A DNA stretch of 62,166 bases, the filler included. It is 3 parts of 3 records of this genome, joined end to end, with 100 filler letters (N's around TTAATTAATTAA, not from the genome) between each part and the next. Parts side by side here need not be neighbours in the genome. Positions count along the whole stretch, not along the records: positions 1 to 28,670 come from DRR723986_9854; 2 more parts are not named here. One strand, written 5' to 3'. Below the pieces are notes generated by a model. That model made no database searches and was not told the origin of the DNA. It saw nothing but the letters and a program-made list of their open reading frames with translations. Shown here in pieces: positions 1 through 62,166 of this stretch. How positions within the stretch are numbered: position 1 is the first letter of the stretch; each line of letters begins with the position of its first letter. The position numbers and the translations under genes were made by a program.

Positions 1-562
1 CGTCACCCACGACCAGGTTGAAGCCATGACCATGGCGGACCGGATCGTGGTGCTGGATCACGGTATCATCTCCCAGGTCGGTTCGCCGCTGGAGCTTTAT
101 CACAAACCGCAGAACACCTTCGTTGCCGGCTTTATCGGCAACCCCAAAATGAACTTCATCGAGGTGTCCGGAAAAAGTTCCGGTCCTGAAGGCGTTGTCG
201 TCACCTTGCCATCAGGCAAGGACCTGACAGTCAAGGTAGATGCTGCGGAAGAAGTTGCAGGACAGAGCCTTACCCTCGGCGTTCGCCCGGAACATCTGAC
301 ACTAGGCGCTGCCGATGCCTCCATAGAGATTGTTCCGACCGTCGTTGAACATCTCGGCATTCACACCGTCACCTACAGCACCGTTGCCGGTGCCAAGTCC
401 ACTTTTTGCAGCGTCTTGCCCGGATCCGCCCCGGCGAAAGTGGGTGTGCCGGTTTCCATGGGACTGAAGGGTGTGGATTGCCACCTGTTCGACGGTAACG
501 GAAACGCTTTTGACCGCCAGCTTTCGCTAGAAGAACTGGATGCTGCGGACATGCATATCTGA
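1..562 (+). CDS. Sugar ABC transporter ATP-binding protein (MalK/UgpC type), 5'-truncated
   Basis: Frame from position 2 reads [18 protein letters not shown]...[13 protein letters not shown]...LGVRPEHL, the H-loop and TOBE region of CUT1 ATPases; the N-terminus lies outside the window. Confidence 0.93.
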
Positions 563-588
563 CACTTGGCATCAGATGCCCCAAATAA

Positions 589-615
589 AAACGGCCGCCC
601 GAAAGGCGGCCGTTT
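589..615. terminator. Bidirectional rho-independent terminator
   Basis: AAACGGCCGCC-CGAAA-GGCGGCCGTTT perfect 11-bp stem between convergent genes. Confidence 0.8.
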
Positions 616-652
616 GAAATTTCGGGAAACGGCGGGCAAGCCGTCTGGAGGA

Positions 653-1720
653 CTAGACGACTTGCCCACGGGCGGCCACCGTCTCGATGCGGGTCACCAC
701 GCCGTCTCTGTGAAACACCAGGCGGTCGAAAAGGTTTGAAACGACGCACGTATGGTTGGGAATGATCCGGACCCGTTCGCCGATCTGCGGTTTTTTGCCG
801 GACTTCGTCAGGTCGACGACGGCATGCTCCTCGCTGAGCGCGGCAATGGATGCCTCCGGATAATCGATCAACAGGCCGTGGTCGGAAAAACCCAACAAAT
901 CGGACGTCAACGCTTTCGATCCCGCATCCAGAACCGCCCGGTTTTCGGTCGGCCGGGAGACGACTGTGGCCAGCACATGCATGGCGCAATCGTCAAAATC
1001 GCACATACCGGCGCGCACCATCGAGCGGTCGTTGAAGATATAGGTTCCGGCCCGGTGCTCCGTCGCGCTAGGCACAAGATCACTGTCGAACAGGCTCGGT
1101 GAACCTCCATGCGAGACGACAGGGCACTCAAGACCTGCCTGTTTCAGAAGTGACAGTGTTTCGGAAAAAAAAGCTTCAACCGCCGTTTCGGAGGATGCCT
1201 TCGGATAGGTCAGCAGACCATGGAATACCAGTCCGGGCGATGCATCGATGCGCTTGGCCAGCGCGACCGCAGCATCCGGATTTTGCACGCCGTTGCGTCC
1301 GGCCCCTGTATCGCATTCGACCAGAACCTTCAGCGGTTGATCCCCGGAAAACGCACTCGCCAGACCGTCGACGACAACTTCATTGTCGGCAACAACCTGC
1401 AGATCCACCTTGGTATTCAATAACTTCAACCTGTCGAGCCGCGATTTGCCGAGCATATTGAAGGTGATCAGGATATCGGTGAAGCCTGCGTCGGCGAACA
1501 CTTCCGCTTCGCTTATTTTCTGGCAGTTGATACCGCGTGCGCCATAGGCCAGCTGCAATGCGGCCAGCGCCGGGATCTTGTGTGTTTTGATATGAGGCCG
1601 GAAGTTCCGGCCAATACGGTCGAAATACTCCTGTGCAACCTTGATGTTCGTCTCCATGACCGTTTCATCGATCACGGCGACAGGGGTCAGAAGATCCTGC
1701 ACTGACAGCCCGACACTCAT
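653..1720 (-). CDS. PLP-dependent D-serine dehydratase / D-threonine aldolase family enzyme (fold type III)
   Basis: RPHIKTHK PLP-lysine motif, ECDTGAGRNG, GTYIFND, SEEH, IIPNHTC. Confidence 0.88.
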   Translation of the reverse strand: MSVGLSVQDLLTPVAVIDETVMETNIKVAQEYFDRIGRNFRPHIKTHKIPALAALQLAYGARGINCQKISEAEVFADAGFTDILITFNMLGKSRLDRLKLLNTKVDLQVVADNEVVVDGLASAFSGDQPLKVLVECDTGAGRNGVQNPDAAVALAKRIDASPGLVFHGLLTYPKASSETAVEAFFSETLSLLKQAGLECPVVSHGGSPSLFDSDLVPSATEHRAGTYIFNDRSMVRAGMCDFDDCAMHVLATVVSRPTENRAVLDAGSKALTSDLLGFSDHGLLIDYPEASIAALSEEHAVVDLTKSGKKPQIGERVRIIPNHTCVVSNLFDRLVFHRDGVVTRIETVAARGQVV

Positions 1721-1723
1721 CGC

Positions 1724-3241
1724 TTAGCCTCCCTTGCGGCCGGCTGTGCCGGCACTGGTATCGGTTTCATGCCCACTCGCAGTGGCTGCCTCGTTGATTG
1801 GCCAGATATCCCTCGGTGCTTTCTTGTAAGGGGTTACCCTTGGGTCGTTGGGATAGGGACGTCCGGCGGCGCAATAGAGGATCAACGGACTGATGCGGGC
1901 AAACGATTGATGAAAATGGTTCGTCGACTTGACCACCAGGATCTTCCTTTTGGTCGGATCGATACCAAAGTTGGAAAACAGGCTCGTGTCGAAGCATTGG
2001 GCGCGGGTCGAATTCAGGATCACTTCAATCCCGCCAATCCGGATCAGACTTGCGTCACCGATGGGAACGATGCTTTGGCCAAAAAACTGCTCTGCATTCC
2101 GGATGTTGCGGAGAATTTCAACTTCTGCGTCGATCGGCTCACCGGTTTCCGGTGCTGATTTAGCTCCGAACCGCAGCATCATGCGAGCCCCCTCGCCCGC
2201 TGCGTGACAGAGCTGGACGGCTACCGGGTCCCAGATTGAACCGAAGGCGATATTCTCGAGCTTGCCGGCAATGGCTTCTGCCAGCAGGACGGTCGCATCC
2301 CCGGCCGTTCCCCCACCGGGATTGTCCCACATGTCCGCGATCGTGACCGGACCACCTTCACAGGACAATGCCTTGGCGTAGGCTTCGGCTGGCGCAAGTT
2401 CAGCACTTCGCACCTTGCCACGCAGCTTGAACAGAGCCTCTCCAAGGTCACGGGCAACTTCGAACCCAAGTGCCGGATCGTTGTTTGTCACTGCCAGCAA
2501 CTTGGTCCCCATTTCGGGGACGTCGCCCGCCATGAAGCCATGGATGACCGAGAGAGACAAAAGGCCTGGCGTTTCCTGCTCCCGGCGGATCATGTCATCG
2601 ACAAACCGGCGCATAGGTTCGGATGTTGTCGGGAAGACGTCAATCATCTTGGGATCGTAAACGCTCATTACAGGTTTGACTTCGCCTGCAACCGCTTGCC
2701 CAGCAATACGCCATGCATCCTCGGCCCGATCGACGAAATCGATGTGGGGAAATTCCTTGAAGGCGATGAGCGCGTCAGCCGCGGCAACACGCTTTGCAGT
2801 CAGATGACTGTGCGGGTCGAACGTTGCAATAACAGGGACATCCGGGCCGACCACAGATCGAATTCGGCTCAGTAGATCCCCTTCCGGATCATCATACCCG
2901 TCAGCCACCATCGCACCATGCAGGCCAATGACGACAACGTCGAAAGGTCCACCTGTCACGATCTGATCCAGAATTTCGTCACGCAAGCCCTCAAAGGTCT
3001 GCCGCGAAACCAAACCGGCCGGATCTGCCCACGCCGCGGTACCTTCAACCAGTTCCCAGTCGTTTTCACAGGCAAACCGGCGCCCTACGGTAACGACCGC
3101 AGAACACAGGGTCGGGGTTTCCGGATGCTCACCCGGCCTTGCCAGCAGCGACGCCCTGAATGCGTTGATATCAATCCGGATCGGTGAAAACGTGTTGGTT
3201 TCTGTTGCCAGAGCTGCCGTAAAAGCGCGGGGCTTCGTCAT
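1724..3241 (-). CDS. M81 family (MlrC-like) metallohydrolase
   Basis: ETNTFS, LHGAM, FDPH, PHID, DNPGGG and VVKS motifs; start moved to the ATG at 3241 just downstream of the upstream gene's stop. Confidence 0.88.
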   Translation of the reverse strand: MTKPRAFTAALATETNTFSPIRIDINAFRASLLARPGEHPETPTLCSAVVTVGRRFACENDWELVEGTAAWADPAGLVSRQTFEGLRDEILDQIVTGGPFDVVVIGLHGAMVADGYDDPEGDLLSRIRSVVGPDVPVIATFDPHSHLTAKRVAAADALIAFKEFPHIDFVDRAEDAWRIAGQAVAGEVKPVMSVYDPKMIDVFPTTSEPMRRFVDDMIRREQETPGLLSLSVIHGFMAGDVPEMGTKLLAVTNNDPALGFEVARDLGEALFKLRGKVRSAELAPAEAYAKALSCEGGPVTIADMWDNPGGGTAGDATVLLAEAIAGKLENIAFGSIWDPVAVQLCHAAGEGARMMLRFGAKSAPETGEPIDAEVEILRNIRNAEQFFGQSIVPIGDASLIRIGGIEVILNSTRAQCFDTSLFSNFGIDPTKRKILVVKSTNHFHQSFARISPLILYCAAGRPYPNDPRVTPYKKAPRDIWPINEAATASGHETDTSAGTAGRKGG

Positions 3242-3243
3242 GA

Positions 3244-3747
3244 TCAGGACGCGGCTCCGAGAGGATTGGGCAAATATCCGGCAAAGCCGCAGATCTTCCA
3301 GCGCCCCTCCCTTCGGACACAGAAATAGAGCGTCTGCCACAACAAGCGATCCTCGCCGCCATCTGCTTTCCGGATGCGGCCGTCGAATTTCTTGTGCGCA
3401 ATTGCCCGGTTTCCGTTGATGTCGATCTCGGTCAGGCGGGTAGCATCGAAAATGGCGGCACGCGCGTCTTCGGCGAATTCCGTCGCTCTGAAAATTTCCG
3501 CCTGGCTCAACCAGCGTTCCTTGTAGGAGCCGAGATCCGGAAACCCGAGTTTCCAGTCGTCGGGATTAGGTACCTTTCCACCGTCTACGCCAAAAAAGGC
3601 GGGTTCGTCGAAATCATCGGCCACCTGCTCCCAGTCTGCTGCGACGAAGGCATTGATGTCCCGCATGACAAGCATGTCCCAGATCTCGGAGCGATCTTCG
3701 TCTTTTCCTGCAAATGGATTTGTTTGGCTGTCTGAAAGGGCCTGCAT
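3244..3747 (-). CDS. Conserved hypothetical protein, probable NTF2/SnoaL-like fold
   Basis: About 167 aa; RDINAFVAADW, EIDINGNRAIA and C-terminal REGRWKI resemble NTF2-like proteins. Start uncertain (3747 or 3759). Confidence 0.65.
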   Translation of the reverse strand: MQALSDSQTNPFAGKDEDRSEIWDMLVMRDINAFVAADWEQVADDFDEPAFFGVDGGKVPNPDDWKLGFPDLGSYKERWLSQAEIFRATEFAEDARAAIFDATRLTEIDINGNRAIAHKKFDGRIRKADGGEDRLLWQTLYFCVRREGRWKICGFAGYLPNPLGAAS

Positions 3748-3822
3748 ATCGGAAACCATTTTCATTTTGACGGTTGATTTTTGAAAAATATAAGGGTGAA
3801 ATAAAACCAATGTCAAACCACT

Positions 3823-3839
3823 ATGTAAATCATTTTCAT
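3823..3839. promoter_or_regulatory. Putative RpiR/HexR-type operator
   Basis: ATGTAAATCATTTTCAT imperfect palindrome in the divergent promoter region; a related copy GGAAACCATTTTCAT lies at 3751-3765. Confidence 0.5.
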
Positions 3840-3852
3840 TTTGGAGCCAAAT

Positions 3853-4239
3853 ATGTCTATCAAACGCTATGGTGCTGAAAAATCAGGTGCCGGCGGCCAG
3901 AATCTGCCCTTCGCTCGAGCCGTTGAAGCTGACGGCTGGCTTTATGTCTCCGGCCAGGTACCGATGAAGGATGGTGAGATTGTCGGCACGGGGATTGTCG
4001 AACAGACTCACCTGACCATCAAGAATGTTGTCGCGATCCTGGAAGAAGCCGGGTACGGCCTTGAACATGTTGTCCGCGTCGGTGTCTGGCTCGATGATCC
4101 GCGCGATTTCTGGTCGTTTAACGGCGTCTATAAAAGCTATTTCGGTGAATACCCACCGGCACGCGCCTGTGTCCAGTCAACCATGATGGTGGACTGCAAG
4201 GTCGAGATTGATTGCGTCGCGTACAAGAAGCCGGCCTGA
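3853..4239 (+). CDS. RidA/YjgF family enamine/imine deaminase
   Basis: LYVSGQVP, FNGVYKSYF, PPARACV (catalytic Arg), KVEIDCVA. Confidence 0.92.
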   Translation: MSIKRYGAEKSGAGGQNLPFARAVEADGWLYVSGQVPMKDGEIVGTGIVEQTHLTIKNVVAILEEAGYGLEHVVRVGVWLDDPRDFWSFNGVYKSYFGEYPPARACVQSTMMVDCKVEIDCVAYKKPA

Positions 4240-4243
4240 CCCC

Positions 4244-5110
4244 ATGCGGGATATCCTGTCCGTTCTGCAACAGATCGAGCCGGAGCTGTCCAAGTCGGAA
4301 CGGATCCTGGCTGCATTGTTGCGCAACGATGCCGAGTTCATCGTCAATGCCGGCATTACGGATGTTGCCGAACGTGCAGGTGTTTCGCCGCCGACCGTTA
4401 CCCGTTTTTGCCGTCGGCTTGGCTGTGAGAGTTACACTGCCTTCAAGGTGCAGGTTGCCCAGGTCACCTTCGCCGGAACCAGATATCTGACCGCTAATGC
4501 GGCTTCTGACGCGCCGCGCGATATTGCTGACAGTCTTCTGGCCCAGTTTCAGGATGCAGCGACCAGTACGCGCAAAGCGTTGGACATGGAGTCGGTGCTG
4601 GCAGCTGCAGATGCGATCTCGACCGCCAATCTGCTGGCAGCGTTCGGTGCGGGCGGGACGTCCTCAATGATTTCGGACGAAATGCAGAACCGGTTTTTCC
4701 GCCTGGGTCTGCGTACGGTGAGCGTGACGGATCATGCCATGCAGCTGATGCAGGCGGCCACCATGAGGACCGGCGATGTCATCATTGCGTCGTCTGTCTC
4801 TGGCCGGAACCTGCAAATGGTACGTGCGCTGGAGGCAGCGAAGACCTACGGGGCAATCGTAATCGCCCTCACCCGCCCGGGTCGGCCCGTCGCTGATCTG
4901 GCGGATATCACGATTGCCATCGATCTGCCCGAAGGTGAAAACATCCTGCGGCCAAGCACCAGCCGCTATGCCTTTCTGTTTGTGACAGATCTCTTGGCAA
5001 CGCTTGTCGCCATGCGGCGAGGCGACGAGGCTCGAGAAAACCTCAGACGCGTCAAATACCAGCTCAGCAACACGCGCGATCCGGACGACAAGGAAGCCCT
5101 CGGTGACTGA
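4244..5110 (+). CDS. RpiR/MurR family transcriptional regulator (HTH + SIS)
   Basis: LSKSE...AERAGVSPPTVTRFCRRLG HTH; SIS domain with SVSGR and IALT. Confidence 0.93.
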   Translation: MRDILSVLQQIEPELSKSERILAALLRNDAEFIVNAGITDVAERAGVSPPTVTRFCRRLGCESYTAFKVQVAQVTFAGTRYLTANAASDAPRDIADSLLAQFQDAATSTRKALDMESVLAAADAISTANLLAAFGAGGTSSMISDEMQNRFFRLGLRTVSVTDHAMQLMQAATMRTGDVIIASSVSGRNLQMVRALEAAKTYGAIVIALTRPGRPVADLADITIAIDLPEGENILRPSTSRYAFLFVTDLLATLVAMRRGDEARENLRRVKYQLSNTRDPDDKEALGD

Positions 5111-5903
5111 TCAAACTCCGAAACCCGTTGCCGTGGTAACGGGCGCAGCCGGCGACATCGGCATGGCCATTGCTGCGCAGCTGTCAGCAACCCACATCAT
5201 CGCCGCTGTCGACATCGACATGATTGCCCTCGAAGGCGCGGTGGAAAGTCTTGAAAACCACGGTGCCGATATTGCTGCGATCCAATGCGACCTGACCAAG
5301 GCTGACGACTTAGCCCGGCTTGCCAAGGAGGCTGCCAGACTGGGGCAGGTCAATACAATCATCAACAACGCGGGCGCTGCTGCGGCACTTACGTTGCATC
5401 AGATGACTGCCGAAACGCTGTCTAGGGATCTCGCTCTCAATCTGGAAGCCGCGCTCAACTGCTTCAAGGCCTTTGAACAGCCCTTGATTTCAAGCGGTGC
5501 CGGCAACCTGGTCAATATTGCCTCTGTCAACGGACTGTCCGTCTTCGGTCACCCAGCCTACAGCGCTGCAAAGGCCGGCCTGATCCATGCAACAAGGTCC
5601 ATCGCCGTCGAATATGGGAAGTATGGCCTCAGATCGAATGCCATCGCGCCTGGCACTGTTAAGACCCAGGCCTGGAAAATACGGCAGGCTGCCAATCCGG
5701 ACGTCTTTGACGAGGCCCTGTCCTGGTATCCGTTCAAATCCCTGCCTGAACCGAATGACATTGCCTCGGCCGTTTCATTCCTGATCAGTCCGGCGGCGCG
5801 TTGCATCACGGGTGTTTGCCTGCCTGTCGACAGTGGGCTCACTGCCGGGTCACCTGCCCTTGCCCGAACCTTCACTCAATCTCCCGATTTCGACGGATTT
5901 TAA
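5103..5903 (+). CDS. SDR family oxidoreductase
   Basis: TGAAGDIG, NNAG, YSAAK, NAIAPG; GTG start overlapping the rpiR stop. Confidence 0.92.
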   Translation: MTDQTPKPVAVVTGAAGDIGMAIAAQLSATHIIAAVDIDMIALEGAVESLENHGADIAAIQCDLTKADDLARLAKEAARLGQVNTIINNAGAAAALTLHQMTAETLSRDLALNLEAALNCFKAFEQPLISSGAGNLVNIASVNGLSVFGHPAYSAAKAGLIHATRSIAVEYGKYGLRSNAIAPGTVKTQAWKIRQAANPDVFDEALSWYPFKSLPEPNDIASAVSFLISPAARCITGVCLPVDSGLTAGSPALARTFTQSPDFDGF

Positions 5904-5906
5904 GTC

Positions 5907-7817
5907 ATGACCAAGTTTGTGCTCGACTGTTTCTACCGCCCTGCGGAGGATCTTGCTGCGTCTCGTCAGGAGTTTGCACTGACCAATACAAGCTCCAGGC
6001 CCCTGAAGGATTTCACGCTGGCCTACACGGCGGTCAACCGGGCCACGGCAAATGCCAAGCTTGAAAACGCAGCGAGTTTCAGCCGGATTGCGAATTTTCA
6101 CGAAATCACGCCAAACACTGGCGAAACGATCGAACCAGGCGAAACCTGGACCTTTGCCATCACCGGCCTGGCGAACGTGGCAAGACACCGGCTTGATGGT
6201 CCTAAGTCCGCCTATGTCAGCACCGGTGGCAGCGTCATCGAGGTGCTGTGCAATGATCTTGAAGCGCCGGAAGAGCTGGATAGCGGAAAACGCCGCAGCA
6301 TGCCGGCTGGACACCTTCCTGAACCGCTGCATATCGTTCCCTGGCCCCAGAAAGTGGAAGTAACGGCCTTTGCGGACGACAAGACAAGCTTCCTAGTTGC
6401 CCAGGGCTCTGCAGAGGAAAAGGCGGCGGCGGCCAAGATCAACGCGCTCGCAGCAAGGCTCTTTCCAGGAGCGCCACATCCTTTCCGGTTTACTCAATCG
6501 CATCATCAAATCGCGATTGAGTTCCAGCAGGACGATAGCCTTGCAGCTGACGGTTACCGGCTCGAATTTGACCAAGCGAAAGCAGCCTTGCGCTACAGCG
6601 GCTCCGTCGGCCGTGACTATGGCCTGACTGTACTCGCCCAGATGGCTTACGGCACCTATGAGGCACCTGGTACATTCAAGTTTCCTGCACAGGGCGTGAT
6701 AGAAGACGCCCCAAGGTTTTCCTGGCGTGGAACTCATCTGGATGTGTCACGACATTTCCGTGGCCCCAAAGACATCATGCGCCTGCTCGACATTCTCGCC
6801 TGGGGTCGGATGAACGTCTTCCAATGGCATCTGACAGACGATGAAGGCTGGCGACTTGAAATCAAGGCCTATCCCGAACTGACCGTGGGCGGTGCACGGC
6901 GTGGCCCTGGTTGCCAGCAGGTGCCCCAGCTCGGCTTTGCCGCTGAAGTCTACGAAGGGGCCTATTCGCAGGAAGAAGTTCGCGAGATTGTTGCTCATGC
7001 CACCAGCCTGAACATAGACATCCTGCCGGAAATCGATGTTCCGGGGCATTCGACCGCCGTTTTGAAGACCTACCCGCGCTTCGCCGATCAGGCGGAGACC
7101 CCGGAGAGCTATCATTCCATTCAGGGCTATCCGAACAACGCACTGAACCCGGCGATGGATGAAACCTACGAGTTTCTGGAAAAGGTCTTTGCGGAAGTTG
7201 CAAGCCTGTTTCCGTTCGACTTCATCCACATCGGCGGCGACGAAGTCGACGTCAATTCATGGCTTGCCTCGCCGAAGACCCAACGCCTCATGGAGGAAAA
7301 GGGTCATGCGGATACAATGGAAGTGCAAGCCTATTTCATGGGCCGCGTGCGCGACATCCTGAGAAAACTCAACCGGAAACTTGCCGGCTGGGACGAAGTC
7401 TCACACGGTGGCGGCATCGACCCGGATGGCGTGCTTCTGATGGCCTGGCAAAGACAGGAAGTCACCAAGGACCTGATCGATCAGGGCTACAACGTCATCT
7501 GTACCCCGGGACAGCACTATTACATGGATATGGTCCAGGCGTCCGGCTGGCATGAGCCGGGTGCGGGTTGGGCCGGCGTTTCGACACCGGAAGACTGTTA
7601 TGGCTATGAGGCAGCTGCCGGTCTCAGCACCGGCAGTGAAGAGCGCCTCAAGGGGGTGCAGGCCTGCATCTGGTGCGAGCACATGACCGACAACGTCATC
7701 TTCAACCATATGGTCTTTCCGCGGCTTTATGCGGTCGCTGAAGCCGGCTGGACCGCCCCCGCCAGCAAGGCCTGGCTGCGATTTGCAGCACAGGCCCCCT
7801 TCTTCCCCCAACTTTGA
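5907..7817 (+). CDS. GH20 beta-N-acetylhexosaminidase, no signal peptide
   Basis: DAPRFSWRG, HLTDDEGWR, PEIDVPGH, catalytic HIGGDEV, WCE, FPR. Confidence 0.95.
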   Translation: MTKFVLDCFYRPAEDLAASRQEFALTNTSSRPLKDFTLAYTAVNRATANAKLENAASFSRIANFHEITPNTGETIEPGETWTFAITGLANVARHRLDGPKSAYVSTGGSVIEVLCNDLEAPEELDSGKRRSMPAGHLPEPLHIVPWPQKVEVTAFADDKTSFLVAQGSAEEKAAAAKINALAARLFPGAPHPFRFTQSHHQIAIEFQQDDSLAADGYRLEFDQAKAALRYSGSVGRDYGLTVLAQMAYGTYEAPGTFKFPAQGVIEDAPRFSWRGTHLDVSRHFRGPKDIMRLLDILAWGRMNVFQWHLTDDEGWRLEIKAYPELTVGGARRGPGCQQVPQLGFAAEVYEGAYSQEEVREIVAHATSLNIDILPEIDVPGHSTAVLKTYPRFADQAETPESYHSIQGYPNNALNPAMDETYEFLEKVFAEVASLFPFDFIHIGGDEVDVNSWLASPKTQRLMEEKGHADTMEVQAYFMGRVRDILRKLNRKLAGWDEVSHGGGIDPDGVLLMAWQRQEVTKDLIDQGYNVICTPGQHYYMDMVQASGWHEPGAGWAGVSTPEDCYGYEAAAGLSTGSEERLKGVQACIWCEHMTDNVIFNHMVFPRLYAVAEAGWTAPASKAWLRFAAQAPFFPQL

Positions 7818-7837
7818 ATGCGTGACGAGGCAGGAAG

Positions 7838-9274
7838 ATGAAAATTGCAGTTGGCGGCATTCATACCGAATGCAGTACCTATTCACCGGTCCAGCAAACC
7901 GCATCAGACTTCACGGTCACCCGTGGCAAGGACTTGGTGGCACAGGCAGGCGTCGACGGCGGCAGATTTCCTGACGTCACCTTTTGTCCATTGTTTCACG
8001 CCAGATCCATTCCGGGCGGACCGGTGTCTGCGGACTGCTATGCGAGCTTCAAGTCTGCCTTTCTTGCCGAACTTGAAGCCGAGAAGCCATGCGACGGTGT
8101 TCTATTGATTATGCATGGCGCCATGCATGTGATCGGTCTGAGCGATGCGGAAGGGGACTGGATCTCTGCCGTTCGCCAACTTGTCGGGCCGCAAGTGCCA
8201 ATCGCTGTCAGTTACGATCTGCACGGCAATGTCACGCAAACCATTGTCGATCAGATCGACATCTTCTGTGCTTATCGCACTGCCCCTCATATCGACGTGA
8301 CCGAAACCCACCGACGTGCCGCGGCAAATCTTGTCAACCAATTGGGTGGCGGTCCCAAGAGATACGTGGCCTGGGCTCCCGTGCCGGTTCTCCTACCCGG
8401 GGAACGAACCAGCACGGAAGATGAACCGGTAAAATCGCTTTATGCAACGTTGCCGGTATTCGATCAGCGATCCGGGGTGACCGATGCCAATCTGATGGTG
8501 GGGTATGTCTGGGCTGATACGGCAAGAGCCACCGCGGCTGCCGTGGTGACGGGAACAGACCTGGATGCCATTCAACAGGCGGCTTCCAAAATTGCTGCGC
8601 AGTACTGGTCCGCAAGGCAAGACTTCGAGTTTGGTGTCCCCACGAAGCCACTCGAACTGTGCCTGGACGATGCTGCAACAGAAAGCTCGTCTCCCCTCAT
8701 CCTTGCCGACAGTGGCGACAATCCGACAGGTGGTGGGGTTGGTGACAGATCTGATGTCCTGGCGGCCTGGTTGGAACGAGGCTTGACTGGAGGTGTATTT
8801 GCAGGGATCGCTGATCCGGTTTCGGTCGATAAACTCTGGGCATTGCCAGACGGCTCTTCTTCCCGCCTCACAATTGGCGGTGCCCTGGGCAGCGATTGCA
8901 AGGTCGTTAGCACGGAAGCTGTCTTGCTGTCTAAACTAGGCAGAGAACAGGATCATAATCGGGAAGTGTTGACCAGGATCGCAGGTAATTTGGTGATCCT
9001 GACGGAACACAGACGCCCCTTCCATCAACTGGAGGATTTTAGGCGTTTTGCCATTGAACCGTCCACTGCAAGGTTCTTGATCGTGAAATCCGGATACCTG
9101 TCGCCAGAGCTGGCCCCAATCGCCAATCCCGCCCGCATGGCCCTCACGGATGGTGCGGTTAACCAGGACATTGAGGCGCTCACAAACCAACACCGCCCTG
9201 TGCCGAGCTACCCTTTTCAGCGGGCCTTCGATTGGAAACCGGTTACAAGTCTATCTCGCAGGGCGTCCTCTTGA
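7838..9274 (+). CDS. M81 family (MlrC-like) metallohydrolase, second paralogue
   Basis: GGIHTECSTYS, MHGAM, YDLH, APHID, DNPTGGG, VKSGY. Confidence 0.88.
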   Translation: MKIAVGGIHTECSTYSPVQQTASDFTVTRGKDLVAQAGVDGGRFPDVTFCPLFHARSIPGGPVSADCYASFKSAFLAELEAEKPCDGVLLIMHGAMHVIGLSDAEGDWISAVRQLVGPQVPIAVSYDLHGNVTQTIVDQIDIFCAYRTAPHIDVTETHRRAAANLVNQLGGGPKRYVAWAPVPVLLPGERTSTEDEPVKSLYATLPVFDQRSGVTDANLMVGYVWADTARATAAAVVTGTDLDAIQQAASKIAAQYWSARQDFEFGVPTKPLELCLDDAATESSSPLILADSGDNPTGGGVGDRSDVLAAWLERGLTGGVFAGIADPVSVDKLWALPDGSSSRLTIGGALGSDCKVVSTEAVLLSKLGREQDHNREVLTRIAGNLVILTEHRRPFHQLEDFRRFAIEPSTARFLIVKSGYLSPELAPIANPARMALTDGAVNQDIEALTNQHRPVPSYPFQRAFDWKPVTSLSRRASS

Positions 9275-9490
9275 GTATTGCGCGCTCTTTCGAGCGGCAT
9301 GAGTAACTGACGAATCCAGCCGACTATAAGAGATGCATTGCTTACCAAGCGCGTCCTGAATGCACGGATAATTGGCATTTTGCTTGCAAATACAAGCACT
9401 CGCAAAGTTTTATTTCTATTATTTTCAGTACCGAATTTAAAATCGGTCATTCGCCTGCATTTGCATTTCTCAAATCAATCATAGTCTTAC

Positions 9491-9751
9491 ATGGGATCTT
9501 GAGCTCAGCAGCGCGCGCTCAAACACACCAATTGTAATTTTTACCAAGGTTGAATGTGAATGGTCGGTCAGTATCAATTTATGGGACGATCGAAACCCAG
9601 CCTTCAGGACCTGCCCCGATCTGCAGATCCAACGGCAAACTAAAACGGCCTGATTGCTGCAAGGATTTGATCTGTAGGGAGATTTGCACGTACCCCATCA
9701 ACTGTGCCGATCCCATAAAGCTCCGCCGGACCTTTGCCGGTGGAGCTTTTT
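9491..9751. ncRNA. Candidate structured small RNA
   Basis: Non-coding region with end-pairing ATGGGATC/GATCCCAT, an internal interrupted hairpin and a strong terminator; no family recognised. Confidence 0.3.
9717..9751. terminator. Rho-independent terminator not adjacent to any CDS end
   Basis: AAAGCTCCGCCGG-ACCTTTG-CCGGTGGAGCTTTTT, a 13-bp stem with one G-U pair and a U tract. Confidence 0.75.
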
Positions 9752-10185
9752 AATTGGAGCTTCTGTCAGGTAGTCACCTCTCGCCGCGTTGAGCAAACCG
9801 GCTTTCTGACCTCGAGCTCAAGGCAAGTGCACAGGCGATAGCGGAAACCGATCAAAATCATCGAAAAACATCGACAAAATTACCACAGTCAACAAACTTA
9901 CTCTACGTTTATTGTTAGTTATGACGATGGCTTTGCGTTCACGAACTGGTGATTGGCCTTGAACTTTGTAGTTCAACCCACATTTATTACCGAAATATAA
10001 CTGAAAAAGCCCGGATTTGTGATCTTTGTTACACGCATTCGGGAGATTGTGGTGCGATAATGGCAAAATCGTGACCGCACGAACGGGGCGCAAAAGCGCG
10101 GAAGACCTGAAAAGTCCTATAATGGACCTCCGTTTATAGACCCCACGCGCGGTAATTTAAGTTGTATTAGCCTTGGGAGGCGTAC

Positions 10186-10785
10186 ATGCAACGGAATACC
10201 AGAGCAGGAACTCTTGCGCTTGGCCTCATCCTTGCCTTGGCAGGAAGCGCTGCTGCGGCCCCATTGCCTCAGGAAACGATCACGTTGCCTGAGGATCGTT
10301 TGGCGGTCACAGTCGCGTCAGCGTCACAGGATCAGGCCGATCCGCTGGAAAGTGAGCTCACGATATGGGTGGGCGAAATCGAGCTTGAAGGCCGGAAAAC
10401 GATCTGGGTAGAACTGATCGATTCCTTCGGCGAAGTTATCTATGACAGTGAAGTGAACACCAACGAAACCCATCTGCTTCCAGATGGCCGGGCCGTTGTC
10501 GTTCGCGCCATGGATCAGGATACGGTTGTCGCCGGCAAGGATGAATCAAGACTGGTCAATGAAGGCACCCTTACGGTCACGCGTCGTGTGGTCAATGAAG
10601 GTGTTGATGCGACCACAATTGAACTTATCGAAACCGGCCAGCAACCCTCGCAGAAACGCGGCACCATGCTGCAGGTCGCAGATTTTGGCGAATTGGTATG
10701 GCAGAAGGTCGTTGCCTTCTTCGATGCCGCACGCACACGCGTCGAAATCGCATGGAACTGGATTGTCGACACGATCCAGGCGTGA
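10186..10785 (+). CDS. Hypothetical secreted protein
   Basis: GGAGG RBS; signal peptide (LALGLILALAGSAAA); acidic beta-rich body; Trp-rich amphipathic C-terminus; downstream hairpin near 10835-10857. Confidence 0.75.
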   Translation: MQRNTRAGTLALGLILALAGSAAAAPLPQETITLPEDRLAVTVASASQDQADPLESELTIWVGEIELEGRKTIWVELIDSFGEVIYDSEVNTNETHLLPDGRAVVVRAMDQDTVVAGKDESRLVNEGTLTVTRRVVNEGVDATTIELIETGQQPSQKRGTMLQVADFGELVWQKVVAFFDAARTRVEIAWNWIVDTIQA

Positions 10786-10976
10786 GGCTTGTTTTGGCGC
10801 AATTGCCTTGCAGACTTGCGACACGCCATTCGCTTGCCCGGCTTTTTTGCCGGGCAGCGGCGATGCGCGTGTGAGCTTTTCCGCTCTTCCGAGGCCGCCA
10901 AACCTCGGATGGCGCTGGCTGAAGTCGCGCCAATCGTTTTGCGTCAAAAATAATCCATAAAATTCATCGCCCTATG

Positions 10977-11002
10977 TGATCCGCCCTTCAAGGCGAGGCG
11001 TA
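10977..11002 (+). promoter_or_regulatory. RpoE (ChrR-regulated ECF sigma) promoter
   Basis: TGATCC-N15-GCGTA, matching the alphaproteobacterial RpoE consensus, upstream of a typical RpoE regulon operon. Confidence 0.8.
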
Positions 11003-11079
11003 ACCGCTGCACATCAACTGGAAAACTTGGCGTCCAAACAGGTTTCCCGCGGTAACATCGACGCCCCGAAGGATATGAT

Positions 11080-12378
11080 ATGCGGATTGCCGTAATCGGC
11101 TCCGGAATTTCCGGAAACAGTGCAGCCTGGGCCCTTAATGATCTTCATGACGTTGTTCTCTACGAGCGGCGCGAACGGCCAGGTGGTCACAGCGCCACGG
11201 CGGATATCGACTATGATGGCGCCCGGATTTCGGTGGACACCGGTTTCATCGTCTACAACGAGCTCAACTACCCGAATTTTACTGCGCTGCTTGACCATCT
11301 GGGGGTCGCCAACGAGATAAGCGACATGAGTTTTGCCTTGTCGGCGGACAACGGCAAGCTTGAATGGTCAGGCCATTCTCTGAACGCGGTCTTCGCACAA
11401 CGGCGTAATCTGGTCTCACCGCGGTTCCTGCGCATGTTGCGGGATATCTTCCGCTTCAATGGCAAAGCCGTTGAAGATCTGAAGGCCGGACGCCTCAGCG
11501 GGCAAACGCTCGGTGGCTACCTGGAGCGTGAACACTACTCTTCCGGTTTCATAAACGACTATCTGCTGGCGATGGGCGCTGCCATCTGGTCGACACCGAT
11601 CAACGAAATGCGGGACTATCCTGCGGAAAGCTTCGTGGCTTTCTTTGAAAATCATCGCCTGCTTTCATTCGATCGGCCGCTGTGGCGCACCATTTCCGGT
11701 GGCAGCCGCAACTACGTGGAAAAGCTGCTGGCGCCACTTCAGGGAAAGATCAGGCTTGGCAAGCCGGTCACAGAAGTTCTCCGGCAAAACGGGCAGGTCA
11801 TCGTGCGCGACGCATCCGGCCACCAGGACGTTTTCGATCATGTGATCCTTGCCAGCCACACGGACCAGACCCTTGCCATGTTGGGTGATCCCTCCCCACA
11901 GGAGCGCGATATTCTTGGATCCATCCGGTATCGTCCAAACGAAGTTTACCTTCACCGCGACGAGGCCCTGATGCCGAAACGCAAAAACGTCTGGGCTTCC
12001 TGGAATTACATGTCCGATCGCGAAGCCGGCGAAACACGGGACGTAACCGTCAGCTACTGGATGAACCGGTTGCAGAACTTCGATCACTCCAAACCGGTCT
12101 TCGTTACATTGAACCCCTATGCACCACCTCAGGAAGACAAGACCTTCGCAAAGTATGTTTATGATCATCCCCAGTTTGATGCCATGGCTCAGCAGGCCAA
12201 GAACCGGCTTGGGGAAATTCAAGGCGTGAACAACACCTGGTATTGTGGTGCGTGGCGCGGTCACGGCTTCCACGAAGATGGACTTTCGTCCGGGCTTGAT
12301 GTTGCCCGTTCGCTGGGTGCCCGTCTGCCATGGGAAAAAGACACGGCTGTCGATACCTATCTGGAGGCTGCCGAATGA
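11080..12378 (+). CDS. FAD-dependent oxidoreductase (RSP1091/UfaD-like fatty acid desaturase)
   Basis: IAVIGSGISG, VDTGFIVYN, WASWNY, GFHEDG; first gene of the FAD oxidoreductase-DUF1365-cfa triad. Confidence 0.88.
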   Translation: MRIAVIGSGISGNSAAWALNDLHDVVLYERRERPGGHSATADIDYDGARISVDTGFIVYNELNYPNFTALLDHLGVANEISDMSFALSADNGKLEWSGHSLNAVFAQRRNLVSPRFLRMLRDIFRFNGKAVEDLKAGRLSGQTLGGYLEREHYSSGFINDYLLAMGAAIWSTPINEMRDYPAESFVAFFENHRLLSFDRPLWRTISGGSRNYVEKLLAPLQGKIRLGKPVTEVLRQNGQVIVRDASGHQDVFDHVILASHTDQTLAMLGDPSPQERDILGSIRYRPNEVYLHRDEALMPKRKNVWASWNYMSDREAGETRDVTVSYWMNRLQNFDHSKPVFVTLNPYAPPQEDKTFAKYVYDHPQFDAMAQQAKNRLGEIQGVNNTWYCGAWRGHGFHEDGLSSGLDVARSLGARLPWEKDTAVDTYLEAAE

Positions 12379-13226
12379 AGGCAAGGCCGAGCAATTGCAT
12401 GCATGACAATGGACCGCCCCCCGATCCGGCGGCATCCTTGTTCATGGGCTCGGTCATGCATCACCGCATGAAACCCCGTGAGCACAGGTTTTCCTATAAG
12501 GTCTTTTCCGTGCTGCTCGATCTGGATCGGCTTGAAGAAGCTGCGCAGTCCAGCCTGTTCTTCTCCGTCAACCGGTTCAATTTGCTGTCGTTTCATCAGA
12601 AGGACCACGGCCCCAGGGACGGGTCTGATTTGCGGCTCCATGTCGACCGATTGCTCGCCAAGGAAGGACTAGAGGCACCTGCTCGGGTCCTTCTGCTCGC
12701 ATATCCGCGGATGCTGGGGTACGGCTTCAACCCTCTCAGCGTTTATTATGCCTATGACCGGTCGAACCAACTGATTGCGCTCGTTTACGAGGTGCGCAAC
12801 ACATTTGGGGGCATCCACACCTACGTAGCACCTGTCAAAGCCGACCAGTGCAGTGATGCAGGTATACGCCAAGATCAGAAGAAGCTGTTCTACGTGTCGC
12901 CCTTCGTCAGCATGGAACAACACTATTTCTTCCGCATGATGCCGCCGGGAAAAACCGTCCGCGTTCGCATTCTGGAAAAGGATTGCGAAGGCCCGCTTTT
13001 GTCGGCGACATTTTCCGGCACACAACACCCCCTGTCCAACGGCTCGATTCTACAGGCCTGCCTTCAGGTGCCGCTGCTGACGTTCAAGGTCATCGGCGCC
13101 ATCCATTGGGAAGCCTTTAAAATCTGGCGCAAGCGTGTACCATTTCACGCTCGACCCGCAGAAGATGCAGGGAATGACGGGTTGCCTGGGCAGACAGGTT
13201 CTGTCTTGCCAGTTTCAAACAACTGA
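12375..13226 (+). CDS. DUF1365 family protein (RSP1090/UfaO-like)
   Basis: VMHHR..P.EH.F.Y, GFNPLS, EVRNTFG, KLFYVSPF, IHWEA; ATGA overlap with the upstream stop. Confidence 0.88.
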   Translation: MKARPSNCMHDNGPPPDPAASLFMGSVMHHRMKPREHRFSYKVFSVLLDLDRLEEAAQSSLFFSVNRFNLLSFHQKDHGPRDGSDLRLHVDRLLAKEGLEAPARVLLLAYPRMLGYGFNPLSVYYAYDRSNQLIALVYEVRNTFGGIHTYVAPVKADQCSDAGIRQDQKKLFYVSPFVSMEQHYFFRMMPPGKTVRVRILEKDCEGPLLSATFSGTQHPLSNGSILQACLQVPLLTFKVIGAIHWEAFKIWRKRVPFHARPAEDAGNDGLPGQTGSVLPVSNN

Positions 13227-13245
13227 CGTTTCAAGAGGTTCTGCT

Positions 13246-14475
13246 ATGAGTGAGCCGATTGTTCTGACCAAGGAAAACTTCCGCGCGGAGTTGAAGGGTA
13301 CTCCACGCCTCGCCAAAATGGCGGCCGGCCTTGCCCTCAAAATCCGCTACGGGTCTCTTGAAGTTCAATTTCCAGACGGTCGAAGATTCCATATCAAAGG
13401 GCAGGAAGATGGCCCACACGGTGTTCTCAAGATCCATAACTGGGCGTTTTTCCGGATGGTCGTCCAAGCAGGCGACGTTGGTGTCGGAGAAGCCTTCATG
13501 GCGGGGTACTGGTCGTCGCCCGACGTGACCACATTTCTGGAAGTCTTCTGCATAAACCAGGAATCGACGCTGGAAGCTCTCCAAGGGAAACCGTTTACAC
13601 GTTTTCTGATGTCGGTACGCCACTGGCTGAACTCCAACACCAAACGCGGGTCGAAGCGTAACATCTCGGCGCACTATGACCTCGGAAATGCATTTTACCG
13701 GGAGTGGCTGGATCCTTCGATGACCTATTCCTCGGCGATCTACAGCAACGAAACCAACAATCTGGAACAGGCCCAAACCGAGAAATATGCTTCTCTGGTC
13801 CGGCAGACGGGCATTACTCCCGATCACAAGGTTCTGGAAATCGGGTGTGGCTGGGGCGGTTTTGCCGAATATGTCGCAAAATCGGTTGGTGCCAACGTGC
13901 GAGCATTGACCATCTCGCAGGAACAATTCGATTACGCGCGCGAGCGGATCTACAAGGCCGGCCTCAACGACAAGGTTGAAGTGGTCTTCCAAGACTATCG
14001 CGACGAAAATGGCGTGTTCGACAGGATAGCCTCCATCGAAATGTTCGAGGCCGTCGGTGAAAAATACTGGCCGACCTACTTCCGCCAATTGTCGAAGTGC
14101 CTGAAGCCGGGTGGCAAGGCGGGCCTGCAGATCATCACGATCCAGGACAAGATGTTCGAGGACTACCGCAGAGGCACAGACTTCATCCAGCGCTATATCT
14201 TTCCAGGTGGAATGCTGCCGCCGCCCGGTCGTCTGGCGGAAATCGGCAAGTCACTGGGCCTGGACCTTATGGATCAGAAGATCTTCGGCCAGGACTACGC
14301 AAGAACGCTTGCAGAATGGCGGCAGAGCTTCCGACAAGCCTGGCCAAGGATCAGTCCGCTGGGTTTTGACGAGCGCTTCAAGCGCCTCTGGGAGTTCTAC
14401 CTGCATTATTGCGAGGCAGGCTTCCGGTCCGGCAATATCGATGTTCGCCAGATGGTCTACGTCAAATCTGCCTGA
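13246..14475 (+). CDS. cfa: Cyclopropane-fatty-acyl-phospholipid synthase family SAM methyltransferase (CfaS/UfaM-like)
   Basis: NISAHYDLGN, MTYSSA, LEIGCGWGG, SIEMFEAVG, YIFPGG, YCEAGF. Confidence 0.93.
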   Translation: MSEPIVLTKENFRAELKGTPRLAKMAAGLALKIRYGSLEVQFPDGRRFHIKGQEDGPHGVLKIHNWAFFRMVVQAGDVGVGEAFMAGYWSSPDVTTFLEVFCINQESTLEALQGKPFTRFLMSVRHWLNSNTKRGSKRNISAHYDLGNAFYREWLDPSMTYSSAIYSNETNNLEQAQTEKYASLVRQTGITPDHKVLEIGCGWGGFAEYVAKSVGANVRALTISQEQFDYARERIYKAGLNDKVEVVFQDYRDENGVFDRIASIEMFEAVGEKYWPTYFRQLSKCLKPGGKAGLQIITIQDKMFEDYRRGTDFIQRYIFPGGMLPPPGRLAEIGKSLGLDLMDQKIFGQDYARTLAEWRQSFRQAWPRISPLGFDERFKRLWEFYLHYCEAGFRSGNIDVRQMVYVKSA

Positions 14476-14503
14476 CAAGGCACTGCTCTTGAAGACACAC
14501 TTC

Positions 14504-14530
14504 AAAGGCCGGGATCACCCGGCCTTTTTC
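14504..14530. terminator. Bidirectional terminator
   Basis: AAAGGCCGGG-ATCA-CCCGGCCTTTTT between convergent cfa and SDR genes. Confidence 0.8.
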
Positions 14531-15321
14531 TTGTTCCAACCCGTGGACCGGGCGACCAGCGCGAAGTAGGCACTGTACGGCAACCAGCGCAAGAGCTTCA
14601 GTTGCCGAACAAATTTACGCGGAAATGCAATCTCGAAACGGGTTGGATGGGACAGGCCTTTCCTGATTTCCTCGACAGCCTCTTCCGAAGACATCAGATA
14701 GGGCATCGGAAACGGATTGGACTTTGTTGCCGGCGTATCGACAAAACCGGGACTGATGACCTGAATTCGGATCCCGGCAAGGTCCAGATCGAATTTCAAG
14801 GATTCAACAAGGTTGATCAGCCCCGCCTTGGTGGCACCGTATGCAGCTGACGTCGGCAAACCGCCATAACCTGCCACAGACGACACCACTGCGATCTGCC
14901 CCCTGCCCGCCGCCTTCATGGCTGTGATTGCCGGCAGAAGCACATTGACGGTTCCCATGAGGTTCACATCAAAGCTTTTGCGAAAGGCGTCTGCTTCGGC
15001 ATCGAGGCCATCCTGCGGCAGATAAATGCCCGCATTAGCCACGAGCAGGCTCAAACCGCCGAAGTCCTGCTGAATTTTTTTCACGTGTTCGGCCATGAGG
15101 TCCGTCTTCGTGACATCCCCAGGCAGCGCATGAATTGAACCGGCAAGCGCCTTGGACTGGTTCTCCAGCTCCGCCAATTCCTGCTCCGAGCGGGCAGTTA
15201 CAATGACCTTCCAGCCCGAACGGGCGAGGTCAAGTGCAAGCTCCCGGCCGATACCGGAACTTGCTCCCGTGATCCAGGCGCAACCGTGATCAGCTTGGGC
15301 AACATAATTCGTCTTGGGCAA
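14515..15321 (-). CDS. SDR family oxidoreductase (RpoE regulon type)
   Basis: WITGASSGIG, NAG, YGATK, PGFVDT; TTG start with GGGAGA RBS. Confidence 0.9.
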   Translation of the reverse strand: MPKTNYVAQADHGCAWITGASSGIGRELALDLARSGWKVIVTARSEQELAELENQSKALAGSIHALPGDVTKTDLMAEHVKKIQQDFGGLSLLVANAGIYLPQDGLDAEADAFRKSFDVNLMGTVNVLLPAITAMKAAGRGQIAVVSSVAGYGGLPTSAAYGATKAGLINLVESLKFDLDLAGIRIQVISPGFVDTPATKSNPFPMPYLMSSEEAVEEIRKGLSHPTRFEIAFPRKFVRQLKLLRWLPYSAYFALVARSTGWNKKKAG

Positions 15322-15379
15322 TTCATTCTCCCGGTCCGTTTGCCTCTTTACGCAAACAGACCGGGTGTCGGATTGAATT

Positions 15380-16048
15380 TTAGCGGATAAAGGGAGCGAA
15401 CCAGCGGCCAACAGGGCCGGTCAACTGCAGGCGTCCCGCTGTCACCGCGAAGCAAATGCAGTCTTCACCTTCGTCAGCTATAGGTTTGTGGTCCACATCG
15501 CCATCGGCAAAGGCAACGTCACCAGCCACATAGTGGCCGTCTTCGTCCTTGAACCCGCCCGTCAATACCAGCGTAAGCTCAGTGCCGTGGTGCGTATGGG
15601 ACGGCATTGCTCTACCTGCCCGCACCCAAAGGAGACTGCTTGCGCAGCCGTCAATTTCACCGAACTTGCATTCCTTGACGCCTGGAAGGAGCGTTTTCCA
15701 GGGTAGCTGATCCATCGAGGAACCGATAATCGACTGCAGCGATTCGGGAACGGCCGGTCCGCCTTTATCAGACAGTTCGGCGGCAGGCGCGTTATCGTTC
15801 AGGTCATCAACGGCGCCACTGAATATCGATCCGAGAAATTCGTCCCGATTGGAAATGGAGACCGGTTCGGCGTCTTCCAGTTCAAAGCCGGCAAGAGTTT
15901 CAAGTGAGTTTACATATGACCTGTTGCAGTCGCTCATTTCGAGATGAGCACCGACCAATGCCTGCGCCGGATAGGTCAAGGTCCCGGCCGCATATCCGGC
16001 CAGTAACTCGTCCATTCCGGTCACGTTTTTTTCCATTACCGCTCTCAT
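15380..16048 (-). CDS. chrR: ChrR family anti-sigma-E factor
   Basis: LLAGYAAGTL, HLEMSDC zinc anti-sigma domain; cupin domain with PSHTHHGTELTLVLTGGF, H.P and C.C. Confidence 0.92.
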   Translation of the reverse strand: MRAVMEKNVTGMDELLAGYAAGTLTYPAQALVGAHLEMSDCNRSYVNSLETLAGFELEDAEPVSISNRDEFLGSIFSGAVDDLNDNAPAAELSDKGGPAVPESLQSIIGSSMDQLPWKTLLPGVKECKFGEIDGCASSLLWVRAGRAMPSHTHHGTELTLVLTGGFKDEDGHYVAGDVAFADGDVDHKPIADEGEDCICFAVTAGRLQLTGPVGRWFAPFIR

Positions 16049-16082
16049 TTGGCTTTAGAATCCCAAGTTGCCTTACCGGCGA

Positions 16083-16108
16083 TACGACAGGCAACAAAAA
16101 TCGGATCA
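16083..16108 (-). promoter_or_regulatory. RpoE promoter for chrR
   Basis: Minus strand reads TGATCC-N15-TCGTA, ending 35 nt upstream of the chrR start. Confidence 0.75.
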
Positions 16109-16350
16109 ACAATTACACCAGAATTGTTAGAAATAGAATTTCAGTGAGCTGATTTCACGGAACAACTGATGGCGTGTTTTTGACACCAGAGGGAAAAAGG
16201 AACCTGATTGGCCTCAGGTGCTGGCATTCCCCATTTGAAGCCTTACATTGCGACCTTGATCAAGGCCCTTCAGACCTTTAGCGTCCGGGGCTTATCAGAT
16301 TTCATCTGGCCGGTCAGCGCCACCGGACCAGATCAGCCGGGAAAGAATAA

Positions 16351-17385
16351 ATGTCTGTGTCCGCTTCTGTTGTCGATGCGATCGGTAACACGCCCCTCAT
16401 CCGTCTGAAAGCTCTGTCCGAGGAAACGGGTTGCGAAATTCTCGGCAAGGCCGAGTTCATGAACCCCGGTCAATCGGTCAAGGACCGCCCTGCCCGGCAA
16501 ATGATTCTTGAAGCCGAAGCCCGCGGTGATCTCAAGCCCGGTGGTGTGATTGTCGAAGGCACAGCCGGAAACACCGGTATCGGACTGGCGCTGGTAGCCA
16601 GTGCTCGCGGCTACCGGACCGTGATCGTTATTCCGGAAACGCAAAGCCAGGAAAAGAAGGACATGTTGCGCCTGTGTGGTGCTGAACTTGTCGAAGTCCC
16701 GGCCAAGCCTTTTTCCGACCCCAACAACTACCAGCACGTCGCCCGCCGTCTTGCAGAAGAGATGGCACGGACTGAACCTAATGGCGTTATCTTTGCCGAT
16801 CAGTGGAACAACCTCGACAACCGCAAGGCTCATTTCGTAACCACAGGTCCTGAAATCATGGCCCAAACGGGTGGCCGTGTTGACGGTTTCATCTGTGCGG
16901 TCGGTTCCGGCGGCACGCTGGCTGGCGTTTCAACCTATCTTCAGGAGAACAAGCCGGGTGTCGTCATCGGCTGCGCCGACCCGCGTGGCGCTGCGATGCA
17001 ATCGCTGTTCACCACCGGCAAGGCTGTTGCCTCCGAAGGCGGATCGGTTTCCGAAGGCATCGGCCTTGGCCGCAGTACCGCGATTGTCGGCGATCTTAAA
17101 ATCGATCACGCCTACACAATTCCAGACGAAGAAGCCCTGCCGCTGGTGTTCGATCTCGCGGAAAAGGAAGGGCTACTGCTGGGTGGCTCGACCGCTATCA
17201 ATCTGGCCGGCGCCCGGCGCCTTGCACGCGAGCTTGGACCAGGCAAGACGATCGTCACGATCCTGTGCGACCACGGCACCCGCTACCAGTCCAAACTCTA
17301 CAATCCGGACTTCCTCAGATCAAAGAATTTGCCGGTTCCGGAGTGGCTGGAGCGAAAAGTCACGATCCAGCCACCCTTCGCCTGA
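16351..17385 (+). CDS. cysK: Cysteine synthase A
   Basis: IGNTPL, NPGQSVKDR, TAGNTGIG, GSGGT, ILCD. Confidence 0.93.
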   Translation: MSVSASVVDAIGNTPLIRLKALSEETGCEILGKAEFMNPGQSVKDRPARQMILEAEARGDLKPGGVIVEGTAGNTGIGLALVASARGYRTVIVIPETQSQEKKDMLRLCGAELVEVPAKPFSDPNNYQHVARRLAEEMARTEPNGVIFADQWNNLDNRKAHFVTTGPEIMAQTGGRVDGFICAVGSGGTLAGVSTYLQENKPGVVIGCADPRGAAMQSLFTTGKAVASEGGSVSEGIGLGRSTAIVGDLKIDHAYTIPDEEALPLVFDLAEKEGLLLGGSTAINLAGARRLARELGPGKTIVTILCDHGTRYQSKLYNPDFLRSKNLPVPEWLERKVTIQPPFA

Positions 17386-17409
17386 TCGATTGACACCGGG
17401 GGGCATTAC

Positions 17410-18924
17410 ATGAGTTCAGCGGATCAAGCATTGGCGCAAGGCGGTGACGCGGCCGAAGCGGTGATCCGCGATGCCGTCACAGATGCCGGCGTTCTGGATG
17501 TCATGGCAAACAATCTCGGACTGGTCGCGGCATTTGTCGCGATCATGTACGTGACGGCAGGCATCTGCGCCGTTCGCGAAGTAATGAATTCAAGAACTTC
17601 CCAGGGATCCGTCGCATGGCTGCTGTCCCTGTTTTTTCTGCCTTATCTCACGGTGCCGCTCTATTTCGTGTTCGGCTGGCGATCCTTTTCCGACTACGAG
17701 AAGATTCAAGCGACCCTTGGCCGGGCAGAACGGGCAAGGCGAGCAGACGAACTTGGCCTGACCGATCACGAGGAAACCAGAGACTGGCCAGTTCTTTCCC
17801 GCGTAGCCGGGGTTCCCTTCATGGCCGGCAACAAGGCAGACCTTCTCATCGATGGTGATGCGACGTTCACAGCCATCAAGAATGAAATTGCAAAGGCCAG
17901 AAACGTCATATTCTTCCAGTTCTTCGCCATCCATGACGACGAACTGGGACGTGACATGGCCGACGCCCTGATCGCCCGTGCCAAGGATGGCATAACGGTC
18001 TATTTCCTCTACGACGATGTCGGCAGCCATTCTCTGTCAAAAGACTATCTGACCCGCTTGAAGAGCGCCGGCGTCAAGGTTTGCGGTTTCAACGAAAACC
18101 ACAAGTTCCTGCGACTGCTTGGACCGATGCGTCTCAACTATCGCAATCATCGCAAACTGGTCGTGATCGACTACCGCGTCACATTTGTCGGCGGCCACAA
18201 TGTTGCGGACCAGTATGTCGGCCGGGACAACTGGTTTGGCCACTGGCGCGACACCCATGTCCGTGTCGAAGGGCCCGCTGCCGTTGCTTGCGCACTCTCC
18301 TTTGTCGAAGACTGGCTCTGGGCGAGCGGCGAGCGCATCGAACTGCCTCAGGTTGGCGAAATTCCGATGCCAGGTGACGAAGCCGTTCTGGTGATGCCGA
18401 CAGGGCCTGCAGACAAGCTGGAGGAATGCGCTCTGGCTTTTGTCGAAACGGCAGCCCGGGCACGAAAGAGGCTATGGATCACCACACCGTATCTGGTGCC
18501 GTCTCTCGACATCCAGACAGCGCTTTGCTCGGCAGCAATGCGCGGCGTGGACGTACGCGTTCTGATGCCGGAAAAACGTGATCACTGGACTGTATGGCTC
18601 GCAAGCCACGCCTACGAGGACACCCTGGTGCAGCGCGGGGTGAAGGTTTACCGCTATATCGACGGTTTTCTGCACCAGAAGGTTACGCTGATGGACGACG
18701 AACTCGTTTCCATCGGCACGGTCAACTTCGACAACAGATCATTCCAGATCAATTTTGAACTGACCCTCTGGTTCACCCATCCGCGCATGATCGACAATGT
18801 CGAAAGCATGCTGGAAACCGATTTCCAGAACTCCCGCCTGACCTGGCCGGACGCGTTCCAGTCCCGCAGTTATGTTTTTCGTGTCCTGGCTCAAGGCGCC
18901 CGGTTGCTGTCTCCCATACTTTGA
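17410..18924 (+). CDS. cls: Cardiolipin synthase
   Basis: N-terminal TM pair and two HKD motifs (HRKLVVID, HQKVTLMD). Confidence 0.92.
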   Translation: MSSADQALAQGGDAAEAVIRDAVTDAGVLDVMANNLGLVAAFVAIMYVTAGICAVREVMNSRTSQGSVAWLLSLFFLPYLTVPLYFVFGWRSFSDYEKIQATLGRAERARRADELGLTDHEETRDWPVLSRVAGVPFMAGNKADLLIDGDATFTAIKNEIAKARNVIFFQFFAIHDDELGRDMADALIARAKDGITVYFLYDDVGSHSLSKDYLTRLKSAGVKVCGFNENHKFLRLLGPMRLNYRNHRKLVVIDYRVTFVGGHNVADQYVGRDNWFGHWRDTHVRVEGPAAVACALSFVEDWLWASGERIELPQVGEIPMPGDEAVLVMPTGPADKLEECALAFVETAARARKRLWITTPYLVPSLDIQTALCSAAMRGVDVRVLMPEKRDHWTVWLASHAYEDTLVQRGVKVYRYIDGFLHQKVTLMDDELVSIGTVNFDNRSFQINFELTLWFTHPRMIDNVESMLETDFQNSRLTWPDAFQSRSYVFRVLAQGARLLSPIL

Positions 18925-19107
18925 TCAGTGTTCGGGACATGCTCAGTCCCTGACTGCGCGGCCATGCAGCGCGCCTCGTGCAGCTTGAAGGCAAAATCCA
19001 GCATCTGTTTTCTGAAACCGAAGAAAGAGCGCCCCCTTCCGGACTGGTGCCGTCGAGGCGAATGATCTAAACCTCTATCAGACCAACTTCTCCGGCATCT
19101 GCAAACC

Positions 19108-19752
19108 ATGGCTTACATACCCGACTACGCGACCCTGCTTGCCTTTACGGCCGCAGCTCTGGTGTTGACCGTTACGCCAGGACCCGACATGACGCTGTTC
19201 ATGAGCAAGACGCTGACACAAGGCCGACGCGCCGGGCTTGCTGCTGTGTTTGGGGCAACCTGTGGTCTGATCCTGCACACCGTGCTTGCTGCGATCGGTG
19301 TTTCCGCCCTTCTTTCAGCATCGACACTTGCATTTACAGTGCTGAAGATCGTCGGCGCCGCTTATCTGATTTATCTCGCAGTTCAAGCCGTCAGGAACGG
19401 GTCCAGCCTTGCGCTGGAAGCAGCCTCCGTGAAGAAGCAACCTATTCACCGGGTCTGGCTACAGGCACTCGGGATCAACATCCTCAATCCCAAGATCGTC
19501 TTGTTCTTCGTGACCTTCCTGCCTCAGTTTGTCAGCGCGGCGGATCCGAACGCGACAGGAAAACTGATGTTTCTCGGGTTTTACTTCGTCGTTCTGGGAA
19601 TGCCCATCTGCGCTGCGATGGTTCTGGGGGCCAGTGCGTTTGCCCGTTTCCTGAAGTCCTCGCCGAAGTTCATGCGAGCCTTCGACTGGGCTTTTGCGGG
19701 CATCATGGGCACCTTCGCCCTGAAGCTTCTGGTGGCCAAGGCAAACAGCTGA
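19108..19752 (+). CDS. LysE/RhtB family translocator
   Basis: TPGPD, GAAYL, NPK; hydrophobic throughout. Confidence 0.92.
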   Translation: MAYIPDYATLLAFTAAALVLTVTPGPDMTLFMSKTLTQGRRAGLAAVFGATCGLILHTVLAAIGVSALLSASTLAFTVLKIVGAAYLIYLAVQAVRNGSSLALEAASVKKQPIHRVWLQALGINILNPKIVLFFVTFLPQFVSAADPNATGKLMFLGFYFVVLGMPICAAMVLGASAFARFLKSSPKFMRAFDWAFAGIMGTFALKLLVAKANS

Positions 19753-19805
19753 ACCGGTTCCTTTGACTGCCGGTGACGCGTGGTGACTGAGCGTCCAAAA
19801 CCAGT

Positions 19806-20867
19806 CTAGCGTGCCAGCAGTTCTCGCAGGCCGGCGGGGGTAACTTGGGCCATCTTGCGAAAGTCCCGGCTCATATGGTGGCGGTCCGAATAGGACGCCT
19901 GGTAGGCAATCTCATCGAGACAACAGTCGCCAGACGCCATCATACGCGTCGCCTTTCGCAGACGGACGAAACGAGCGAGCCTGGCGTAGCCCAACCCCGC
20001 CTCCGATAACCGGCGAGAGAGACTTCTCGGCGATAAACCAAGTCCCGCCGCTGTTGACGACAAGCCAGGATGCTCCCCCACTGAAAGTTCGAGAACGCCG
20101 ACGACCCGCGCAAGAAGTCGGTTCGTACCCGGCCCCTGCGGCCTGTTCAGCAGGTGGCGAAAAGACAGGCTTGAAGCAGCAGACAACATTCCGATTTCGG
20201 ATTTGAACCCGGAAGTTTCTTCTGCAGGAATAATCAGGATATCGCTGTCGAAGTCCAAGTTGCCTTCGACGAAATTGCCAAACCGATAAATCGGCCGGGA
20301 AGCACTGCCGCGGCTAACTGCCCAAATGTCCTGAATATGTATCCCTGCGCTTTCAAGCGTTCCGGTCGCGACACCGGCCAGCATTGCCGGTCCGAATGGT
20401 TTCTGGTTTGCGGGACGTACCTTGTAGGGAGACAGGACCAGTGAATTGCGCTGGACGGCAGAAATAAAATCCTTTCCTTGGCCGCTCTCGTGAAACCGAA
20501 AGGACGCCTGCAGTGCCAGGACACCCGACCATCTGTTGACCAGATCGGGCATGCTCGGCGCACTCGTCAGGAGATGACTGATCACATCGAAACCGGCTGG
20601 GCGACCTAAAGCACGCGCCAGATTGAAAACCGCTCCGCATCCTCGTGAAGCGTAGAGCATTCCGATACGGGACAGCGGATCCCTCGCCTCAGTGCCCTGC
20701 AAAACGGAATTCCCATAAATTGCGGGAAACCGTGCCTCAGCCTGCTTCGCAAAATGCCTCAACCACCAGTTCCAATACGCCGAATAGGCTTCTCCGAGCG
20801 GCTCGTTGACACGCACGTTCTCCGCACCTTGTTGCGGCTCAATGGAAATTTTGGCGTCGATATTCAC
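19806..20867 (-). CDS. AraC family transcriptional regulator with divergent N-terminal domain
   Basis: C-terminal double HTH (LGLSPRSLSRRL...IAYQASYSDRHHMSRDFRKMAQVTP); start uncertain. Confidence 0.8.
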   Translation of the reverse strand: MNIDAKISIEPQQGAENVRVNEPLGEAYSAYWNWWLRHFAKQAEARFPAIYGNSVLQGTEARDPLSRIGMLYASRGCGAVFNLARALGRPAGFDVISHLLTSAPSMPDLVNRWSGVLALQASFRFHESGQGKDFISAVQRNSLVLSPYKVRPANQKPFGPAMLAGVATGTLESAGIHIQDIWAVSRGSASRPIYRFGNFVEGNLDFDSDILIIPAEETSGFKSEIGMLSAASSLSFRHLLNRPQGPGTNRLLARVVGVLELSVGEHPGLSSTAAGLGLSPRSLSRRLSEAGLGYARLARFVRLRKATRMMASGDCCLDEIAYQASYSDRHHMSRDFRKMAQVTPAGLRELLAR

Positions 20868-20959
20868 AGGTCTTCTTTCGACCGTGCTGCAGGATGAAGT
20901 GTGCCCTGGAACGAAACCAAGGGTTTAGCGCAAATGCAAGCATCGAAATCGAGGGGAAC

Positions 20960-21385
20960 ATGCGCAACTTGAAATCTCAGCTACGACTTCTTGCACTGAC
21001 GTCACTGGCTACACTGACGGGCAGCTTTTACGCACTGGCTGATCCGGCCAACCTAACGGCAGACGAGATCAACGACATGATGTCGGGAAACTCCATCCAT
21101 GGTTTCTTTCCCGACGGCGTGACGGAGTACAAGCAGAACAACCACGCCGACGGCTTCGCCGTTGTCGTGGTCAAGGGCGACAAGATCCGGAACATTCCGT
21201 GGGAAGCCGTCGAAATTAACGGGACTGGTCAATATTGCGAAGACTGGAGCGGCGATGGCTGGGGCAAACTCTGTTTCACGGTGACGCGCGAAAACCCGGC
21301 CAAGCCGATCTTCACAAATGCAAAAGGCAAGGCAAACGCACAGAACTGGTCAGAAGGTTTTGTCGATCTGAATTTCGCCGACTGA
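20960..21385 (+). CDS. Small secreted hypothetical protein
   Basis: GAGGGG RBS; signal peptide ending ALA; two Cys (QYCEDW, KLCF); terminator hairpin follows. Confidence 0.72.
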   Translation: MRNLKSQLRLLALTSLATLTGSFYALADPANLTADEINDMMSGNSIHGFFPDGVTEYKQNNHADGFAVVVVKGDKIRNIPWEAVEINGTGQYCEDWSGDGWGKLCFTVTRENPAKPIFTNAKGKANAQNWSEGFVDLNFAD

Positions 21386-21407
21386 ACTTGGTCCACATCA
21401 TTGTTAT

Positions 21408-21443
21408 CGCCCGCGGTCCGGCCGGATTGCGGGCGTTTGTTTT
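21408..21443 (+). terminator. Rho-independent terminator
   Basis: CGCCCGCGGTCC-GGCC-GGATTGCGGGCG followed by TTTGTTTT. Confidence 0.65.
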
Positions 21444-21530
21444 TCATGGCTCCGGTTTCCTGCAAATAGGGCCTTGCACCGCATGCTGTTCGTTGGTCAA
21501 TTCGACGCTATTCGTTTCAGGGAGTTCCGG

Positions 21531-22247
21531 ATGACCACGCCTTTGTTTCGCGACGATGCCTACCTCAGAACATGTGAAGCCGAAGTGACCGGCATAAACG
21601 AGCGTGGCGGCATCGTGCTTGATAGATCGGTTTTTTACGCCACCGGTGGCGGTCAACCGGGCGACAGCGGCACATTGGAGCTGGAAGACGGCACGAAGAT
21701 CGAGATTGCCACCACGGTCTATGATGACGACAAGAAAACCATCGTCCATGTCCCTTCAGAAGGACAAAACCTGCCTGCCGTCGGCACAAAAGTGACCGCC
21801 CATCTGGACTGGGCAAGACGGTACCGGTTGATGCGCATGCATACGGCCTTGCATTTATTGTCCGTGGCCCTGCCCTTTCCCGTTACAGGTGGTCAAATCG
21901 GGGATCCCGAAGGACGGCTTGATTTCGATATGGGTGAAGACACAATCGACCGAGAAGCGCTTCTGGAGAAGCTCAATGCGCTGGCTTCTGGTGATCACGA
22001 AGTAATCACCCAATGGATCACAGACGAAGAACTCGATGCCAACCCGGGTCTGGTCAAGACCATGTCCGTCAAGCCGCCACGCGGGTCTGGCAGGGTAAGA
22101 CTGGTCAGGATCGGCGACGACGTGGACTTGCAGCCTTGCGGTGGTACCCATGTGACGAGAACCTCTGAAATCGGCCTGCTTGAACTCGGCAAGATCGAAA
22201 AAAAGGGCAAGCAGAACAGGCGTGTCCGGATCCGCCTGACCGACTGA
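21531..22247 (+). CDS. alaX: Alanyl-tRNA editing protein (AlaX)
   Basis: FYATGGGQPGD, MRMHTALHLL, CGGTH. Confidence 0.92.
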   Translation: MTTPLFRDDAYLRTCEAEVTGINERGGIVLDRSVFYATGGGQPGDSGTLELEDGTKIEIATTVYDDDKKTIVHVPSEGQNLPAVGTKVTAHLDWARRYRLMRMHTALHLLSVALPFPVTGGQIGDPEGRLDFDMGEDTIDREALLEKLNALASGDHEVITQWITDEELDANPGLVKTMSVKPPRGSGRVRLVRIGDDVDLQPCGGTHVTRTSEIGLLELGKIEKKGKQNRRVRIRLTD

Positions 22248-22269
22248 CAAGCAAACGGGGGAAGTTGAA

Positions 22270-22743
22270 ATGAAACTGTCAGGTGGCTGCCGGTGTGGAG
22301 CTGTTTCCTTCGAAGTGGAAAGCAGAACCCCATACCCCTACATGCGTTGTTACTGTTCCATCTGCCGTAAGACAGGTGGCAGCGGCGGTTATGCAGTCAA
22401 TCTGATGGGAGACGCCGGCAGCCTTAAGGTATCGGGTGCGGAGACGAAGTCGGTCTACAACGCTGTCATTGATGGAAAGACCAGTCCTGCGGAACGTCAT
22501 TTCTGCAAGGCTTGCGGATCTCACCTGTGGCTTTGGGATCCGCGTTGGCCTGAACTGGTGCATCCACATGCAGGAGCGGTCGATAGCCCCTTGCCAACAC
22601 CGCCAGAGATTGTCCATATCATGCTGGCGTTCAAGCCTGACTGGATCGAGGTGCCGAGCGGTCCCGGACACGTTCATTTCCAGAACTATCCGGACCTCTC
22701 CATCGAGGACTGGCACAAGTCCAAAGGCTTGCTGGAGACCTAA
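22270..22743 (+). CDS. GFA (glutathione-dependent formaldehyde-activating-like) family protein
   Basis: GGCRCG, CYCSICRK, FCKACGS zinc motifs. Confidence 0.9.
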   Translation: MKLSGGCRCGAVSFEVESRTPYPYMRCYCSICRKTGGSGGYAVNLMGDAGSLKVSGAETKSVYNAVIDGKTSPAERHFCKACGSHLWLWDPRWPELVHPHAGAVDSPLPTPPEIVHIMLAFKPDWIEVPSGPGHVHFQNYPDLSIEDWHKSKGLLET

Positions 22744-22752
22744 GGAGCCGAA

Positions 22753-23598
22753 ATGACCGACCATCCCCTCGTATCGACCCAATGGCTGGACGATCATCTC
22801 TCCTCGCCCGATCTGATTGTCATCAATGCCTGGATGCCGCCGGTCACGCATCCAGATGCTCCGCCTGTCTATCCGAACGCGCACATTCCGGGTGCCGTCT
22901 TCTTTGACGTCAACGAGGTCTGTGACAAGACCAGCGATCTGCCTCACATGCTGCCAGCTCCACATGTGTTTTCGTCAACCATGCGGAAGATGGGGATAGG
23001 CGACGGTCAGACACTGGTAGTGTACGATGATTTTGGTTTCTATTCCGCGCCACGCGTCTGGTGGACGCTGCGCAGCATGGGCGCGGAACGAGTTTATGTT
23101 CTGGATGGTGGTTTTCCGAAGTGGCGGGCAGAAGGCCGTGCTTTTGACGACGATACGCCCCGCAGAGTTCAAAGCCACTTCTCGTCCCGTCTGAACCATG
23201 GTGCCGTTGCCGACCTCGACCAGATCCGCTCCACCATTGCAAATGGTTCACGGCAAATACTGGATGCAAGGTCTGCCGAACGATTTGCCGGAGAAGCGCC
23301 AGAGCCGCGTGCCGGACTGAAGTCGGGTCACATGCCGACCGCGCTCAACCTGCCCTTCACCCAGCTCATCGCGGAAGACGGCACATTCTTGAAGAAGGAA
23401 GACCTTGCAAAGGCTTTTCAGGATGCCGGAGTGGATCTCGACAAGCCCGTCACGACCTCTTGCGGCTCCGGTGTCACAGCAGCGATCCTGACGCTTGGCC
23501 TTACCGTGCTCGGTGCTCGGGATCTTGCGCTTTACGACGGATCCTGGGCGGAATGGGGTAGCCGGGACGACACGGACGTCGTCACCGGCCCAGCTTGA
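22753..23598 (+). CDS. sseA: 3-mercaptopyruvate sulfurtransferase
   Basis: HIPGA, active site CGSGVTA, YDGSWAEW. Confidence 0.93.
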   Translation: MTDHPLVSTQWLDDHLSSPDLIVINAWMPPVTHPDAPPVYPNAHIPGAVFFDVNEVCDKTSDLPHMLPAPHVFSSTMRKMGIGDGQTLVVYDDFGFYSAPRVWWTLRSMGAERVYVLDGGFPKWRAEGRAFDDDTPRRVQSHFSSRLNHGAVADLDQIRSTIANGSRQILDARSAERFAGEAPEPRAGLKSGHMPTALNLPFTQLIAEDGTFLKKEDLAKAFQDAGVDLDKPVTTSCGSGVTAAILTLGLTVLGARDLALYDGSWAEWGSRDDTDVVTGPA

Positions 23599-23618
23599 GA
23601 AATCAGATAGCGCCTTGA

Positions 23619-24959
23619 TCAGGTCCCAGTCTGTAAGGTTTCAAAGAAATCCCGGATCTCATCCGAGATCGAGCTGGTGCTCGAAGACATTCTGCTGGAC
23701 GCAGCCAACAGACTGTCGGCCGCCTGATCGGTTGCGGTGATTGCCTGTTCGACACCGCCAATGTTCTCATCGAGGGTCTGCGTTCCCGAAGCGACCGTCT
23801 GGATGCTGTGGGAAATTTCCTGCGTTGCAGCACCCTGCTCTTCAATCGCAGCTGCTATCGACGACGTCATTTCGTCAAGTTGCTTGACCACTTCGGAAAT
23901 CGACTGGATGGAGGCCACGGCATTGTCCGTCGAACTCTGGATTTCGGTGACTTGCTGGCTTATTTCCTCGGTGGCCTTTGCAGTCTGTTCTGCTAGGGTT
24001 TTCACTTCGCTTGCGACCACCGCAAATCCCTTGCCGGCATCGCCGGCACGGGCAGCCTCGATCGTAGCGTTCAGAGCCAGCAAATTGGTTTGTTCGGCAA
24101 TCGCCTGAATGAGACCGATCACATCCCCAATTTTCTGGGCTGCACCTGCCAGGCTGGCCACCTGAAGACTTGATTGTTCTGTGCCGCCTGCCGCCTGGCT
24201 GGCAATACGGGATGCACCGGAGATCTGCTTCGAAATTTCCTGGATGGAACTGGAGAGCTCTTCCGTTGCAGAGGCTACGGTCTGGACGCTGACGCTGGAG
24301 TCTTTTGAAACATGACCGGCGTTCTCAACCTGGCTTCTCGCGGTCTGCGATACACTCGTCAAATGCTCGGCTTCACCCGCAACGCTGCGAGCACCGGCCT
24401 CCACATCGGCCAGCGGTTGCTTGACGCTGTTCTGGAACTTTTCGATGGCCTTGTTCAACCGTTCCGTCTGCGCTGCACGCTCCAGAAGAAGTTCTTCTTC
24501 GTAGGTTGATATGGCAAGGTCCATGTCAAGGAAGACGGCCGCCGTGACATCGTTCAACAAGACGGCAAGGTTTTGAAAAGACCGTCTGTATTTACGGGTC
24601 AGATGAGCATGCAGATGGCGCAGGACATAAAGATATCCGGCAATGTACCAACGCGGCTCCAGCCCGATGCGGCAATGCACATGACCGATCTGGTTGATGC
24701 TCTGCTGGTAGCTCTGGTCGAAGCCTGACGTGAACAGTTTCTTCCAATGGCCCTTTTGTGCTGAAACAAGTCGGGGCTGATGCGAGCCGACGAGTGCAGC
24801 CAGATTTGGCTGGGTGTTGATGTGAACGTAGAACCCCGCCAGTACATCGTCCAACACCGGCTCGATAACCGGCCAGAGCTTTCTGAGATTTTCGATTGTC
24901 GAGTGGTCAATCTGGGCGAATTTCAAACGGGCTTGGAAGTCGTATTCCTGATCGCTCAT
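23619..24959 (-). CDS. Globin-coupled soluble chemoreceptor (HemAT-like MCP)
   Basis: N-terminal protoglobin ([18 protein letters not shown]); MCP signalling hairpin [20 protein letters not shown]; no TM helices. Confidence 0.9.
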
Positions 24960-25225
24960 GGCAGGTCACCTTGATAAAAACTGACCCTACGTGACCCGAC
25001 AATTCTAAATAAACCATAAATTGTATTTTTACGTACGACATAGTGACAATGGCGCGTTGAGCCACAACGAAAACGGAATAGGAATAATTACCAATCCCCT
25101 GATTTTTGGCCGTTTTTTAGGCAATAAAAACGCGACACTCGATTCTTCCGGATGAGAGCGATAAACACAACCTGAAAACGCAGGCAGAGATACTTTGGTC
25201 GTATTGCGGTTGTCCAAAACAAGGA

Positions 25226-26035
25226 TCACTCACCCGGCTGGGGTCTTGCCTTCATCCCCTCCGGTTTCTTGCGTGAAGGCTCCAGACTGATCAGAAAGTC
25301 GGCACGTGTTCCGGCAAGATGATGGCCAGGCCAGATTTCCAGAGCATCGTTCAATTTCCCTTTCGGGTATCGAGCGAAAATGTCCTTGCGAACGTTCTGC
25401 GCAATCCTGCGCTGCCCCATTCCGAATACGTCACACATTGCTCCGCGCGAAATAAGATGTGCTTCTGCGCCGTACCTTCTGGCAGACACATACCCGTTAA
25501 GGTGCAGTCCGATGGCATCGGCAATCCGATGTACCTTTGCCCGGTCATGTCCCTGGCCGACAAGGTGGTGTTGGCAGCGTTCCGCGCCATGGACCACGAA
25601 ACAGCAATCCCGCGGCTCGCTGGTCCGGCCTGACGCCAGGCCTACGTCATGCAATATGGCTGCACAGAAGAGGATTTCCTTGTCGACAGTGAGCTTACGA
25701 TAGCCACCTAACAAGAGACCAAAGTAATAGGTGCGCCAACTGTGCCGCATCAGGTCCAAATTCTGGACTTCGTCGGCAAAGTCCAACGCATCCCGGACCA
25801 ATGCGGTCTCCGGTGGCTGCAGTCCTTCAAGGTCTGCGCCGAAGGTGTTGATCAGGCCCAGTTTTCCTCTGAAAGCATCCAGCGCTTCAAGCATACCCAT
25901 ACGGCCAAGATTTGTAAGCACCTTAAGCTTTTCAGTTCTTGTCAGTCGCCCATTGCTGAACTGACCAGACCTTCGTCCCCAAGCTACCGTTCCCATGTCT
26001 GCAGTGTTTTCCGGCATCTCCCAAAACGTCTCCAT
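25226..26035 (-). CDS. HD-domain metallohydrolase (cyanamide hydratase-like)
   Basis: HSWRTY, AAILHDVG, AIGLH, G..CD; GGAG RBS before the ATG at 26035. Confidence 0.8.
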   Translation of the reverse strand: METFWEMPENTADMGTVAWGRRSGQFSNGRLTRTEKLKVLTNLGRMGMLEALDAFRGKLGLINTFGADLEGLQPPETALVRDALDFADEVQNLDLMRHSWRTYYFGLLLGGYRKLTVDKEILFCAAILHDVGLASGRTSEPRDCCFVVHGAERCQHHLVGQGHDRAKVHRIADAIGLHLNGYVSARRYGAEAHLISRGAMCDVFGMGQRRIAQNVRKDIFARYPKGKLNDALEIWPGHHLAGTRADFLISLEPSRKKPEGMKARPQPGE

Positions 26036-26046
26036 TGATTGCTCCA

Positions 26047-26108
26047 TTTTTATGTACCGTATCGCATAAAAATAGACATGTCGATATTTATGTGCGAATT
26101 GGTATAAA
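26047..26108. promoter_or_regulatory. Twin putative TetR operators
   Basis: TTTTTATG-N10-CATAAAAA (26047-26072) and TTTAT-N12-ATAAA (26087-26108) between the divergent HD and TetR genes. Confidence 0.55.
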
Positions 26109-26741
26109 ATGAAAGCCGAAAACAAACGCGGCCGTCCGCGCAAATTCGACGAAGACATCACGCTCGACCGCATCATGCTGGTGTTCTGGCAGCACGGCTA
26201 TGCCGCTACCACTCTCGACCAGATAGCAGAAGCAACAGGCCTGAACAGACCCAGCCTCTACGCCGCATTCGGCAGCAAGAAAGACATGTATCTGAAGGTG
26301 ATTTCACGGTTCGCGGACCAGATGCAGGCCCACCTGAAGGCGGCAGGACAGACAAAAATAGGGCTGAAACCCCGGCTCAAGGCCATCATGACAGCTGCTA
26401 TCGATCTTTATTGCGGCAGGTCGACATTTGGTGATGCGGCCTATGGTTGCCTGGCCATCTCCACACTGACGACTGAAGCTGCTGATGATCCTGACTTCAG
26501 ATCAATGCTGGCGCATGTCGTTGAGCGAATGGATCGAGGGTTCGCCGGTCTGATTTACGCGGAGATGAAAGACTCGGTTCCGGAAGCAAGCGTCCAGTTC
26601 GCCGCCCAGCATTTGTCTTTGATGCTGCACGGTCTTTCGGTTCGCGCCCGGGCTGGGGAATCTCGCGATATCCTGGTGGAACTGGCAGAGGCTGCTGTTG
26701 ACCGGCTTGTACCGGACCCTGCTTCAGCGCCCGTTATGTAG
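26109..26741 (+). CDS. TetR/AcrR family regulator
   Basis: RGRPRKFD, FWQHGY, GLNRPSLYAAFGSK HTH. Confidence 0.92.
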   Translation: MKAENKRGRPRKFDEDITLDRIMLVFWQHGYAATTLDQIAEATGLNRPSLYAAFGSKKDMYLKVISRFADQMQAHLKAAGQTKIGLKPRLKAIMTAAIDLYCGRSTFGDAAYGCLAISTLTTEAADDPDFRSMLAHVVERMDRGFAGLIYAEMKDSVPEASVQFAAQHLSLMLHGLSVRARAGESRDILVELAEAAVDRLVPDPASAPVM

Positions 26742-27428
26742 ATCCAGCGACCAATCAAGCGTCAGGGGCAGCGGCGTCCACATGCCGGTCTTTACCCCTG
26801 CCCGCCTCAACATGTCGGCCGTCCAGGTGTTGCAGCCCATCATCGCGTTGAAGCCGCCAACTGCCGGAAAGAAAATGTCGTGTGCGTCGTACGCCACGCC
26901 GGGAATTGCCGTCGGAGGCGCTGTGCCATCTGACTGGAAACTGGTCCTGATATCATTGACCAGCTCATCAAATTCCAGCTGGCTCAGTTCAACTACGCGG
27001 ACGCTTTCCTGTTCAAGCGGAATATCGCCGGTACGACGGACATGCATGACCGAAGCATCCCAGGTCAACGCGTCAATTACCGGACCCGGTTTCAAATCAC
27101 CCCACGTTGGTGTTTCGATATAGAACGACCGCCCACCCCAGCCGAAAGCAATCCAGAAAACACCCGGATAATCCAGCTCCAGCCCGCCATCCGATACGAA
27201 TCCGAACGCCTCCAGCACGTCCGGATCGGCTGGGAGGGCGATATCAGTATGGATGGGATTGTTGAGTATCAGAATACGCCGTTTATCTGCTGAACTTTGC
27301 GCAACTTCCATAACCGGGTTGGAATCGAACAAAGGCCTCGGAACGAGTGCTCCGAGGCCCAGTGCTACAACAGCAGTGAAGACAACAAGGCAAATTCCAA
27401 TCAGGAACCTGCGCAGCAGTTTCATCAT
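26724..27428 (-). CDS. TIGR02117/DUF2459 family protein
   Basis: N-terminal TM helix, IHTDI, FGWG...FY, CNTW. Confidence 0.75.
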   Translation of the reverse strand: MMKLLRRFLIGICLVVFTAVVALGLGALVPRPLFDSNPVMEVAQSSADKRRILILNNPIHTDIALPADPDVLEAFGFVSDGGLELDYPGVFWIAFGWGGRSFYIETPTWGDLKPGPVIDALTWDASVMHVRRTGDIPLEQESVRVVELSQLEFDELVNDIRTSFQSDGTAPPTAIPGVAYDAHDIFFPAVGGFNAMMGCNTWTADMLRRAGVKTGMWTPLPLTLDWSLDLHNGR

Positions 27429-27445
27429 CCGCAGTCTTTAGTCGA

Positions 27446-28249
27446 TCAGTGGTGCAGGATCTGGCTCAGGAAAAGCTTGGTACGTTCATGCTGCGGATTG
27501 GTGAAGAACTCTTCCGGCTCGTTCTGCTCCACGATCTGCCCCGCATCCATGAAGATAACGCGGTTTGCAACCTTGCGGGCAAAGCCCATTTCGTGAGTGA
27601 CGCACAGCATGGTCATGCCTTCTTCGGCAAGTCCTACCATCACGTCCAGAACTTCCTTGATCATTTCCGGATCGAGCGCCGAGGTCGGCTCATCGAACAG
27701 CATGATTTTCGGGTTCATGCACAAAGACCGTGCAATAGCAACGCGCTGCTGCTGGCCACCAGACAACTGCCCCGGATATTTGTTGGCCTGCTCCGGGATC
27801 TTGACGCGCTCGAGATAGTGCATCGCGATGTCTTCGGCTTCCTTCTTGGGCATCTTGCGAACCCAGATCGGAGCCAGAGTGCAGTTCTCCAGGATCGTCA
27901 GATGTGGGAACAGGTTGAAGTGCTGGAAGCACATGCCGACTTCGCGGCGAATTTCGTCGATCTTTTTCAGATCGTCCGTCAACTCGATGCCATCAACAAG
28001 GATCTGTCCCGCCTGATGTTCTTCCAGACGGTTGATACAACGGATCATCGTGGATTTGCCGGAACCTGACGGTCCGCAGATAACGATACGTTCGCCGCGC
28101 ATGACCTTCAGGTTGATGTCGCGCAGAACGTGGAAATCCCCGTACCACTTGTTCATGTTCTTGATTTCAATAGCCACGTCCGTATCGGAGATGGTCATTC
28201 TGGAACGGTCGGCTGCGAGTTCCTCGTCGCGTACAGCGTTTTCAGACAT
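27446..28249 (-). CDS. aapP: Amino acid ABC transporter ATP-binding protein
   Basis: [34 protein letters not shown]. Confidence 0.9.
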
Positions 28250-28318
28250 AGTTTTTAACTCCAAGAGTGTCCTGTGGCCGGGGCGCTGCGGTTCATCGCG
28301 CGCCCCGGAAGCGGTTTG

Positions 28319-28670
28319 CTAGCGTTTGTGTCCTGTATGAAGCTTCTTCTCCATGAAGATGGAGTAGCGCGACATGCCGAAGCAGAAGGTCCAGAACACC
28401 ACTGCAGCGAACAGGTAACCCGTGTGACCGGTGCTGGGCGTCGACCATGTCGGATCCGTGAAGGACGACTGGATCTGGCCGAGAAGGTCGAACATGCCGA
28501 CGATCAGAACCAGCGTCGTATCCTTGAACAATCCGATGAAGGTGTTGACGATCCCGGGGATCACGAGCTTCAGAGCCTGCGGCAAAATGATGAGATACAT
28601 CATCGGCCAGAACCGGAGCCCGAGCGCCATGGCACCTTCATATTGCCCCTTCGGAATGGCCTGCAGGCCA
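28319..28670 (-). CDS. aapM: Amino acid ABC transporter permease, 5'-truncated at contig end
   Basis: [25 protein letters not shown]. Confidence 0.85.
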
Positions 28671-28770
28671 NNNNNNNNNNNNNNNNNNNNNNNNNNNNNN
28701 NNNNNNNNNNNNNNTTAATTAATTAANNNNNNNNNNNNNNNNNNNNNNNNNNNNNNNNNNNNNNNNNNNN
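28671..28770. other. Artificial contig linker
   Basis: N44-TTAATTAATTAA-N44 (stop codons in all six frames); genes on both sides are truncated. Confidence 0.98.
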
Positions 28771-29361
28771 CTCGATCTGGTCGTGGGTGACGTAGATCAT
28801 GGTGTTGGACAGCTTCTGGTGCAGCTGCTTGATCTCGACCCGCAGGTCCGCCCGCAGCTTGGCGTCCAGGTTGGAAAGCGGTTCATCGAACAGGAAAACA
28901 TCGGCATCGCGCACCAGAGCCCGGCCGATGGCGGCACGCTGGCGCTGGCCACCGGAAAGGGCGGCCGGCTTGCGGTTGAGCAGCGGTTCGATCTGCAGGA
29001 CCTTTGCGGCCCGGTTCACCCGCTCCTGGATTTCCGCCTTGGGCAGACCCGCGTTCTTCAGGCCGAAGCTCAGATTCCCGGCGACGGTCATTTGCGGGTA
29101 GAGCGCATAGGACTGGAACACCATGCCGATGCCGCGCTGGGAAGGCTCCTCCCAGGTCACGTTGCGCCCGCCGATGAAGATCTGCCCGCCGGTCACGTCC
29201 AGCAACCCGGCAATGCAGTTCAAAAGGGTTGATTTTCCGCAGCCCGAAGAGCCGAGCAGCACGAGAAATTCACCCTGGCCGACATCGAGGTTGAGATCCT
29301 TCAGAACATCCAGGCTTCCGAAACTCAGGGAAAGGTTATTGATGGAGATACTTGGTTCCAT
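28771..29361 (-). CDS. Sugar ABC transporter ATP-binding protein, 3'-truncated
   Basis: GSSGCGKS, FQSYALYP, LSGGQRQR, DEPLSNLD, YVTHDQ. Confidence 0.92.
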
Positions 29362-29372
29362 GGGTCGTCTCG

Positions 29373-30371
29373 TTAGCCTTTCACCGCACCGGCGGCGATG
29401 CCGCGCACGAAGAGTTTTCCGGAGATGAAGTAGATGGTGAGGGGAACGAGGCCGGTCAGAATGGTCGCGGCCATGTTGACGTTGTATTCCTTCACCCCTT
29501 GCGTGGAATTGACGATGTTGTTGAGCTGCACCGTCATCGGATAGAGGTCCGGCTTGGTGTAGATCACGCCGAACAGAAAGTCGTTCCAGATGCCGGTCAC
29601 CTGCAGGATCATGGCGACAACGAAGATCGGCAGGCTCATTGGCACCATGATCTGGAAATAGATCGCCCAGAACCCGGCCCCGTCCACGCGCGCCGCCTTG
29701 AACAGCTCCTGCGGCACGGAGGCGAAATAGTTGCGGAACAGCAGCGTCAGGATGGGCATGCCGAAGATGGTGTGCACGATCACCAGCCCGGTCAGGCTGC
29801 CGTAAAGGCCGATTTCCCGCAGCATGATCACGATCGGATAGATCATCACCTGGTAGGGAATGAAGGCCCCGACGATCAGGATCGTGAAGAAGGTTTCCGA
29901 ACCCTTGAAGCGCCAGTTGGCAAGCGCATATCCGTTTACCGAGGCAATCGCGATCGACAGGATCACGGACGGGATCAGGATCTTGACCGAATTGAAGAAG
30001 CCGCGTGACAGGCCATCGCAGTTGAGGCCGGTGCAGGCTTCCGCCCAGGCCTTCACCCAGGGCTGGAAGGTGATCTCCACCGGTGGTGAGAAGATGTTGC
30101 CAAGCCGGATCTCCGGCATGCCCTTCAGCGAGGTGACGATCATCACGTAGAGCGGCAGCAGGTAATAGAGGCAGACGACGATCAGCGTGCCGTAAATCAG
30201 GATGTTCCTGCGGGACAGCGCCTTGCGTGGCTTGCGGCCGGCGGGGCCTTCGACCATCCGGCTGCCGGATGGCGTGCCGTCGCCGTGGCGGAGCGCCCGG
30301 TCGGGGCCGGCTTCGGCCGGGCGGGCATCGTATTTCATCGAGCCTTTGAGGAGGTGGGGCGTCTTGGTCAT
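29373..30371 (-). CDS. Carbohydrate ABC transporter permease
   Basis: EAA loop ELFKAARVDGA, WNDFLFG; start uncertain. Confidence 0.9.
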   Translation of the reverse strand: MTKTPHLLKGSMKYDARPAEAGPDRALRHGDGTPSGSRMVEGPAGRKPRKALSRRNILIYGTLIVVCLYYLLPLYVMIVTSLKGMPEIRLGNIFSPPVEITFQPWVKAWAEACTGLNCDGLSRGFFNSVKILIPSVILSIAIASVNGYALANWRFKGSETFFTILIVGAFIPYQVMIYPIVIMLREIGLYGSLTGLVIVHTIFGMPILTLLFRNYFASVPQELFKAARVDGAGFWAIYFQIMVPMSLPIFVVAMILQVTGIWNDFLFGVIYTKPDLYPMTVQLNNIVNSTQGVKEYNVNMAATILTGLVPLTIYFISGKLFVRGIAAGAVKG

Positions 30372-31258
30372 TTGCGCTTGCCTCCGAACTCGAGATAGGC
30401 CCAGGGCACAACGATAATGACGACCGTCAGCAGCATCATGGTGGAGGCGGCAAAGCCCTGGCCGAGGTTCTGCGACAGGAACATGGCGTCATAGACGTAT
30501 TTGGCCGGAACTTCGGAGGAGATGCCGGGCCCCCCGCCGGTCTGGGCGACGACCAGGTCGTAGACCTTGATGATGCCGGAGGCGATCAGCACGATTGCGG
30601 TGATGAAGATGCCGCGCATCATCGGAATGACGATGAACAGATAGGTCTTCCACATCGGGATGCCGTCGATCTTGGCGGCCTTCCAGATGTCTTCGTCAAT
30701 CCCCCGAAGACCCGCCAGCATCAGGCACATGATGAGCCCGGTTCCCTGCCAAAGGCCGGCGATGAGGATGCCATAGATGACGATCTCGGGATTGTAGAGC
30801 GGGTCGAAATTGAAACTCTCCCAGCCGAGACTGCGCACCACGTGCTGGATGCCGAAGTCGGGATTGAGAATCCACTGCCATGCCAGGCCCGTGACGATGA
30901 AGCTGAGCGCGAAAGGATAGAGCAGGATTGTTCTGAACGTGTCCTCGAACCGGATCTTCTGGTCGAGCAGGGCCGCCAGCATGAAGCCGATCAGCAGCGA
31001 GAAAATCAGCGAGAAGGCTCCGTAGATGGCCAGGTTCTCGATGGAGATCAGCCACTTGCTGCTGCTCCACAGCCGGTCGTACTGGGCAAGGCCGACGAAT
31101 TTCTCACGCGGCAGGAGCTTGGAGTTGGTGAAGGAATAAAGAACCGTCCAGGCGGTTCCGCCGATGAAGACCACCACGGCGGTGATGATCATCGGAACCG
31201 CGGCCACCTTGGCGCTGATGTTCCGATGCCACCTCGCGGGGCGCGTAGCTGCGGCCAT
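30368..31258 (-). CDS. Carbohydrate ABC transporter permease
   Basis: FVGLAQY, DIWKAAKIDG; hydrophobic. Confidence 0.9.
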   Translation of the reverse strand: MAAATRPARWHRNISAKVAAVPMIITAVVVFIGGTAWTVLYSFTNSKLLPREKFVGLAQYDRLWSSSKWLISIENLAIYGAFSLIFSLLIGFMLAALLDQKIRFEDTFRTILLYPFALSFIVTGLAWQWILNPDFGIQHVVRSLGWESFNFDPLYNPEIVIYGILIAGLWQGTGLIMCLMLAGLRGIDEDIWKAAKIDGIPMWKTYLFIVIPMMRGIFITAIVLIASGIIKVYDLVVAQTGGGPGISSEVPAKYVYDAMFLSQNLGQGFAASTMMLLTVVIIVVPWAYLEFGGKRK

Positions 31259-31401
31259 GCCGAAAACTTCCTTGTCGAGACGTCCAGGGTGATGTCGGGC
31301 GTTCCCTGCGCGCCGGAGCGCGCAGGGCTGGAGGACGCCGCCTGGCCGCTGTCCCGGTAAAGTTGGGACCGTGCGGCGCGGGCGGCGGGCCTTTTCCGCT
31401 G

Positions 31402-32637
31402 TTAGTCGGCGTTGCCGACGATCGACGCGAACATCGACTGTGCGTCTTCAGCGGTCATGGACGGGTTGTTGAAGAACTCGACGAAGAGGTCGTTCACCTG
31501 GGTCAGGCTGTCGGCAGACATCAACTGGTCCGGAGACTGGATGACATTGCCTTTGGCCAGGATGTCGAGGCCCTTCTTCATGCAGTCGTTTGCAGCCGCC
31601 AGATCGACGTCGCCACGCACTGGCAGCGAGCCTTTCTTCAGGTTGAAGGCAACCTGGGCTTCCGGGGAAAGCATGACCTTTGCCAGTTCGCCCTGGGCTT
31701 CGGTGATGGCCGGGTCGTCCACTTTCGGGAAGTAGAACGCGTCGCCGCCGGTCATGATGACCTCGTTGACGCCAAGGCCGGGCAGGCAGGTGTAGTCCTC
31801 GCCGGCAACCTGGTTGGCGACCTGGAACTCACCCTGCGCCCAGTCACCCATGATCTGGCCTGCGGCCTTGCCGGTGATGACCATGGTGGTGGCATCGTTC
31901 CAGCCCTGGACGTTGGAGTCCTTGGACATGTCGCGAGCAGTCGCGGCGGCCTGGAAGACCTTTGCCATTTCCTCGCTGCCGGCAAGCTCTGCATCCTTCT
32001 CGCCGAAGATCTTCGTATAGGCTTCAGGTCCGGCGAGCGCGGTGAGAAGCACCTGGAACGCCAGTGTCGTCTGCCAGGGCTGCTGCCCCATGGCCAGCGG
32101 CACGATGCCCGCCTCCTGAAGCTTGGGTGCTGCGGCAGCGTATTCGTCCCAGTTGGTCGGAACCGCCAGGCCGTTGTCCTCGAACACCTTGTTGTTCAGC
32201 CAGAGCCACTGCTGCGAATGAATGTTGACCGGAACGCAATAGATGCGGCCATCCAGCGTGCAGCTGTCGAGCAGACTGGAGGGATGGATGACTTCTTTCC
32301 AGTTACCTTCCTCTGCAATGTCCGTGAGGTCGCGCATCAGGCCGGCTTCCACCAGTTCCTCTGCCTGGCGGCCATGGTTGAACTGTGTTGCGCCCATCGG
32401 ATCGCCGCCGGTGATACGGCTGATCATGATCGGGCGGGCGGTGCCGCCGGAACCGGCAATCGCACCGTCAACCCACTTGTTGCCGGTCGCGTCAAATGCC
32501 TTTGCGAATTCGGCAACCGCAGCCGCTTCGCCGCCTGAAGTCCACCAGTGGGTAACTTCCAGGTCGGTCGCATTCGCGGCCGTTGCTGCACAAAGGGCGG
32601 TCGTTGCTGCAAAAACTGCACGTAGTGCTTTCATCAT
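31402..32637 (-). CDS. Sugar (glucose/mannose-type) ABC substrate-binding protein
   Basis: Signal peptide; HWWTSGGE, VNIH, MGDWA motifs of glucose-binding SBPs. Confidence 0.9.
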   Translation of the reverse strand: MMKALRAVFAATTALCAATAANATDLEVTHWWTSGGEAAAVAEFAKAFDATGNKWVDGAIAGSGGTARPIMISRITGGDPMGATQFNHGRQAEELVEAGLMRDLTDIAEEGNWKEVIHPSSLLDSCTLDGRIYCVPVNIHSQQWLWLNNKVFEDNGLAVPTNWDEYAAAAPKLQEAGIVPLAMGQQPWQTTLAFQVLLTALAGPEAYTKIFGEKDAELAGSEEMAKVFQAAATARDMSKDSNVQGWNDATTMVITGKAAGQIMGDWAQGEFQVANQVAGEDYTCLPGLGVNEVIMTGGDAFYFPKVDDPAITEAQGELAKVMLSPEAQVAFNLKKGSLPVRGDVDLAAANDCMKKGLDILAKGNVIQSPDQLMSADSLTQVNDLFVEFFNNPSMTAEDAQSMFASIVGNAD

Positions 32638-32695
32638 TTCCTCCCATCGAACGTGAATTGTCCGATTGTCCTCACCATGCGGCCTCCACCGCATT

Positions 32696-32742
32696 TTGTA
32701 ATCGATTACATTTTATTGTATGCTATATGTAATCGATTACAT
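32696..32742. promoter_or_regulatory. Tandem LacI-type operators
   Basis: TGTAATCGATTACA perfect palindrome twice (32697-32710 and 32728-32741), 31 bp apart, between the divergent SBP and LacI genes. Confidence 0.85.
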
Positions 32743-32817
32743 TCATCATTCTCGGGAAACGGTCTTGTGTCAACCCGGAATGTCGGATCAGACAGTTTCG
32801 AGGACGAACCGGCCGTC

Positions 32818-33900
32818 ATGGCGGCAGGCGCCCAGGCTCAAAAAAGAGAAATACCGGAGAAGGCCTTGGCCCAGAAAATAGCACGAATTCAGGATGTTGC
32901 CAAAGAGGCGGGCGTATCGACCGCAACAGTCAGCCGGGCGCTGAGCAATCCTGAACTTTTGACAGAGGCAACCCGCGACATCGTCTTCGCGGCGATCCGG
33001 TCCACCGGTTACCGGGTCAACCGGGCAGCGCGTAACCTGCGTACCCAGCAGGCAGGAGCCATCCTGGTTCTGGTGCCAAACCTCGGCAATCCGTTCTTTT
33101 CCCAGATCCTGGCCGGGATAAGTGCATCCTTCGGCAACCGTGACTATTCCGTCCTGATCGCCGATACCAAGGACCATGCCACGAGTGGCAAACACGTGGT
33201 CGACTACTTTCTGGACGCCCAGATCGACGGCATGATCTGTCTGGACGGCGCGATCTCCCACCAGGAATTGCAGCTGTTCGAAGACAACGGCGTCTCCGGC
33301 AAGATCGTCTTCGCGTGTGAATGGGCGCACGACGTCGCGTTGCCTTCCGTGCGCAGTGACAACGTTCGCGGGGCGCAACTGGCCGTCCGGCACCTGTATG
33401 ACCTTGGCCATCGCAAGATTGCCCATATCACAGGTCCGCAGGAAAATGTTCTGACGCATGCCCGGCGCGAAGGCATGCTGGCCGAACGTGCAAGGCTGGA
33501 GCTGCCAGCCCGTGAGGAATGGATCATCCGGGGTAACTTTTCCCTGGAATCCGGCCGGATGGCCGGTGAGAGGATCCTGGCAATGAACGATCGGCCAACG
33601 GCGGTTTTCTGTGCGTCTGACCAGGTTGCCTTCGGGCTGATTTCGACCCTGACCGCAAACGGTGTCCGCGTTCCGGAAGATATTTCCGTCGTCGGGTTCG
33701 ATGATATCGAGCTGTCGGAGTTTTATGTCCCGGCACTTACAACCATACGGCAGGACCGGCGCGCGCTTGGTGCCAGGGCAGTTTCCCTCCTGCTGGATTG
33801 TATTGACGTTGCGCACACCAGGACAGACGTCGAGATGGAACCGGTGATGGTTGATGTAGAGCTGATAGTGAGGGCCAGCGCCGCGCCGCTGGTTTGTTGA
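32818..33900 (+). CDS. LacI family transcriptional regulator
   Basis: IQDVAKEAGVSTATVSRAL, VPEDISVVGFDD, LTTIRQ; start uncertain. Confidence 0.93.
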   Translation: MAAGAQAQKREIPEKALAQKIARIQDVAKEAGVSTATVSRALSNPELLTEATRDIVFAAIRSTGYRVNRAARNLRTQQAGAILVLVPNLGNPFFSQILAGISASFGNRDYSVLIADTKDHATSGKHVVDYFLDAQIDGMICLDGAISHQELQLFEDNGVSGKIVFACEWAHDVALPSVRSDNVRGAQLAVRHLYDLGHRKIAHITGPQENVLTHARREGMLAERARLELPAREEWIIRGNFSLESGRMAGERILAMNDRPTAVFCASDQVAFGLISTLTANGVRVPEDISVVGFDDIELSEFYVPALTTIRQDRRALGARAVSLLLDCIDVAHTRTDVEMEPVMVDVELIVRASAAPLVC

Positions 33901-34344
33901 ATAGCGGCCCTGTTGCCCACCGCTGACAGGGTCGAAAATCCAACCGGCAAGTTTTGCGCAAGCATGAGGTTGTAAATTTTCTCGCTACCCGAATTCGATG
34001 TAAGCGTTGATCGGCAGTGAATCTACCCTGCAGCATAAATCATGCAACTTGATGTTTGTGCGAAAAGAAAATCTAAGGTTGTATCGAATACATCTTTCTT
34101 GGTGGTAGTCAGGTCATGTTTACCGGTCAATTTATTGGGTGAACAAATTTGCTAAGTCGGTAAATTATTCCTACTAGGAAAATATTGCCCAAATCAGATC
34201 GAATTTTAATTTCAGGATTATTTTGCTTTTATTTCATTACTTTAATTAGACTACACATTTATTGTAATTTATCGCGGGGGTTTAGCGTTTAATTAACTTG
34301 AATATGTCACTCTAGATAGTACCGTCAATTTTTGGGTGATAAAA

Positions 34345-35148
34345 ATGCGTAGTTTGGCTTTTGCCTTGGCATTGTCCCTTTGCACTTTTTTCTTACACAC
34401 TGAAGTTTCGTCGGCACAGGGCCCGCTAAAAGTAGTAGGCACGGGTGATGGCCTTGAAATGTTTCAGGAAATTGGTGCGGGCTTTGTCGAAAATCGTCCC
34501 GATATCAATCTTGAAATTCCACCGAGCATTGGCTCGGGTGGCGGTATCGCCGCCGTCAGCTCCGGCACGGAGCGCCTGGGCCGGGTCGCGCGTCCCCTGA
34601 AGGACAGTGAGGTGGAATTCGGCCTCGTTTATCTGCCGATTGCAAAAATCCCCAGCGCAATCTTCACGCACCCGTCTACCGGTATCGATGCTTTGACCAG
34701 CGAAGAACTGGTCAAGCTGTATTCCGGTGAAATAGTCAATTGGTCCGAATTGGGCGGTGCCGATCTGCGTGTCCGCCTCGTCCGCCGCGAAGACGCGGAC
34801 AGCACCTTGCAGGTTTTGAAATCGTCGATGCCGGGCTGGGCGGATATGGAGTTCTCGCCGCGCTCGAAAACGGCCCTTACCACCCAGGAAGCAATTTCCA
34901 GCGCGCGCGAAGTCGAAGGCGCGATTGCTTTCGGTCCTTATTCGAAGCCGCTTGAAGACGGACTGTCGGTCCTCAAGATCGATGGTCACCATCCGACTGA
35001 TCCGGGGTACCCGAGTTCGGTAACCCTCGCCTTGATCTATAAGGAAGGCACGCTGGACGATGAGATGAAAGCCTTCATCGACTACGCCCAGTCGGGTCAG
35101 GCTCACACATTGATCAGTAACTACGGTGGCGTACCCGTCGGTAGATAA
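34345..35148 (+). CDS. PstS-like periplasmic substrate-binding protein without transporter partners
   Basis: Signal peptide; GSGGGI, ARPL, GEIVNWSELGG, RRE..ST motifs of the PBP_like_2/PstS family. Confidence 0.8.
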   Translation: MRSLAFALALSLCTFFLHTEVSSAQGPLKVVGTGDGLEMFQEIGAGFVENRPDINLEIPPSIGSGGGIAAVSSGTERLGRVARPLKDSEVEFGLVYLPIAKIPSAIFTHPSTGIDALTSEELVKLYSGEIVNWSELGGADLRVRLVRREDADSTLQVLKSSMPGWADMEFSPRSKTALTTQEAISSAREVEGAIAFGPYSKPLEDGLSVLKIDGHHPTDPGYPSSVTLALIYKEGTLDDEMKAFIDYAQSGQAHTLISNYGGVPVGR

Positions 35149-35162
35149 CCCAATTGGTCCAC

Positions 35163-38054
35163 ATGATCCGTCACTCGTCCCTTCTCTGGCATTATACATA
35201 CGGCGCCGTTTTCACGGCGGTGTGTGCATTTGCCGGTCTTATCGGACTAGTGGCTTTCCAGCTTGAAGACAGCATGCAGCGTCAGGAGGCCGAGCTTCTC
35301 GAGCTTTCCCGCGCGCGTCTCGTGGAAACCCTGTCCGCCGACGTGAAGCTTGCCGGGACCCGTATGGAGTTCCTGTTTCAGGACAGGCTTCGTCGGATAA
35401 ATGCGTTGTCGGAGAGGGTGGATACCGCCAAGGCCGTTGAGTCACGCAATGTCGTGGCCATGTCGGAACTGCTCGGCCCGGCGGCGAAACTGGCGGATGT
35501 GGACGGCATCGTCGTTCTGGATGAGGAAGGCCATGTGATCGGCGCCTCCTCCTATTCTGCGGACCTCGTCGAACTGGGGTCCAAGATGCAGGGTCTGAGC
35601 TTCTTCAACGAGGTCGCCAAGTCGCTGAAGGACAGCTTTCCGGGAGAGAAGCTGACCTACTCTGGCGTTTTGCCGAAGTCCGAAACGGGTGTTTTTGTGC
35701 CGGGCGATCGGGACAATGAAGTGTCTCAGATCGCGTTTGTCCCGGTTTTTGATGATTTCGGCTATGTGATCGGCGGACTTGTCGCGCAACGTTGGCTGCG
35801 GCCGGAAGAGCCGCTCCTGGCGGATCTGGCAAAAATCAATTCCTTCGAAATGGCGATCGTTTTCGACGATCAGATCATTTCCACGGCGAATTTCACCGGA
35901 AACTATTCGGATCTCACCCGCTCGAAAGAAACGCCGAACATCACCCTGGACGGTGAACATGTCATCGAATGCGGTGTTCCTGTCGTTCCCATGACTGTCT
36001 GTGCGCTGACCCCCATCGCGGCGCTGACCGAAATCCAGAACAAACTGATCCGTATCGGCACCGAAGAAGAAGCAAAGCTGCTCCGGCGGCTGTTCCTGTT
36101 CGGACTGATCGCGCTGGTGGCTTTCGCTGCTGTCGCCTTTCTCATGTCGCGGCAGATTACCCGGCCGCTGACCAAGATCACGCGCGTATTGACCGGCATT
36201 GCAGCGGGCGACTTCGAAAGCAAGGTGGTTGGAACCGAGCGGCTGGACGAAGTTGGCGACATCGCCAGATCGGTCGTTTCCTTGCAGCGATCCGTCAAGG
36301 AACGCGACGCCTTGCGCGAACGCGTGCACGAAAAGAACTCCATCCTGCGCTCTCAGGAAGCCCAGTTGCGCGAGCAGAACGTCCTCTTTGATGCTGCTCT
36401 CAACAACATGTCGCACGGTCTGTGCATGTTTGACGTCGATGGAAGGTTGATTGTTTCGAACCAGCGCTACGCCGAATTGTTCGAAGTCGAGCCGGGCAGG
36501 ATAAAGTCGGGTATGACGGCTGCTCAGCTCGCAACGCTGCAGAAAGTTGATGCCGTTGAAACCGGTGACATGGCTCTGCACGATTCCCGGATGGGAGATC
36601 ACAGGTATTCAGGTGGCTCGCAAAGCACCGAAATGGTGAAGATCCGCTCGGGCCGTATCGTTCTGACCACCCGCCAGCCGCTGGCGGAAGGTGGTTGGGT
36701 GGCGATATCCGAAGACATCACCGAGCGGCAGGAAGCCCGTGACCGGCTGGCGTTCCTGGCGCGTCACGACCTTCTGACACAGCTGCCAAACCGCATCGAA
36801 TTCCGGGACCAGCTGGACATGCTGTTGAACCAGCAACTGGTCAAGGGGGGCGAGTTCGCCATTCTGTGCCTCGATCTGGACGAGTTCAAAACGGTCAACG
36901 ACAGCCTTGGGCACCCGATTGGCGATGAGCTCTTGCGGCAGGTGGCGGAGCGTCTGCGCGCCCTCATCGGCCGAAAGGACGTTGTCGTCCGCCTTGGCGG
37001 CGACGAATTTGCGATCCTCACCGGTCTGCCGTGCAGGCTTGCTGATGTCGAGGAACTGGCGCAGTCGGTCATCTGGGAGATTTCCCAGCCGTTCCAGATC
37101 ACGGATCATGAACTCGTAATCGGCGTCAGCATCGGCATCACAATTGCCAGGGCCGACGGCACTGCAGGCGACGAACTGTTCAAGCAGGCGGACCTTGCGC
37201 TCTACCGGGCCAAGGAAGACGGTCGCAATACCTACCGCTTCTTTGAGCAGGACATGGGCACGGCCGTGAACGACCGGCGAGAGCTTATCACCGATCTCAG
37301 GACCGCGGTCGCCAATGGCGAACTGGAGCTTTATTTCCAGCCGCAATACACGCTCGTGGACGACCGGGTGTCCGGCTTCGAGGCGCTGGTGCGCTGGAAC
37401 CACCCGACACGGGGCATGGTTTCTCCGGCCGATTTCATTCCGCTTGCCGAAGATACCGGCCTGATCACCCAGTTGGGCGAATGGGTGTTGAAGGAAGCAT
37501 GCCGGATCGCGTCCAATTGGCCGGACCACCTCAGGATCGCGGTCAACCTGTCACCCCGGCAGCTGCGCGGCCACGCATTTGGTCCGGTGCTGATCGATGC
37601 CCTGACCCAAACGGGTCTCAAGGCCGACCGTCTCGAACTGGAAGTGACCGAAAGCGTGCTTCTGACCGATTCAGAAGATGTTCTGGATTCGCTGCGCCAG
37701 GCCAAGTCGCTGGGCGTGAAAGTGTCCATGGACGATTTCGGAACCGGCTATTCCTCGCTCAGCTACCTGCGCCGGTTCCCGTTCGACAAGATCAAGATCG
37801 ACCAGTCCTTCGTCCGGTCGATGGCCTATTCGGACGATTCCATTTCCATCGTGAAAGCGGTCATCGAACTGGCCAACAATCTCAACATGACCACCACCGC
37901 CGAAGGTGTGGAGACCAAGCAGCTTCTCGACATGCTGACCGAAATCGGCTGCACGGAAGCGCAGGGCTACTATCTGGGCAGACCCATGCCTGTCGCCAGT
38001 ACCGAAGAGCTGATCTATGCCGGCGAACGGTCTTTGACAACCGCCGCGCAATAG
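35163..38054 (+). CDS. Membrane-bound diguanylate cyclase/phosphodiesterase (TM-periplasmic sensor-TM-HAMP-PAS-GGDEF-EAL)
   Basis: HAMP (ITRPL...DEVGDIA), PAS (NNMSHGLCMFD), RLGGDEF, FEALVRW, DDFGTGYSS. Confidence 0.93.
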   Translation: MIRHSSLLWHYTYGAVFTAVCAFAGLIGLVAFQLEDSMQRQEAELLELSRARLVETLSADVKLAGTRMEFLFQDRLRRINALSERVDTAKAVESRNVVAMSELLGPAAKLADVDGIVVLDEEGHVIGASSYSADLVELGSKMQGLSFFNEVAKSLKDSFPGEKLTYSGVLPKSETGVFVPGDRDNEVSQIAFVPVFDDFGYVIGGLVAQRWLRPEEPLLADLAKINSFEMAIVFDDQIISTANFTGNYSDLTRSKETPNITLDGEHVIECGVPVVPMTVCALTPIAALTEIQNKLIRIGTEEEAKLLRRLFLFGLIALVAFAAVAFLMSRQITRPLTKITRVLTGIAAGDFESKVVGTERLDEVGDIARSVVSLQRSVKERDALRERVHEKNSILRSQEAQLREQNVLFDAALNNMSHGLCMFDVDGRLIVSNQRYAELFEVEPGRIKSGMTAAQLATLQKVDAVETGDMALHDSRMGDHRYSGGSQSTEMVKIRSGRIVLTTRQPLAEGGWVAISEDITERQEARDRLAFLARHDLLTQLPNRIEFRDQLDMLLNQQLVKGGEFAILCLDLDEFKTVNDSLGHPIGDELLRQVAERLRALIGRKDVVVRLGGDEFAILTGLPCRLADVEELAQSVIWEISQPFQITDHELVIGVSIGITIARADGTAGDELFKQADLALYRAKEDGRNTYRFFEQDMGTAVNDRRELITDLRTAVANGELELYFQPQYTLVDDRVSGFEALVRWNHPTRGMVSPADFIPLAEDTGLITQLGEWVLKEACRIASNWPDHLRIAVNLSPRQLRGHAFGPVLIDALTQTGLKADRLELEVTESVLLTDSEDVLDSLRQAKSLGVKVSMDDFGTGYSSLSYLRRFPFDKIKIDQSFVRSMAYSDDSISIVKAVIELANNLNMTTTAEGVETKQLLDMLTEIGCTEAQGYYLGRPMPVASTEELIYAGERSLTTAAQ

Positions 38055-38103
38055 TCCGGCAAGACCGCTCGCTCTCAGGAGAGGCTGGTGTAGCGCCCTG
38101 GTG

Positions 38104-39120
38104 TCAGTCTGCGGAAGCCGAGGTAAACGGAGCGGATGCCTTTCGGATAAGGTTTCCAGCAAGGGCCAGCAGGCCGCTCTCTTCTTCCGCCACAAAAAAC
38201 GGATCAGCGTAGAAGGTTGCCCCTGCGCCTAGCGCGATCTCCCGCATGGCGTCGACATGTGACGGCGCACCGGCCGAATAGACGACGTGATCGGGCGTAA
38301 GTTGTCCGACCAGTTCATGCGGGCGCGCCTTGCGCACCGTTTCGTCGTCGCCATCGCCTGCCGTCAGGGTGATCGGAATGCCCCGGGCTTGCAGCCAACG
38401 AACCGCGTCGCGCATGTAGATCCCGTCCCGGGTTCTCGACCCGGCAATGATGCGGATTTCACGGCCGGTCTGGCCCAGGCTCGCTGCAACGGCAATCGAC
38501 CAGATCGGTGCGAAGCCGGTTCCGGTCGAGGTGAGCAGGATCGGGTTCTGCTGCCGTCGCAAAAACGCATTGCCGAACGGGCCACGCAGCTTGACGGCAT
38601 GTCCCTTGGCAATTTCCTTGCCCAGCTTCGACGATACGATGCTGTCCGGGTAGACCTTGATGTGAAACACAAGGACATTCTCTTCCGCATCCAGGTTGAG
38701 CGGGGTTGTCGGGCTGTAGTCGCGCGGCGGATATCCTGCAAAGGTCGCGCGCAGATATTGCCCTGGCAGCCAGGGCACGGGCCGCGCCGTCTTGACCCGA
38801 ACTTCCAGGTATCCGTCCTTGATCGGCCGAATGCTTTCCACCGTTCCCTTTGTGGTCTTCACCAGCGGCACCGGGTCATAGGCGATCTCGGCATCGCCTT
38901 CCAGGACGGAAAGGCATCCGAGCACGGTGTCCTTTTCCCGGGTGCCCATGTCGTCGATCTGCCCGCTCAAAACACGGACCCGGCAGGTTTCGCATTGGCC
39001 GGAACAGCAGTCGTGCGGGATGACGAGGCGTCCACCGAGCCCGGCGTCGATCAGCGTGTCGCCGACATTGGCCTTGATGGCCTTCCCGTTGATGGTGACC
39101 GTACAGGTGCTTTTCGACAT
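38104..39120 (-). CDS. 2Fe-2S ferredoxin-NAD(P)H reductase fusion (FNR-like)
   Basis: CCSGQCETC...C; RDYS flavin motif; GPFG; TGTGFAP. Confidence 0.88.
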   Translation of the reverse strand: MSKSTCTVTINGKAIKANVGDTLIDAGLGGRLVIPHDCCSGQCETCRVRVLSGQIDDMGTREKDTVLGCLSVLEGDAEIAYDPVPLVKTTKGTVESIRPIKDGYLEVRVKTARPVPWLPGQYLRATFAGYPPRDYSPTTPLNLDAEENVLVFHIKVYPDSIVSSKLGKEIAKGHAVKLRGPFGNAFLRRQQNPILLTSTGTGFAPIWSIAVAASLGQTGREIRIIAGSRTRDGIYMRDAVRWLQARGIPITLTAGDGDDETVRKARPHELVGQLTPDHVVYSAGAPSHVDAMREIALGAGATFYADPFFVAEEESGLLALAGNLIRKASAPFTSASAD

Positions 39121-39182
39121 GGGTGATTACATCCGTTGAAAGAAACGTCCGGAAAAGACAGGAAAGGCGGGAAGGGCAGGCC

Positions 39183-40970
39183 TCAATTGAAGGTCAGCCG
39201 CACGGGACGGGAATGGCGGGTGTGGCGCGTCTGGTTGTGGTCAAACGCCGAGACCCACATGAAGAGACCATCCTTCATGGCAAGGTCCTGGCTCTGGCCG
39301 GTATCCATGTTCCGGACAACTTCAAGTGTCCAGTGGCCGTCCTGCCACCTGGATCCACCCAGCAGATCTGCCCGGCTGCCGGAATATTCACCCTGGATGA
39401 GCACACCTGGAATGACCGTTCCGACCGGTATTTCCGCGTCCTTTTCCGGCGAGTACGGTACGCTTTCGTTTTCGAACATCCACCACTGCGACCCCTCGTC
39501 TTCGATCGCTTCGGTGGACAGATCGATGGTGCCCATCAACGACGTCATTTTCTTGTGGTCGATCGGAAGCCGGTGCACGCCGACCGTCCCATGATAATGG
39601 GTCACGGGATCGCCGATGTAATTGTAGACGTAGAATGCCTTGCCTTCGTCGGGATTGTAGCCGGCGCTGTAGCGGCTCTTGCCGGCAGCCTGGGCTTCGT
39701 TCGGTTCCACGGGTGTTGCGAAGTGCATGTCGTCGACGCGCCCCAGCATGCCGCCGCGCGCCGCTTTCCATTGCCACACGTCCACCAGGCTGCCATCGGT
39801 CGTATAGTGCAGGCCGCGGTAATTGAAAGCGCCTGGTTTGTCACTCAGAGGCTTCGGGCCCATGTGGGTGGCACCGCCGCCACCAAAGGTGTCGGTGGTG
39901 GAAAAGGCAACCGAGAACTTGTCCTCGTAATAGGCGGTCTCGTCGGAAATGTCGGCCCGGTTGTTCAGCATGTGCCAGCCGTCTTCACGCTTGATCAGCG
40001 GATGCCGCTTCAACGACCGGTTCTTGTCTTCCCAGCGGAAGGCAAACGCGATCTTGTCCCCCACTTGGACGGCACGTACTTCGACGGTGGATTCTCCCGT
40101 TCCGTCCAGGTTCGAGCCTTGCTGTGTCCGGATGAAAACAGGGGTCGCGTCCTGCCAGACCGGATCGTCCAGCGTGCCGTCCAGCTCCGGCAGGGTGGTG
40201 CCCTTGGCAACGACAAGGCTGTCGCGTGTGCCGAAATCGAGGCTGACGGCGCCAACAAGCACGATTGCGCCCAGGGCAGTCGCCAGGGCCAGCGGGTGAC
40301 GGCTCATCCCCGGGAAGCGGCGCAGCGCTTGCGGACGGAACAGCCGCAGCAACTGTGCAACGCCGCCATAACAATAATGCAGCACCACATGGGCAACGAT
40401 ATAGGTCAGCACCACGAGGGCGGCCGTGTAATGCACGGTCACCCAGATGCCACCATGACCGATATAAAGCAGGACGCCCGTCGCCGACAGGGTGAGCACG
40501 GCCCCGAACAGGATCCAGTAGGCGATGACGTTGACCGCGGCCAGGCGCAGCTTGGTGCTGGCGGGAAGCGTCAGAACAACGATCTTCTTGGAGGAAATGC
40601 GCCGTTTCAGTCGGCCAAGCGTCATATAGGCCGCATAGGCAAAGATAACCGCCAGAACGAATATCGCCGACACATAGTGCCAGGTCCAGATTTCACCCTG
40701 TGGCAGGATCGGTTCGAAAAGTTTGGAGAACCAGGCGTGTTCCGCATCCGCCGACAGACGCATGCCCGTCAGCAGGCTGGTGACGATCGCGATAACCAGC
40801 GTCCAGTGCAGGAGGATCGTGCCGATGTCGCTGCGTACCGGAGGGCTGCGGTCCTCGGGTCTTTTCGCCGCGCTATCCGCGCCATTGGCGTGCCGGCCTG
40901 TTTGGGATTTCTTGGATGAATTGGACGATGAAGGCAGTTCCAGGGCGTGATCAGTCACTTGGTCCGTCAA
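39183..40970 (-). CDS. Di-heme cytochrome b fused to an ethylbenzene-dehydrogenase-gamma-like (EB_dh) periplasmic domain
   Basis: TM helices with LLHW, TWHY, TVHY and VAH His ligands; C-terminal LDG.LDDPVW, YYEDK, DVWQWKA, WTLEVVR, FDH; TTG start after GGAGG (ORF is open from 40994). Confidence 0.75.
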   Translation of the reverse strand: MTDQVTDHALELPSSSNSSKKSQTGRHANGADSAAKRPEDRSPPVRSDIGTILLHWTLVIAIVTSLLTGMRLSADAEHAWFSKLFEPILPQGEIWTWHYVSAIFVLAVIFAYAAYMTLGRLKRRISSKKIVVLTLPASTKLRLAAVNVIAYWILFGAVLTLSATGVLLYIGHGGIWVTVHYTAALVVLTYIVAHVVLHYCYGGVAQLLRLFRPQALRRFPGMSRHPLALATALGAIVLVGAVSLDFGTRDSLVVAKGTTLPELDGTLDDPVWQDATPVFIRTQQGSNLDGTGESTVEVRAVQVGDKIAFAFRWEDKNRSLKRHPLIKREDGWHMLNNRADISDETAYYEDKFSVAFSTTDTFGGGGATHMGPKPLSDKPGAFNYRGLHYTTDGSLVDVWQWKAARGGMLGRVDDMHFATPVEPNEAQAAGKSRYSAGYNPDEGKAFYVYNYIGDPVTHYHGTVGVHRLPIDHKKMTSLMGTIDLSTEAIEDEGSQWWMFENESVPYSPEKDAEIPVGTVIPGVLIQGEYSGSRADLLGGSRWQDGHWTLEVVRNMDTGQSQDLAMKDGLFMWVSAFDHNQTRHTRHSRPVRLTFN

Positions 40971-41467
40971 CTTTTCCTCCAAGGCCGCCAGCAATGCGAC
41001 CGGGTTACCGGCATAGGTTGTGCAACCGGATGTCGGGAAATTTCAAAGCGCTTTGCCTAAAAAATATCACATTTTAACAAAAGTGAAGAAAAAATGGCGA
41101 ATACAACTGGCATTAAACCTATCCGGGTGGTTTTGCGCATGCTTAAAAATCTTCCTCTTGGGAAAAAAATTCAGATGACTGAAGAACAATATTGGCGGGA
41201 AGGCACGTGATCGTGAAAAAGAAACGATCATGAAGAATGATCGGGAAAGTAGAGAATTGATATTCCAATATATAGGTAGAATATCAGGTGGATCGTTTGA
41301 AAGTTGCTTTAAATTTGTGCAACGCAACTGCACGTCTTCCTGAATGCTGCTTTCCCCTGGGCTTATGCAGGAATTAAGCGGAACAGCGAAGTCGGCCCGC
41401 CGTTAACGCAAGTGAAATGGGGTTGCGGCAATGCGGGAGTAAGCCTTCTGCCTCTGGCATGAGCACT

Positions 41468-41509
41468 TTGATGCAAGTCATACGAACGCAATCATTTCTC
41501 TCTTAACTT
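41468..41509 (+). promoter_or_regulatory. Putative Fnr/FixK-type site with -10 element
   Basis: TTGAT-GCAA-GTCAT (41468-41481) and TAACTT at 41504-41509, spaced as in a class II promoter. Confidence 0.35.
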
Positions 41510-41646
41510 CATTTTGGTTGAAGCAAGTTGGGTGCCGGGCAACAGTTCAGGTTGTGTGGGATCGAAAAACCCGCCTAAGATGGTTTGCGTTGCAGCAGAA
41601 CGGGTTTTGCCCGATGTGAGTTAATTTCCTTCCCAAGGGGGCGTTA

Positions 41647-43014
41647 ATGCTGGTCTCCCACACACGGATTGTCGATATCGTTGGCGATATCATTCGCATT
41701 CAGGTGTCTTCGACGAAGAGCGAGTCGGAGGGGCGCCCGTGCTTGGGTGATCTGGCACTGGTCGATTCAGGCGATGGTGCGACGTCTCTCGCACAGGTCA
41801 TCAACATCGACCGGGACATGGTTTCGCTGCAGGTCAATTCCGGCACCAAGGGCCTCGCCAACAATTCGTCCGTACGTTTTCTGGGTGAGCCGGCCAAGGT
41901 CACCTATTCCGACAATATCCTCGGCCGTGTGTTCGACGGTGCGGGGCAGCCGATTGACCGGGGCCCGGATCTGTCCAGCGACCCTTCCGTCCCGATCGGC
42001 GGACCGTCCGCCAACCCGATGAAGCGCGTGCTTGCCTCGCGCATGATCCGCACAGATGTGCCGATGATCGATATCTTCAACTGCCTCGTGGAAAGTCAGA
42101 AGATCCCGATCTTCTCGGTTTCCGGCGAACCCTATAACCCGTTTCTGGCACGTATCGGCATCCAGGCAGACGCCGATATCGTGGTGTTCGGCGGCCTCGG
42201 GCTGATCTTCGACGACTATGCCTTTTTCCGGCAGCAGTTCGAGGATGCGGGCGTTTTCCCGCGCACGGTCATGTTCATCAACCAGGCGTCCGATCCGGTG
42301 GTCGAGCGTCTGCAGGTTCCGGACATGGCCCTTGCGGTTGCGGAAAAATTCGCCGTTGAGGAAGGCAAGCGCGTTCTGGTGCTGCTTACCGACATGACCG
42401 CCTTCGCAGATGCCATGAAGGAAGTCTCCATTGCGATGGAGCGGGTGCCCGCCAACCGGGGCTATCCGGGCGATCTTTATTCCCAGCTGGCCCGACGTTA
42501 CGAAAAGGCCTGCGATTTCAAGGGCTCAGGCTCGGTCACCATCCTTACGGTCACGACAATGCCGGGCAATGACGTCACCCATCCGGTGCCGGACAACACC
42601 GGCTACATCACCGAAGGCCAGTTCTATCTGCACAGCGGCGTTCTGGATCCCTTCGGCTCGCTGTCCCGATTGAAGCAGCATGTCATCGGCAAAGTGACGC
42701 GTGAGGATCACAACCAGATCATGAACACCATGATCCGCTTTTATTCCGGCGCGCGCGATGCGGAGCAGAAGCAGTCCATGGCGTTCGAATTGTCGGAATA
42801 CGACCACCAGCTTCTGAAGTTTGGCGGCCTTTTCCGGCGGCGTTTCATGGATATCGATGTCGCAATGCCCTTGGAGGAGGCGCTTGACCTGTGCTGGCAG
42901 ACGCTTGCCGAATGCTTCCAGCCGGAACAGCTGCTGATGAAGCAGGGGCTGATCGACAAGTATTTCCCGAAAAAGAAACCTGCCGGCGGGGCGTCTGACG
43001 AGGAGGCTGCCTGA
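41647..43014 (+). CDS. ntpB: V/A-type ATP synthase subunit B
   Basis: SQKIPIFS, LLTDMT, RGYPGDLYS, THPVPDNTGYITEGQ, SLSRL; no Walker A. Confidence 0.95.
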   Translation: MLVSHTRIVDIVGDIIRIQVSSTKSESEGRPCLGDLALVDSGDGATSLAQVINIDRDMVSLQVNSGTKGLANNSSVRFLGEPAKVTYSDNILGRVFDGAGQPIDRGPDLSSDPSVPIGGPSANPMKRVLASRMIRTDVPMIDIFNCLVESQKIPIFSVSGEPYNPFLARIGIQADADIVVFGGLGLIFDDYAFFRQQFEDAGVFPRTVMFINQASDPVVERLQVPDMALAVAEKFAVEEGKRVLVLLTDMTAFADAMKEVSIAMERVPANRGYPGDLYSQLARRYEKACDFKGSGSVTILTVTTMPGNDVTHPVPDNTGYITEGQFYLHSGVLDPFGSLSRLKQHVIGKVTREDHNQIMNTMIRFYSGARDAEQKQSMAFELSEYDHQLLKFGGLFRRRFMDIDVAMPLEEALDLCWQTLAECFQPEQLLMKQGLIDKYFPKKKPAGGASDEEAA

Positions 43015-43637
43015 TGGCAAGGCTGGCCCTCAACAAGTCGTCTCTGGCCCGGGAAAGCGGACAGCTCTCGGAATACAAGCGCTTCCTGCCGTCTCTTGAG
43101 CTGAAGAGGCTCCAGATCATGGCCGAGCGCGCCAAGGCGAAGGAAGCAGCCGTCCGCCTCGAGGCGGAGTATGAGGAGCGTTTCAACGCTCTTGCGCGGT
43201 CCCTGCCGATGATGGCCAACAAGCATGTCCCGCTGGAAGGGCTCGTGGTGTTGAAGCAGGCCGTCGTCGGCGAGCAGAACCTCTCCGGCACCCGGTTGCC
43301 GGTCCTGGAGGATATCGAGGTCGAGACGAAACCCTATTCCCGTCTGGCGCGCCCGCATTGGGTCGACCCCTATGTCGCAGGCATGCAGGAACTGTTGCGG
43401 CTCAACAAGGAGCGGGAAATTGCCAAGGAGCGTATTGCCCGACTGATCGAGGCCGAAGCGGTTATCTCTCGCAGGGTCAACCTGTTCGAAAAGGTGCTGA
43501 TCCCGCAGGCGGAACGCAACATCAAGAAAATCCGCATGGCCCTGGCGGACGCGGAACGCGATGCCGTGGTTCGTGCCAAGATCTCCAAACGCAAGACGGC
43601 AGCTCGCGGCGCCGAAACCTCGGTGGCCGAGCTATGA
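43014..43637 (+). CDS. ntpD: V/A-type ATP synthase subunit D
   Basis: LPSLELKR, RRVNLFEKVLIP. Confidence 0.93.
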   Translation: MARLALNKSSLARESGQLSEYKRFLPSLELKRLQIMAERAKAKEAAVRLEAEYEERFNALARSLPMMANKHVPLEGLVVLKQAVVGEQNLSGTRLPVLEDIEVETKPYSRLARPHWVDPYVAGMQELLRLNKEREIAKERIARLIEAEAVISRRVNLFEKVLIPQAERNIKKIRMALADAERDAVVRAKISKRKTAARGAETSVAEL

Positions 43638-45427
43638 CCATCGTCCCGCTCGTCAAGGTGAATCTGGTCGGCATCCTTGAGGACAAGGACAAGGTGCTGG
43701 AAGCCACGCAGGAATTCGGTGCCCTGCACCTGATCCCCCTGACTTCGGCACAAAAGGAACTGGAAGCCGTTCCCGCAGGCCGGGGGCGCGAAGCGAGCGA
43801 AGCCCTGCGCTGGCTCATGGACAGCAAGGCGCAGCGTCGTCCTGTCACCCATCTTGACGACTTCGACCTGGAGACGGTCGTTCAAAAGACGCTTGCCAAC
43901 CGCAAGGCGCTTCGTGACTGCGAAGACCGGGTGGCGCGCCTTGACCAGCGCATTCAGGATGTGGAGCCCTGGGGCGAATTCAGCTTTTCCGACCTGGCCG
44001 AAATCGGCGAGCACCGGCTGTGGTTCTACGTGGTGCCCAACGCCAAGATCAAGCTGATCGATCCTTCCGACAAGATCCTGGAGATCGTCCACCGCGACAA
44101 GTACCGCAGCTACATCGTGTTGCTTTCTCCGGAAGAACCGGCGGCAAATGCCATGCCGGTGCCGCGCGTTCACGTGGGGGCGGAGGCGCTCTCGGTGCTT
44201 CGGCGTCAACATGAAGATGCGACCATCCAACTGGAAGAGCTGGAGCTGCAGCGTCAGGCTCTCACCAAATGGCGGTTCGTGCTGGCGCAGAACCTTGCCG
44301 CCGCTCGAGACCATTCCGCCCGCCACAGGGCGTCGCTCGAAACAGCGGACACCGAGCAGGTCTTCGTGCTTCAGGCCTGGGCGCGGCGGGACCAGGTCGC
44401 GGAGGTCCGCACGCTTTCGGACAGTCTCGGCATCGCCCTGCTGGTGACGGATGTCGAAGTGGCCGATGCGCCCCCCACGCTTCTCGACAACAGCCCGGCG
44501 CTGGAAGCAGGAGAGGATCTGGTCGAATTCTACCAGACCCCCGGCTACAGAGGGTGGGACCCTTCGGCAATCGTCTATGTTTCCTTCGTGATCTTCTTCG
44601 GCATGATCATGACGGACGCGGGCTATGGCCTGCTTCTTCTTCTGCTGTTGTACCTGTTCCGGGCGCGCTTCAAAGGTTCGGCTTTGGGCCGGCGCATGTT
44701 CCGCATGTCCGTCTGGCTGATGATCTCGACGGCGGCCTTTGGCGTGGCAACGGGTAGCTACTTCGGTGTCGCGCCTCCCGAAGACACGTTTCTCGCACGC
44801 CTGAAGGTGCTGCATCTGAAGGACGTCGACACGATGATGAAGATCACGCTGACTATCGGCGTGACCCATATCGTCATCGCCAACCTGATGCGCGCCTGGC
44901 ACGAAACGAGCCTGAGCGGTCGCCTGCAGCCTGTCGGCTGGTGTCTGGTGGCACTCGGTGGCCTGGCAACGTTTCTGGGGCAGGGCACTTCCATTGCGGT
45001 TGCCAGCCCGGGCGCGGTGGTTGCTGGGCTCCTGCTGGTCGGCATCTTCGGCAGCGACCGCAAGGTGACATCGCTCAAGACCGGCGGCCTCAGGGTTTTT
45101 GATGGCCTCGCCTCGCTGGCCCGTATCGTCAACATTTTCTCTGATGTTCTCAGCTACATGCGCTTGTTTGCGCTGGGGCTTGCGGCAGCGTCGCTTGCCG
45201 AAACCATCAATTCGCTCTCGGGCCAGCTCAACCACGCGGTTCCTGGCGTCGGTCTGCTGATCGCCATCGCGGTTCTTGTGCTCGGGCACGCCATCAATAT
45301 CGGGCTGGGGCTGATCGCCGGCTGCGTGCATGGCCTGCGTCTGAATGTCATTGAATTTTTCAATTGGGGTTTGAAGGACGAGGGCACGCCTTTCCGTCCG
45401 TTCAAGAAAGAGGAGACACGCCTGTGA
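43634..45427 (+). CDS. ntpI: V/A-type ATP synthase subunit I (a)
   Basis: PPTLL.N, DP, FFGMIMTDAGYG, essential Arg in SYMRL, HGLRLNVIEFF. Confidence 0.94.
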   Translation: MTIVPLVKVNLVGILEDKDKVLEATQEFGALHLIPLTSAQKELEAVPAGRGREASEALRWLMDSKAQRRPVTHLDDFDLETVVQKTLANRKALRDCEDRVARLDQRIQDVEPWGEFSFSDLAEIGEHRLWFYVVPNAKIKLIDPSDKILEIVHRDKYRSYIVLLSPEEPAANAMPVPRVHVGAEALSVLRRQHEDATIQLEELELQRQALTKWRFVLAQNLAAARDHSARHRASLETADTEQVFVLQAWARRDQVAEVRTLSDSLGIALLVTDVEVADAPPTLLDNSPALEAGEDLVEFYQTPGYRGWDPSAIVYVSFVIFFGMIMTDAGYGLLLLLLLYLFRARFKGSALGRRMFRMSVWLMISTAAFGVATGSYFGVAPPEDTFLARLKVLHLKDVDTMMKITLTIGVTHIVIANLMRAWHETSLSGRLQPVGWCLVALGGLATFLGQGTSIAVASPGAVVAGLLLVGIFGSDRKVTSLKTGGLRVFDGLASLARIVNIFSDVLSYMRLFALGLAAASLAETINSLSGQLNHAVPGVGLLIAIAVLVLGHAINIGLGLIAGCVHGLRLNVIEFFNWGLKDEGTPFRPFKKEETRL

Positions 45428-45873
45428 ACGAATTCGTTGTGGCTCTCGGCTGGTTTGGGCTGTTCGCGCCGGTCGCCCTCGGCGCCATCGGCAGCGCCTG
45501 GGGCTGCGCCCTTGGCGGTAGCGCCGCGATCGGCGCCATGCTGGACAGCGACGGTGGTTACGGCCGCTTCATCGGTGTTTCGCTGATGCCGTCGTCCCAG
45601 GTGATCTACGGCATCGTGATCATGTTCTCGTTGCAGCAGCCCACCATTGATGCAGCCAATGGCGCCGCGCTTTTCGGCATCGGCCTCCTGTCTGGCGTCA
45701 CCATGCTCTACACCGGCATTCGCCAGGGCGAGGTGCTCGCCTCGGCCATTCATGCCTCAAAGGCCAAGCCGGAAATCTTCGGCATTTCCCTCGCTCCGGC
45801 GGCGGTGCTGGAAGGCTTTTCGGTCTTTGCTCTCGTCTTCGCGCTGGTCCTGTCCGGCTCGATCCCCGCTTAG
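45424..45873 (+). CDS. ntpK: V/A-type ATP synthase subunit K (c), 4-TM
   Basis: Duplicated hairpin; PSSQVIYG, RQG, VLEGF; GTG start overlapping the ntpI stop. Confidence 0.92.
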   Translation: MNEFVVALGWFGLFAPVALGAIGSAWGCALGGSAAIGAMLDSDGGYGRFIGVSLMPSSQVIYGIVIMFSLQQPTIDAANGAALFGIGLLSGVTMLYTGIRQGEVLASAIHASKAKPEIFGISLAPAAVLEGFSVFALVFALVLSGSIPA

Positions 45874-45897
45874 GGCCAGAAGGAACAGGAGGCGGCA

Positions 45898-46599
45898 ATG
45901 TCCAAACATGACGCAGCAGACGACCTGGAGAACGCCGCTGGTGCCGGTGTCCAGGCGCTTATCGAACGGCTGAAGTCCGAAGGCGTGGCCGCGGGCCAGT
46001 CGGAGGGGGATGCCATCCTGGCCAAGGCCAGGGAAAAGGCGGAAACGATCGTTGTGGAAGCAAGGCAGAAGGCGGACAGCCTGCTGGCTGATGCAAGAGC
46101 GGAAGCGGCCAGGGAAAAGGCGGCGACGGAAGACGGGCTGAAGGTTGCCGCGCGCGATCTTGTCCTCAGCCTGCGCAATGAGCTGGGCGACCGCATTCAG
46201 CAGGAAGCCGGCCGGCTGGTGGCAACCACACTTGCCGACCAGGAATTCCTGAAAAACCTCATTCTGGCGATGGCCGCCAACGCAAAGGACAATGCGTCGG
46301 TCAGCGACGCTGAGCCGATGGAGATCGTCCTGCCGGAGAAGGTCGTCACCTTCGAGGAGTTGAAGCAATCGCCCGAGGCGGTCGAGCCGGGAACCCTCAC
46401 CCACTTCGTGATTGCGCTTGCGGGCGAAGCGTTGCGGCAAGGGGTCACCTTCTCCACCGCACCGGGCTTTGACGGTATCAAGGTGAAGTTGACCGACAGG
46501 GACGTTTCCATCGATCTGACCGAAGAAGCGATCGCGACACTGTTGAAGCGGCACCTGCAACCGCGCCTCAGAGCGGTGATGGAAGGGGTGCTGCGCTGA
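45898..46599 (+). CDS. ntpE: V/A-type ATP synthase subunit E
   Basis: GVQALIERLKSEGV, coiled coil, GIKV, DLTEEAIA..L...L.PRL. Confidence 0.88.
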   Translation: MSKHDAADDLENAAGAGVQALIERLKSEGVAAGQSEGDAILAKAREKAETIVVEARQKADSLLADARAEAAREKAATEDGLKVAARDLVLSLRNELGDRIQQEAGRLVATTLADQEFLKNLILAMAANAKDNASVSDAEPMEIVLPEKVVTFEELKQSPEAVEPGTLTHFVIALAGEALRQGVTFSTAPGFDGIKVKLTDRDVSIDLTEEAIATLLKRHLQPRLRAVMEGVLR

Positions 46600-46600
46600 C

Positions 46601-47347
46601 ATGAGCCGGCCGCACCAATATATCGCGCTGGTGTCCAGCCTGCCCCATCTTGGCAAGCTGTTCTCGCGCAAGGACGTGCCGGTCTCGGGGTTCCGCTTGA
46701 AGCAGCGGCTGTCAATGCTGGAGCCCGCGCATGCGAGCCTGCTGCGCGAGATGGTGGAGGTGACGGCCTGGGCCGGTGTTGCCGGTTATGATCGCGACAT
46801 CGATGTGATCCGGCGGGCAAACAAGGTTCTTGCCGATCTGGCTGCCTATCCGGATCTGCAACATCTTGTCGGGGCACGCATGGAAACGCGGACGCTGATT
46901 GCAGCGCTGCGCCGACGCCGGGATGGACAGGAAAGCGCCGGAGATATCGAAAACTGGGGCTTCGGCCGCTGGTGCGCACAGGTCAAGGCCAACTGGAGCG
47001 ACCCGACCTTCGGTCTCGGCCATTTCATGCCGTGGGTGGGCGAGGCTCACCAACTGATGCGGGCGGGCGATCACATCGCCATGGAACGTCTTGTCCTCAC
47101 CCAGGTCTTCCGGCAGATGGGCCATTACGGCAACCTGCATGAATTCGATTTCGAGGCCGTTGCGATCTACGTGCTGCGCTGGGTGATCGTGGAACGCTGG
47201 TCACGCTACAACGAGGCCGATGCACGTGCCCGGCTGGCCACGCTCGTGGCGTCAGCCCTTGGTGGCAAGACGGGCGACGGCAGTCAAGCCGGCCGGCCGG
47301 ACCTTTTCTCAGACTTCACTTCTGCCCTTGAGGGAGCCCCTTCATGA
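46601..47347 (+). CDS. DUF2764 family protein (probable V/A-ATPase subunit C)
   Basis: YIALVSSLP, FDFEAV..Y.L....ERW; position between subunits E and A. Confidence 0.8.
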   Translation: MSRPHQYIALVSSLPHLGKLFSRKDVPVSGFRLKQRLSMLEPAHASLLREMVEVTAWAGVAGYDRDIDVIRRANKVLADLAAYPDLQHLVGARMETRTLIAALRRRRDGQESAGDIENWGFGRWCAQVKANWSDPTFGLGHFMPWVGEAHQLMRAGDHIAMERLVLTQVFRQMGHYGNLHEFDFEAVAIYVLRWVIVERWSRYNEADARARLATLVASALGGKTGDGSQAGRPDLFSDFTSALEGAPS

Positions 47348-49179
47348 CGAGCCATGTTCAGTTGCCCGAACCGACCGCGGAAATCGTCGCCGTGCAGGAC
47401 GATCTCGTCACACTGTCGCCGCTCGGCTCTGCCCCTCTCATCAAGAACGAGGTGGTCTATATTATTCCCCATGGTCCCGAACGCGATGGCAAACCGCGGG
47501 AATATCTGAAGGCCGAAGTGCTGCGCGTGCGCGGAAAGTCCGCTGAAGCACAGGTGTTCGAAAGCACTGCCGGCGTGCGCGTCGGTGACAAGGTGATCCA
47601 GAGCGGCGAGATGCTGTCGGTTGCTCTCGGACCGGGCCTGCTCAGCACGGTTTTTGACGGCTTGCAGAACCCGCTGGCCGACATTGCAGCCGAGCACGGC
47701 TTCTTCCTGCCGCGCGGGGTGCTCACCAATGCTCTCGACCAGAACCGCAAATGGTCGTTTGAACCCAAGGTGAAATCCGGTGATGTGGTCAAAGCCGGGG
47801 AAACGCTCGGCACGGTTCCGGAAGGCAGGTTCGAGCACCGGATCATGGTTCCCTTCGTCACGACGGGGTCCTGGACAGTGGACCGGATACGCGAAGGAAC
47901 GTTCACCATCAACGAGGTGGTGGCAACGCTCAAGAACGATCGCGGCGAAACCCGCGACCTGACCATGGTCCAGCATTGGCCGGTTCGCCGGGCGATCCCG
48001 GAAGGGCTGGTCAAGGCCGGTCAGAGCGAGCGGCTTTATCCAAGCGAGCCGCTGATCACCACGTTGCGCCTGATCGACACGTTCTTTCCCATCGCCCGTG
48101 GCGGTATGGGCTGCATTCCGGGTCCCTTCGGCGCGGGCAAGACGGTGCTGCAATCGCTGATTTCGCGTTTCTCGGCGGTCAATATCGTGATCGTGGTTGC
48201 CTGCGGCGAGCGCGCCGGCGAGGTGGTCGAAACGATCACCGAGTTCCCGCACCAGCCGGACCCCTCCGGAGACGGCACGCTCATGGATCGCACGGTCATC
48301 ATCTGCAACACGTCTTCAATGCCTGTGGCGGCGCGCGAGGCCTCGATCTACACCGGCATTACCCTTGGCGAATATTACCGGCAGATGGGCTACGACGTGC
48401 TTTTGATCGCCGACAGTACCTCCCGCTGGGCCCAGGCCATGCGTGAGACCTCCGGCCGGCTGGAGGAAATTCCGGGAGAGGAAGCGTTCCCCGCCTATCT
48501 CGACAGCGCCATCAAGGGCATCTACGAACGCGCTGGCGTGTTGCGGACCGCCAGCGGCGAGACCGGCAGTCTCACCATGATCGGCACGGTATCACCAGCC
48601 GGCGGTAATTTTGAGGAACCGGTCACCCAGTCGACTCTCGGCACGGTCAAGACCTTCCTGGGCCTCTCGTCCGAACGGGCCTACAAGCGCTTCTATCCGG
48701 CGGTCGACCCGCTGCTGTCCTGGTCTCGGTATCACATTCAGCTCAACGACTGGTACCAGAACAATATCGGCCCGGACTGGGTGCCCCGCGTTTCGGAGAT
48801 GATTGAGCTCCTGCGAAAGGGTGACGAGATCACCCGGATGATGCAGGTGACAGGTGAAGAGGGCGTCTCGACCGACGATTTCATCCTTCAGCAGAAGGCG
48901 CTGTTTCTCGACATGGTCTACCTGCAGCAGGATGCCTTTGACGATGTCGATGTATCGGCTCCGCTCAAGCGCCAGCAGGAAACCTTCGATCTCGTCTACC
49001 GGATCGCCCGCACCGACTTTGCCTTTGACGACAAGGAAGCCGTCCGCAAGTTCTTCACCGAACAGACGTCGCTCTTCAAGAACCTCAACTACGCCGCCGA
49101 CGGCAGCCCGGACCGCAAGGAACTGCTGGAGAAGATAAAGGCCAATGTCAGCGCTGCCCCGACACATGTGACGGGGTGA
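47344..49179 (+). CDS. ntpA: V/A-type ATP synthase catalytic subunit A
   Basis: Walker A GPFGAGKT, CGERAGE, NTSSMPVAAREAS, PGEEAFPAYL, VSPAGG. Confidence 0.96.
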   Translation: MTSHVQLPEPTAEIVAVQDDLVTLSPLGSAPLIKNEVVYIIPHGPERDGKPREYLKAEVLRVRGKSAEAQVFESTAGVRVGDKVIQSGEMLSVALGPGLLSTVFDGLQNPLADIAAEHGFFLPRGVLTNALDQNRKWSFEPKVKSGDVVKAGETLGTVPEGRFEHRIMVPFVTTGSWTVDRIREGTFTINEVVATLKNDRGETRDLTMVQHWPVRRAIPEGLVKAGQSERLYPSEPLITTLRLIDTFFPIARGGMGCIPGPFGAGKTVLQSLISRFSAVNIVIVVACGERAGEVVETITEFPHQPDPSGDGTLMDRTVIICNTSSMPVAAREASIYTGITLGEYYRQMGYDVLLIADSTSRWAQAMRETSGRLEEIPGEEAFPAYLDSAIKGIYERAGVLRTASGETGSLTMIGTVSPAGGNFEEPVTQSTLGTVKTFLGLSSERAYKRFYPAVDPLLSWSRYHIQLNDWYQNNIGPDWVPRVSEMIELLRKGDEITRMMQVTGEEGVSTDDFILQQKALFLDMVYLQQDAFDDVDVSAPLKRQQETFDLVYRIARTDFAFDDKEAVRKFFTEQTSLFKNLNYAADGSPDRKELLEKIKANVSAAPTHVTG

Positions 49180-49263
49180 TCGCCGCGTATTGCGGGCGAG
49201 TAAGCCCCGGGCTTCGCGCTGTCCGCCCGGGGTGACGCTCTGGAAACGCACTTGGTTCTGAAG

Positions 49264-49965
49264 CTATTCCTGGTCCTGGAAAACGCTCAGGATCTCTTCC
49301 AGCGGCTTCTTGATCTTGGCGACAGCCGGTACCGTGGCGTCTTTCGCGGGATGGCCGACGGCCAGGATCATGACCGGCTTTTCCGCTTCCGGGCGGTTCA
49401 GGATCCCGTTGAGGAATTTCATCGGGTTGGGCGTGTGCGTCAGGGTTGAAAGCCCCGCATGGTGAAGTGCGGTGATCAGGAGGCCGGTGGCGATGCCGAC
49501 ACTTTCGGGCACGTAGTAGTGCTTGTAGCGGGTGCCGTCGTCGAAGGTGCCCCAGCGCTGCGCGAAAATCACGATCAGCCAGGGGGCGATGTCCAGATGC
49601 GGCTTGTCCGCGTCGGTGCCGATGGGCTCCAGTGCCTTAATCCATTCGTCGCCCGCGCCGCCATCATAGAACTTGCGTTCCTCTTCCTCGGCAGCCAGGC
49701 GGATCTTGTGCTTCAGGTCGGCATTGGAAATCGCCACGAAATGCCAGGGCTGGTGATTGGCGCCGCTCGGAGCCGTTCCGGCAGCGCGGATGCAGGCTTC
49801 GATGATGGAACGGTCCACAGGACGATCCGAGAAATGGCGAACCGTATGGCGGGTCCGCACATCGTCATAAAAGTCTTGCGCACGGGCCAGCATTTCCTTG
49901 TCGTCGTAAATTCGCCGGTCCGGCAGCGGCAACGGTTGGTAATCCAGGGCTGATTTGGAAATCAT
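49264..49965 (-). CDS. Nitroreductase-superfamily flavoprotein, iodotyrosine deiodinase (IYD)-like
   Basis: [18 protein letters not shown], lid AEEEERKFY...[13 protein letters not shown]. Confidence 0.82.
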
Positions 49966-50201
49966 GTTTTTTGTCCATTTGCATTGCCGACCGCCGGATT
50001 CGCAAGGAATCCGGGCCGCGCAATCTCCTCCCACTATGCACCGTTAAGTATGGATCGACTGACCGGGCGTCAGGCAACTAAAAATCCGATCCACCGGCTT
50101 CACAACTTGAACCAAGCCCGCCTATGCTCGTCTTTGAAACGCCAAATGGCCTTGATGAAAAAATAACCTTGACCAGTGACATGGCACCTTTCTAGATTTT
50201 C

Positions 50202-50217
50202 TTGACCAATTGGTCAG
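50202..50217. promoter_or_regulatory. RutR/PydR-type operator
   Basis: TTGACCAATTGGTCAG versus consensus TTGACCAnnTGGTCAA, upstream of an NMT1-type SBP. Confidence 0.7.
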
Positions 50218-50379
50218 CACTGTTCGTTGAGAAGGCAAAATGCCCCGGCGTCCGGATGCGGCCAAACAGCCGGAAGAGGATCAGGCGGCCGGGAACCGCT
50301 CCGAGGTCCGCACCGGTTAGGGTTTGAAGTTCCAGAGAAGGGTGAGTCCGACAGCGGCTCGCCCATAACCAGTAGGGGA

Positions 50380-50849
50380 ATGGCAATGAAGGCATTGAAA
50401 AGTCTGGCGCTCGCGTCTGTCCTGGGCGCAAGCCTGGTGTCAGGTGCGGCCAACGCCGCGGACGAGCTGACACTGCAGCTTAAGTGGGTCACACAGGGCC
50501 AGTTTGCCGGCTATTACGTGGCCAAGGACAAGGGCTTTTACGACGAAGAAGGCCTGGACGTGACGATCAAGCCGGGCGGTCCGGACATTGCGCCGCCGCA
50601 GGTTATCGCCGGTGGCGGAGCCGACGTGATCATCGACTGGATGCCGTCCGCCCTTGCATCGCGCGAAAAGGGTGTGCCGCTTGTCAACATCGCACAGCCG
50701 TTCAAGAAGTCCGGCATGATGCTGACCTGCCTGAAGGAAACCGGCATCACCTCGCCGGAAGACTTCAAGGGCCGGACACTCGGTGTCTGGTTCTTCGGTA
50801 ACGAATATCCGTTCCTGTCCTGGATGAGCCAGCTCGGCATTCCGACCGA
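50380..50849 (+). CDS. NMT1/THI5-like ABC substrate-binding protein (probably pyrimidine), 3'-truncated
   Basis: Signal peptide; LQLKWVTQGQFAGYYVA..KGFY.EEGLDV. Confidence 0.88.
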
Positions 50850-50949
50850 NNNNNNNNNNNNNNNNNNNNNNNNNNNNNNNNNNNNNNNNNNNNTTAATTA
50901 ATTAANNNNNNNNNNNNNNNNNNNNNNNNNNNNNNNNNNNNNNNNNNNN
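50850..50949. other. Artificial contig linker
   Basis: N44-TTAATTAATTAA-N44; composition and gene content change across it. Confidence 0.98.
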
Positions 50950-50984
50950 TGGCTGCGTCATCTGGTGCGCTGCCTTATGCCCTG

Positions 50985-51011
50985 TTATCGATGCCGTGAA
51001 ATGAAACTTGA
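50985..51011 (-). promoter_or_regulatory. Sigma-28 (FliA) promoter pointing out of the contig
   Basis: Minus strand reads TCAAGTTT-N11-ATCGATAA. Confidence 0.55.
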
Positions 51012-51447
51012 GGCCTCCAGCTGCAAATAAAAAATATTGTTGTTGCACCCTCAAGTTCACTGAATCAGTGTCGTAATGAGGCGATTTTTCCTGAAAAAGA
51101 ATGCCGCTCCCTCCTCAAGTTTTCTTAAAAGGTGTCCGTTATCTTCAGTAGACGCTTAACAATTGGGGCCCCCGCCGCAAGGGGCAGCACGAAGTGGGGG
51201 TCAATCGAATGGGGGGATCCCCCCAAACTGTGATTCTTCCATCGGGCCTATTGAGCGACAGTGTGTCCATGTAAGGCAGTTCCCTACACGTTGATTTCCT
51301 GCTCGGTGACTCAATGAATGGAAGTTGGATGATTCAGGTAATCGGGCGACAAGCCGAAGATACGTATGAGGGAAGTGTCGCTGCAATCAAGAAAGCAGCG
51401 CAAATTGAGGATGCAGTACAACAGAGATTGAATTGGAGGATGTTCAA

Positions 51448-51765
51448 ATGAAAAGTACCCGTCTGTTAGATGAAATTCGCGAAACCAACCTGTCTTACTT
51501 GTTGCTGGCTCAGCAACTGATTCGCGAAGACCGCGCCGAAGCCACATTCCGTTTGGGCATTTCTGATGAAGTGGCTGAATTGATCGACCAACTGACCACC
51601 GCCCAGGTACTTCGCATCGCGTCGAGCAACATGTTGATGTGTCGTTTCCGTTTCGACGACGAAGTGGTTTGGAATTTGCTGACCAGTCACACCAAAGATC
51701 GCAGTGTTTCCGGCATGCATGCGGCAATCATCATGTCTGGCAAAGCGGTAAACGCAGCAGCTTAA
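51448..51765 (+). CDS. flhD: Flagellar master regulator FlhD
   Basis: EIRETNLSYLLLAQQL, A.FRLGI, CRFRF; GGAGG RBS. Confidence 0.95.
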   Translation: MKSTRLLDEIRETNLSYLLLAQQLIREDRAEATFRLGISDEVAELIDQLTTAQVLRIASSNMLMCRFRFDDEVVWNLLTSHTKDRSVSGMHAAIIMSGKAVNAAA

Positions 51766-51845
51766 CCACACACGGCAATTATTCAGGATGTAACAACAAC
51801 AACTCAGGCATCCAACATTGACATCAGACAGGGGTCAAAAAAATC

Positions 51846-52409
51846 ATGGCAAAAGTTAAATCAATCATCGACGAAGCAGCACAAATCCAGTTGGCTACAC
51901 AGCTGATTCGCCTGGATGCACGCCTGCAAGTTCTCGAGTCCGAAACACAGTTGTCTCGCGAACGTTTGTTGAAGTTGTACAAAGAACTCAAACACAAGTC
52001 GCCTCCCAAAGGCATGCTGCCATTTTCAACCGACTGGTTCATGACCTGGCAGCCCAATATTCATTCCTCTCTGTTTATCAACATCTATCAAACGCTGATC
52101 AAAAGCACTGACATTGAAGACATTGAGGCAATCATCAAGGCTTACCGAATGTACCTGGAGCAAATTACCCAGTTGGGTTTGCCCGAGGTTTTGTCGCTGA
52201 CTCGTGCATGGCGTTTGGTCAAGTTCTTTGATGCCGGGATGTTGACGACTACCGAGTGCAAAGACTGCGAAGGCCGTTTTGTTGTGCACACCTATGAGTT
52301 GGTCAACGATTACGTTTGCGGCCTGTGCCACATGCCTTCCCGTGCCGGAAAAACCCGGCAGTCGGCAGCTGATCGTTTCTTCAACGAAGAAGCCAGCGTC
52401 GAAGCTTAA
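51846..52409 (+). CDS. flhC: Flagellar master regulator FlhC
   Basis: ARLQVLESET, SPPKGMLPFSTDWF, CxxC...CxxC zinc site. Confidence 0.96.
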   Translation: MAKVKSIIDEAAQIQLATQLIRLDARLQVLESETQLSRERLLKLYKELKHKSPPKGMLPFSTDWFMTWQPNIHSSLFINIYQTLIKSTDIEDIEAIIKAYRMYLEQITQLGLPEVLSLTRAWRLVKFFDAGMLTTTECKDCEGRFVVHTYELVNDYVCGLCHMPSRAGKTRQSAADRFFNEEASVEA

Positions 52410-52653
52410 GTATTCAGTTTGCAAAGCCCAGGGAGAAGGGCTTTCCGTTTACCCCCGCTGCACCAAAAGGTCCGGTTGCATCCTCCCACCCTCTGTCTCT
52501 TCCGGGTCTGCAGTGGGGGTTTCTCATCTCTCAAATGACCAGCCAATGTTGCTGGTCATTTTTATTGAACCCCCCTCAAAAATGGCTATCACCAAGGATT
52601 GTGAAATCTTGGCCATGCCTTGAAATCACCCAGAAAAGCCACTTTATTCGGAC

Positions 52654-52680
52654 AAAAGATTTTACAAATTCTGCCGACAA
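52654..52680 (+). promoter_or_regulatory. Sigma-28 promoter for motAB-che
   Basis: AAAAGATT-N11-GCCGACAA, ending 44 nt before the motA ATG. Confidence 0.65.
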
Positions 52681-52723
52681 TACCTATACAGAAAAACCAT
52701 TCATCGACAGAGAACTTCAACCC

Positions 52724-53587
52724 ATGTTAGTAGCAATCGGATTCGTGATCGTGATTTTCTCCGTGCTGGGCGGTTTCGCCTTCATGGGGGGGCACTTGGT
52801 AACGTTGTGGCAGCCAGTTGAAATTTTGATTATTGGCGGCGGTGCTCTGGGTGCGTTTGTGGTGAGCAACACACCGAGTATTTTGAAGGCCACCGGCAAG
52901 GCCCTGGGTGGCGCATTCAAACCCAGCGCAATCACCAAGGCCTTTTACATGTCCCTGATGGCCTTGATGTATGAAATCCTGACCAAGGTTCGCAAAGAGG
53001 GTTTGATGTCGATTGAAGGTGATGTCGAAGAGCCAGAACAAAGTCCCCTGTTTCAGAAGTACCCCGAAGTATTGGCCGATCACCACATTGTTGAATTCCT
53101 GACCGATTACCTGCGCTTGATGGTGAGCGGAAACCTCAACCCCATGGAAATTGAGAATCTGATGGATGGCGAACTCGAGACGCATCATCAGGAAGCGCAC
53201 ACCCCCCAGTCGGCAGTTCAGCAAATGGCCGACGGTTTGCCGGCATTCGGTATCGTGGCTGCGGTAATGGGTGTGGTGCACGTCATGGGCTCAGTGGGAC
53301 AGGTCAGTAACGCTGAACTGGGCGTGATGATTGCAGCCGCCCTGGTGGGTACATTTCTGGGCATTTTGCTGGCCTACGGTTTCGTCGGTCCTCTGGCCAG
53401 CATCATCAACCACAAAATTGCCGAATCATCCAAGCCATTCGAGTGCGTGAAGACCACCTTGCTGGCAAGCCTGAATGGTTATTCGCCTGCACTGGCTGTC
53501 GAGTTTGGCCGAAAGGTTCTTTATTCCACGGAGCGTCCAACTTTCATTGAGCTGGAAGAGCACGTGAAGAGCACCAAGGGCAAATAA
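52724..53587 (+). CDS. motA: Flagellar stator MotA
   Basis: RKEGLMSIE, LPAFGIVAAV.G, ALVGTFLG, EFGRK. Confidence 0.96.
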   Translation: MLVAIGFVIVIFSVLGGFAFMGGHLVTLWQPVEILIIGGGALGAFVVSNTPSILKATGKALGGAFKPSAITKAFYMSLMALMYEILTKVRKEGLMSIEGDVEEPEQSPLFQKYPEVLADHHIVEFLTDYLRLMVSGNLNPMEIENLMDGELETHHQEAHTPQSAVQQMADGLPAFGIVAAVMGVVHVMGSVGQVSNAELGVMIAAALVGTFLGILLAYGFVGPLASIINHKIAESSKPFECVKTTLLASLNGYSPALAVEFGRKVLYSTERPTFIELEEHVKSTKGK

Positions 53588-53592
53588 GCATC

Positions 53593-54561
53593 ATGGCAAA
53601 GTCCGACGAAGAACGTCCAATCATCGTAGTCAAGAAGATCAAGAAAGGTGGTCATGGTCACCACGGCGGCGCCTGGAAAATTGCGTATGCCGACTTTGTG
53701 ACTGCCATGATGGCTTTTTTCCTGTTGATGTGGTTGCTGGGCTCCACTTCCGAAGGTGACCTGAAAGGCATCTCTGATTATTTCAACTCACCTTTGAAGG
53801 TGGCACTGGTTGGGGGTCCCGGTTCTGGCACCGCCACGAGTGTAATAGATGCGGGGGGTACTGATTTGTCGCGCTCCGTGGGGCAAATCAAAAGTGGAAG
53901 TACCGACAAGGCCACCAACAGCAGTACTTCCGACGCGACTGCAGAAGCGCTCGAGCGCGCAGAGTCAAAGCGCTTGCTGGAATTAAAGGGGGAAATAGAG
54001 GGCCTAATCGACGCATCAGATTTGATGAAACAGTTTAAAAATCAAATCATGCTCGACATTACGCCTGAGGGTTTACGAATTCAAATTGTGGATGAGCGAA
54101 ATCGCCCCATGTTTGATTCAGGCAGCGCGGTGTTGAAAGACTACATGAAGGACATTTTGAGAAATTTGACCAAGTTGCTGAACCAGGTACCCAACAAGTT
54201 GACGTTGTCAGGCCACACCGATGCCACGCCGTATGCGGCGGGCAACAAGGGATACAGCAACTGGGAATTGTCGGCAGACCGCGCCAATGCCAGTCGCCGT
54301 GAAATGACCCTGGCAGGCATGCCGGATAGCAAAATGTTGCGTGTGGTGGGTTTGGCTTCCTCGGTGTCGCTGGATGAAAAAGACCCCTACGCCGCGGTGA
54401 ATCGACGAATCGCGATTGTGGTGATGAACAAACGCGCAGAAGAAGCAGTACGGGCGCTGGCCAATCTGGATGAAGGGCAAGACCCTGGCTTGATCGAGTT
54501 GCCGCCCGTACCCAAAGTTGAAGGCTTGCCGTTTCCAAAAAACGGACCAAGTACGAATTGA
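53593..54561 (+). CDS. motB: Flagellar stator MotB
   Basis: WKIAYADFVTAMMAFF; OmpA-like GHTD, NWELSADRA, NRR. Confidence 0.96.
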   Translation: MAKSDEERPIIVVKKIKKGGHGHHGGAWKIAYADFVTAMMAFFLLMWLLGSTSEGDLKGISDYFNSPLKVALVGGPGSGTATSVIDAGGTDLSRSVGQIKSGSTDKATNSSTSDATAEALERAESKRLLELKGEIEGLIDASDLMKQFKNQIMLDITPEGLRIQIVDERNRPMFDSGSAVLKDYMKDILRNLTKLLNQVPNKLTLSGHTDATPYAAGNKGYSNWELSADRANASRREMTLAGMPDSKMLRVVGLASSVSLDEKDPYAAVNRRIAIVVMNKRAEEAVRALANLDEGQDPGLIELPPVPKVEGLPFPKNGPSTN

Positions 54562-54589
54562 AAGAAACAGACTATTTGTCAGGAGCAAC

Positions 54590-55522
54590 ATGATGCAAAA
54601 CGATTATCGCTTGATGAACATGATTGACGAGAAGGCAAGGCTTGCAGGCTCCAACAAAATGGAGTTATTGCTGTTCTCGTTGGGCTCTACCGAGGTATTC
54701 GGTATCAACGTGTTCAAGGTCCGCGAAGTGTGCGAAACCTTGCCCATCACGCGAACCCCCAACATGCCGGCTGGCGTGGAGGGCATCATTTCTCTGCGGG
54801 GCAGCATTCTCCCAGTGATTGATCTGGCGCAATGTCTGCGCATGGGCAACGGCGAAGCACGTACCAAGTTGATCATCACCGAGTTCTCTTCACACACGCA
54901 GGCCTTTCTGGTGCAGGACGTGGACCGGATTGTACGTGTGGACTGGGAGCAGGTGAAATCGCCTCAAAGCATTGGCCAGTCCCAAAGCGCAATGATCACC
55001 GCCCTGACAGAACTGCCCGACGGAAAGCTGGTGTCCATTCTGGATGTGGAGCAAATTCTGGGAGAAGTGATTGGTGAAGGCGATGTACCGAACATGGACA
55101 GTATGCGCCCGGATCATCCATACCCCGTGTTCTTTGCAGACGATTCGAACATGGCTCGCAAGAAAATTACTGAAGTGCTCGAGAAACTTCACCTGCCTTA
55201 TCAAAGCGCGATTAACGGACGCGAGGCCTGGGAAAAACTGCGCAACATTGCCAGTCGCGCCGAGCAGGAAAACAAAGACATTCGGGATGTGGTTTCTCTC
55301 ATCCTGGTGGATGCCGAAATGCCTGAAATGGACGGCTATGTGTTGACACGTCACATCAAGGAGGATGTTCGTTTCAAGGGCATTCCTGTCGTGATGCACT
55401 CGTCACTGTCGTCTGTGGCAAACAAGAAGTTGGGTCAGCAAGTTGGTGTGGATGCCTATGTGGGCAAGTTTCATCCCGAAGAGTTGGCGCAGATGGTTAC
55501 CTCAATGCTTCACCCAGCGTAA
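54590..55522 (+). CDS. cheV: Chemotaxis protein CheV (CheW-REC)
   Basis: MELLLF, FGINVFKVREV; REC with ADDS, DAEMPEMDG, HSSLS. Confidence 0.93.
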   Translation: MMQNDYRLMNMIDEKARLAGSNKMELLLFSLGSTEVFGINVFKVREVCETLPITRTPNMPAGVEGIISLRGSILPVIDLAQCLRMGNGEARTKLIITEFSSHTQAFLVQDVDRIVRVDWEQVKSPQSIGQSQSAMITALTELPDGKLVSILDVEQILGEVIGEGDVPNMDSMRPDHPYPVFFADDSNMARKKITEVLEKLHLPYQSAINGREAWEKLRNIASRAEQENKDIRDVVSLILVDAEMPEMDGYVLTRHIKEDVRFKGIPVVMHSSLSSVANKKLGQQVGVDAYVGKFHPEELAQMVTSMLHPA

Positions 55523-55531
55523 GGAGCAAGC

Positions 55532-55921
55532 ATGAACCCCGAAGATTTAAGAATCCTGATTGTTGACGACTTCTCGACCATGCGTCGAATTGTTCGCAAC
55601 CTGTTGAAGGAAATTGGCTACAACAACGCCGATGAGGCAGAAGACGGTGCAGTGGCTTTGGCCAAACTGAAGGCCGGTAACTTCAATTTCGTCGTGAGCG
55701 ACTTGAACATGCCCAACATGAACGGCTTTGAGTTGCTTCAGAACATTCGCGCGGATGCTGAACTCAAGCATTTGCCAGTGTTGCTGGTCACTGCTGAAGC
55801 CAAGAAAGAGGACATCGTAACCGCAGCCCAAATGGGCGCAAATGGTTACATCGTCAAGCCTTTTACCAAGGCAACCCTTGAAGAAAAACTGGGCAAGATC
55901 GTCGCGAAGATGTCTGTCTAA
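55532..55921 (+). CDS. cheY: Chemotaxis response regulator CheY
   Basis: [26 protein letters not shown]. Confidence 0.96.
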
Positions 55922-55954
55922 TTACAAAGAATCAGAAATGGAGAGGTCGCAACG

Positions 55955-56728
55955 ATGAGCCCAGATAATCTGAAAAGTGGTGACAACGACGATTTGGAAG
56001 CGTTGTTTGATGAAATTGCGCAACAACGTGTTTGGGATGATGCACCTGCTGCCGCCCCACAGGCACCGTCTTCTTCCGCACCCGCTGCTCAAGCAACAGT
56101 GAATTCCAGCCCGACCGATGAAGATCCGCATGATGTGTTTCGTCGCGTGGGTTCCCTCACTCGCAAACTGCACGATGCCTTGCGTGAACTGGGTTACGAC
56201 AAAAGCGTTGAGCATGCAGTGAATGCGTTGCCCGATGCACGCGCCCGCCTGAACTACATCGCAGACCTGACTGGTAAAGCCGCCGAAAAAGTACTGGCTG
56301 CTGTCGAGGCGTCGCAAAAGTTGAATGATGAAGTGTCTGCCCGTGCCGCGGAGCTCGACCGACAGTGGGACCGCCTCTACAACAACGAGATGAGTCTTGA
56401 AGAGTTTAAGTCTCATGCCCGTGAAAATCGCGAATTCATGAAAGAGATCAGCCAATCCAGTGGTCAATTGGGAGGGCACCTCACCGATATCATGATGGCG
56501 CAAGACTTCCATGACCTGACAGGTCAGGTAGTCAACCGCATCGGCAACATGGCGCAGGGTCTTGAAGAGCAACTGGTTCAGTTGTTGCTTGACACCACGC
56601 CGCCAGATCAACGCAGGCAGGTTGAAGAAACATTCCTCAACGGTCCGGCCATCAATGCAGAAGGTCGTACCGATGTGTGCAGCAATCAAAGCCAGGTCGA
56701 TGACCTGCTGGAAAGCCTCGGCTTCTAA
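55955..56728 (+). CDS. cheZ: Phosphatase CheZ with N-terminal extension
   Basis: LTRKLHDAL, PDARARL, MAQDFHDLTGQ, QVDDLLESLGF. Confidence 0.94.
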   Translation: MSPDNLKSGDNDDLEALFDEIAQQRVWDDAPAAAPQAPSSSAPAAQATVNSSPTDEDPHDVFRRVGSLTRKLHDALRELGYDKSVEHAVNALPDARARLNYIADLTGKAAEKVLAAVEASQKLNDEVSARAAELDRQWDRLYNNEMSLEEFKSHARENREFMKEISQSSGQLGGHLTDIMMAQDFHDLTGQVVNRIGNMAQGLEEQLVQLLLDTTPPDQRRQVEETFLNGPAINAEGRTDVCSNQSQVDDLLESLGF

Positions 56729-56766
56729 CAACACCAACACAACCGGGCTGACGTGGGAGAATACAA

Positions 56767-58602
56767 ATGAGCGCATTCAGTGATGTCGAACTGCTACAGG
56801 ACTTCTTGACCGAGGCAGGCGACTTGTTGGAGGACGTAGACAGCAAGCTGGTCGAACTGGAGCAAAGTCCGGAAGATGCCGATTTGTTGGCCACTGTTTT
56901 CCGGGGTTTTCACACCATCAAGGGCGGAGCCGGTTTTCTGGAAGCAACGCACCTGGTGGAGTTGTGCCACAAAACAGAGAACCTGTTCGACCTGTTGCGT
57001 TCCAAGAAGCTGGTTCTGGATGCTGAAATGATGGACTCCATCATGGCTGCAACCGGGGAAGTGCATCGCATGTTTGGTGAAATGCGCAATGGTCATCAGC
57101 CGGGTGCAGCACCTGCGGAATTGCTGGAAGCACTCGACGCCGCCATCGAAGGACGAACCGTGGCTTCTGCCGCTGCGCCCGTGGTGCAAGCCGCCGCAGT
57201 ACCAGTGCCAAGCCAACCCAAAACAATGAATGAACTTGCGCAAATCTCGGAGGATGATCTGGATTGGGCTGGTTTGTATGAGGCTGTGGTGGGTGTACCA
57301 CCCCGAGAACTTGAACAGGCCGCGTTGAGCACGGACATGGCCACTGAAGCCATCTCTAAACAGGCAGCCGCAGCAGTTCGCCCCAAAGCGCCACCACCCA
57401 AAGCCAAAGCAGCGCAACCTGCAGCTGCTGCACAGAAGGAAAATACCATTCGCGTGGACACCGCGCGTTTTGATCAGATCCTGAACCTGAGCGGTGAAAT
57501 CGGTTTGACCAAGAACCGCCTGAACTGCCTTTTCCAGGCTTTTGCATCAGGTGCCAGCAATGAAGAATTGATCAAATCGCTCGACACTGTGGTGGGCCAG
57601 CTTGACATGTTGGTCTCTGACTTGCAGTCGGCCGTGATGAAGGCGCGCATGCAGCCAGTCGGACGTGTATTCCAGAAGTACAGCCGTCTGGCCCGTGATG
57701 TGTCACGCCAGTTGGGCAAAGATGTTGAGCTGGTGATTGAGGGTGCAGAAACCGAGGTGGACAAATCCATTCTCGAAGAATTGAACGACCCACTGATCCA
57801 CCTGGTGCGCAATGCGGTGGATCACGGTATTGAAACCATTGCAGATCGCACAGCTTGCGGCAAAAATCCCAAAGGTATTGTCAATCTTTCGGCTCGTCAG
57901 ACTGGTGATCACATCGTGATCGAAATTCAGGACGATGGCCGTGGCATGCGCCCTGAAATCATTCGTGAGAAAGCTGTTGAAAAAGGTTTGATTTCTGCCG
58001 AAGAGGCAGGGCAGTTGAGCGTGCAGGAAAGCCTGCAGCTGATCTTCCTGCCCGGTTTTTCAACCAAAGACCAAATTTCGGATATTTCGGGCCGTGGTGT
58101 GGGCATGGATGTGGTGAAAACCAATATTCAGCGTTTGAATGGTCGAATTGAAATTCAATCCGAGCCAGGTCATGGTTCTACCATTACGATTCTGTTGCCT
58201 CTGACCCTGGCGATTTTGCCCGTGCTGATGTTGAAGCTTGAAGAGCAAATTTATTCCCTGCCTTTGTCCTGTGTTCGGGAAATCATTCCGATCGAAGAAG
58301 ACAAGGTGCAGTATGTGGGTGGCAAGCCCACCATGGTAGTGCGTGGTGAGGTGATTCCATTGCTTGATCTGGCCACCTTGATTGGCCGTGAAAGTGCGCC
58401 GACTCCGAAGGTGGGTGTACTCACAATCAGCGGCAACAAGGCCTGTATTTTGGCGGTTGATTCGCTGGTGGGTCAGGATGAAGTGATGATCAAGCCGCTG
58501 GATGGCGTCAAGCCCAAAGGCGTGGCTGGCGCTACCTTGTCGGGCGAAGGTTTGCTGGTGTTGGTTCTTGAACTCCGTGAGTTGATTGAAGGCAAGCTTT
58601 AA
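56767..58602 (+). CDS. cheA: Chemotaxis histidine kinase CheA (no folded P2 domain evident)
   Basis: FHTIKG P1, IRVD, HLVRNAVDHGIE, DDGRG, GRGVGMDVV, C-terminal CheW-like P5. Confidence 0.96.
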   Translation: MSAFSDVELLQDFLTEAGDLLEDVDSKLVELEQSPEDADLLATVFRGFHTIKGGAGFLEATHLVELCHKTENLFDLLRSKKLVLDAEMMDSIMAATGEVHRMFGEMRNGHQPGAAPAELLEALDAAIEGRTVASAAAPVVQAAAVPVPSQPKTMNELAQISEDDLDWAGLYEAVVGVPPRELEQAALSTDMATEAISKQAAAAVRPKAPPPKAKAAQPAAAAQKENTIRVDTARFDQILNLSGEIGLTKNRLNCLFQAFASGASNEELIKSLDTVVGQLDMLVSDLQSAVMKARMQPVGRVFQKYSRLARDVSRQLGKDVELVIEGAETEVDKSILEELNDPLIHLVRNAVDHGIETIADRTACGKNPKGIVNLSARQTGDHIVIEIQDDGRGMRPEIIREKAVEKGLISAEEAGQLSVQESLQLIFLPGFSTKDQISDISGRGVGMDVVKTNIQRLNGRIEIQSEPGHGSTITILLPLTLAILPVLMLKLEEQIYSLPLSCVREIIPIEEDKVQYVGGKPTMVVRGEVIPLLDLATLIGRESAPTPKVGVLTISGNKACILAVDSLVGQDEVMIKPLDGVKPKGVAGATLSGEGLLVLVLELRELIEGKL

Positions 58603-58741
58603 GTAGAACTAAGGTGTTTTTCCGGGTTTTATAACCCGTATGGTTGACTCATTTTATTTCGATAATTGAATCATCGGCACAAGATGCCAATGACATTCAC
58701 AAACACCTCGCGTACCAAGCGAGGGGCAAGGAGTTGACCTC

Positions 58742-60487
58742 ATGAATTCTCTGTACCGTTCGATCGAGAAGAGCTTTTTCTACACACTCAGTCGAAAGCT
58801 GTTTGGCAACGTGGCCAGCATTGCATTCGTAGTTTTGATCGGATACCTGGTCATCTACAGCTGGGCCATGGGCAAGCTGACCCCCGAACAAATGGGCGAT
58901 TTTCGCCTCATCCTCAGTATTTCCCTTGGCTTTACCTTGGTTGCCTGCGCCGGTGCTTTTGCATACCTGCGTCATTTGATCGTACGGCCTGTGCACTTGC
59001 TGAGCGAGCGCATGGACCAATTGGCCAACGGTGAGGGTGATTTGTCAGTGAACCTGCCCACCGTGACAGAAGATGAACTGCGTGGTCTCGCGGAAAACTA
59101 CAACGCCTTTATGGTGCGCCTTCGTGACTTGATTCACGAGATTCGCCGAATGACTGCACAGGTCTCGATGGAATCGGTGCGTGTTTCCGGTAGTTTGAAA
59201 GACGCCAGCCGCACAGCGGACAAACAAGGCAATATCACGTCTGAAATTTTCCTGGCGGCGGACCAAGCATCAAGCGCCATGGAGAATGTGGCCAACAGCG
59301 CAAACTACTTGTCGCGAGCCACCGAAGAACATCTGGACACAGTGAACTCCTCGTACCGTGAATTGTTGACCGTGGCCGATGAAATGAATTCCGCCTCCGG
59401 AAGCTTGAACAGTTTTGGGCACACTGTTGAAAAGCTGGCAGAAACTGGCAAAGGCATTGAAAACATCGTCAAGCTGATCAACGACATTTCAGATCAAACC
59501 AATTTGTTGGCATTGAATGCTGCAATCGAAGCGGCACGCGCCGGTGAGCAGGGTCGCGGTTTTGCGGTGGTTGCAGACGAAGTGCGAGGTTTGGCCGAAC
59601 GCGTGAAGTCGGCCACTGGCGAAATTCGCGGCAATATTTCTTCCATGCTTCGTCTGGTTGGTGAGACTCAGCAGGAAACACGAGAGATCAATCAAAGCAT
59701 TTTGAAGGGACAGCAAACTGTCAGCACTTCCTCGGCCAAGTTCTCTGGCATGGTTCACAGCTTTGAGGAAATGAGCACGCAAATCAATGATGTGACTCAC
59801 CAAGTTCAATCGGTCAAACAGATCAATATGGATGTGTCTGGCAAAGCATCGGAAATACGCGAGACCGCGCAGTCAGTGATCAATCAAACCAGTGAGTCCG
59901 AAAAATCAAGCTCTGAGCTAGCCGCCGCCACAGATCGAATCAAAGAGCTGGTAGCCCGGTTCAAAATTGGCAAGGGTGCCTACGAGCAAATCATCGAGCA
60001 AGCCATATTGGCGCGCGAGCAGTGTAAAAACATTCTGATTCAGGCGCTGGACAATGGTCACGATATTTTCGATGAGGCCTACAAGCCAGTACCCAATTCG
60101 AACCCGCAGAAATACAGCACGCGTTACGACAAAGTGGTTGAACGCCAACTGCAGAATGCCTATGACCAATTGGTGGCCAATGTACCTGGCTCGGTATTTT
60201 CCCTGTGTGTGGATAGAAAAGGTTATGCCCCAACGCACAACAGCAAGTATTCACGCCCCTTGACTGGTGACCTGAAAAAAGATTTGGTGGAAAGCCGGGA
60301 CAAGCGCATGTTCAGCGACCCGGTTGGCCTGCGTGCAGCACAAAACCTGTCGCCCTGGTTGTTGCAAACTTATCGACGCGACACCGGTGAAGTGTTGAAC
60401 GATTTGTCGCTGCCCATTGAAATCAACGGACGCCATTGGGGTGGCCTCAGACTGGGCTTCAGCCCCGAGTTGTTAATCAAGGATTAA
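58742..60487 (+). CDS. Methyl-accepting chemotaxis protein with C-terminal extra domain
   Basis: Two closely spaced TM helices, [22 protein letters not shown], then about 170 aa with [20 protein letters not shown]. Confidence 0.9.
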
Positions 60488-60534
60488 GTACTTGAAACTT
60501 CAAAAAACGGATAGGGGTCCGTTTCTCACCGCGC

Positions 60535-60888
60535 TCAGGCGCGGTTTTTTTTTGCCCAGTCATTCAAGAGCGTTTCGCATTGGTTCAATACAGCAATCAG
60601 TCTGGCAGTGCTGCTCTCGAAGTGCGCAATACTTTTCACACCGGATTGTCTGCAGGTAACCTCGAGTTCCTCGGCCAATTTTCGGCAGTCTTCAAAACCA
60701 ATCGCGGCACTTGCACCTTTCACATTGTGGGCTGCATCACCCAGCGCATTGAGATCCTGTTTGACGCAGGCAGATTGTAACTTTCCAATGTAGTTCGGAC
60801 ATTCTTTGACAAAGACGGAGATCAACATGGCCAGCAAACCTTTGTCGTTGTCGATTCGCTCCAGAGCTTCGGTGGGGTCGTAATGCAT
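60535..60888 (-). CDS. Stand-alone Hpt phosphotransfer protein
   Basis: AAHNVKGASAAIG Hpt motif; 117 aa, helical. Confidence 0.85.
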   Translation of the reverse strand: MHYDPTEALERIDNDKGLLAMLISVFVKECPNYIGKLQSACVKQDLNALGDAAHNVKGASAAIGFEDCRKLAEELEVTCRQSGVKSIAHFESSTARLIAVLNQCETLLNDWAKKNRA

Positions 60889-60997
60889 GGATTTGACTTT
60901 GAATACAGAAGAATCCCATGTTACCCGTTCAAATCAGGGTTTTGAATTGCGTGTATCCTTTTCATAATAAGAACATTCCAACACTGCAGGTGCTGCT

Positions 60998-62128
60998 TTG
61001 GCAGAAGAAACCGATCAGGAAAAAGACTTACCCGCGTCGGAACAGAAGATCCGTAAAGCGCGAGAAGAAGGCAACCTTCCCCGTTCCAGAGAGCTGGGCG
61101 GAGGCGTGGTGCTGCTCGCTGGTGTTGGCTTGCTTTACACCATGGGGGGCGAACTGGTCAGCCAAAGTGAAAAGCTGATGCGCCAGGGTTTGGTGCTAGA
61201 CCGCGCGCAGGCTTTTGACACCAAACACATGGGTTTGAAATGGGTGTCCATGCTGCAGGAAAGCCTGTTCATTCTCATTCCCCTTTTTCTTGTGGTGGTG
61301 GTGGCTGCGATTGTTTCCAACATTGCAGTGGGTGGTTTTAACTGGTCCACCAAACCGCTGGAGCCCAAGCTTTCAAAGCTGAATCCGATCAAGGGTTTGA
61401 AAAACATATTTTCAGTCAACGGCTTGGCCGAGCTTGTCAAAGCCATTTTGAAAACAGTGGTGTTGGGCGGCGTGGGCTATCTGCTGTTGATGCAGGATTT
61501 GGGTGAGTTCACTCAGTTGTCAGCCATGCCGCTTGAACATGGCATGGCCGAGACTGCGCGAATTACCATCAAGGACGCGCTTATTCTTGCGATTGCATTT
61601 CTGTTGATTGTGTCGATTGATGTGCCTTATCAGCTGTGGCGCTACTACAAAGGTTTGCGCATGAATCTGGAAGAACTCAAGCGAGAATCGAAAGAGTCGG
61701 AAGGCGACCCCCACCTGAAAGGCAAGATCAAAAGCATGCAGCGTGAAGCAGCACGCCGCCGCATGATGGCTTCGGTGCCCAATGCCGATGTGATTGTGAC
61801 CAACCCGACCCACTACTCCGTTGCCTTGAAATACGACAAGGATGGCAAAGGTGCCCCGCGTGTGGTGGCCAAAGGCATTGGCCCGCTGGCCTTGAAAATT
61901 CGGGAAGTGGCCAGGGACAACAAGGTTCCTTTGGTTGAGGCGCCTCCATTGGCTCGTGCCTTGTATTCCAATGTGGAGCTTGAACAGGAAATTCCAGGTG
62001 CTTTGTACACAGCAGTGGCCAAATTGCTGGCCTATGTTTATGCACTTGCGGAAGGCAAGGCCCACATGGTGGAAGTACCGGGAGAGGCGGATATTCCGAA
62101 AGGCATGGATCCGGGGTCGGCTGCCTGA
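60998..62128 (+). CDS. flhB: Flagellar export protein FlhB
   Basis: AREEG.LPRS.EL, KESEGDP, NPTH autocleavage site, PPLARALY; TTG start. Confidence 0.95.
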   Translation: MAEETDQEKDLPASEQKIRKAREEGNLPRSRELGGGVVLLAGVGLLYTMGGELVSQSEKLMRQGLVLDRAQAFDTKHMGLKWVSMLQESLFILIPLFLVVVVAAIVSNIAVGGFNWSTKPLEPKLSKLNPIKGLKNIFSVNGLAELVKAILKTVVLGGVGYLLLMQDLGEFTQLSAMPLEHGMAETARITIKDALILAIAFLLIVSIDVPYQLWRYYKGLRMNLEELKRESKESEGDPHLKGKIKSMQREAARRRMMASVPNADVIVTNPTHYSVALKYDKDGKGAPRVVAKGIGPLALKIREVARDNKVPLVEAPPLARALYSNVELEQEIPGALYTAVAKLLAYVYALAEGKAHMVEVPGEADIPKGMDPGSAA

Positions 62129-62166
62129 GGACCACCGCTGCTGTTTATTGCTCAACTCGGCGTGGG

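Follow-up and report, generated by a model that had tools for sequence, protein, structure and literature searches.

A Roseibium locus of two tightly packed divergent operons (intergenic gaps of 2–4 nt) is, on the basis of family membership, motifs and gene context, about as likely as not to encode an oxidative, non-phosphorylating route that would operate in the cytoplasm under RpiR control and degrade an N-acetylhexosamine (GlcNAc, GalNAc or both) together with its beta-glycosides. The leftward (−) operon comprises ORF190 (NTF2-like)-MlrC1-PLP dehydratase and the rightward (+) operon RidA-RpiR-SDR-GH20-MlrC2. Families were assigned by Pfam and NCBIfam profile searches of proteins from the window (i.e., the whole 62-kb stretch of DNA analyzed). 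All genes named in the initial annotation (GH20, SDR, two M81, PLP, RidA, RpiR, NTF2-like and ABC ATPase) were present where it had placed them, as judged from Pfam matches or a structure model:

2..562, + strand, MalK-type ABC ATPase, C-terminal part (Pfam OB_MalK, TOBE_2)
653..1720, − strand, fold-type III PLP enzyme (Pfam Ala_racemase_N and D-ser_dehydrat)
1724..3241, − strand, MlrC1, M81 metallohydrolase of 505 aa (Pfam DUF1485 and MlrC_C)
3244..3765, − strand, ORF190, NTF2-like, about 161–173 aa (AlphaFold model and Foldseek)
3753..3837, no strand, divergent promoter region with candidate RpiR operator pair (paired GAAAA-NN-RTTT)
3853..4239, + strand, RidA-family imine/enamine deaminase (Pfam Ribonuc_L-PSP, 95.5 bits)
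4208..5110, + strand, MurR/RpiR-family regulator (Pfam HTH_6 and SIS)
about 5103..5903, + strand, classical SDR oxidoreductase (Pfam adh_short)
5907..7817, + strand, GH20 beta-N-acetylhexosaminidase (Pfam Glyco_hydro_20, 354 bits, and Glyco_hydro_20b)
7838..9274, + strand, MlrC2, second M81 metallohydrolase (Pfam M81)

In the proposed route, a glycoside or free sugar would enter through the adjoining sugar ABC importer (an MFS carrier in other genera) and N-acetylhexosamine would be freed by GH20. The SDR would oxidize C1 to form a lactone, and ORF190 would contribute to this oxidation or immediately afterwards, perhaps as the protein that opens the lactone to N-acetyl-hexosaminate, a placement suggested by co-occurrence alone. 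The acetyl group would be removed by MlrC1, an M81 zinc hydrolase. Its substrate would be an N-acyl-D-alpha-amino acid whose carboxylate is free, and the bond would be of the type that MlrC hydrolyzes when it separates Adda from D-Glu in microcystin. The fold-III PLP enzyme would then eliminate the C3 hydroxyl and RidA would hydrolyze the enamine/imine to 2-keto-3-deoxy-gluconate or -galactonate and ammonia, with the route completed by kinases and aldolases from other parts of the genome. Points against this reading are that the neighboring GFO oxidoreductase and MlrC2 are used in none of these steps, and that kinase and aldolase genes lie outside the locus both in Roseibium and in 80 related loci.

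Enzymes of the locus

The best PDB match of MlrC1, the proposed N-acetyl-hexosaminate de-N-acetylase, was microcystinase C (7ylq, E 1e-102), i.e., MlrC of Sphingomonadaceae (MEROPS M81). Like that enzyme, the window M81 proteins are of two-domain DUF1485 and MlrC_C architecture and predicted to be cytoplasmic amide hydrolases with an identical set of five zinc-center residues; the amine that leaves in the MlrC reaction is a D-alpha-amino acid. In MlrC1, these residues (E14, H108, D142, H144 and H166) were unchanged across 11 orthologues and matched the published MlrC center (E56/H150/D184/H186/H208) at a constant offset. In contrast with microcystinase, however, the window M81 proteins scored far below the NCBIfam cut-off (362.5 and 120.7 versus 999), none of mlrA, mlrB and mlrD lies near them, and their context is that of sugar-acid catabolism. 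MlrC2, which is 26% identical to MlrC1 (BLASTP), retains the metal-center residues H, D-x-H and H, with the Glu of an N-terminal HTECS seen by inspection. It may be another de-N-acylase that handles either a different epimer or the glycoside. To our knowledge, the only characterized M81 activity is peptide-bond hydrolysis, which counts against the oxidative route. A physiological role for widespread MlrC homologues, as claimed in the initial annotation, was not upheld: M81 proteins of 44–48% identity occupy other contexts, mostly next to peptide-type ABC importers, and the de-N-acetylase role cannot be generalized to the M81 family.

The PLP enzyme appears to be of the D-serine/D-threo-3-hydroxyaspartate (D-THA) dehydratase type and is proposed to act as a 2-amino-2-deoxy-aldonate (glucosaminate or galactosaminate) dehydratase/ammonia-lyase. 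Its fold-III PLP fold is shared with the DSD1-type D-serine and D-THA dehydratases (3wqc, 3anu), and its NHTC motif aligned with the HAC motif found in D-THA dehydratase 3wqc rather than with the HVD motif of aldolases 4v15 and 7dib. The His-x-Cys of the window enzyme falls at the position of the dehydratase depositors' H351A and C353A mutants, although its substrate is probably an amino-aldonate rather than D-Ser or hydroxyaspartate. Since PNHxC was kept in 53 of 53 orthologues whereas solved D-threonine aldolases carry HxD, the enzyme was assigned to the dehydratase type. Thus, an aldolase identity was rejected even though D-threonine aldolase was the best overall sequence match, the aldolases carrying His-x-Asp and the window protein His-x-Cys. 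A BhcC identity was likewise rejected (182 bits versus an NCBIfam cut-off of 690). A true BhcC sits elsewhere in G001, a genome 98% identical to the window across positions 1–9400, and no other fold-III homologue was found there at E≤1e-25.

The SDR is proposed to be an NAD(P)+-dependent N-acetylhexosamine 1-dehydrogenase. Its score against NCBIfam PRK07074, a generic model, was below cut-off (334.9 versus 361 bits), which counts against the oxidative route, and its best PDB match was the uncharacterized 5tt0; its start codon is uncertain, the ORF opening at 5004. ORF190, which has candidate start codons at 3765, 3759 and 3747 and a stop codon 2 nt ahead of the MlrC1 start, was given no role in the initial annotation and was without match in Pfam and NCBIfam searches. 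Its AlphaFold model (pLDDT 93.6) matched NTF2-like, SgcJ, limonene epoxide hydrolase and ketosteroid-isomerase-like structures in Foldseek, and the label NTF2-like holds because these matches to NTF2-like/SnoaL-like structures were at probability 1.0 and TM 0.45–0.65. No recognized lactonase was found in the locus, which counts against the oxidative route, and no amidohydrolase in the window (Pfam, NCBIfam); in one metagenome-assembled locus (L021), a phosphotriesterase-family lactonase-like gene takes the usual place of ORF190 and RpiR. The best PDB match of GH20 was the beta-N-acetylglucosaminidase Nag2 (6ezr, E 3e-100). No N-terminal signal-like hydrophobic stretch was noted by eye in translations of the locus enzymes. 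RidA, the most conserved locus gene (66–96% identity among related loci), opens at TTG 3841 and probably starts at ATG 3853, behind GGAG; its score of 95.4 against TIGR00004, just under the cut-off of 106.25, also counts against the oxidative route.

Promoter and upstream nag region

The RpiR regulator (likely start ATG 4244; nearest NCBIfam model HexR, 186 bits versus a cut-off of 296) is paired with a candidate operator, comprising two copies of GAAAA-NN-RTTT at 3753–3763 and 3827–3837, 74 bp apart. Among 61 orthologous intergenic regions, the same sequences from which the motif was derived, 56 had a site pair at 70–74 bp spacing, while two or more sites occurred in 0% of shuffled sequences and only three sites in the whole window. 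No such motif was found in the 18-kb upstream nag/ABC region of G001, so that the sugar ABC importer is probably under separate control.

In G001, the ABC ATPase gene that the window edge truncates closes an operon of the order ROK kinase-CutC-GFO oxidoreductase-two permeases-SBP-ATPase, preceded by a MurQ-like etherase and then by divergent GntR-NagB-II-NagA, the NagA passing TIGR00221 (263.9 versus 225.65). The absence of nagA, nagB and nagK noted in the initial annotation was confirmed for the 62-kb window by tblastn with G001 proteins, but as an argument it is an artifact of the window edge, since the G001 nag genes lie about 5.5–10.7 kb upstream of window base 1. In G001, a canonical NagK-NagA-NagB route (GntR, ABC importer) is encoded directly upstream, the ABC importer region being common to it and the locus. 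In contrast with the proposed route, this one phosphorylates first and never oxidizes C1, and it adjoins the M81 locus in a minority of cases (nagA in 8 of 80 loci).

Relation to known oxidative pathways

According to its description (PMC9537276), the ong cluster of Pseudoalteromonas prydzensis ACAM 620 encodes OngA (GH20), OngB, OngC, OngD (RidA), OngR (RpiR), KdgK and OngIT. As described there, a fold-III PLP deaminase makes KDG from glucosaminate, RidA is essential, OngB is D-aminoacylase-like, the carrier is of SSS type and the regulator is a MurR/RpiR repressor. The cluster handles oxidized chitin (GlcNAc1A), and the structure of OngB is the subject of a separate paper (PMC12017989). Four gene families (GH20, MurR/RpiR, fold-III PLP and RidA) are common to ong and the window locus at family level, and the proposed chemistry is the same, i.e., de-N-acetylation of an N-acetyl-amino-aldonate followed by PLP elimination to a 2-keto-3-deoxy acid. 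Unlike ong, the window locus has two M81 hydrolases in place of D-aminoacylase-fold OngB, a GH20 without the signal-like N-terminus expected of periplasmic OngA, and no kinase or aldolase genes, although window-related loci carry KDG/KDGal kinases where ong has KdgK. It also adds an SDR and an NTF2-like protein, so that the acid would be made inside the cell. Uptake in window-type loci is by ABC, MFS or TRAP systems rather than by SSS and TonB receptors, and the hosts are Alphaproteobacteria, whereas complete Ong pathways are reported solely from Gammaproteobacteria and a single Betaproteobacterium (PMC9537276).

The De Ley-Doudoroff galactose pathway (dehydrogenase, lactonase, dehydratase, DgoK, DgoA) follows a similar logic of C1 oxidation, lactone opening and elimination to 2-keto-3-deoxy-galactonate for DgoK/DgoA, except that in the proposed route elimination would be replaced by de-N-acetylation and PLP deamination because C2 bears an acetamido group. 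DgoK and DgoA adjoin M81 and dehydratase genes in L089, a relative at class level, arranged as RpiR <> DctQMP-M81-dehydratase-DgoK-KDPGal aldolase-PfkB kinase (Pfam DGOK, 265.7 bits; KDPGal aldolase, 255.5 versus a cut-off of 207). G001 itself carries two KdgK-like genes, Eda, and a DgoK adjoining a second aldolase. The oxidative pathway of the initial annotation thus gains contextual support from the M81 at the place of OngB in an ong-like module and from the dehydratase-type motif, as does its KDG product from related loci with KDG/KDGal kinases and KDPGal aldolase beside M81/dehydratase.

Conservation, importers and rival readings

Among 80 loci with MlrC1 orthologues (61–91% identity) from Roseibium, Sinorhizobium/Ensifer, Rhizobium, Devosia and others, ORF190 was present in 75, RpiR in 72, RidA in 69, SDR in 67, GH20 in 65, dehydratase in 53 and MlrC2 in 44 cases; these counts overstate independence because the loci are related to one another. 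The lack of a dehydratase within 10 kb in 27 loci and of MlrC2 in 36 counts against the oxidative route. The same gene order recurs in most of these loci from other genera, so the genes are not grouped by chance. It is nevertheless conceivable, if very improbable, that unrelated functions were juxtaposed and merely co-inherited in Rhizobiales, as the mostly single order of related loci and the coming and going of parts (dehydratase, MlrC2) might suggest. This would not explain the gaps of only 2–4 nt, the paired promoter motif kept across genera, or the fact that an M81-dehydratase-RidA-RpiR core is found again in a different order, with three types of importer, and in further families (L088 and L127, both with KdgK-like kinases).

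An M81 orthologue was present in 32 of 401 Rhodobacterales genomes, and 30 of these loci (two remaining unclassified) fell into three types, all 30 with RpiR. Sugar ABC/MFS-type loci (n=9) contained dehydratase, SDR and ORF190 in all nine and GH20 in eight. In TRAP-type loci (n=16), where the core lies behind carboxylate importers and adjoins 2-keto-3-deoxy-sugar-acid kinases or aldolases, dehydratase, RidA and RpiR were present in all 16, a PfkB kinase in eight, GH20 in four, and SDR and ORF190 in none. SDR and ORF190 were also absent from all five Dpp-type (peptide/opine-type) loci, two of which lacked the dehydratase; these importers and this gap count against the oxidative route. Thus, SDR and ORF190 accompanied neutral-sugar-type importers only (9/9 versus 0/21 for TRAP or Dpp), as expected of a sugar 1-dehydrogenase, which lends contextual support to the sugar-oxidizing SDR of the initial annotation.

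The TRAP-type loci clearly import an acid, and the locus may, though this is rather unlikely, import already oxidized amino sugars, i.e., chitobionic acid or GlcNAc1A from LPMOs or oligosaccharide oxidases of other organisms. GH20 would then split GlcNAc-GlcNAc1A like OngA, sending GlcNAc to the neighboring NagK/NagA/NagB and GlcNAc1A to M81, dehydratase and RidA, with another role for the SDR, e.g., on a 2-keto-3-deoxy acid. Such import agrees with the function demonstrated for OngA/B/C (PMC9537276), with GH20 in four of the TRAP-type loci, and with canonical nag and MurQ-like genes adjoining the importer in G001, which would be a scavenger because it has no LPMO_10 or GH18 match. It leaves unexplained, however, the restriction of SDR and ORF190 to neutral-sugar importers and a compact core in R. 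leguminosarum (MFS-SDR-RpiR-RidA <> hyp-M81-PLP) that lacks an adjoining GH20, and is at odds with the rarity of nearby nagA and with the lack of the candidate operator in the nag/ABC region.

The Dpp-type importers in 5 of the 30 classified loci, together with the peptide-type ABC importers beside M81 relatives of 44–48% identity, agree instead with a peptidase or amidase activity of the M81 proteins toward a glycopeptide or N-acyl-D-amino acid, candidate substrates being muropeptides and an N-acyl-D-serine/threonine conjugate. Freed D-serine or D-threonine would then be deaminated by the PLP enzyme and RidA, and the sugar genes would serve only to take off a GlcNAc cap. This reading, which is improbable, is in keeping with amide hydrolysis to a D-amino acid as the known M81 activity and with the MurQ-like etherase upstream in G001. 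Deamination of D-Ser and D-Thr by OngC-type enzymes, as reported for the ong system (PMC9537276), also agrees with it. It is opposed by the tight linkage of SDR and GH20, by RpiR/SIS regulators typical of sugar-phosphate or sugar-acid control, by sugar-acid kinases or aldolases adjoining 8 of 16 TRAP loci as well as L088, L127 and L164, and by MurQ near only 9 of the 80 loci.

The substrate of the oxidative route may be GalNAc instead of GlcNAc. In Sinorhizobium meliloti 1021, the locus (pSymB 892,614–907,965) has no dehydratase gene inside; a detached dehydratase, 49% identical, lies at pSymB 773,184–774,221 beside a RidA gene (75% identical to that of the window) and the amino-acid-type ABC genes smb21135-38, which are reported to be inducible by D-galactosamine (PMC4961836). 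Deletions dB181 (870,505–1,129,758) and dB180 (635,940–869,642) each abolish growth on N-acetyl-D-galactosamine (PMC4961836), and the locus falls in one and the detached dehydratase in the other, which lends the oxidative route comparative support. The authors explain this phenotype by a GalN-6-P/tagatose route encoded by other genes in the same deletions (PMC4961836), and the deletions span about 230–260 kb; both points count against the oxidative route.

The M81 genes of G001 are two in number, both within the locus. In functional terms, the proposed route would correspond to the Ong pathway of Pseudoalteromonas, except that its deacetylase would be non-orthologous and an oxidizing front end would precede it. 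The cluster is conserved in marine and soil Alphaproteobacteria, where an M81 hydrolase would replace a different enzyme of the known marine pathway.

Gene layout and conservation of the locus

Every gene that the initial annotation had listed at 653-9274 was confirmed from the ORF listing and from Pfam and NCBIfam searches, as follows.

653-1720, minus strand: fold-III PLP enzyme, here called the dehydratase (Ala_racemase_N and D-ser_dehydrat)
1724-3241, minus strand: MlrC1, an M81 protein (DUF1485 and MlrC_C)
3244-3765, minus strand: ORF190, no family match in Pfam or NCBIfam, NTF2-like fold in a model
3853-4239, plus strand: RidA (Pfam Ribonuc_L-PSP)
4208-5110 as ORF, likely start 4244, plus strand: RpiR/SIS regulator (HTH_6 and SIS)
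about 5103-5903, start uncertain, plus strand: SDR (SDR family)
5907-7817, plus strand: GH20 hexosaminidase (GH20)
7838-9274, plus strand: MlrC2, the second M81 protein (M81)

Successive genes of the locus were spaced 2-4 nt apart and the start of the SDR gene probably overlaps the end of the RpiR gene; the arrangement is therefore that of two divergent operons. Inspection of the GH20 translation revealed no signal-like stretch at the N-terminus. The score of RidA was above the Pfam PF01042 cut-off (95.5 vs 27.3) and just under that of TIGR00004 (95.4 bits, cut-off 106.25). The high-confidence model of ORF190 (pLDDT 93.6) was recognised by Foldseek as an NTF2-like alpha+beta cone and matched 303 PDB chains at E<=0.001, the top matches being SgcJ, SgcE6, NTF2-like unknowns and limonene epoxide hydrolase. 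Judged from this model, ORF190 is a member of the NTF2-like superfamily.

The locus had been read initially as an oxidative pathway in which GH20 releases GlcNAc, the SDR oxidises it to GlcNAc1A, an MlrC protein deacetylates the acid and the PLP enzyme with RidA yields KDG. This interpretation appears plausible on comparative sequence evidence, which backs its central steps for one M81 clade only, and the substrate may be GalNAc as much as GlcNAc. The NAD+-dependent C1 oxidation of GlcNAc or GalNAc is the reaction of N-acetylhexosamine 1-dehydrogenase (EC 1.1.1.240), and a literature search by enzyme name found no relevant paper. From its family membership and co-occurrence, the SDR is proposed as this enzyme.

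Conservation of the locus was evident when an MlrC1 alignment was used to search species-representative genomes. Of the 562 relatives retrieved, the 80 best loci, with 61-91% identity, were analysed. The closest MlrC1 homologues carry names of Roseibium (Stappiaceae), to which the organism is assigned on this basis. Neighbours were scored within the flanks, which were incomplete in 15 of the 80 loci, by tblastn with proteins from the window and from G001, a genome 98% identical over window positions 1-9400.

Genes found near MlrC1 relatives (loci out of the best 80 of 562)
ORF190: 75
RpiR: 72
RidA: 69
SDR: 67
GH20: 65
ABC ATPase: 64
GFO/IDH/MocA oxidoreductase (GFO): 63
Binding protein: 61
Dehydratase: 53
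MlrC2: 44
ROK: 16
nagA: 8
nagB: 6

The same gene order was noted in Roseibium, Sinorhizobium, Rhizobium, Pararhizobium, Devosia and Pelagibacterium, and a compact form, MFS-SDR-RpiR-RidA <> hypothetical-M81-'D-TA family PLP enzyme', on plasmid pSK02 of R. leguminosarum. In one metagenome-assembled locus (L021), a lactonase-like gene of the phosphotriesterase family (8636-9670, minus strand) occupied the place of ORF190 and RpiR; this family includes lactonases. An apparent ORF190-MlrC1 fusion in another locus (L044) was due to a run of masked bases.

The motif GAAAA-NN-RTTT was present twice in the divergent promoter region (3753-3763 and 3827-3837, 74 bp apart), in which no clear palindrome was found. 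Among 61 orthologous intergenic regions, 56 contained this pair with a spacing of 70-74 bp, even in genera with otherwise different intergenic sequence; the motif had been derived from the same sequences in which it was counted. Two sites never appeared in shuffled sequences, only three sites were present in the whole 62-kb window and the 18-kb nag/ABC region of G001 contained none. The pair is a candidate RpiR operator pair.

Several gene sets were noted elsewhere in the window. Subunits of an A/V-type ATPase were present at 41647-49179 by Pfam (B-like, 41647-43014; I-like, 43358-45427; A-like, 47344-49179), which is unusual as an addition to the F-type ATPase that an alphaproteobacterium would be expected to have. 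The region 51846-62128, which encodes a FlhC-type flagellar master regulator (283.8 bits) followed by MotA, MotB, a CheV-like protein, CheY, CheA, an MCP and FlhB, looks like a second flagellar and chemotaxis gene set of the enterobacterial/lateral type in a Roseibium. A globin-coupled chemoreceptor, in which a protoglobin domain is fused to an MCP signalling domain, was encoded at 23619-24959 on the minus strand, and a conserved, poorly understood trio (an amine-oxidase-like flavoprotein, a DUF1365 protein and a cyclopropane-fatty-acid-synthase-like methyltransferase) lay in a row at 11080-14475.

Catalytic sites and comparison with the ong cluster

To our knowledge, the sole characterised member of M81 breaks down a cyanotoxin. 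The microcystin Glu at the bond cleaved by MlrC is D-Glu with a free alpha-carboxylate; MlrC thus cleaves a bond of N-acyl-D-amino-acid type, like that of an N-acetyl-2-amino-2-deoxy-aldonate. MlrC1 and MlrC2, although only 26% identical to each other, both exceeded the Pfam cut-offs for DUF1485 and MlrC_C and thus belong to M81. Microcystinase MlrC itself (NF041767) was rejected for both, their scores of 362.5 and 120.7 bits, respectively, being far under the cut-off of 999, and Pfam revealed no mlrA (CAAX-type protease), mlrB (serine hydrolase) or mlrD (PTR2 carrier) among the ORFs of the window. Residues Glu14, His108, Asp142, His144 and His166 of MlrC1 were invariant among 11 orthologues and map, by a constant offset rather than by residue-level alignment, to the Glu56/His150/Asp184/His186/His208 centre of MlrC (PMC12474180). 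The Glu/His/Asp/His/His centre was also retained in MlrC2, as seen from alignment and, for Glu, from inspection. The M81 family is large, with 7,477 relatives at E<=1e-20 among 8,000 candidates scored, and a literature search found no paper tying M81/MlrC to amino-sugar acids.

The closest PDB matches of the PLP enzyme were D-threonine aldolases. At the C-terminal site of fold-III enzymes, where the His-x-Asp or His-x-Cys residues are presumably metal ligands, the window enzyme carries His-Thr-Cys whereas aldolases 4v15 and 7dib carry His-x-Asp; D-threo-3-hydroxyaspartate dehydratase carries His-Ala-Cys, residues that are mutated in entries 3wqg and 4pb3. PNHxC was present in all 53 extracted orthologues of the window enzyme. 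D-threonine aldolase was rejected on the absence of the His-x-Asp site, and the His-x-Cys site suggests that the enzyme catalyses an elimination, in agreement with the presence of RidA in the locus. Identity with BhcC (NF045642) was also rejected (182.2 bits vs a cut-off of 690); the genuine BhcC of G001 (766.8 bits) is encoded elsewhere, inside bhcA-B-C-D-R. In that region of G001 (L145, G001:C1:1495800-1513000), the beta-hydroxyaspartate cycle cluster is complete (bhcR <> bhcA-bhcB-bhcC-bhcD), all of its genes scoring over NCBIfam cut-offs.

The proposed pathway is a variant of the known Ong-type pathway. According to PMC9537276 and PMC12017989, the ong cluster of Pseudoalteromonas, which serves the use of oxidised chitin (GlcNAc1A), encodes a periplasmic GH20 (OngA) and a GlcNAc1A deacetylase of D-aminoacylase fold (OngB). 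PMC9537276 adds a fold-III PLP deaminase that leads to KDG (OngC), an essential RidA without known role (OngD), a MurR/RpiR repressor (OngR), KdgK and an SSS importer. The cluster has four gene families in common with the window; unlike it, the window locus lacks OngB, KdgK and the SSS carrier and has, in their place or beyond them, two M81 genes, the SDR and the NTF2-like protein. Pfam and NCBIfam revealed no amidohydrolase-family gene of OngB type at 653-9274, and Pfam and tblastn revealed no PfkB or SSS gene adjoining the locus in the window. The best Amidohydro_3 protein of G001 is encoded elsewhere, its PDB matches being uncharacterised hydrolases only.

As with OngD and OngR, RidA and a MurR/RpiR regulator share one locus (69 and 72, respectively, of the best 80 of 562 loci), and the window PLP enzyme, of the fold-III family and with a dehydratase-type HxC motif, may be a counterpart of OngC. 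Twenty loci around distant fold-III homologues from other classes included 12 that were scanned by Pfam, none with an ong-like gene set; in Pseudoalteromonas xiamenensis, the matching gene stood alone and was repeated at the end of the record. An amidohydrolase beside the dehydratase in L095 was rejected as an OngB-like partner since it scored as 8-oxoguanine deaminase (703 bits vs a cut-off of 532). No description of such a pathway, or of N-acetylhexosaminate or galactosaminate catabolism in Alphaproteobacteria, was found in a literature search.

Genomic contexts of the M81-dehydratase pair

When 401 genomes sampled across the phylum were searched with the PLP enzyme, matches at E<=1e-25 were present in 73, among them the unpublished G384, which enters no other result. 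The matches fell into two clearly separated groups, 28 genomes having at least 46% identity and all others no more than 39%. The upper group was sampled as 16 neighbourhoods, with 11 of the 28 genomes left out (those named around them being G001, G252, G169, G069, G366, G065, G085, G390, G097, G185, G324 and G297, minus the sampled ones). MlrC1-type M81, RidA and RpiR occurred together in five of the 16 (L088, L089, L090, L096 and L101). The order in L089 was RpiR <> DctQ-DctM-DctP-M81-dehydratase-DgoK-aldolase-PfkB kinase, in which the aldolase scores above the cut-off of the KDPGal-aldolase model and Pfam gives a strong match to DGOK, and that in L088 was KdgK-like kinase-RpiR-RidA <> DctQMP-M81-dehydratase. 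M81 was absent from the other 11 neighbourhoods; those annotated included amino-acid-type ABC with RidA and IclR, and an M20 hydrolase with an amidase.

With MlrC1 as query at E<=1e-60, an M81 match was found in 72 of 401 genomes of the Alphaproteobacteria, and identities formed a continuum from 63% to about 30%. Among 20 neighbourhoods, sampled from roughly 29 places at >=43% identity, an adjacent dehydratase with RidA and RpiR was noted only in L124 (62%) and L127 (51%; Dpp-type ABC-M81-dehydratase, then RidA-RpiR-PfkB), the two highest-scoring contexts. In L138, a 46%-identical dehydratase homologue lay about 7 kb from M81 without RidA or RpiR. A KDPG-aldolase-like neighbour was present in two of the 20. 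M81 genes 52% identical to MlrC1 in L125 (G737) and L126 (G616) adjoin KDPG-aldolase-like and carboxymuconolactone-decarboxylase-family genes; this context, which differs from the locus, had no dehydratase, RidA or RpiR near M81.

M81 genes at 44-48% identity mostly adjoined ABC importers of peptide type, frequently as tandem copies, and the function is therefore assigned to the MlrC1-type clade only. An extension of this role to the widespread MlrC homologues in general, as suggested initially, was not supported.

With the M81 of L089 as query, orthologues were found at E<=1e-140 in 32 of 401 genomes of the Rhodobacterales, and all 32 neighbourhoods were examined. Sixteen were of TRAP type, five of Dpp type, nine of sugar ABC/MFS type and two unclassified, with none of the surveyed genes. 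Since these loci are interrelated and were classed by their transporters, the counts describe the set and do not amount to a test.

Genes in the classified Rhodobacterales loci, by transporter type
Dehydratase: TRAP 16/16, Dpp 3/5, sugar ABC/MFS 9/9
RidA: TRAP 16/16, Dpp 4/5, sugar ABC/MFS 8/9
RpiR: TRAP 16/16, Dpp 5/5, sugar ABC/MFS 9/9
PfkB kinase: TRAP 8/16, Dpp 1/5, sugar ABC/MFS 0/9
DgoK/DgoA: TRAP 1/16, Dpp 0/5, sugar ABC/MFS 0/9
GH20: TRAP 4/16, Dpp 0/5, sugar ABC/MFS 8/9
SDR: TRAP 0/16, Dpp 0/5, sugar ABC/MFS 9/9
ORF190: TRAP 0/16, Dpp 0/5, sugar ABC/MFS 9/9
MFS: TRAP 0/16, Dpp 0/5, sugar ABC/MFS 8/9

TRAP systems of DctP type import carboxylates. On the simplest interpretation, a sugar acid is what the core module breaks down; where a neutral sugar or glycoside enters instead, and only there, the acid would have to be made by the SDR and the NTF2-like protein.

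The nag genes, the S. meliloti locus and the possible substrate

All genome-level statements rest on G001. In this genome, the ATPase gene that is truncated at the window start stands at the end of an operon of ROK kinase, CutC, GFO, two permeases, binding protein and ATPase, upstream of which are a MurQ-like etherase and a divergent GntR-NagB-II-NagA group. NagA and MurQ exceeded NCBIfam cut-offs; NagB-II and a NagK-like kinase were best matches under cut-off. The lack of a canonical nag route near the locus, a premise of the initial annotation, was so an artefact of the window edge, and the proposed pathway would stand beside the canonical GlcNAc route, not in its place. The pairing of CutC with GFO inside the ROK kinase-ABC importer operon (L005 11152-13064) was noted separately. 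GFO stays with the importer in 63 of the best 80 of 562 loci, and its nearest solved relatives, matched over the N-terminal half only, were 8qc3/8qc2, YjhC (6o15) and 6z3b, which we take to be enzymes that use NAD transiently.

On pSymB of S. meliloti 1021, the locus extends from GFO at 892,614 through MFS at 907,965, with MlrC1 at 899,157-900,593, and contains no dehydratase gene. A detached dehydratase (49% identical; 773,184-774,221) adjoins RidA (75% identical to that of the window), an IclR regulator and an amino-acid-type ABC importer, with smb21135 as the binding protein of amino-acid type, and a sugar ABC/kinase operon lies next to this unit. In PMC4961836, the hexosaminidase of the locus is smb21160 in the metabolic model, D-galactosamine induces smb21135-38, and growth on N-acetyl-D-galactosamine is lost with either of the deletions dB181 (870,505-1,129,758) and dB180 (635,940-869,642), the Biolog value being 0 vs 5. 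The M81/SDR/GH20 locus is missing in one deletion and the separate dehydratase-RidA unit in the other, a result that the proposed pathway would predict; both deletions are very large. The authors of PMC4961836 explain it by a GalN-6-P/tagatose route. Fitness data in bioRxiv 10.1101/2024.04.15.589591 identify SM_b21217 as a glucosamine kinase. Since GalNAc growth is lost upon deletion of either half, the main substrate may be GalNAc; this is a lead and not a proof.

G001 encodes two KdgK-like kinases, an Eda over cut-off and a DgoK adjoining a second aldolase, and its only two M81 genes are those of this locus. No match to LPMO_10 or GH18 was found in G001 (99% completeness); thus, the organism would take soluble amino-sugar products and not attack chitin.

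Our overall reading is tentative, and we regard it as possible rather than probable. The MlrC1-type M81 clade (roughly >=50% identity) would be an alphaproteobacterial N-acetyl-hexosaminate de-N-acetylase, non-orthologous to OngB, which, alongside an N-acetylhexosamine 1-dehydrogenase of the SDR family and a helper of NTF2-like fold (possibly a lactone hydrolase), would complete a non-phosphorylating, De Ley-Doudoroff-like route for GalNAc and GlcNAc, account for the unexplained GalNAc growth conferred by S. meliloti pSymB and supply genes for the orphan EC 1.1.1.240. If true, a physiological substrate would anchor the annotation of one M81 clade, candidate genes would be at hand for N-acetylhexosamine oxidation in the cytoplasm, and rhizobia, which are without the enteric Aga pathway, would have a GalNAc route. 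Non-chitinolytic marine and rhizosphere bacteria, with neither LPMO nor GH18, would then use oxidised or unoxidised amino-sugar fragments freed by others.

Follow-up and report, generated by a model that had tools for sequence, protein, structure and literature searches.

The Roseibium locus described here is almost certainly an intact, selected, seven-subunit rotary ATPase of the bacterial A/V type, belonging to the clade 3 (Chlamydia/spirochaete/Bacteroidota) family and, within it, to a subfamily whose operon was ancestrally rotated to start with B, spread sideways into a scatter of proteobacteria and cyanobacteria and has since been passed down within Roseibium/Stappia. That an alphaproteobacterium carries a V-ATPase with a rotated operon and without subunits F and G is largely in print already, and the locus is in that sense ordinary, being also common in the genus. 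What is added here is the full set of Na+ ligands in subunit K, the predicted fold of subunit C/d, a third rotation of the operon and a conserved FNR/FixK-type box with its -10 hexamer. This promoter of low-oxygen type is the chief new clue, and its conservation suggests that the ATPase works when respiration falters.

Gene set, subunit composition and host

The window, a stretch of 62,166 nucleotides, is composed of three contigs with N-linkers between them, and the locus (Table 1) is confined to the contig at 28771-50849. This contig matches the nearest genome, G001, which is 99% complete, at 98% identity over 19,850 bases and in a single piece, so the operon order is not an assembly artefact. 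Among the matches listed, records of Roseibium sp. and Stappia sp. share 98% identity with subunit A, the subunit relatives being the best 80 of at least 505. The host is Roseibium; that it is an alphaproteobacterium is what the preliminary description had surmised.

Table 1. Features of the ATPase locus (positions along the window)
Feature	Positions	Strand	Details
FNR/FixK (Crp/Fnr family)-type palindrome TTGAT-N4-GTCAT	41468..41481	+	predicted activator site
-10 hexamer TAACTT, predicted	41504..41509	+	36 bases from box start
Subunit B, non-catalytic, Chlamydia/spirochaete-type family	41647..43014	+	455 aa; NF002555, PF00006
Subunit D, central shaft	43014..43637	+	207 aa; PF01813 6e-30, NF002565 3.5e-49
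Subunit I (a), membrane stator, essential Arg510	43634..45427	+	597 aa; PF01496
Subunit K (c), double hairpin, one ion site	45424..45873	+	149 aa, GTG start
Subunit E, peripheral stalk	45898..46599	+	233 aa; NF002424 9e-23
Shortened subunit C/d (DUF2764-like), predicted rotor socket	46601..47347	+	248 aa; predicted-fold match
Subunit A, catalytic	47344..49179	+	611 aa; NF003220, Walker A

The seven open reading frames, in the order B-D-I-K-E-C-A, all lie on the same strand, contain no internal stops and are joined by junctions of -1, -4, -4, +24, +1 and -4 bases, gaps so tight that they leave no space for an F or G gene inside the operon. Subunits B, K and A exceed the curated cut-offs of their families (NF002555, 705 bits against 431; NF007200, 154 against 108; NF003220, 753 against 470), while D, I and E match the correct families with scores under the NCBIfam cut-off, D and I nevertheless exceeding those of Pfam and the E profile matching the solved E subunits 4DT0 (5e-9) and 2DM9 (7e-9). 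V-type models give A and B far better scores than F-type models do, and PF16886 is found in A, which thus contains the non-homologous region of the A/V-type catalytic subunit. The motifs of A are intact (Walker A GPFGAGKT at 260, GERAGE at 288, DSTSRWAQA at 357); subunit I has the essential-Arg motif at 507, with Arg510 aligned to the Enterococcus arginine, a position at which 128 of 147 aligned rows have Arg and the remaining 19 a gap. The initial reading of seven coupled genes with intact catalytic motifs is thereby verified.

Profile searches found subunit F (PF01990) in none of five genomes (control, 6/14) and subunit G/H (AhaH, TIGR02926) likewise in 0/5 with positive controls detected, although a very divergent short G may escape such a search; neither gene lies in the operon, in line with the earlier description. 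The canonical A-ATPase of Thermus, Enterococcus and archaea, in contrast, has F. An F-type enzyme was found in the hosts, and the V-type ATPase is the second ATPase in all ten hosts checked, as had also been supposed.

The gene between E and A had been described as a DUF2764 protein, and its position agrees with this, whereas its match to PF10962 is weak and, at 14 bits (E=0.035), falls short of the cut-off of 24; homologues in two relatives, L097 and L099, match the same family at 5e-7 and 3e-5. When its structure model (pLDDT 88) was compared with 48,161 chains, V-ATPase subunit d came first (6vq6_d, Z 10.6, rmsd 5.0, 207 aligned) and subunit C second (1r5z_A, Z 9.9, rmsd 4.8, 201 aligned), the next-best chain reaching Z 7.1; both leading scores lie under the caution line of Z 13 for helical proteins. 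A Foldseek search and a PDB sequence-profile search with C returned zero matches, and PDB searches with K, C and E found no member of the seven-subunit family among solved structures. On the model, the DUF2764-like protein is predicted to fold as a shortened subunit C/d, with which the operon context agrees, whereas the available passages of a preprint on clade 3 A-ATPases (Mulkidjanian, Kuchevskiy, Dibrova; bioRxiv 10.64898/2026.10.01.756066; hereafter the clade 3 preprint) suggest that the short gene does not encode a genuine d.

Ion specificity of subunit K

Subunit K carries the complete Na+ ligand set M55/S58/Q59/Y62/Q101/E130, which aligns with L61/T64/Q65/Y68/Q110/E139 of Enterococcus hirae NtpK (2BL2). 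According to the rule given in the clade 3 preprint, Na+ coupling requires [STQ][STQ]xxY in hairpin 1 together with Gln and Glu in hairpin 2, and K satisfies it with S58-Q59-x-x-Y62, Q101 and E130. The resident F-type c subunit has no Na+ ligands. The Roseibium V-ATPase is, to judge from these residues, probably Na+-coupled. An H+-coupled or H+/Na+-promiscuous enzyme serving pH homeostasis is very unlikely: H+ movement is possible in Na+ enzymes, and 20 of 83 rotated-order K subunits miss one motif residue, with Met replacing Gln65 in 15/15 K subunits of the cyanobacterial branch, but the entire motif is kept in the Roseibium K and in 63/83 overall. The Na+-pumping Ntp V-ATPase of E. hirae shares the double-hairpin K, the Na+ ligands and the status of second ATPase; it differs in having F, G and a full-length C, whereas in Roseibium F and G were not found and C is short.

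Distribution, operon rotation and age

The operon is present in 52/72 Roseibium genomes. B-D-I-K-E-C-A is the prevailing order in proteobacterial and cyanobacterial copies, B standing first in 73 of the 80 named loci, and the B-first subfamily comprises Alpha- and Gammaproteobacteria and Cyanobacteria. Relative to E-C-A-B-D-I-K the operon is, as first described, cut between A and B with the cyclic gene order unchanged and only the linear start different; the notion that this rotation is special to the host fails, since B-first order marks the entire subfamily and the rotation did not arise in this host. Two loci with a third rotation, D-I-K-E-C-A-B, are nested within the B-first clade of the tree, and the statement that B-first order constitutes one clade (57/57) was accordingly dropped. 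The split between clade 3 and the Firmicutes outgroup is supported at 100/1 in this tree, from which Chlamydiae are absent; B, of the PRK02118 family, clusters with E-C-A-B-D-I-K operons and apart from Firmicutes, where Enterococcus gallinarum has G-I-K-E-C-F-A-B-D. There is no trace of a duplication followed by loss: among 80 complete loci none has leftover duplicate genes flanking the operon.

The earlier view of an old, retained acquisition is upheld by the composition of the operon genes (GC3 0.74-0.81, similar to neighbouring genes) and by an excess of synonymous over replacement codon changes, 129 against 21 relative to G001 and 231 against 48 between A and its R. aggregatum counterpart. 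These counts also bear on the scarcely credible explanation that the locus is an assembly artefact or a decaying relic without a working complex: the missing F and G would suit a relic, but the synonymous excess speaks against decay, and the artefact part is refuted by the single-piece match in a near-complete genome and contradicted by an identical order in 73/80 loci. The spread is patchy, two copies are plasmid-borne, and one Roseibium additionally holds an N-type-like operon. Among the matches listed, the relatives' hosts are mostly marine or saline by name and include Nitrincola alkalisediminis and Marinospirillum alkaliphilum, whose names point to alkaline settings.

Much of this has precedents. 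A V-type ATPase was listed in 2008 for Labrenzia (Stappia) aggregata IAM 12614, of the same host genus and with an F-type enzyme alongside, and likewise for Nitrosococcus, Neptuniibacter, Beggiatoa and Synechococcus WH 5701 (PMC2359735 Table 1); that paper, in the text available, gives presence only, the words "gene order" having 0 occurrences. The clade 3 preprint describes, in the passages available, these ATPases as mostly Na+-coupled and without F and G and states a half-operon shift for one branch. That branch is likely the B-first rotation, although its gene order is not spelled out there and the branches are said to differ in K length, whereas K measures about 149 and 144 aa in the two groups compared here; regulation, the third rotation and Roseibium are not mentioned in these passages. 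The system is thus far from unusual or unreported, contrary to the preliminary description, which was right on another point: a literature search found no paper testing its function.

The Bacteroides/Parabacteroides V-ATPase (E-DUF2764-A-B-D-I-K) has, in the part of the report available, the same seven subunits and Na+ ligands and is likewise uncharacterised and second to an F-type enzyme (bioRxiv 10.1101/2023.05.11.540287); its order is un-rotated and its A is 44-47% identical to that of Roseibium. Cyanobacterial V-type operons (Cyanothece 8801/8802, Cyanobium, Synechococcus) have been called enigmatic, with Methylococcaceae and Rhodospirillaceae as nearest relatives, and in the sections available share the patchy, second-ATPase pattern (PMC3187577, PMC7434838), while differing in the Met for Gln65 in K and, at three loci, in a PPK2 gene inside the operon. 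N-ATPases are alike in being laterally spread, Na+-type second rotary ATPases with a rearranged operon; they are F-type, whereas the Roseibium enzyme is A/V-type and no member of that group.

A conserved, putative FNR/FixK-type promoter

Of 34 upstream regions from Stappiaceae, 26 have an FNR/FixK-type box, against 56 of 1720 control windows, and 22 have the box plus TAnnnT at a fixed offset, against 2/1720, counts to be read with the relaxed box pattern having been fixed after the alignment was inspected and related Stappiaceae loci not being independent. Nine of 17 loci without a divergent neighbour gene retain the box. It has two mismatches to the TTGAT-N4-ATCAA-like consensus and deviates at its last base; in several species it deviates at both ends. 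The box is centred near -41.5, which we take to be activator geometry. Read as its reverse complement, it is of the ATGAC-N4-ATCAA type to which FnrL of R. sphaeroides binds (PMC2908626 Table 2). Outside Stappiaceae the box is found in 4/42 loci against 122/2070 controls, with one weak match in evenly drawn gammaproteobacterial loci, and a clade-wide FNR box was rejected.

In G001 a perfect box lies 91 bases upstream of ccoN, close to which a regulator with an ETVSR helix is encoded, and boxes also precede genes for Usp, a phasin and a hemA-like aminotransferase; the FNR/FixK regulon of this genome thus looks functional as far as its sites and genes can indicate. In four of five genomes ccoN has no TAnnnT at the same offset. 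Since G001 has at least seven Crp/Fnr-type genes, another regulator could own the ATPase box. Generic sigma-70 and terminator scans gave nothing exceeding chance, and the hairpin 3' of A has z -0.39. Fourteen RNA runs from seven studies contain about half of the sampled words; in the assembled contigs of four runs operon and flanks are covered equally, so that, with possible DNA carry-over, these contigs are unusable as expression evidence and their depth cannot rank genes.

A putative low-oxygen Na+ pump

We infer, with about an even chance of being right as to ion, direction, regulator and trigger, that the enzyme is an ATP-driven Na+ pump turned on at low oxygen. Hydrolysis by A3B3 would rotate D, seated in the shortened C/d socket atop the K ring; each K would move one Na+ past Arg510 of I, outward from the cell, with the stator held by E, apparently without G. 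An FNR/FixK-type activator would induce the operon at low oxygen, and ATP would then sustain the membrane potential and the Na+ gradient once respiration fails. The zeta inhibitor of hydrolysis, present in 21/21 Roseibium searched, would make the resident H+ F-type synthase poorly suited to pumping, and in the nearest genome neither Nqr nor Rnf was found, and hence no primary Na+ pump to feed synthesis.

In relatives, the neighbourhood of the operon may point the same way. At three cyanobacterial loci PPK2 is inserted between B and D, at one more it lies 92 bases after A, and at five loci a co-oriented carbamate kinase is immediately 5' of B, whereas neither adjoins any of 40 canonical-order loci; these would be respiration-independent ATP sources joining the operon, indicative of ATP supply. 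PPK2 adjoins 0/34 Stappiaceae loci. Several candidate neighbours were set aside: four further PPK2 genes (opposite strand, 31-34% identity) and a SulP gene of a six-locus cluster, for which tblastn gave the query locus and one weak match. Arginine deiminase was likewise rejected as a genome-wide partner, arcA being absent from G001 and unassociated with the ATPase within Roseibium (9/52 carriers against 2/20 non-carriers, p=0.72).

The reverse direction, a Na+-driven ATP synthase drawing on an Nqr or Mrp gradient where alkaline water, membrane damage or low oxygen weakens the proton motive force, is possible, if rather doubtful. Nqr is commoner in carriers (38/52 against 8/20, p=0.013), which leans to synthesis, yet the association falls to p=0.077 in complete genomes, 14 of the 52 carriers, the nearest genome included, are without Nqr, and Rnf occurs in 0/5. 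A K10 ring could make ATP, Mrp antiporters are present in 5/5 genomes and some hosts are named from alkaline settings; the PPK2 and carbamate kinase neighbours, on the other hand, indicate ATP supply. The same role has been proposed, in the portion of the report available, for the Bacteroides enzyme, which is needed in bile acid, V-type mutants of B. fragilis dying in deoxycholate (bioRxiv 10.1101/2023.05.11.540287).

An oxygen-independent, N-ATPase-like Na+ export pump for salt stress, with the palindrome belonging to another Crp/Fnr regulator, is unlikely. It would accommodate the full Na+ site, the constant status of second ATPase, the patchy spread with plasmid copies and the mostly marine or saline host names, but Mrp is already there, the box agrees with FnrL-bound sites, one Roseibium has the N-type-like operon as well, and freshwater-type cyanobacteria carry the operon with one Na+ ligand lost.

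Extending the low-oxygen pump to the whole B-first clade, it may tentatively be proposed that these operons form a mobile "anoxia battery" module, which would be to A/V-type enzymes what the N-ATPase is to F-type ones. Aerobes and phototrophs whose F-ATPases are hydrolysis-locked would have acquired this minimal rotary motor, lacking both F and G, to pump ions on ATP from stored energy (polyphosphate, arginine) once oxygen runs out or light is lost. It would be wired to FNR/FixK in Roseibium and retuned off strict Na+ in cyanobacteria, its operon rotating freely (four cut points, one gene cycle). The main text of a study of Cyanobium in dark anoxia (PMC13588713) does not mention ATPase.

Implications

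Roseibium is a culturable marine bacterium in which the enzyme is second and probably dispensable, so its function is testable there: how a V-type motor copes without F and G, in which direction it runs and why aerobes keep such an ATPase. The FNR/FixK-type promoter singles out low oxygen as the first condition to try. If the proposal is true, Roseibium would also offer structural work on the chlamydial/spirochaete-type enzyme a harmless, culturable model.

The operon and its host

The seven stop-free open reading frames of the operon, separated by gaps of -4 to +24 bases, follow the order B-D-I-K-E-C-A; B, D, I, K and A were identified by family models and E by profile, and the catalytic motifs of its subunits are all complete. 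The segment 31000-50849 aligns as one piece, at 98% identity, to a near-complete genome (G001; 6.7 Mb, 3 contigs, 99% complete), and the host belongs to the genus Roseibium (Alphaproteobacteria, Stappiaceae). The preliminary description of a real, intact, rotated operon in an alphaproteobacterium is borne out, its order gene by gene. The window joins three contigs, the last of which, with a GC content of about 0.51, carries motility and chemotaxis genes that we take to be of beta/gammaproteobacterial type. Lying past a linker, this block is uninformative on the operon's host, and its type suggests that the joined contigs probably come from a mixed assembly. The divergent gene pair beside the operon is kept next to about half of the Roseibium loci.

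Features of the window and of related loci (L, operon loci; G, genomes)
Feature	Source	Position	Remark
Filler linkers	window	28671-28770; 50850-50949	each N44-TTAATTAATTAA-N44
Cytochrome b561 + EB_dh heme-binding protein (603 aa ORF) / 2Fe-2S/FAD/NAD reductase	window	38104-40994	- strand; divergent pair
Palindrome TTGAT-N4-GTCAT, candidate FNR/FixK-type box	window	41468-41481	TAACTT 36 bases on
Second conserved element CCTAAGAT	window	41575-41581	about 70 bases before B; from upstream alignment
ATPase operon	window	41647-49179	
flhD-flhC-motA-motB-cheV/Y/Z/A-MCP-flhB	window	50950-62166	
PPK2 between B and D	L035	4885-5700	
PPK2 between B and D	L037	1981-2796	
PPK2 between B and D	L078	4784-5554	
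PPK2 directly after A	L061	11898-12638	
D-first operon	L290 (G618)	9479-16874	full Na+ motif; beside cyanobacterial branch
D-first operon	L291 (G661)	8398-15963	full Na+ motif; beside cyanobacterial branch
C gene broken into two	L147 (Tateyamaria plasmid)	8268-8959	
Insertion separating E from C	L084	7816-9269	about 1.4 kb
Insertion separating C from A	L292	4152-6871	about 2.7 kb, with transposase-like ORF
Canonical-order, spirochaete-like V-ATPase operon	L094 (G039, 1.1 Mb alphaproteobacterium)	6334-18700	
Extra beta, c, alpha cluster resembling N-type ATPase	G402 (R. aggregatum SY-2-12)	C2:303863-308757	

Gene order and distribution

The full B-first order occurs in 73 of the best 80 of at least 505 relatives in named genomes; the other 7 run off their contigs, and in none does B follow A. 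As this sample leans toward the query, even samples carry more weight. Of their 8 alphaproteobacterial matches, 6 are complete and B-first, another has no A before its B gene, and the last has the canonical order (E-C-A-B-D-I-K); of 13 gammaproteobacterial matches, 11 have no A immediately before B, one is truncated and one canonical. Complete canonical loci number 36, mostly from a metagenome scan with the canonical alphaproteobacterial B, 6 of whose 80 records were excluded beforehand. A third order, D-I-K-E-C-A-B (D-first), was found in two genomes that represent separate families of one small pseudomonadotal class (38 genomes).

An A+B tree of 50 taxa, built without chlamydial sequence and with two Firmicutes as root, places B-first and D-first operons in one clade of 33 taxa (SH-aLRT 100, aBayes 1) set among canonical-order relatives. 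The D-first operons are nested within it, adjoining the cyanobacteria (96.9/1), and a topology that forces them outside is rejected by the AU test (p=0.018, with 5000 replicates and a fast constraint search). Together with the Firmicutes order, (G)-I-K-E-C-F-A-B-D, the four linear orders are cuts of a single gene cycle. On these sequence comparisons, rotation is ancestral to the B-first subfamily and recurrent in the enzyme family, and we infer that it is probably close to neutral. The departure from canonical order is real, but it marks a whole subfamily and did not arise in this host. As for its proposed origin, duplication-loss or a circular intermediate, none of the 80 operons examined has leftover gene copies beside it, which favours neither.

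The subunit B family is present in 52/72 Roseibium and 62/132 Stappiaceae genomes; in the even samples, each including its seed genome, it occurs in 8/401 Alphaproteobacteria, 13/400 genomes of the class of Nitrincola (one genome not scored) and 2/251 of the cyanobacterial phylum, and is thus common in Roseibium and patchy elsewhere. Two operon copies lie on alphaproteobacterial plasmids. Stappiaceae copies and L061 form one branch (SH-aLRT/aBayes 100/1), operon GC3 is 0.74-0.81 against 0.62-0.85 in 7 neighbour genes (after exclusion of two rows with poor reading frames), and purifying selection acts on the operon. This pattern fits the old, retained acquisition proposed earlier, followed by inheritance and loss.

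Two database titles look wrong: the 'Mycobacterium' operon (L061) clusters with Stappia, and the operon of a 'Rhizobium' MAG (L082), with its flanks, nearly matches Cyanobium/Aphanothece loci. L094 has F1 delta/alpha/gamma/beta/epsilon-like genes directly 3' of its V-ATPase operon, and its K lacks the Tyr68 equivalent. Another V-type ATPase, which scores under the NF002555 cut-off and is represented by family f191 (16/16) and related families, is common in the small class that also has D-first operons.

Subunits and coupling ion

Genome-wide searches found subunit F in 0/5 and AhaH/G in 0/5 genomes, in line with the described lack of both genes from the operon. In G001, two neighbouring PF00006 genes are taken to encode F1 alpha and beta, and there is an F-type c subunit with a single hairpin and without Na+ ligands, which makes the operon a second rotary ATPase, as had been proposed; a separate single-hairpin c is present in 10/10 hosts checked. 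With its N-type-looking cluster, strain G402 may carry three rotary ATPases.

The 248-residue product of the DUF2764-like gene barely scores against DUF2764. When its model (pLDDT 88) was compared with 48,161 chains, the two best matches, over about 200 residues, were V-ATPase subunit d, with Z 10.6, and subunit C of Thermus, with Z 9.9; these Z values are moderate for a helical protein, and Foldseek returned no match to C/d. Since the two best matches are the expected subunit, we read the protein as a shortened C/d, whereas a preprint on 'clade 3' A-ATPases (bioRxiv 10.64898/2026.10.01.756066), in its accessible part, suggests a different protein.

Residues M55/S58/Q59/Y62/Q101/E130 of K align with L61/T64/Q65/Y68/Q110/E139 of E. 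hirae NtpK and conform to the published Na+ rule, as worded in the accessible part of that preprint; the ATPase is accordingly predicted to couple to Na+. Ser at the second-carboxylate position of the first hairpin implies one ion site per K. The Na+ motif is complete in 63/83 rotated-order and 43/47 canonical K. Gln65 is replaced by Met in 15/15 K of the cyanobacterial branch, a possible natural change of coupling ion, and by Phe in 3 others. K with Met occurs at L035, L037, L038, L065, L068, L069, L072, L074-L079, L081, L082 and L292.

Upstream region

A relaxed form of the box lies within 450 bases of B in 26/34 Stappiaceae loci against 56/1720 control windows, and box plus -10, at an offset that would centre the box near -41.5, in 22/34 against 2/1720; the pattern was loosened after the data were seen, and these counts are interdependent, the loci being kin. 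Across the whole of G001, 15 sites match a comparable box-plus-hexamer pattern. Where the divergent cytochrome gene is missing, 9/17 loci retain the box, and in three Oceanospirillum loci a box close to consensus is followed by a -10 at an identical offset. In G001 a perfect box precedes ccoN, near which a regulator of FNR/FixK type is encoded, and R. sphaeroides FnrL binds sites with one ATGAY half (PMC2908626 Table 2). Against an FNR/FixK reading count the ccoN box, which in 4/5 genomes has no -10 at the operon's offset, and the lack of excess in other lineages (4/42 loci versus 122/2070 controls). The region is a candidate conserved low-oxygen-type promoter in Stappiaceae. The second element, preceded at 17-18 bases by a TTG-type hexamer, may form another, regulator-independent promoter.

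Physiological role

We give even chances to a low-oxygen, ATP-driven Na+ pump. Pumping is favoured by the zeta inhibitor of F-type ATP hydrolysis (21/21 Roseibium searched), by the lack of Nqr and Rnf from G001, and by PPK2 within the operon or immediately behind it in 4/46 non-Stappiaceae loci and carbamate kinase just upstream in 5/80; neither gene is at any of 40 canonical-order loci. Na+-driven ATP synthesis by the same enzyme appears less likely, although Nqr leans to carriers (38/52 versus 8/20 non-carriers; p=0.013, 0.077 in complete genomes), Mrp is present, and synthesis was proposed for a Bacteroides V-ATPase in the accessible text of bioRxiv 10.1101/2023.05.11.540287. A reversible enzyme could serve both. 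That the pump is a mobile anoxia-survival device with a minimal motor is the boldest reading, and less likely than not.

Polyphosphate kinase 2 separates B from D in three cyanobacterial operons. Arginine deiminase pathway genes adjoin the operon upstream of B at L039, L040, L075, L096 and L147, divergently at L146, and likewise at G463, G477 and G492; the carbamate kinase gene of the Tateyamaria plasmid overlaps the B start, and in an Enterococcus gallinarum record arcA lies shortly before the ntp operon. arcA is absent from G001, and its presence does not track the ATPase.

The V-ATPase system of Roseibium, with a role first described as uncharacterised, is largely known already and common in the genus. 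L. aggregata IAM 12614 is listed with V- and F-type ATPases (PMC2359735, at least in Table 1), cyanobacterial copies are reported in accessible parts of PMC3187577 and PMC7434838, and the accessible part of the 'clade 3' preprint describes this clade as mostly Na+-coupled, devoid of F and G and, in one branch, shifted by half an operon; its figures or supplement may show the exact order. A literature search covering few subscription journals found no functional test, FNR link or D-first order, and to that extent the earlier description holds. What is added here is a predicted Na+ ion for the Roseibium enzyme, a putative identity for its DUF2764-like subunit, the D-first order as a third rotation, and a candidate conserved low-oxygen-type promoter.
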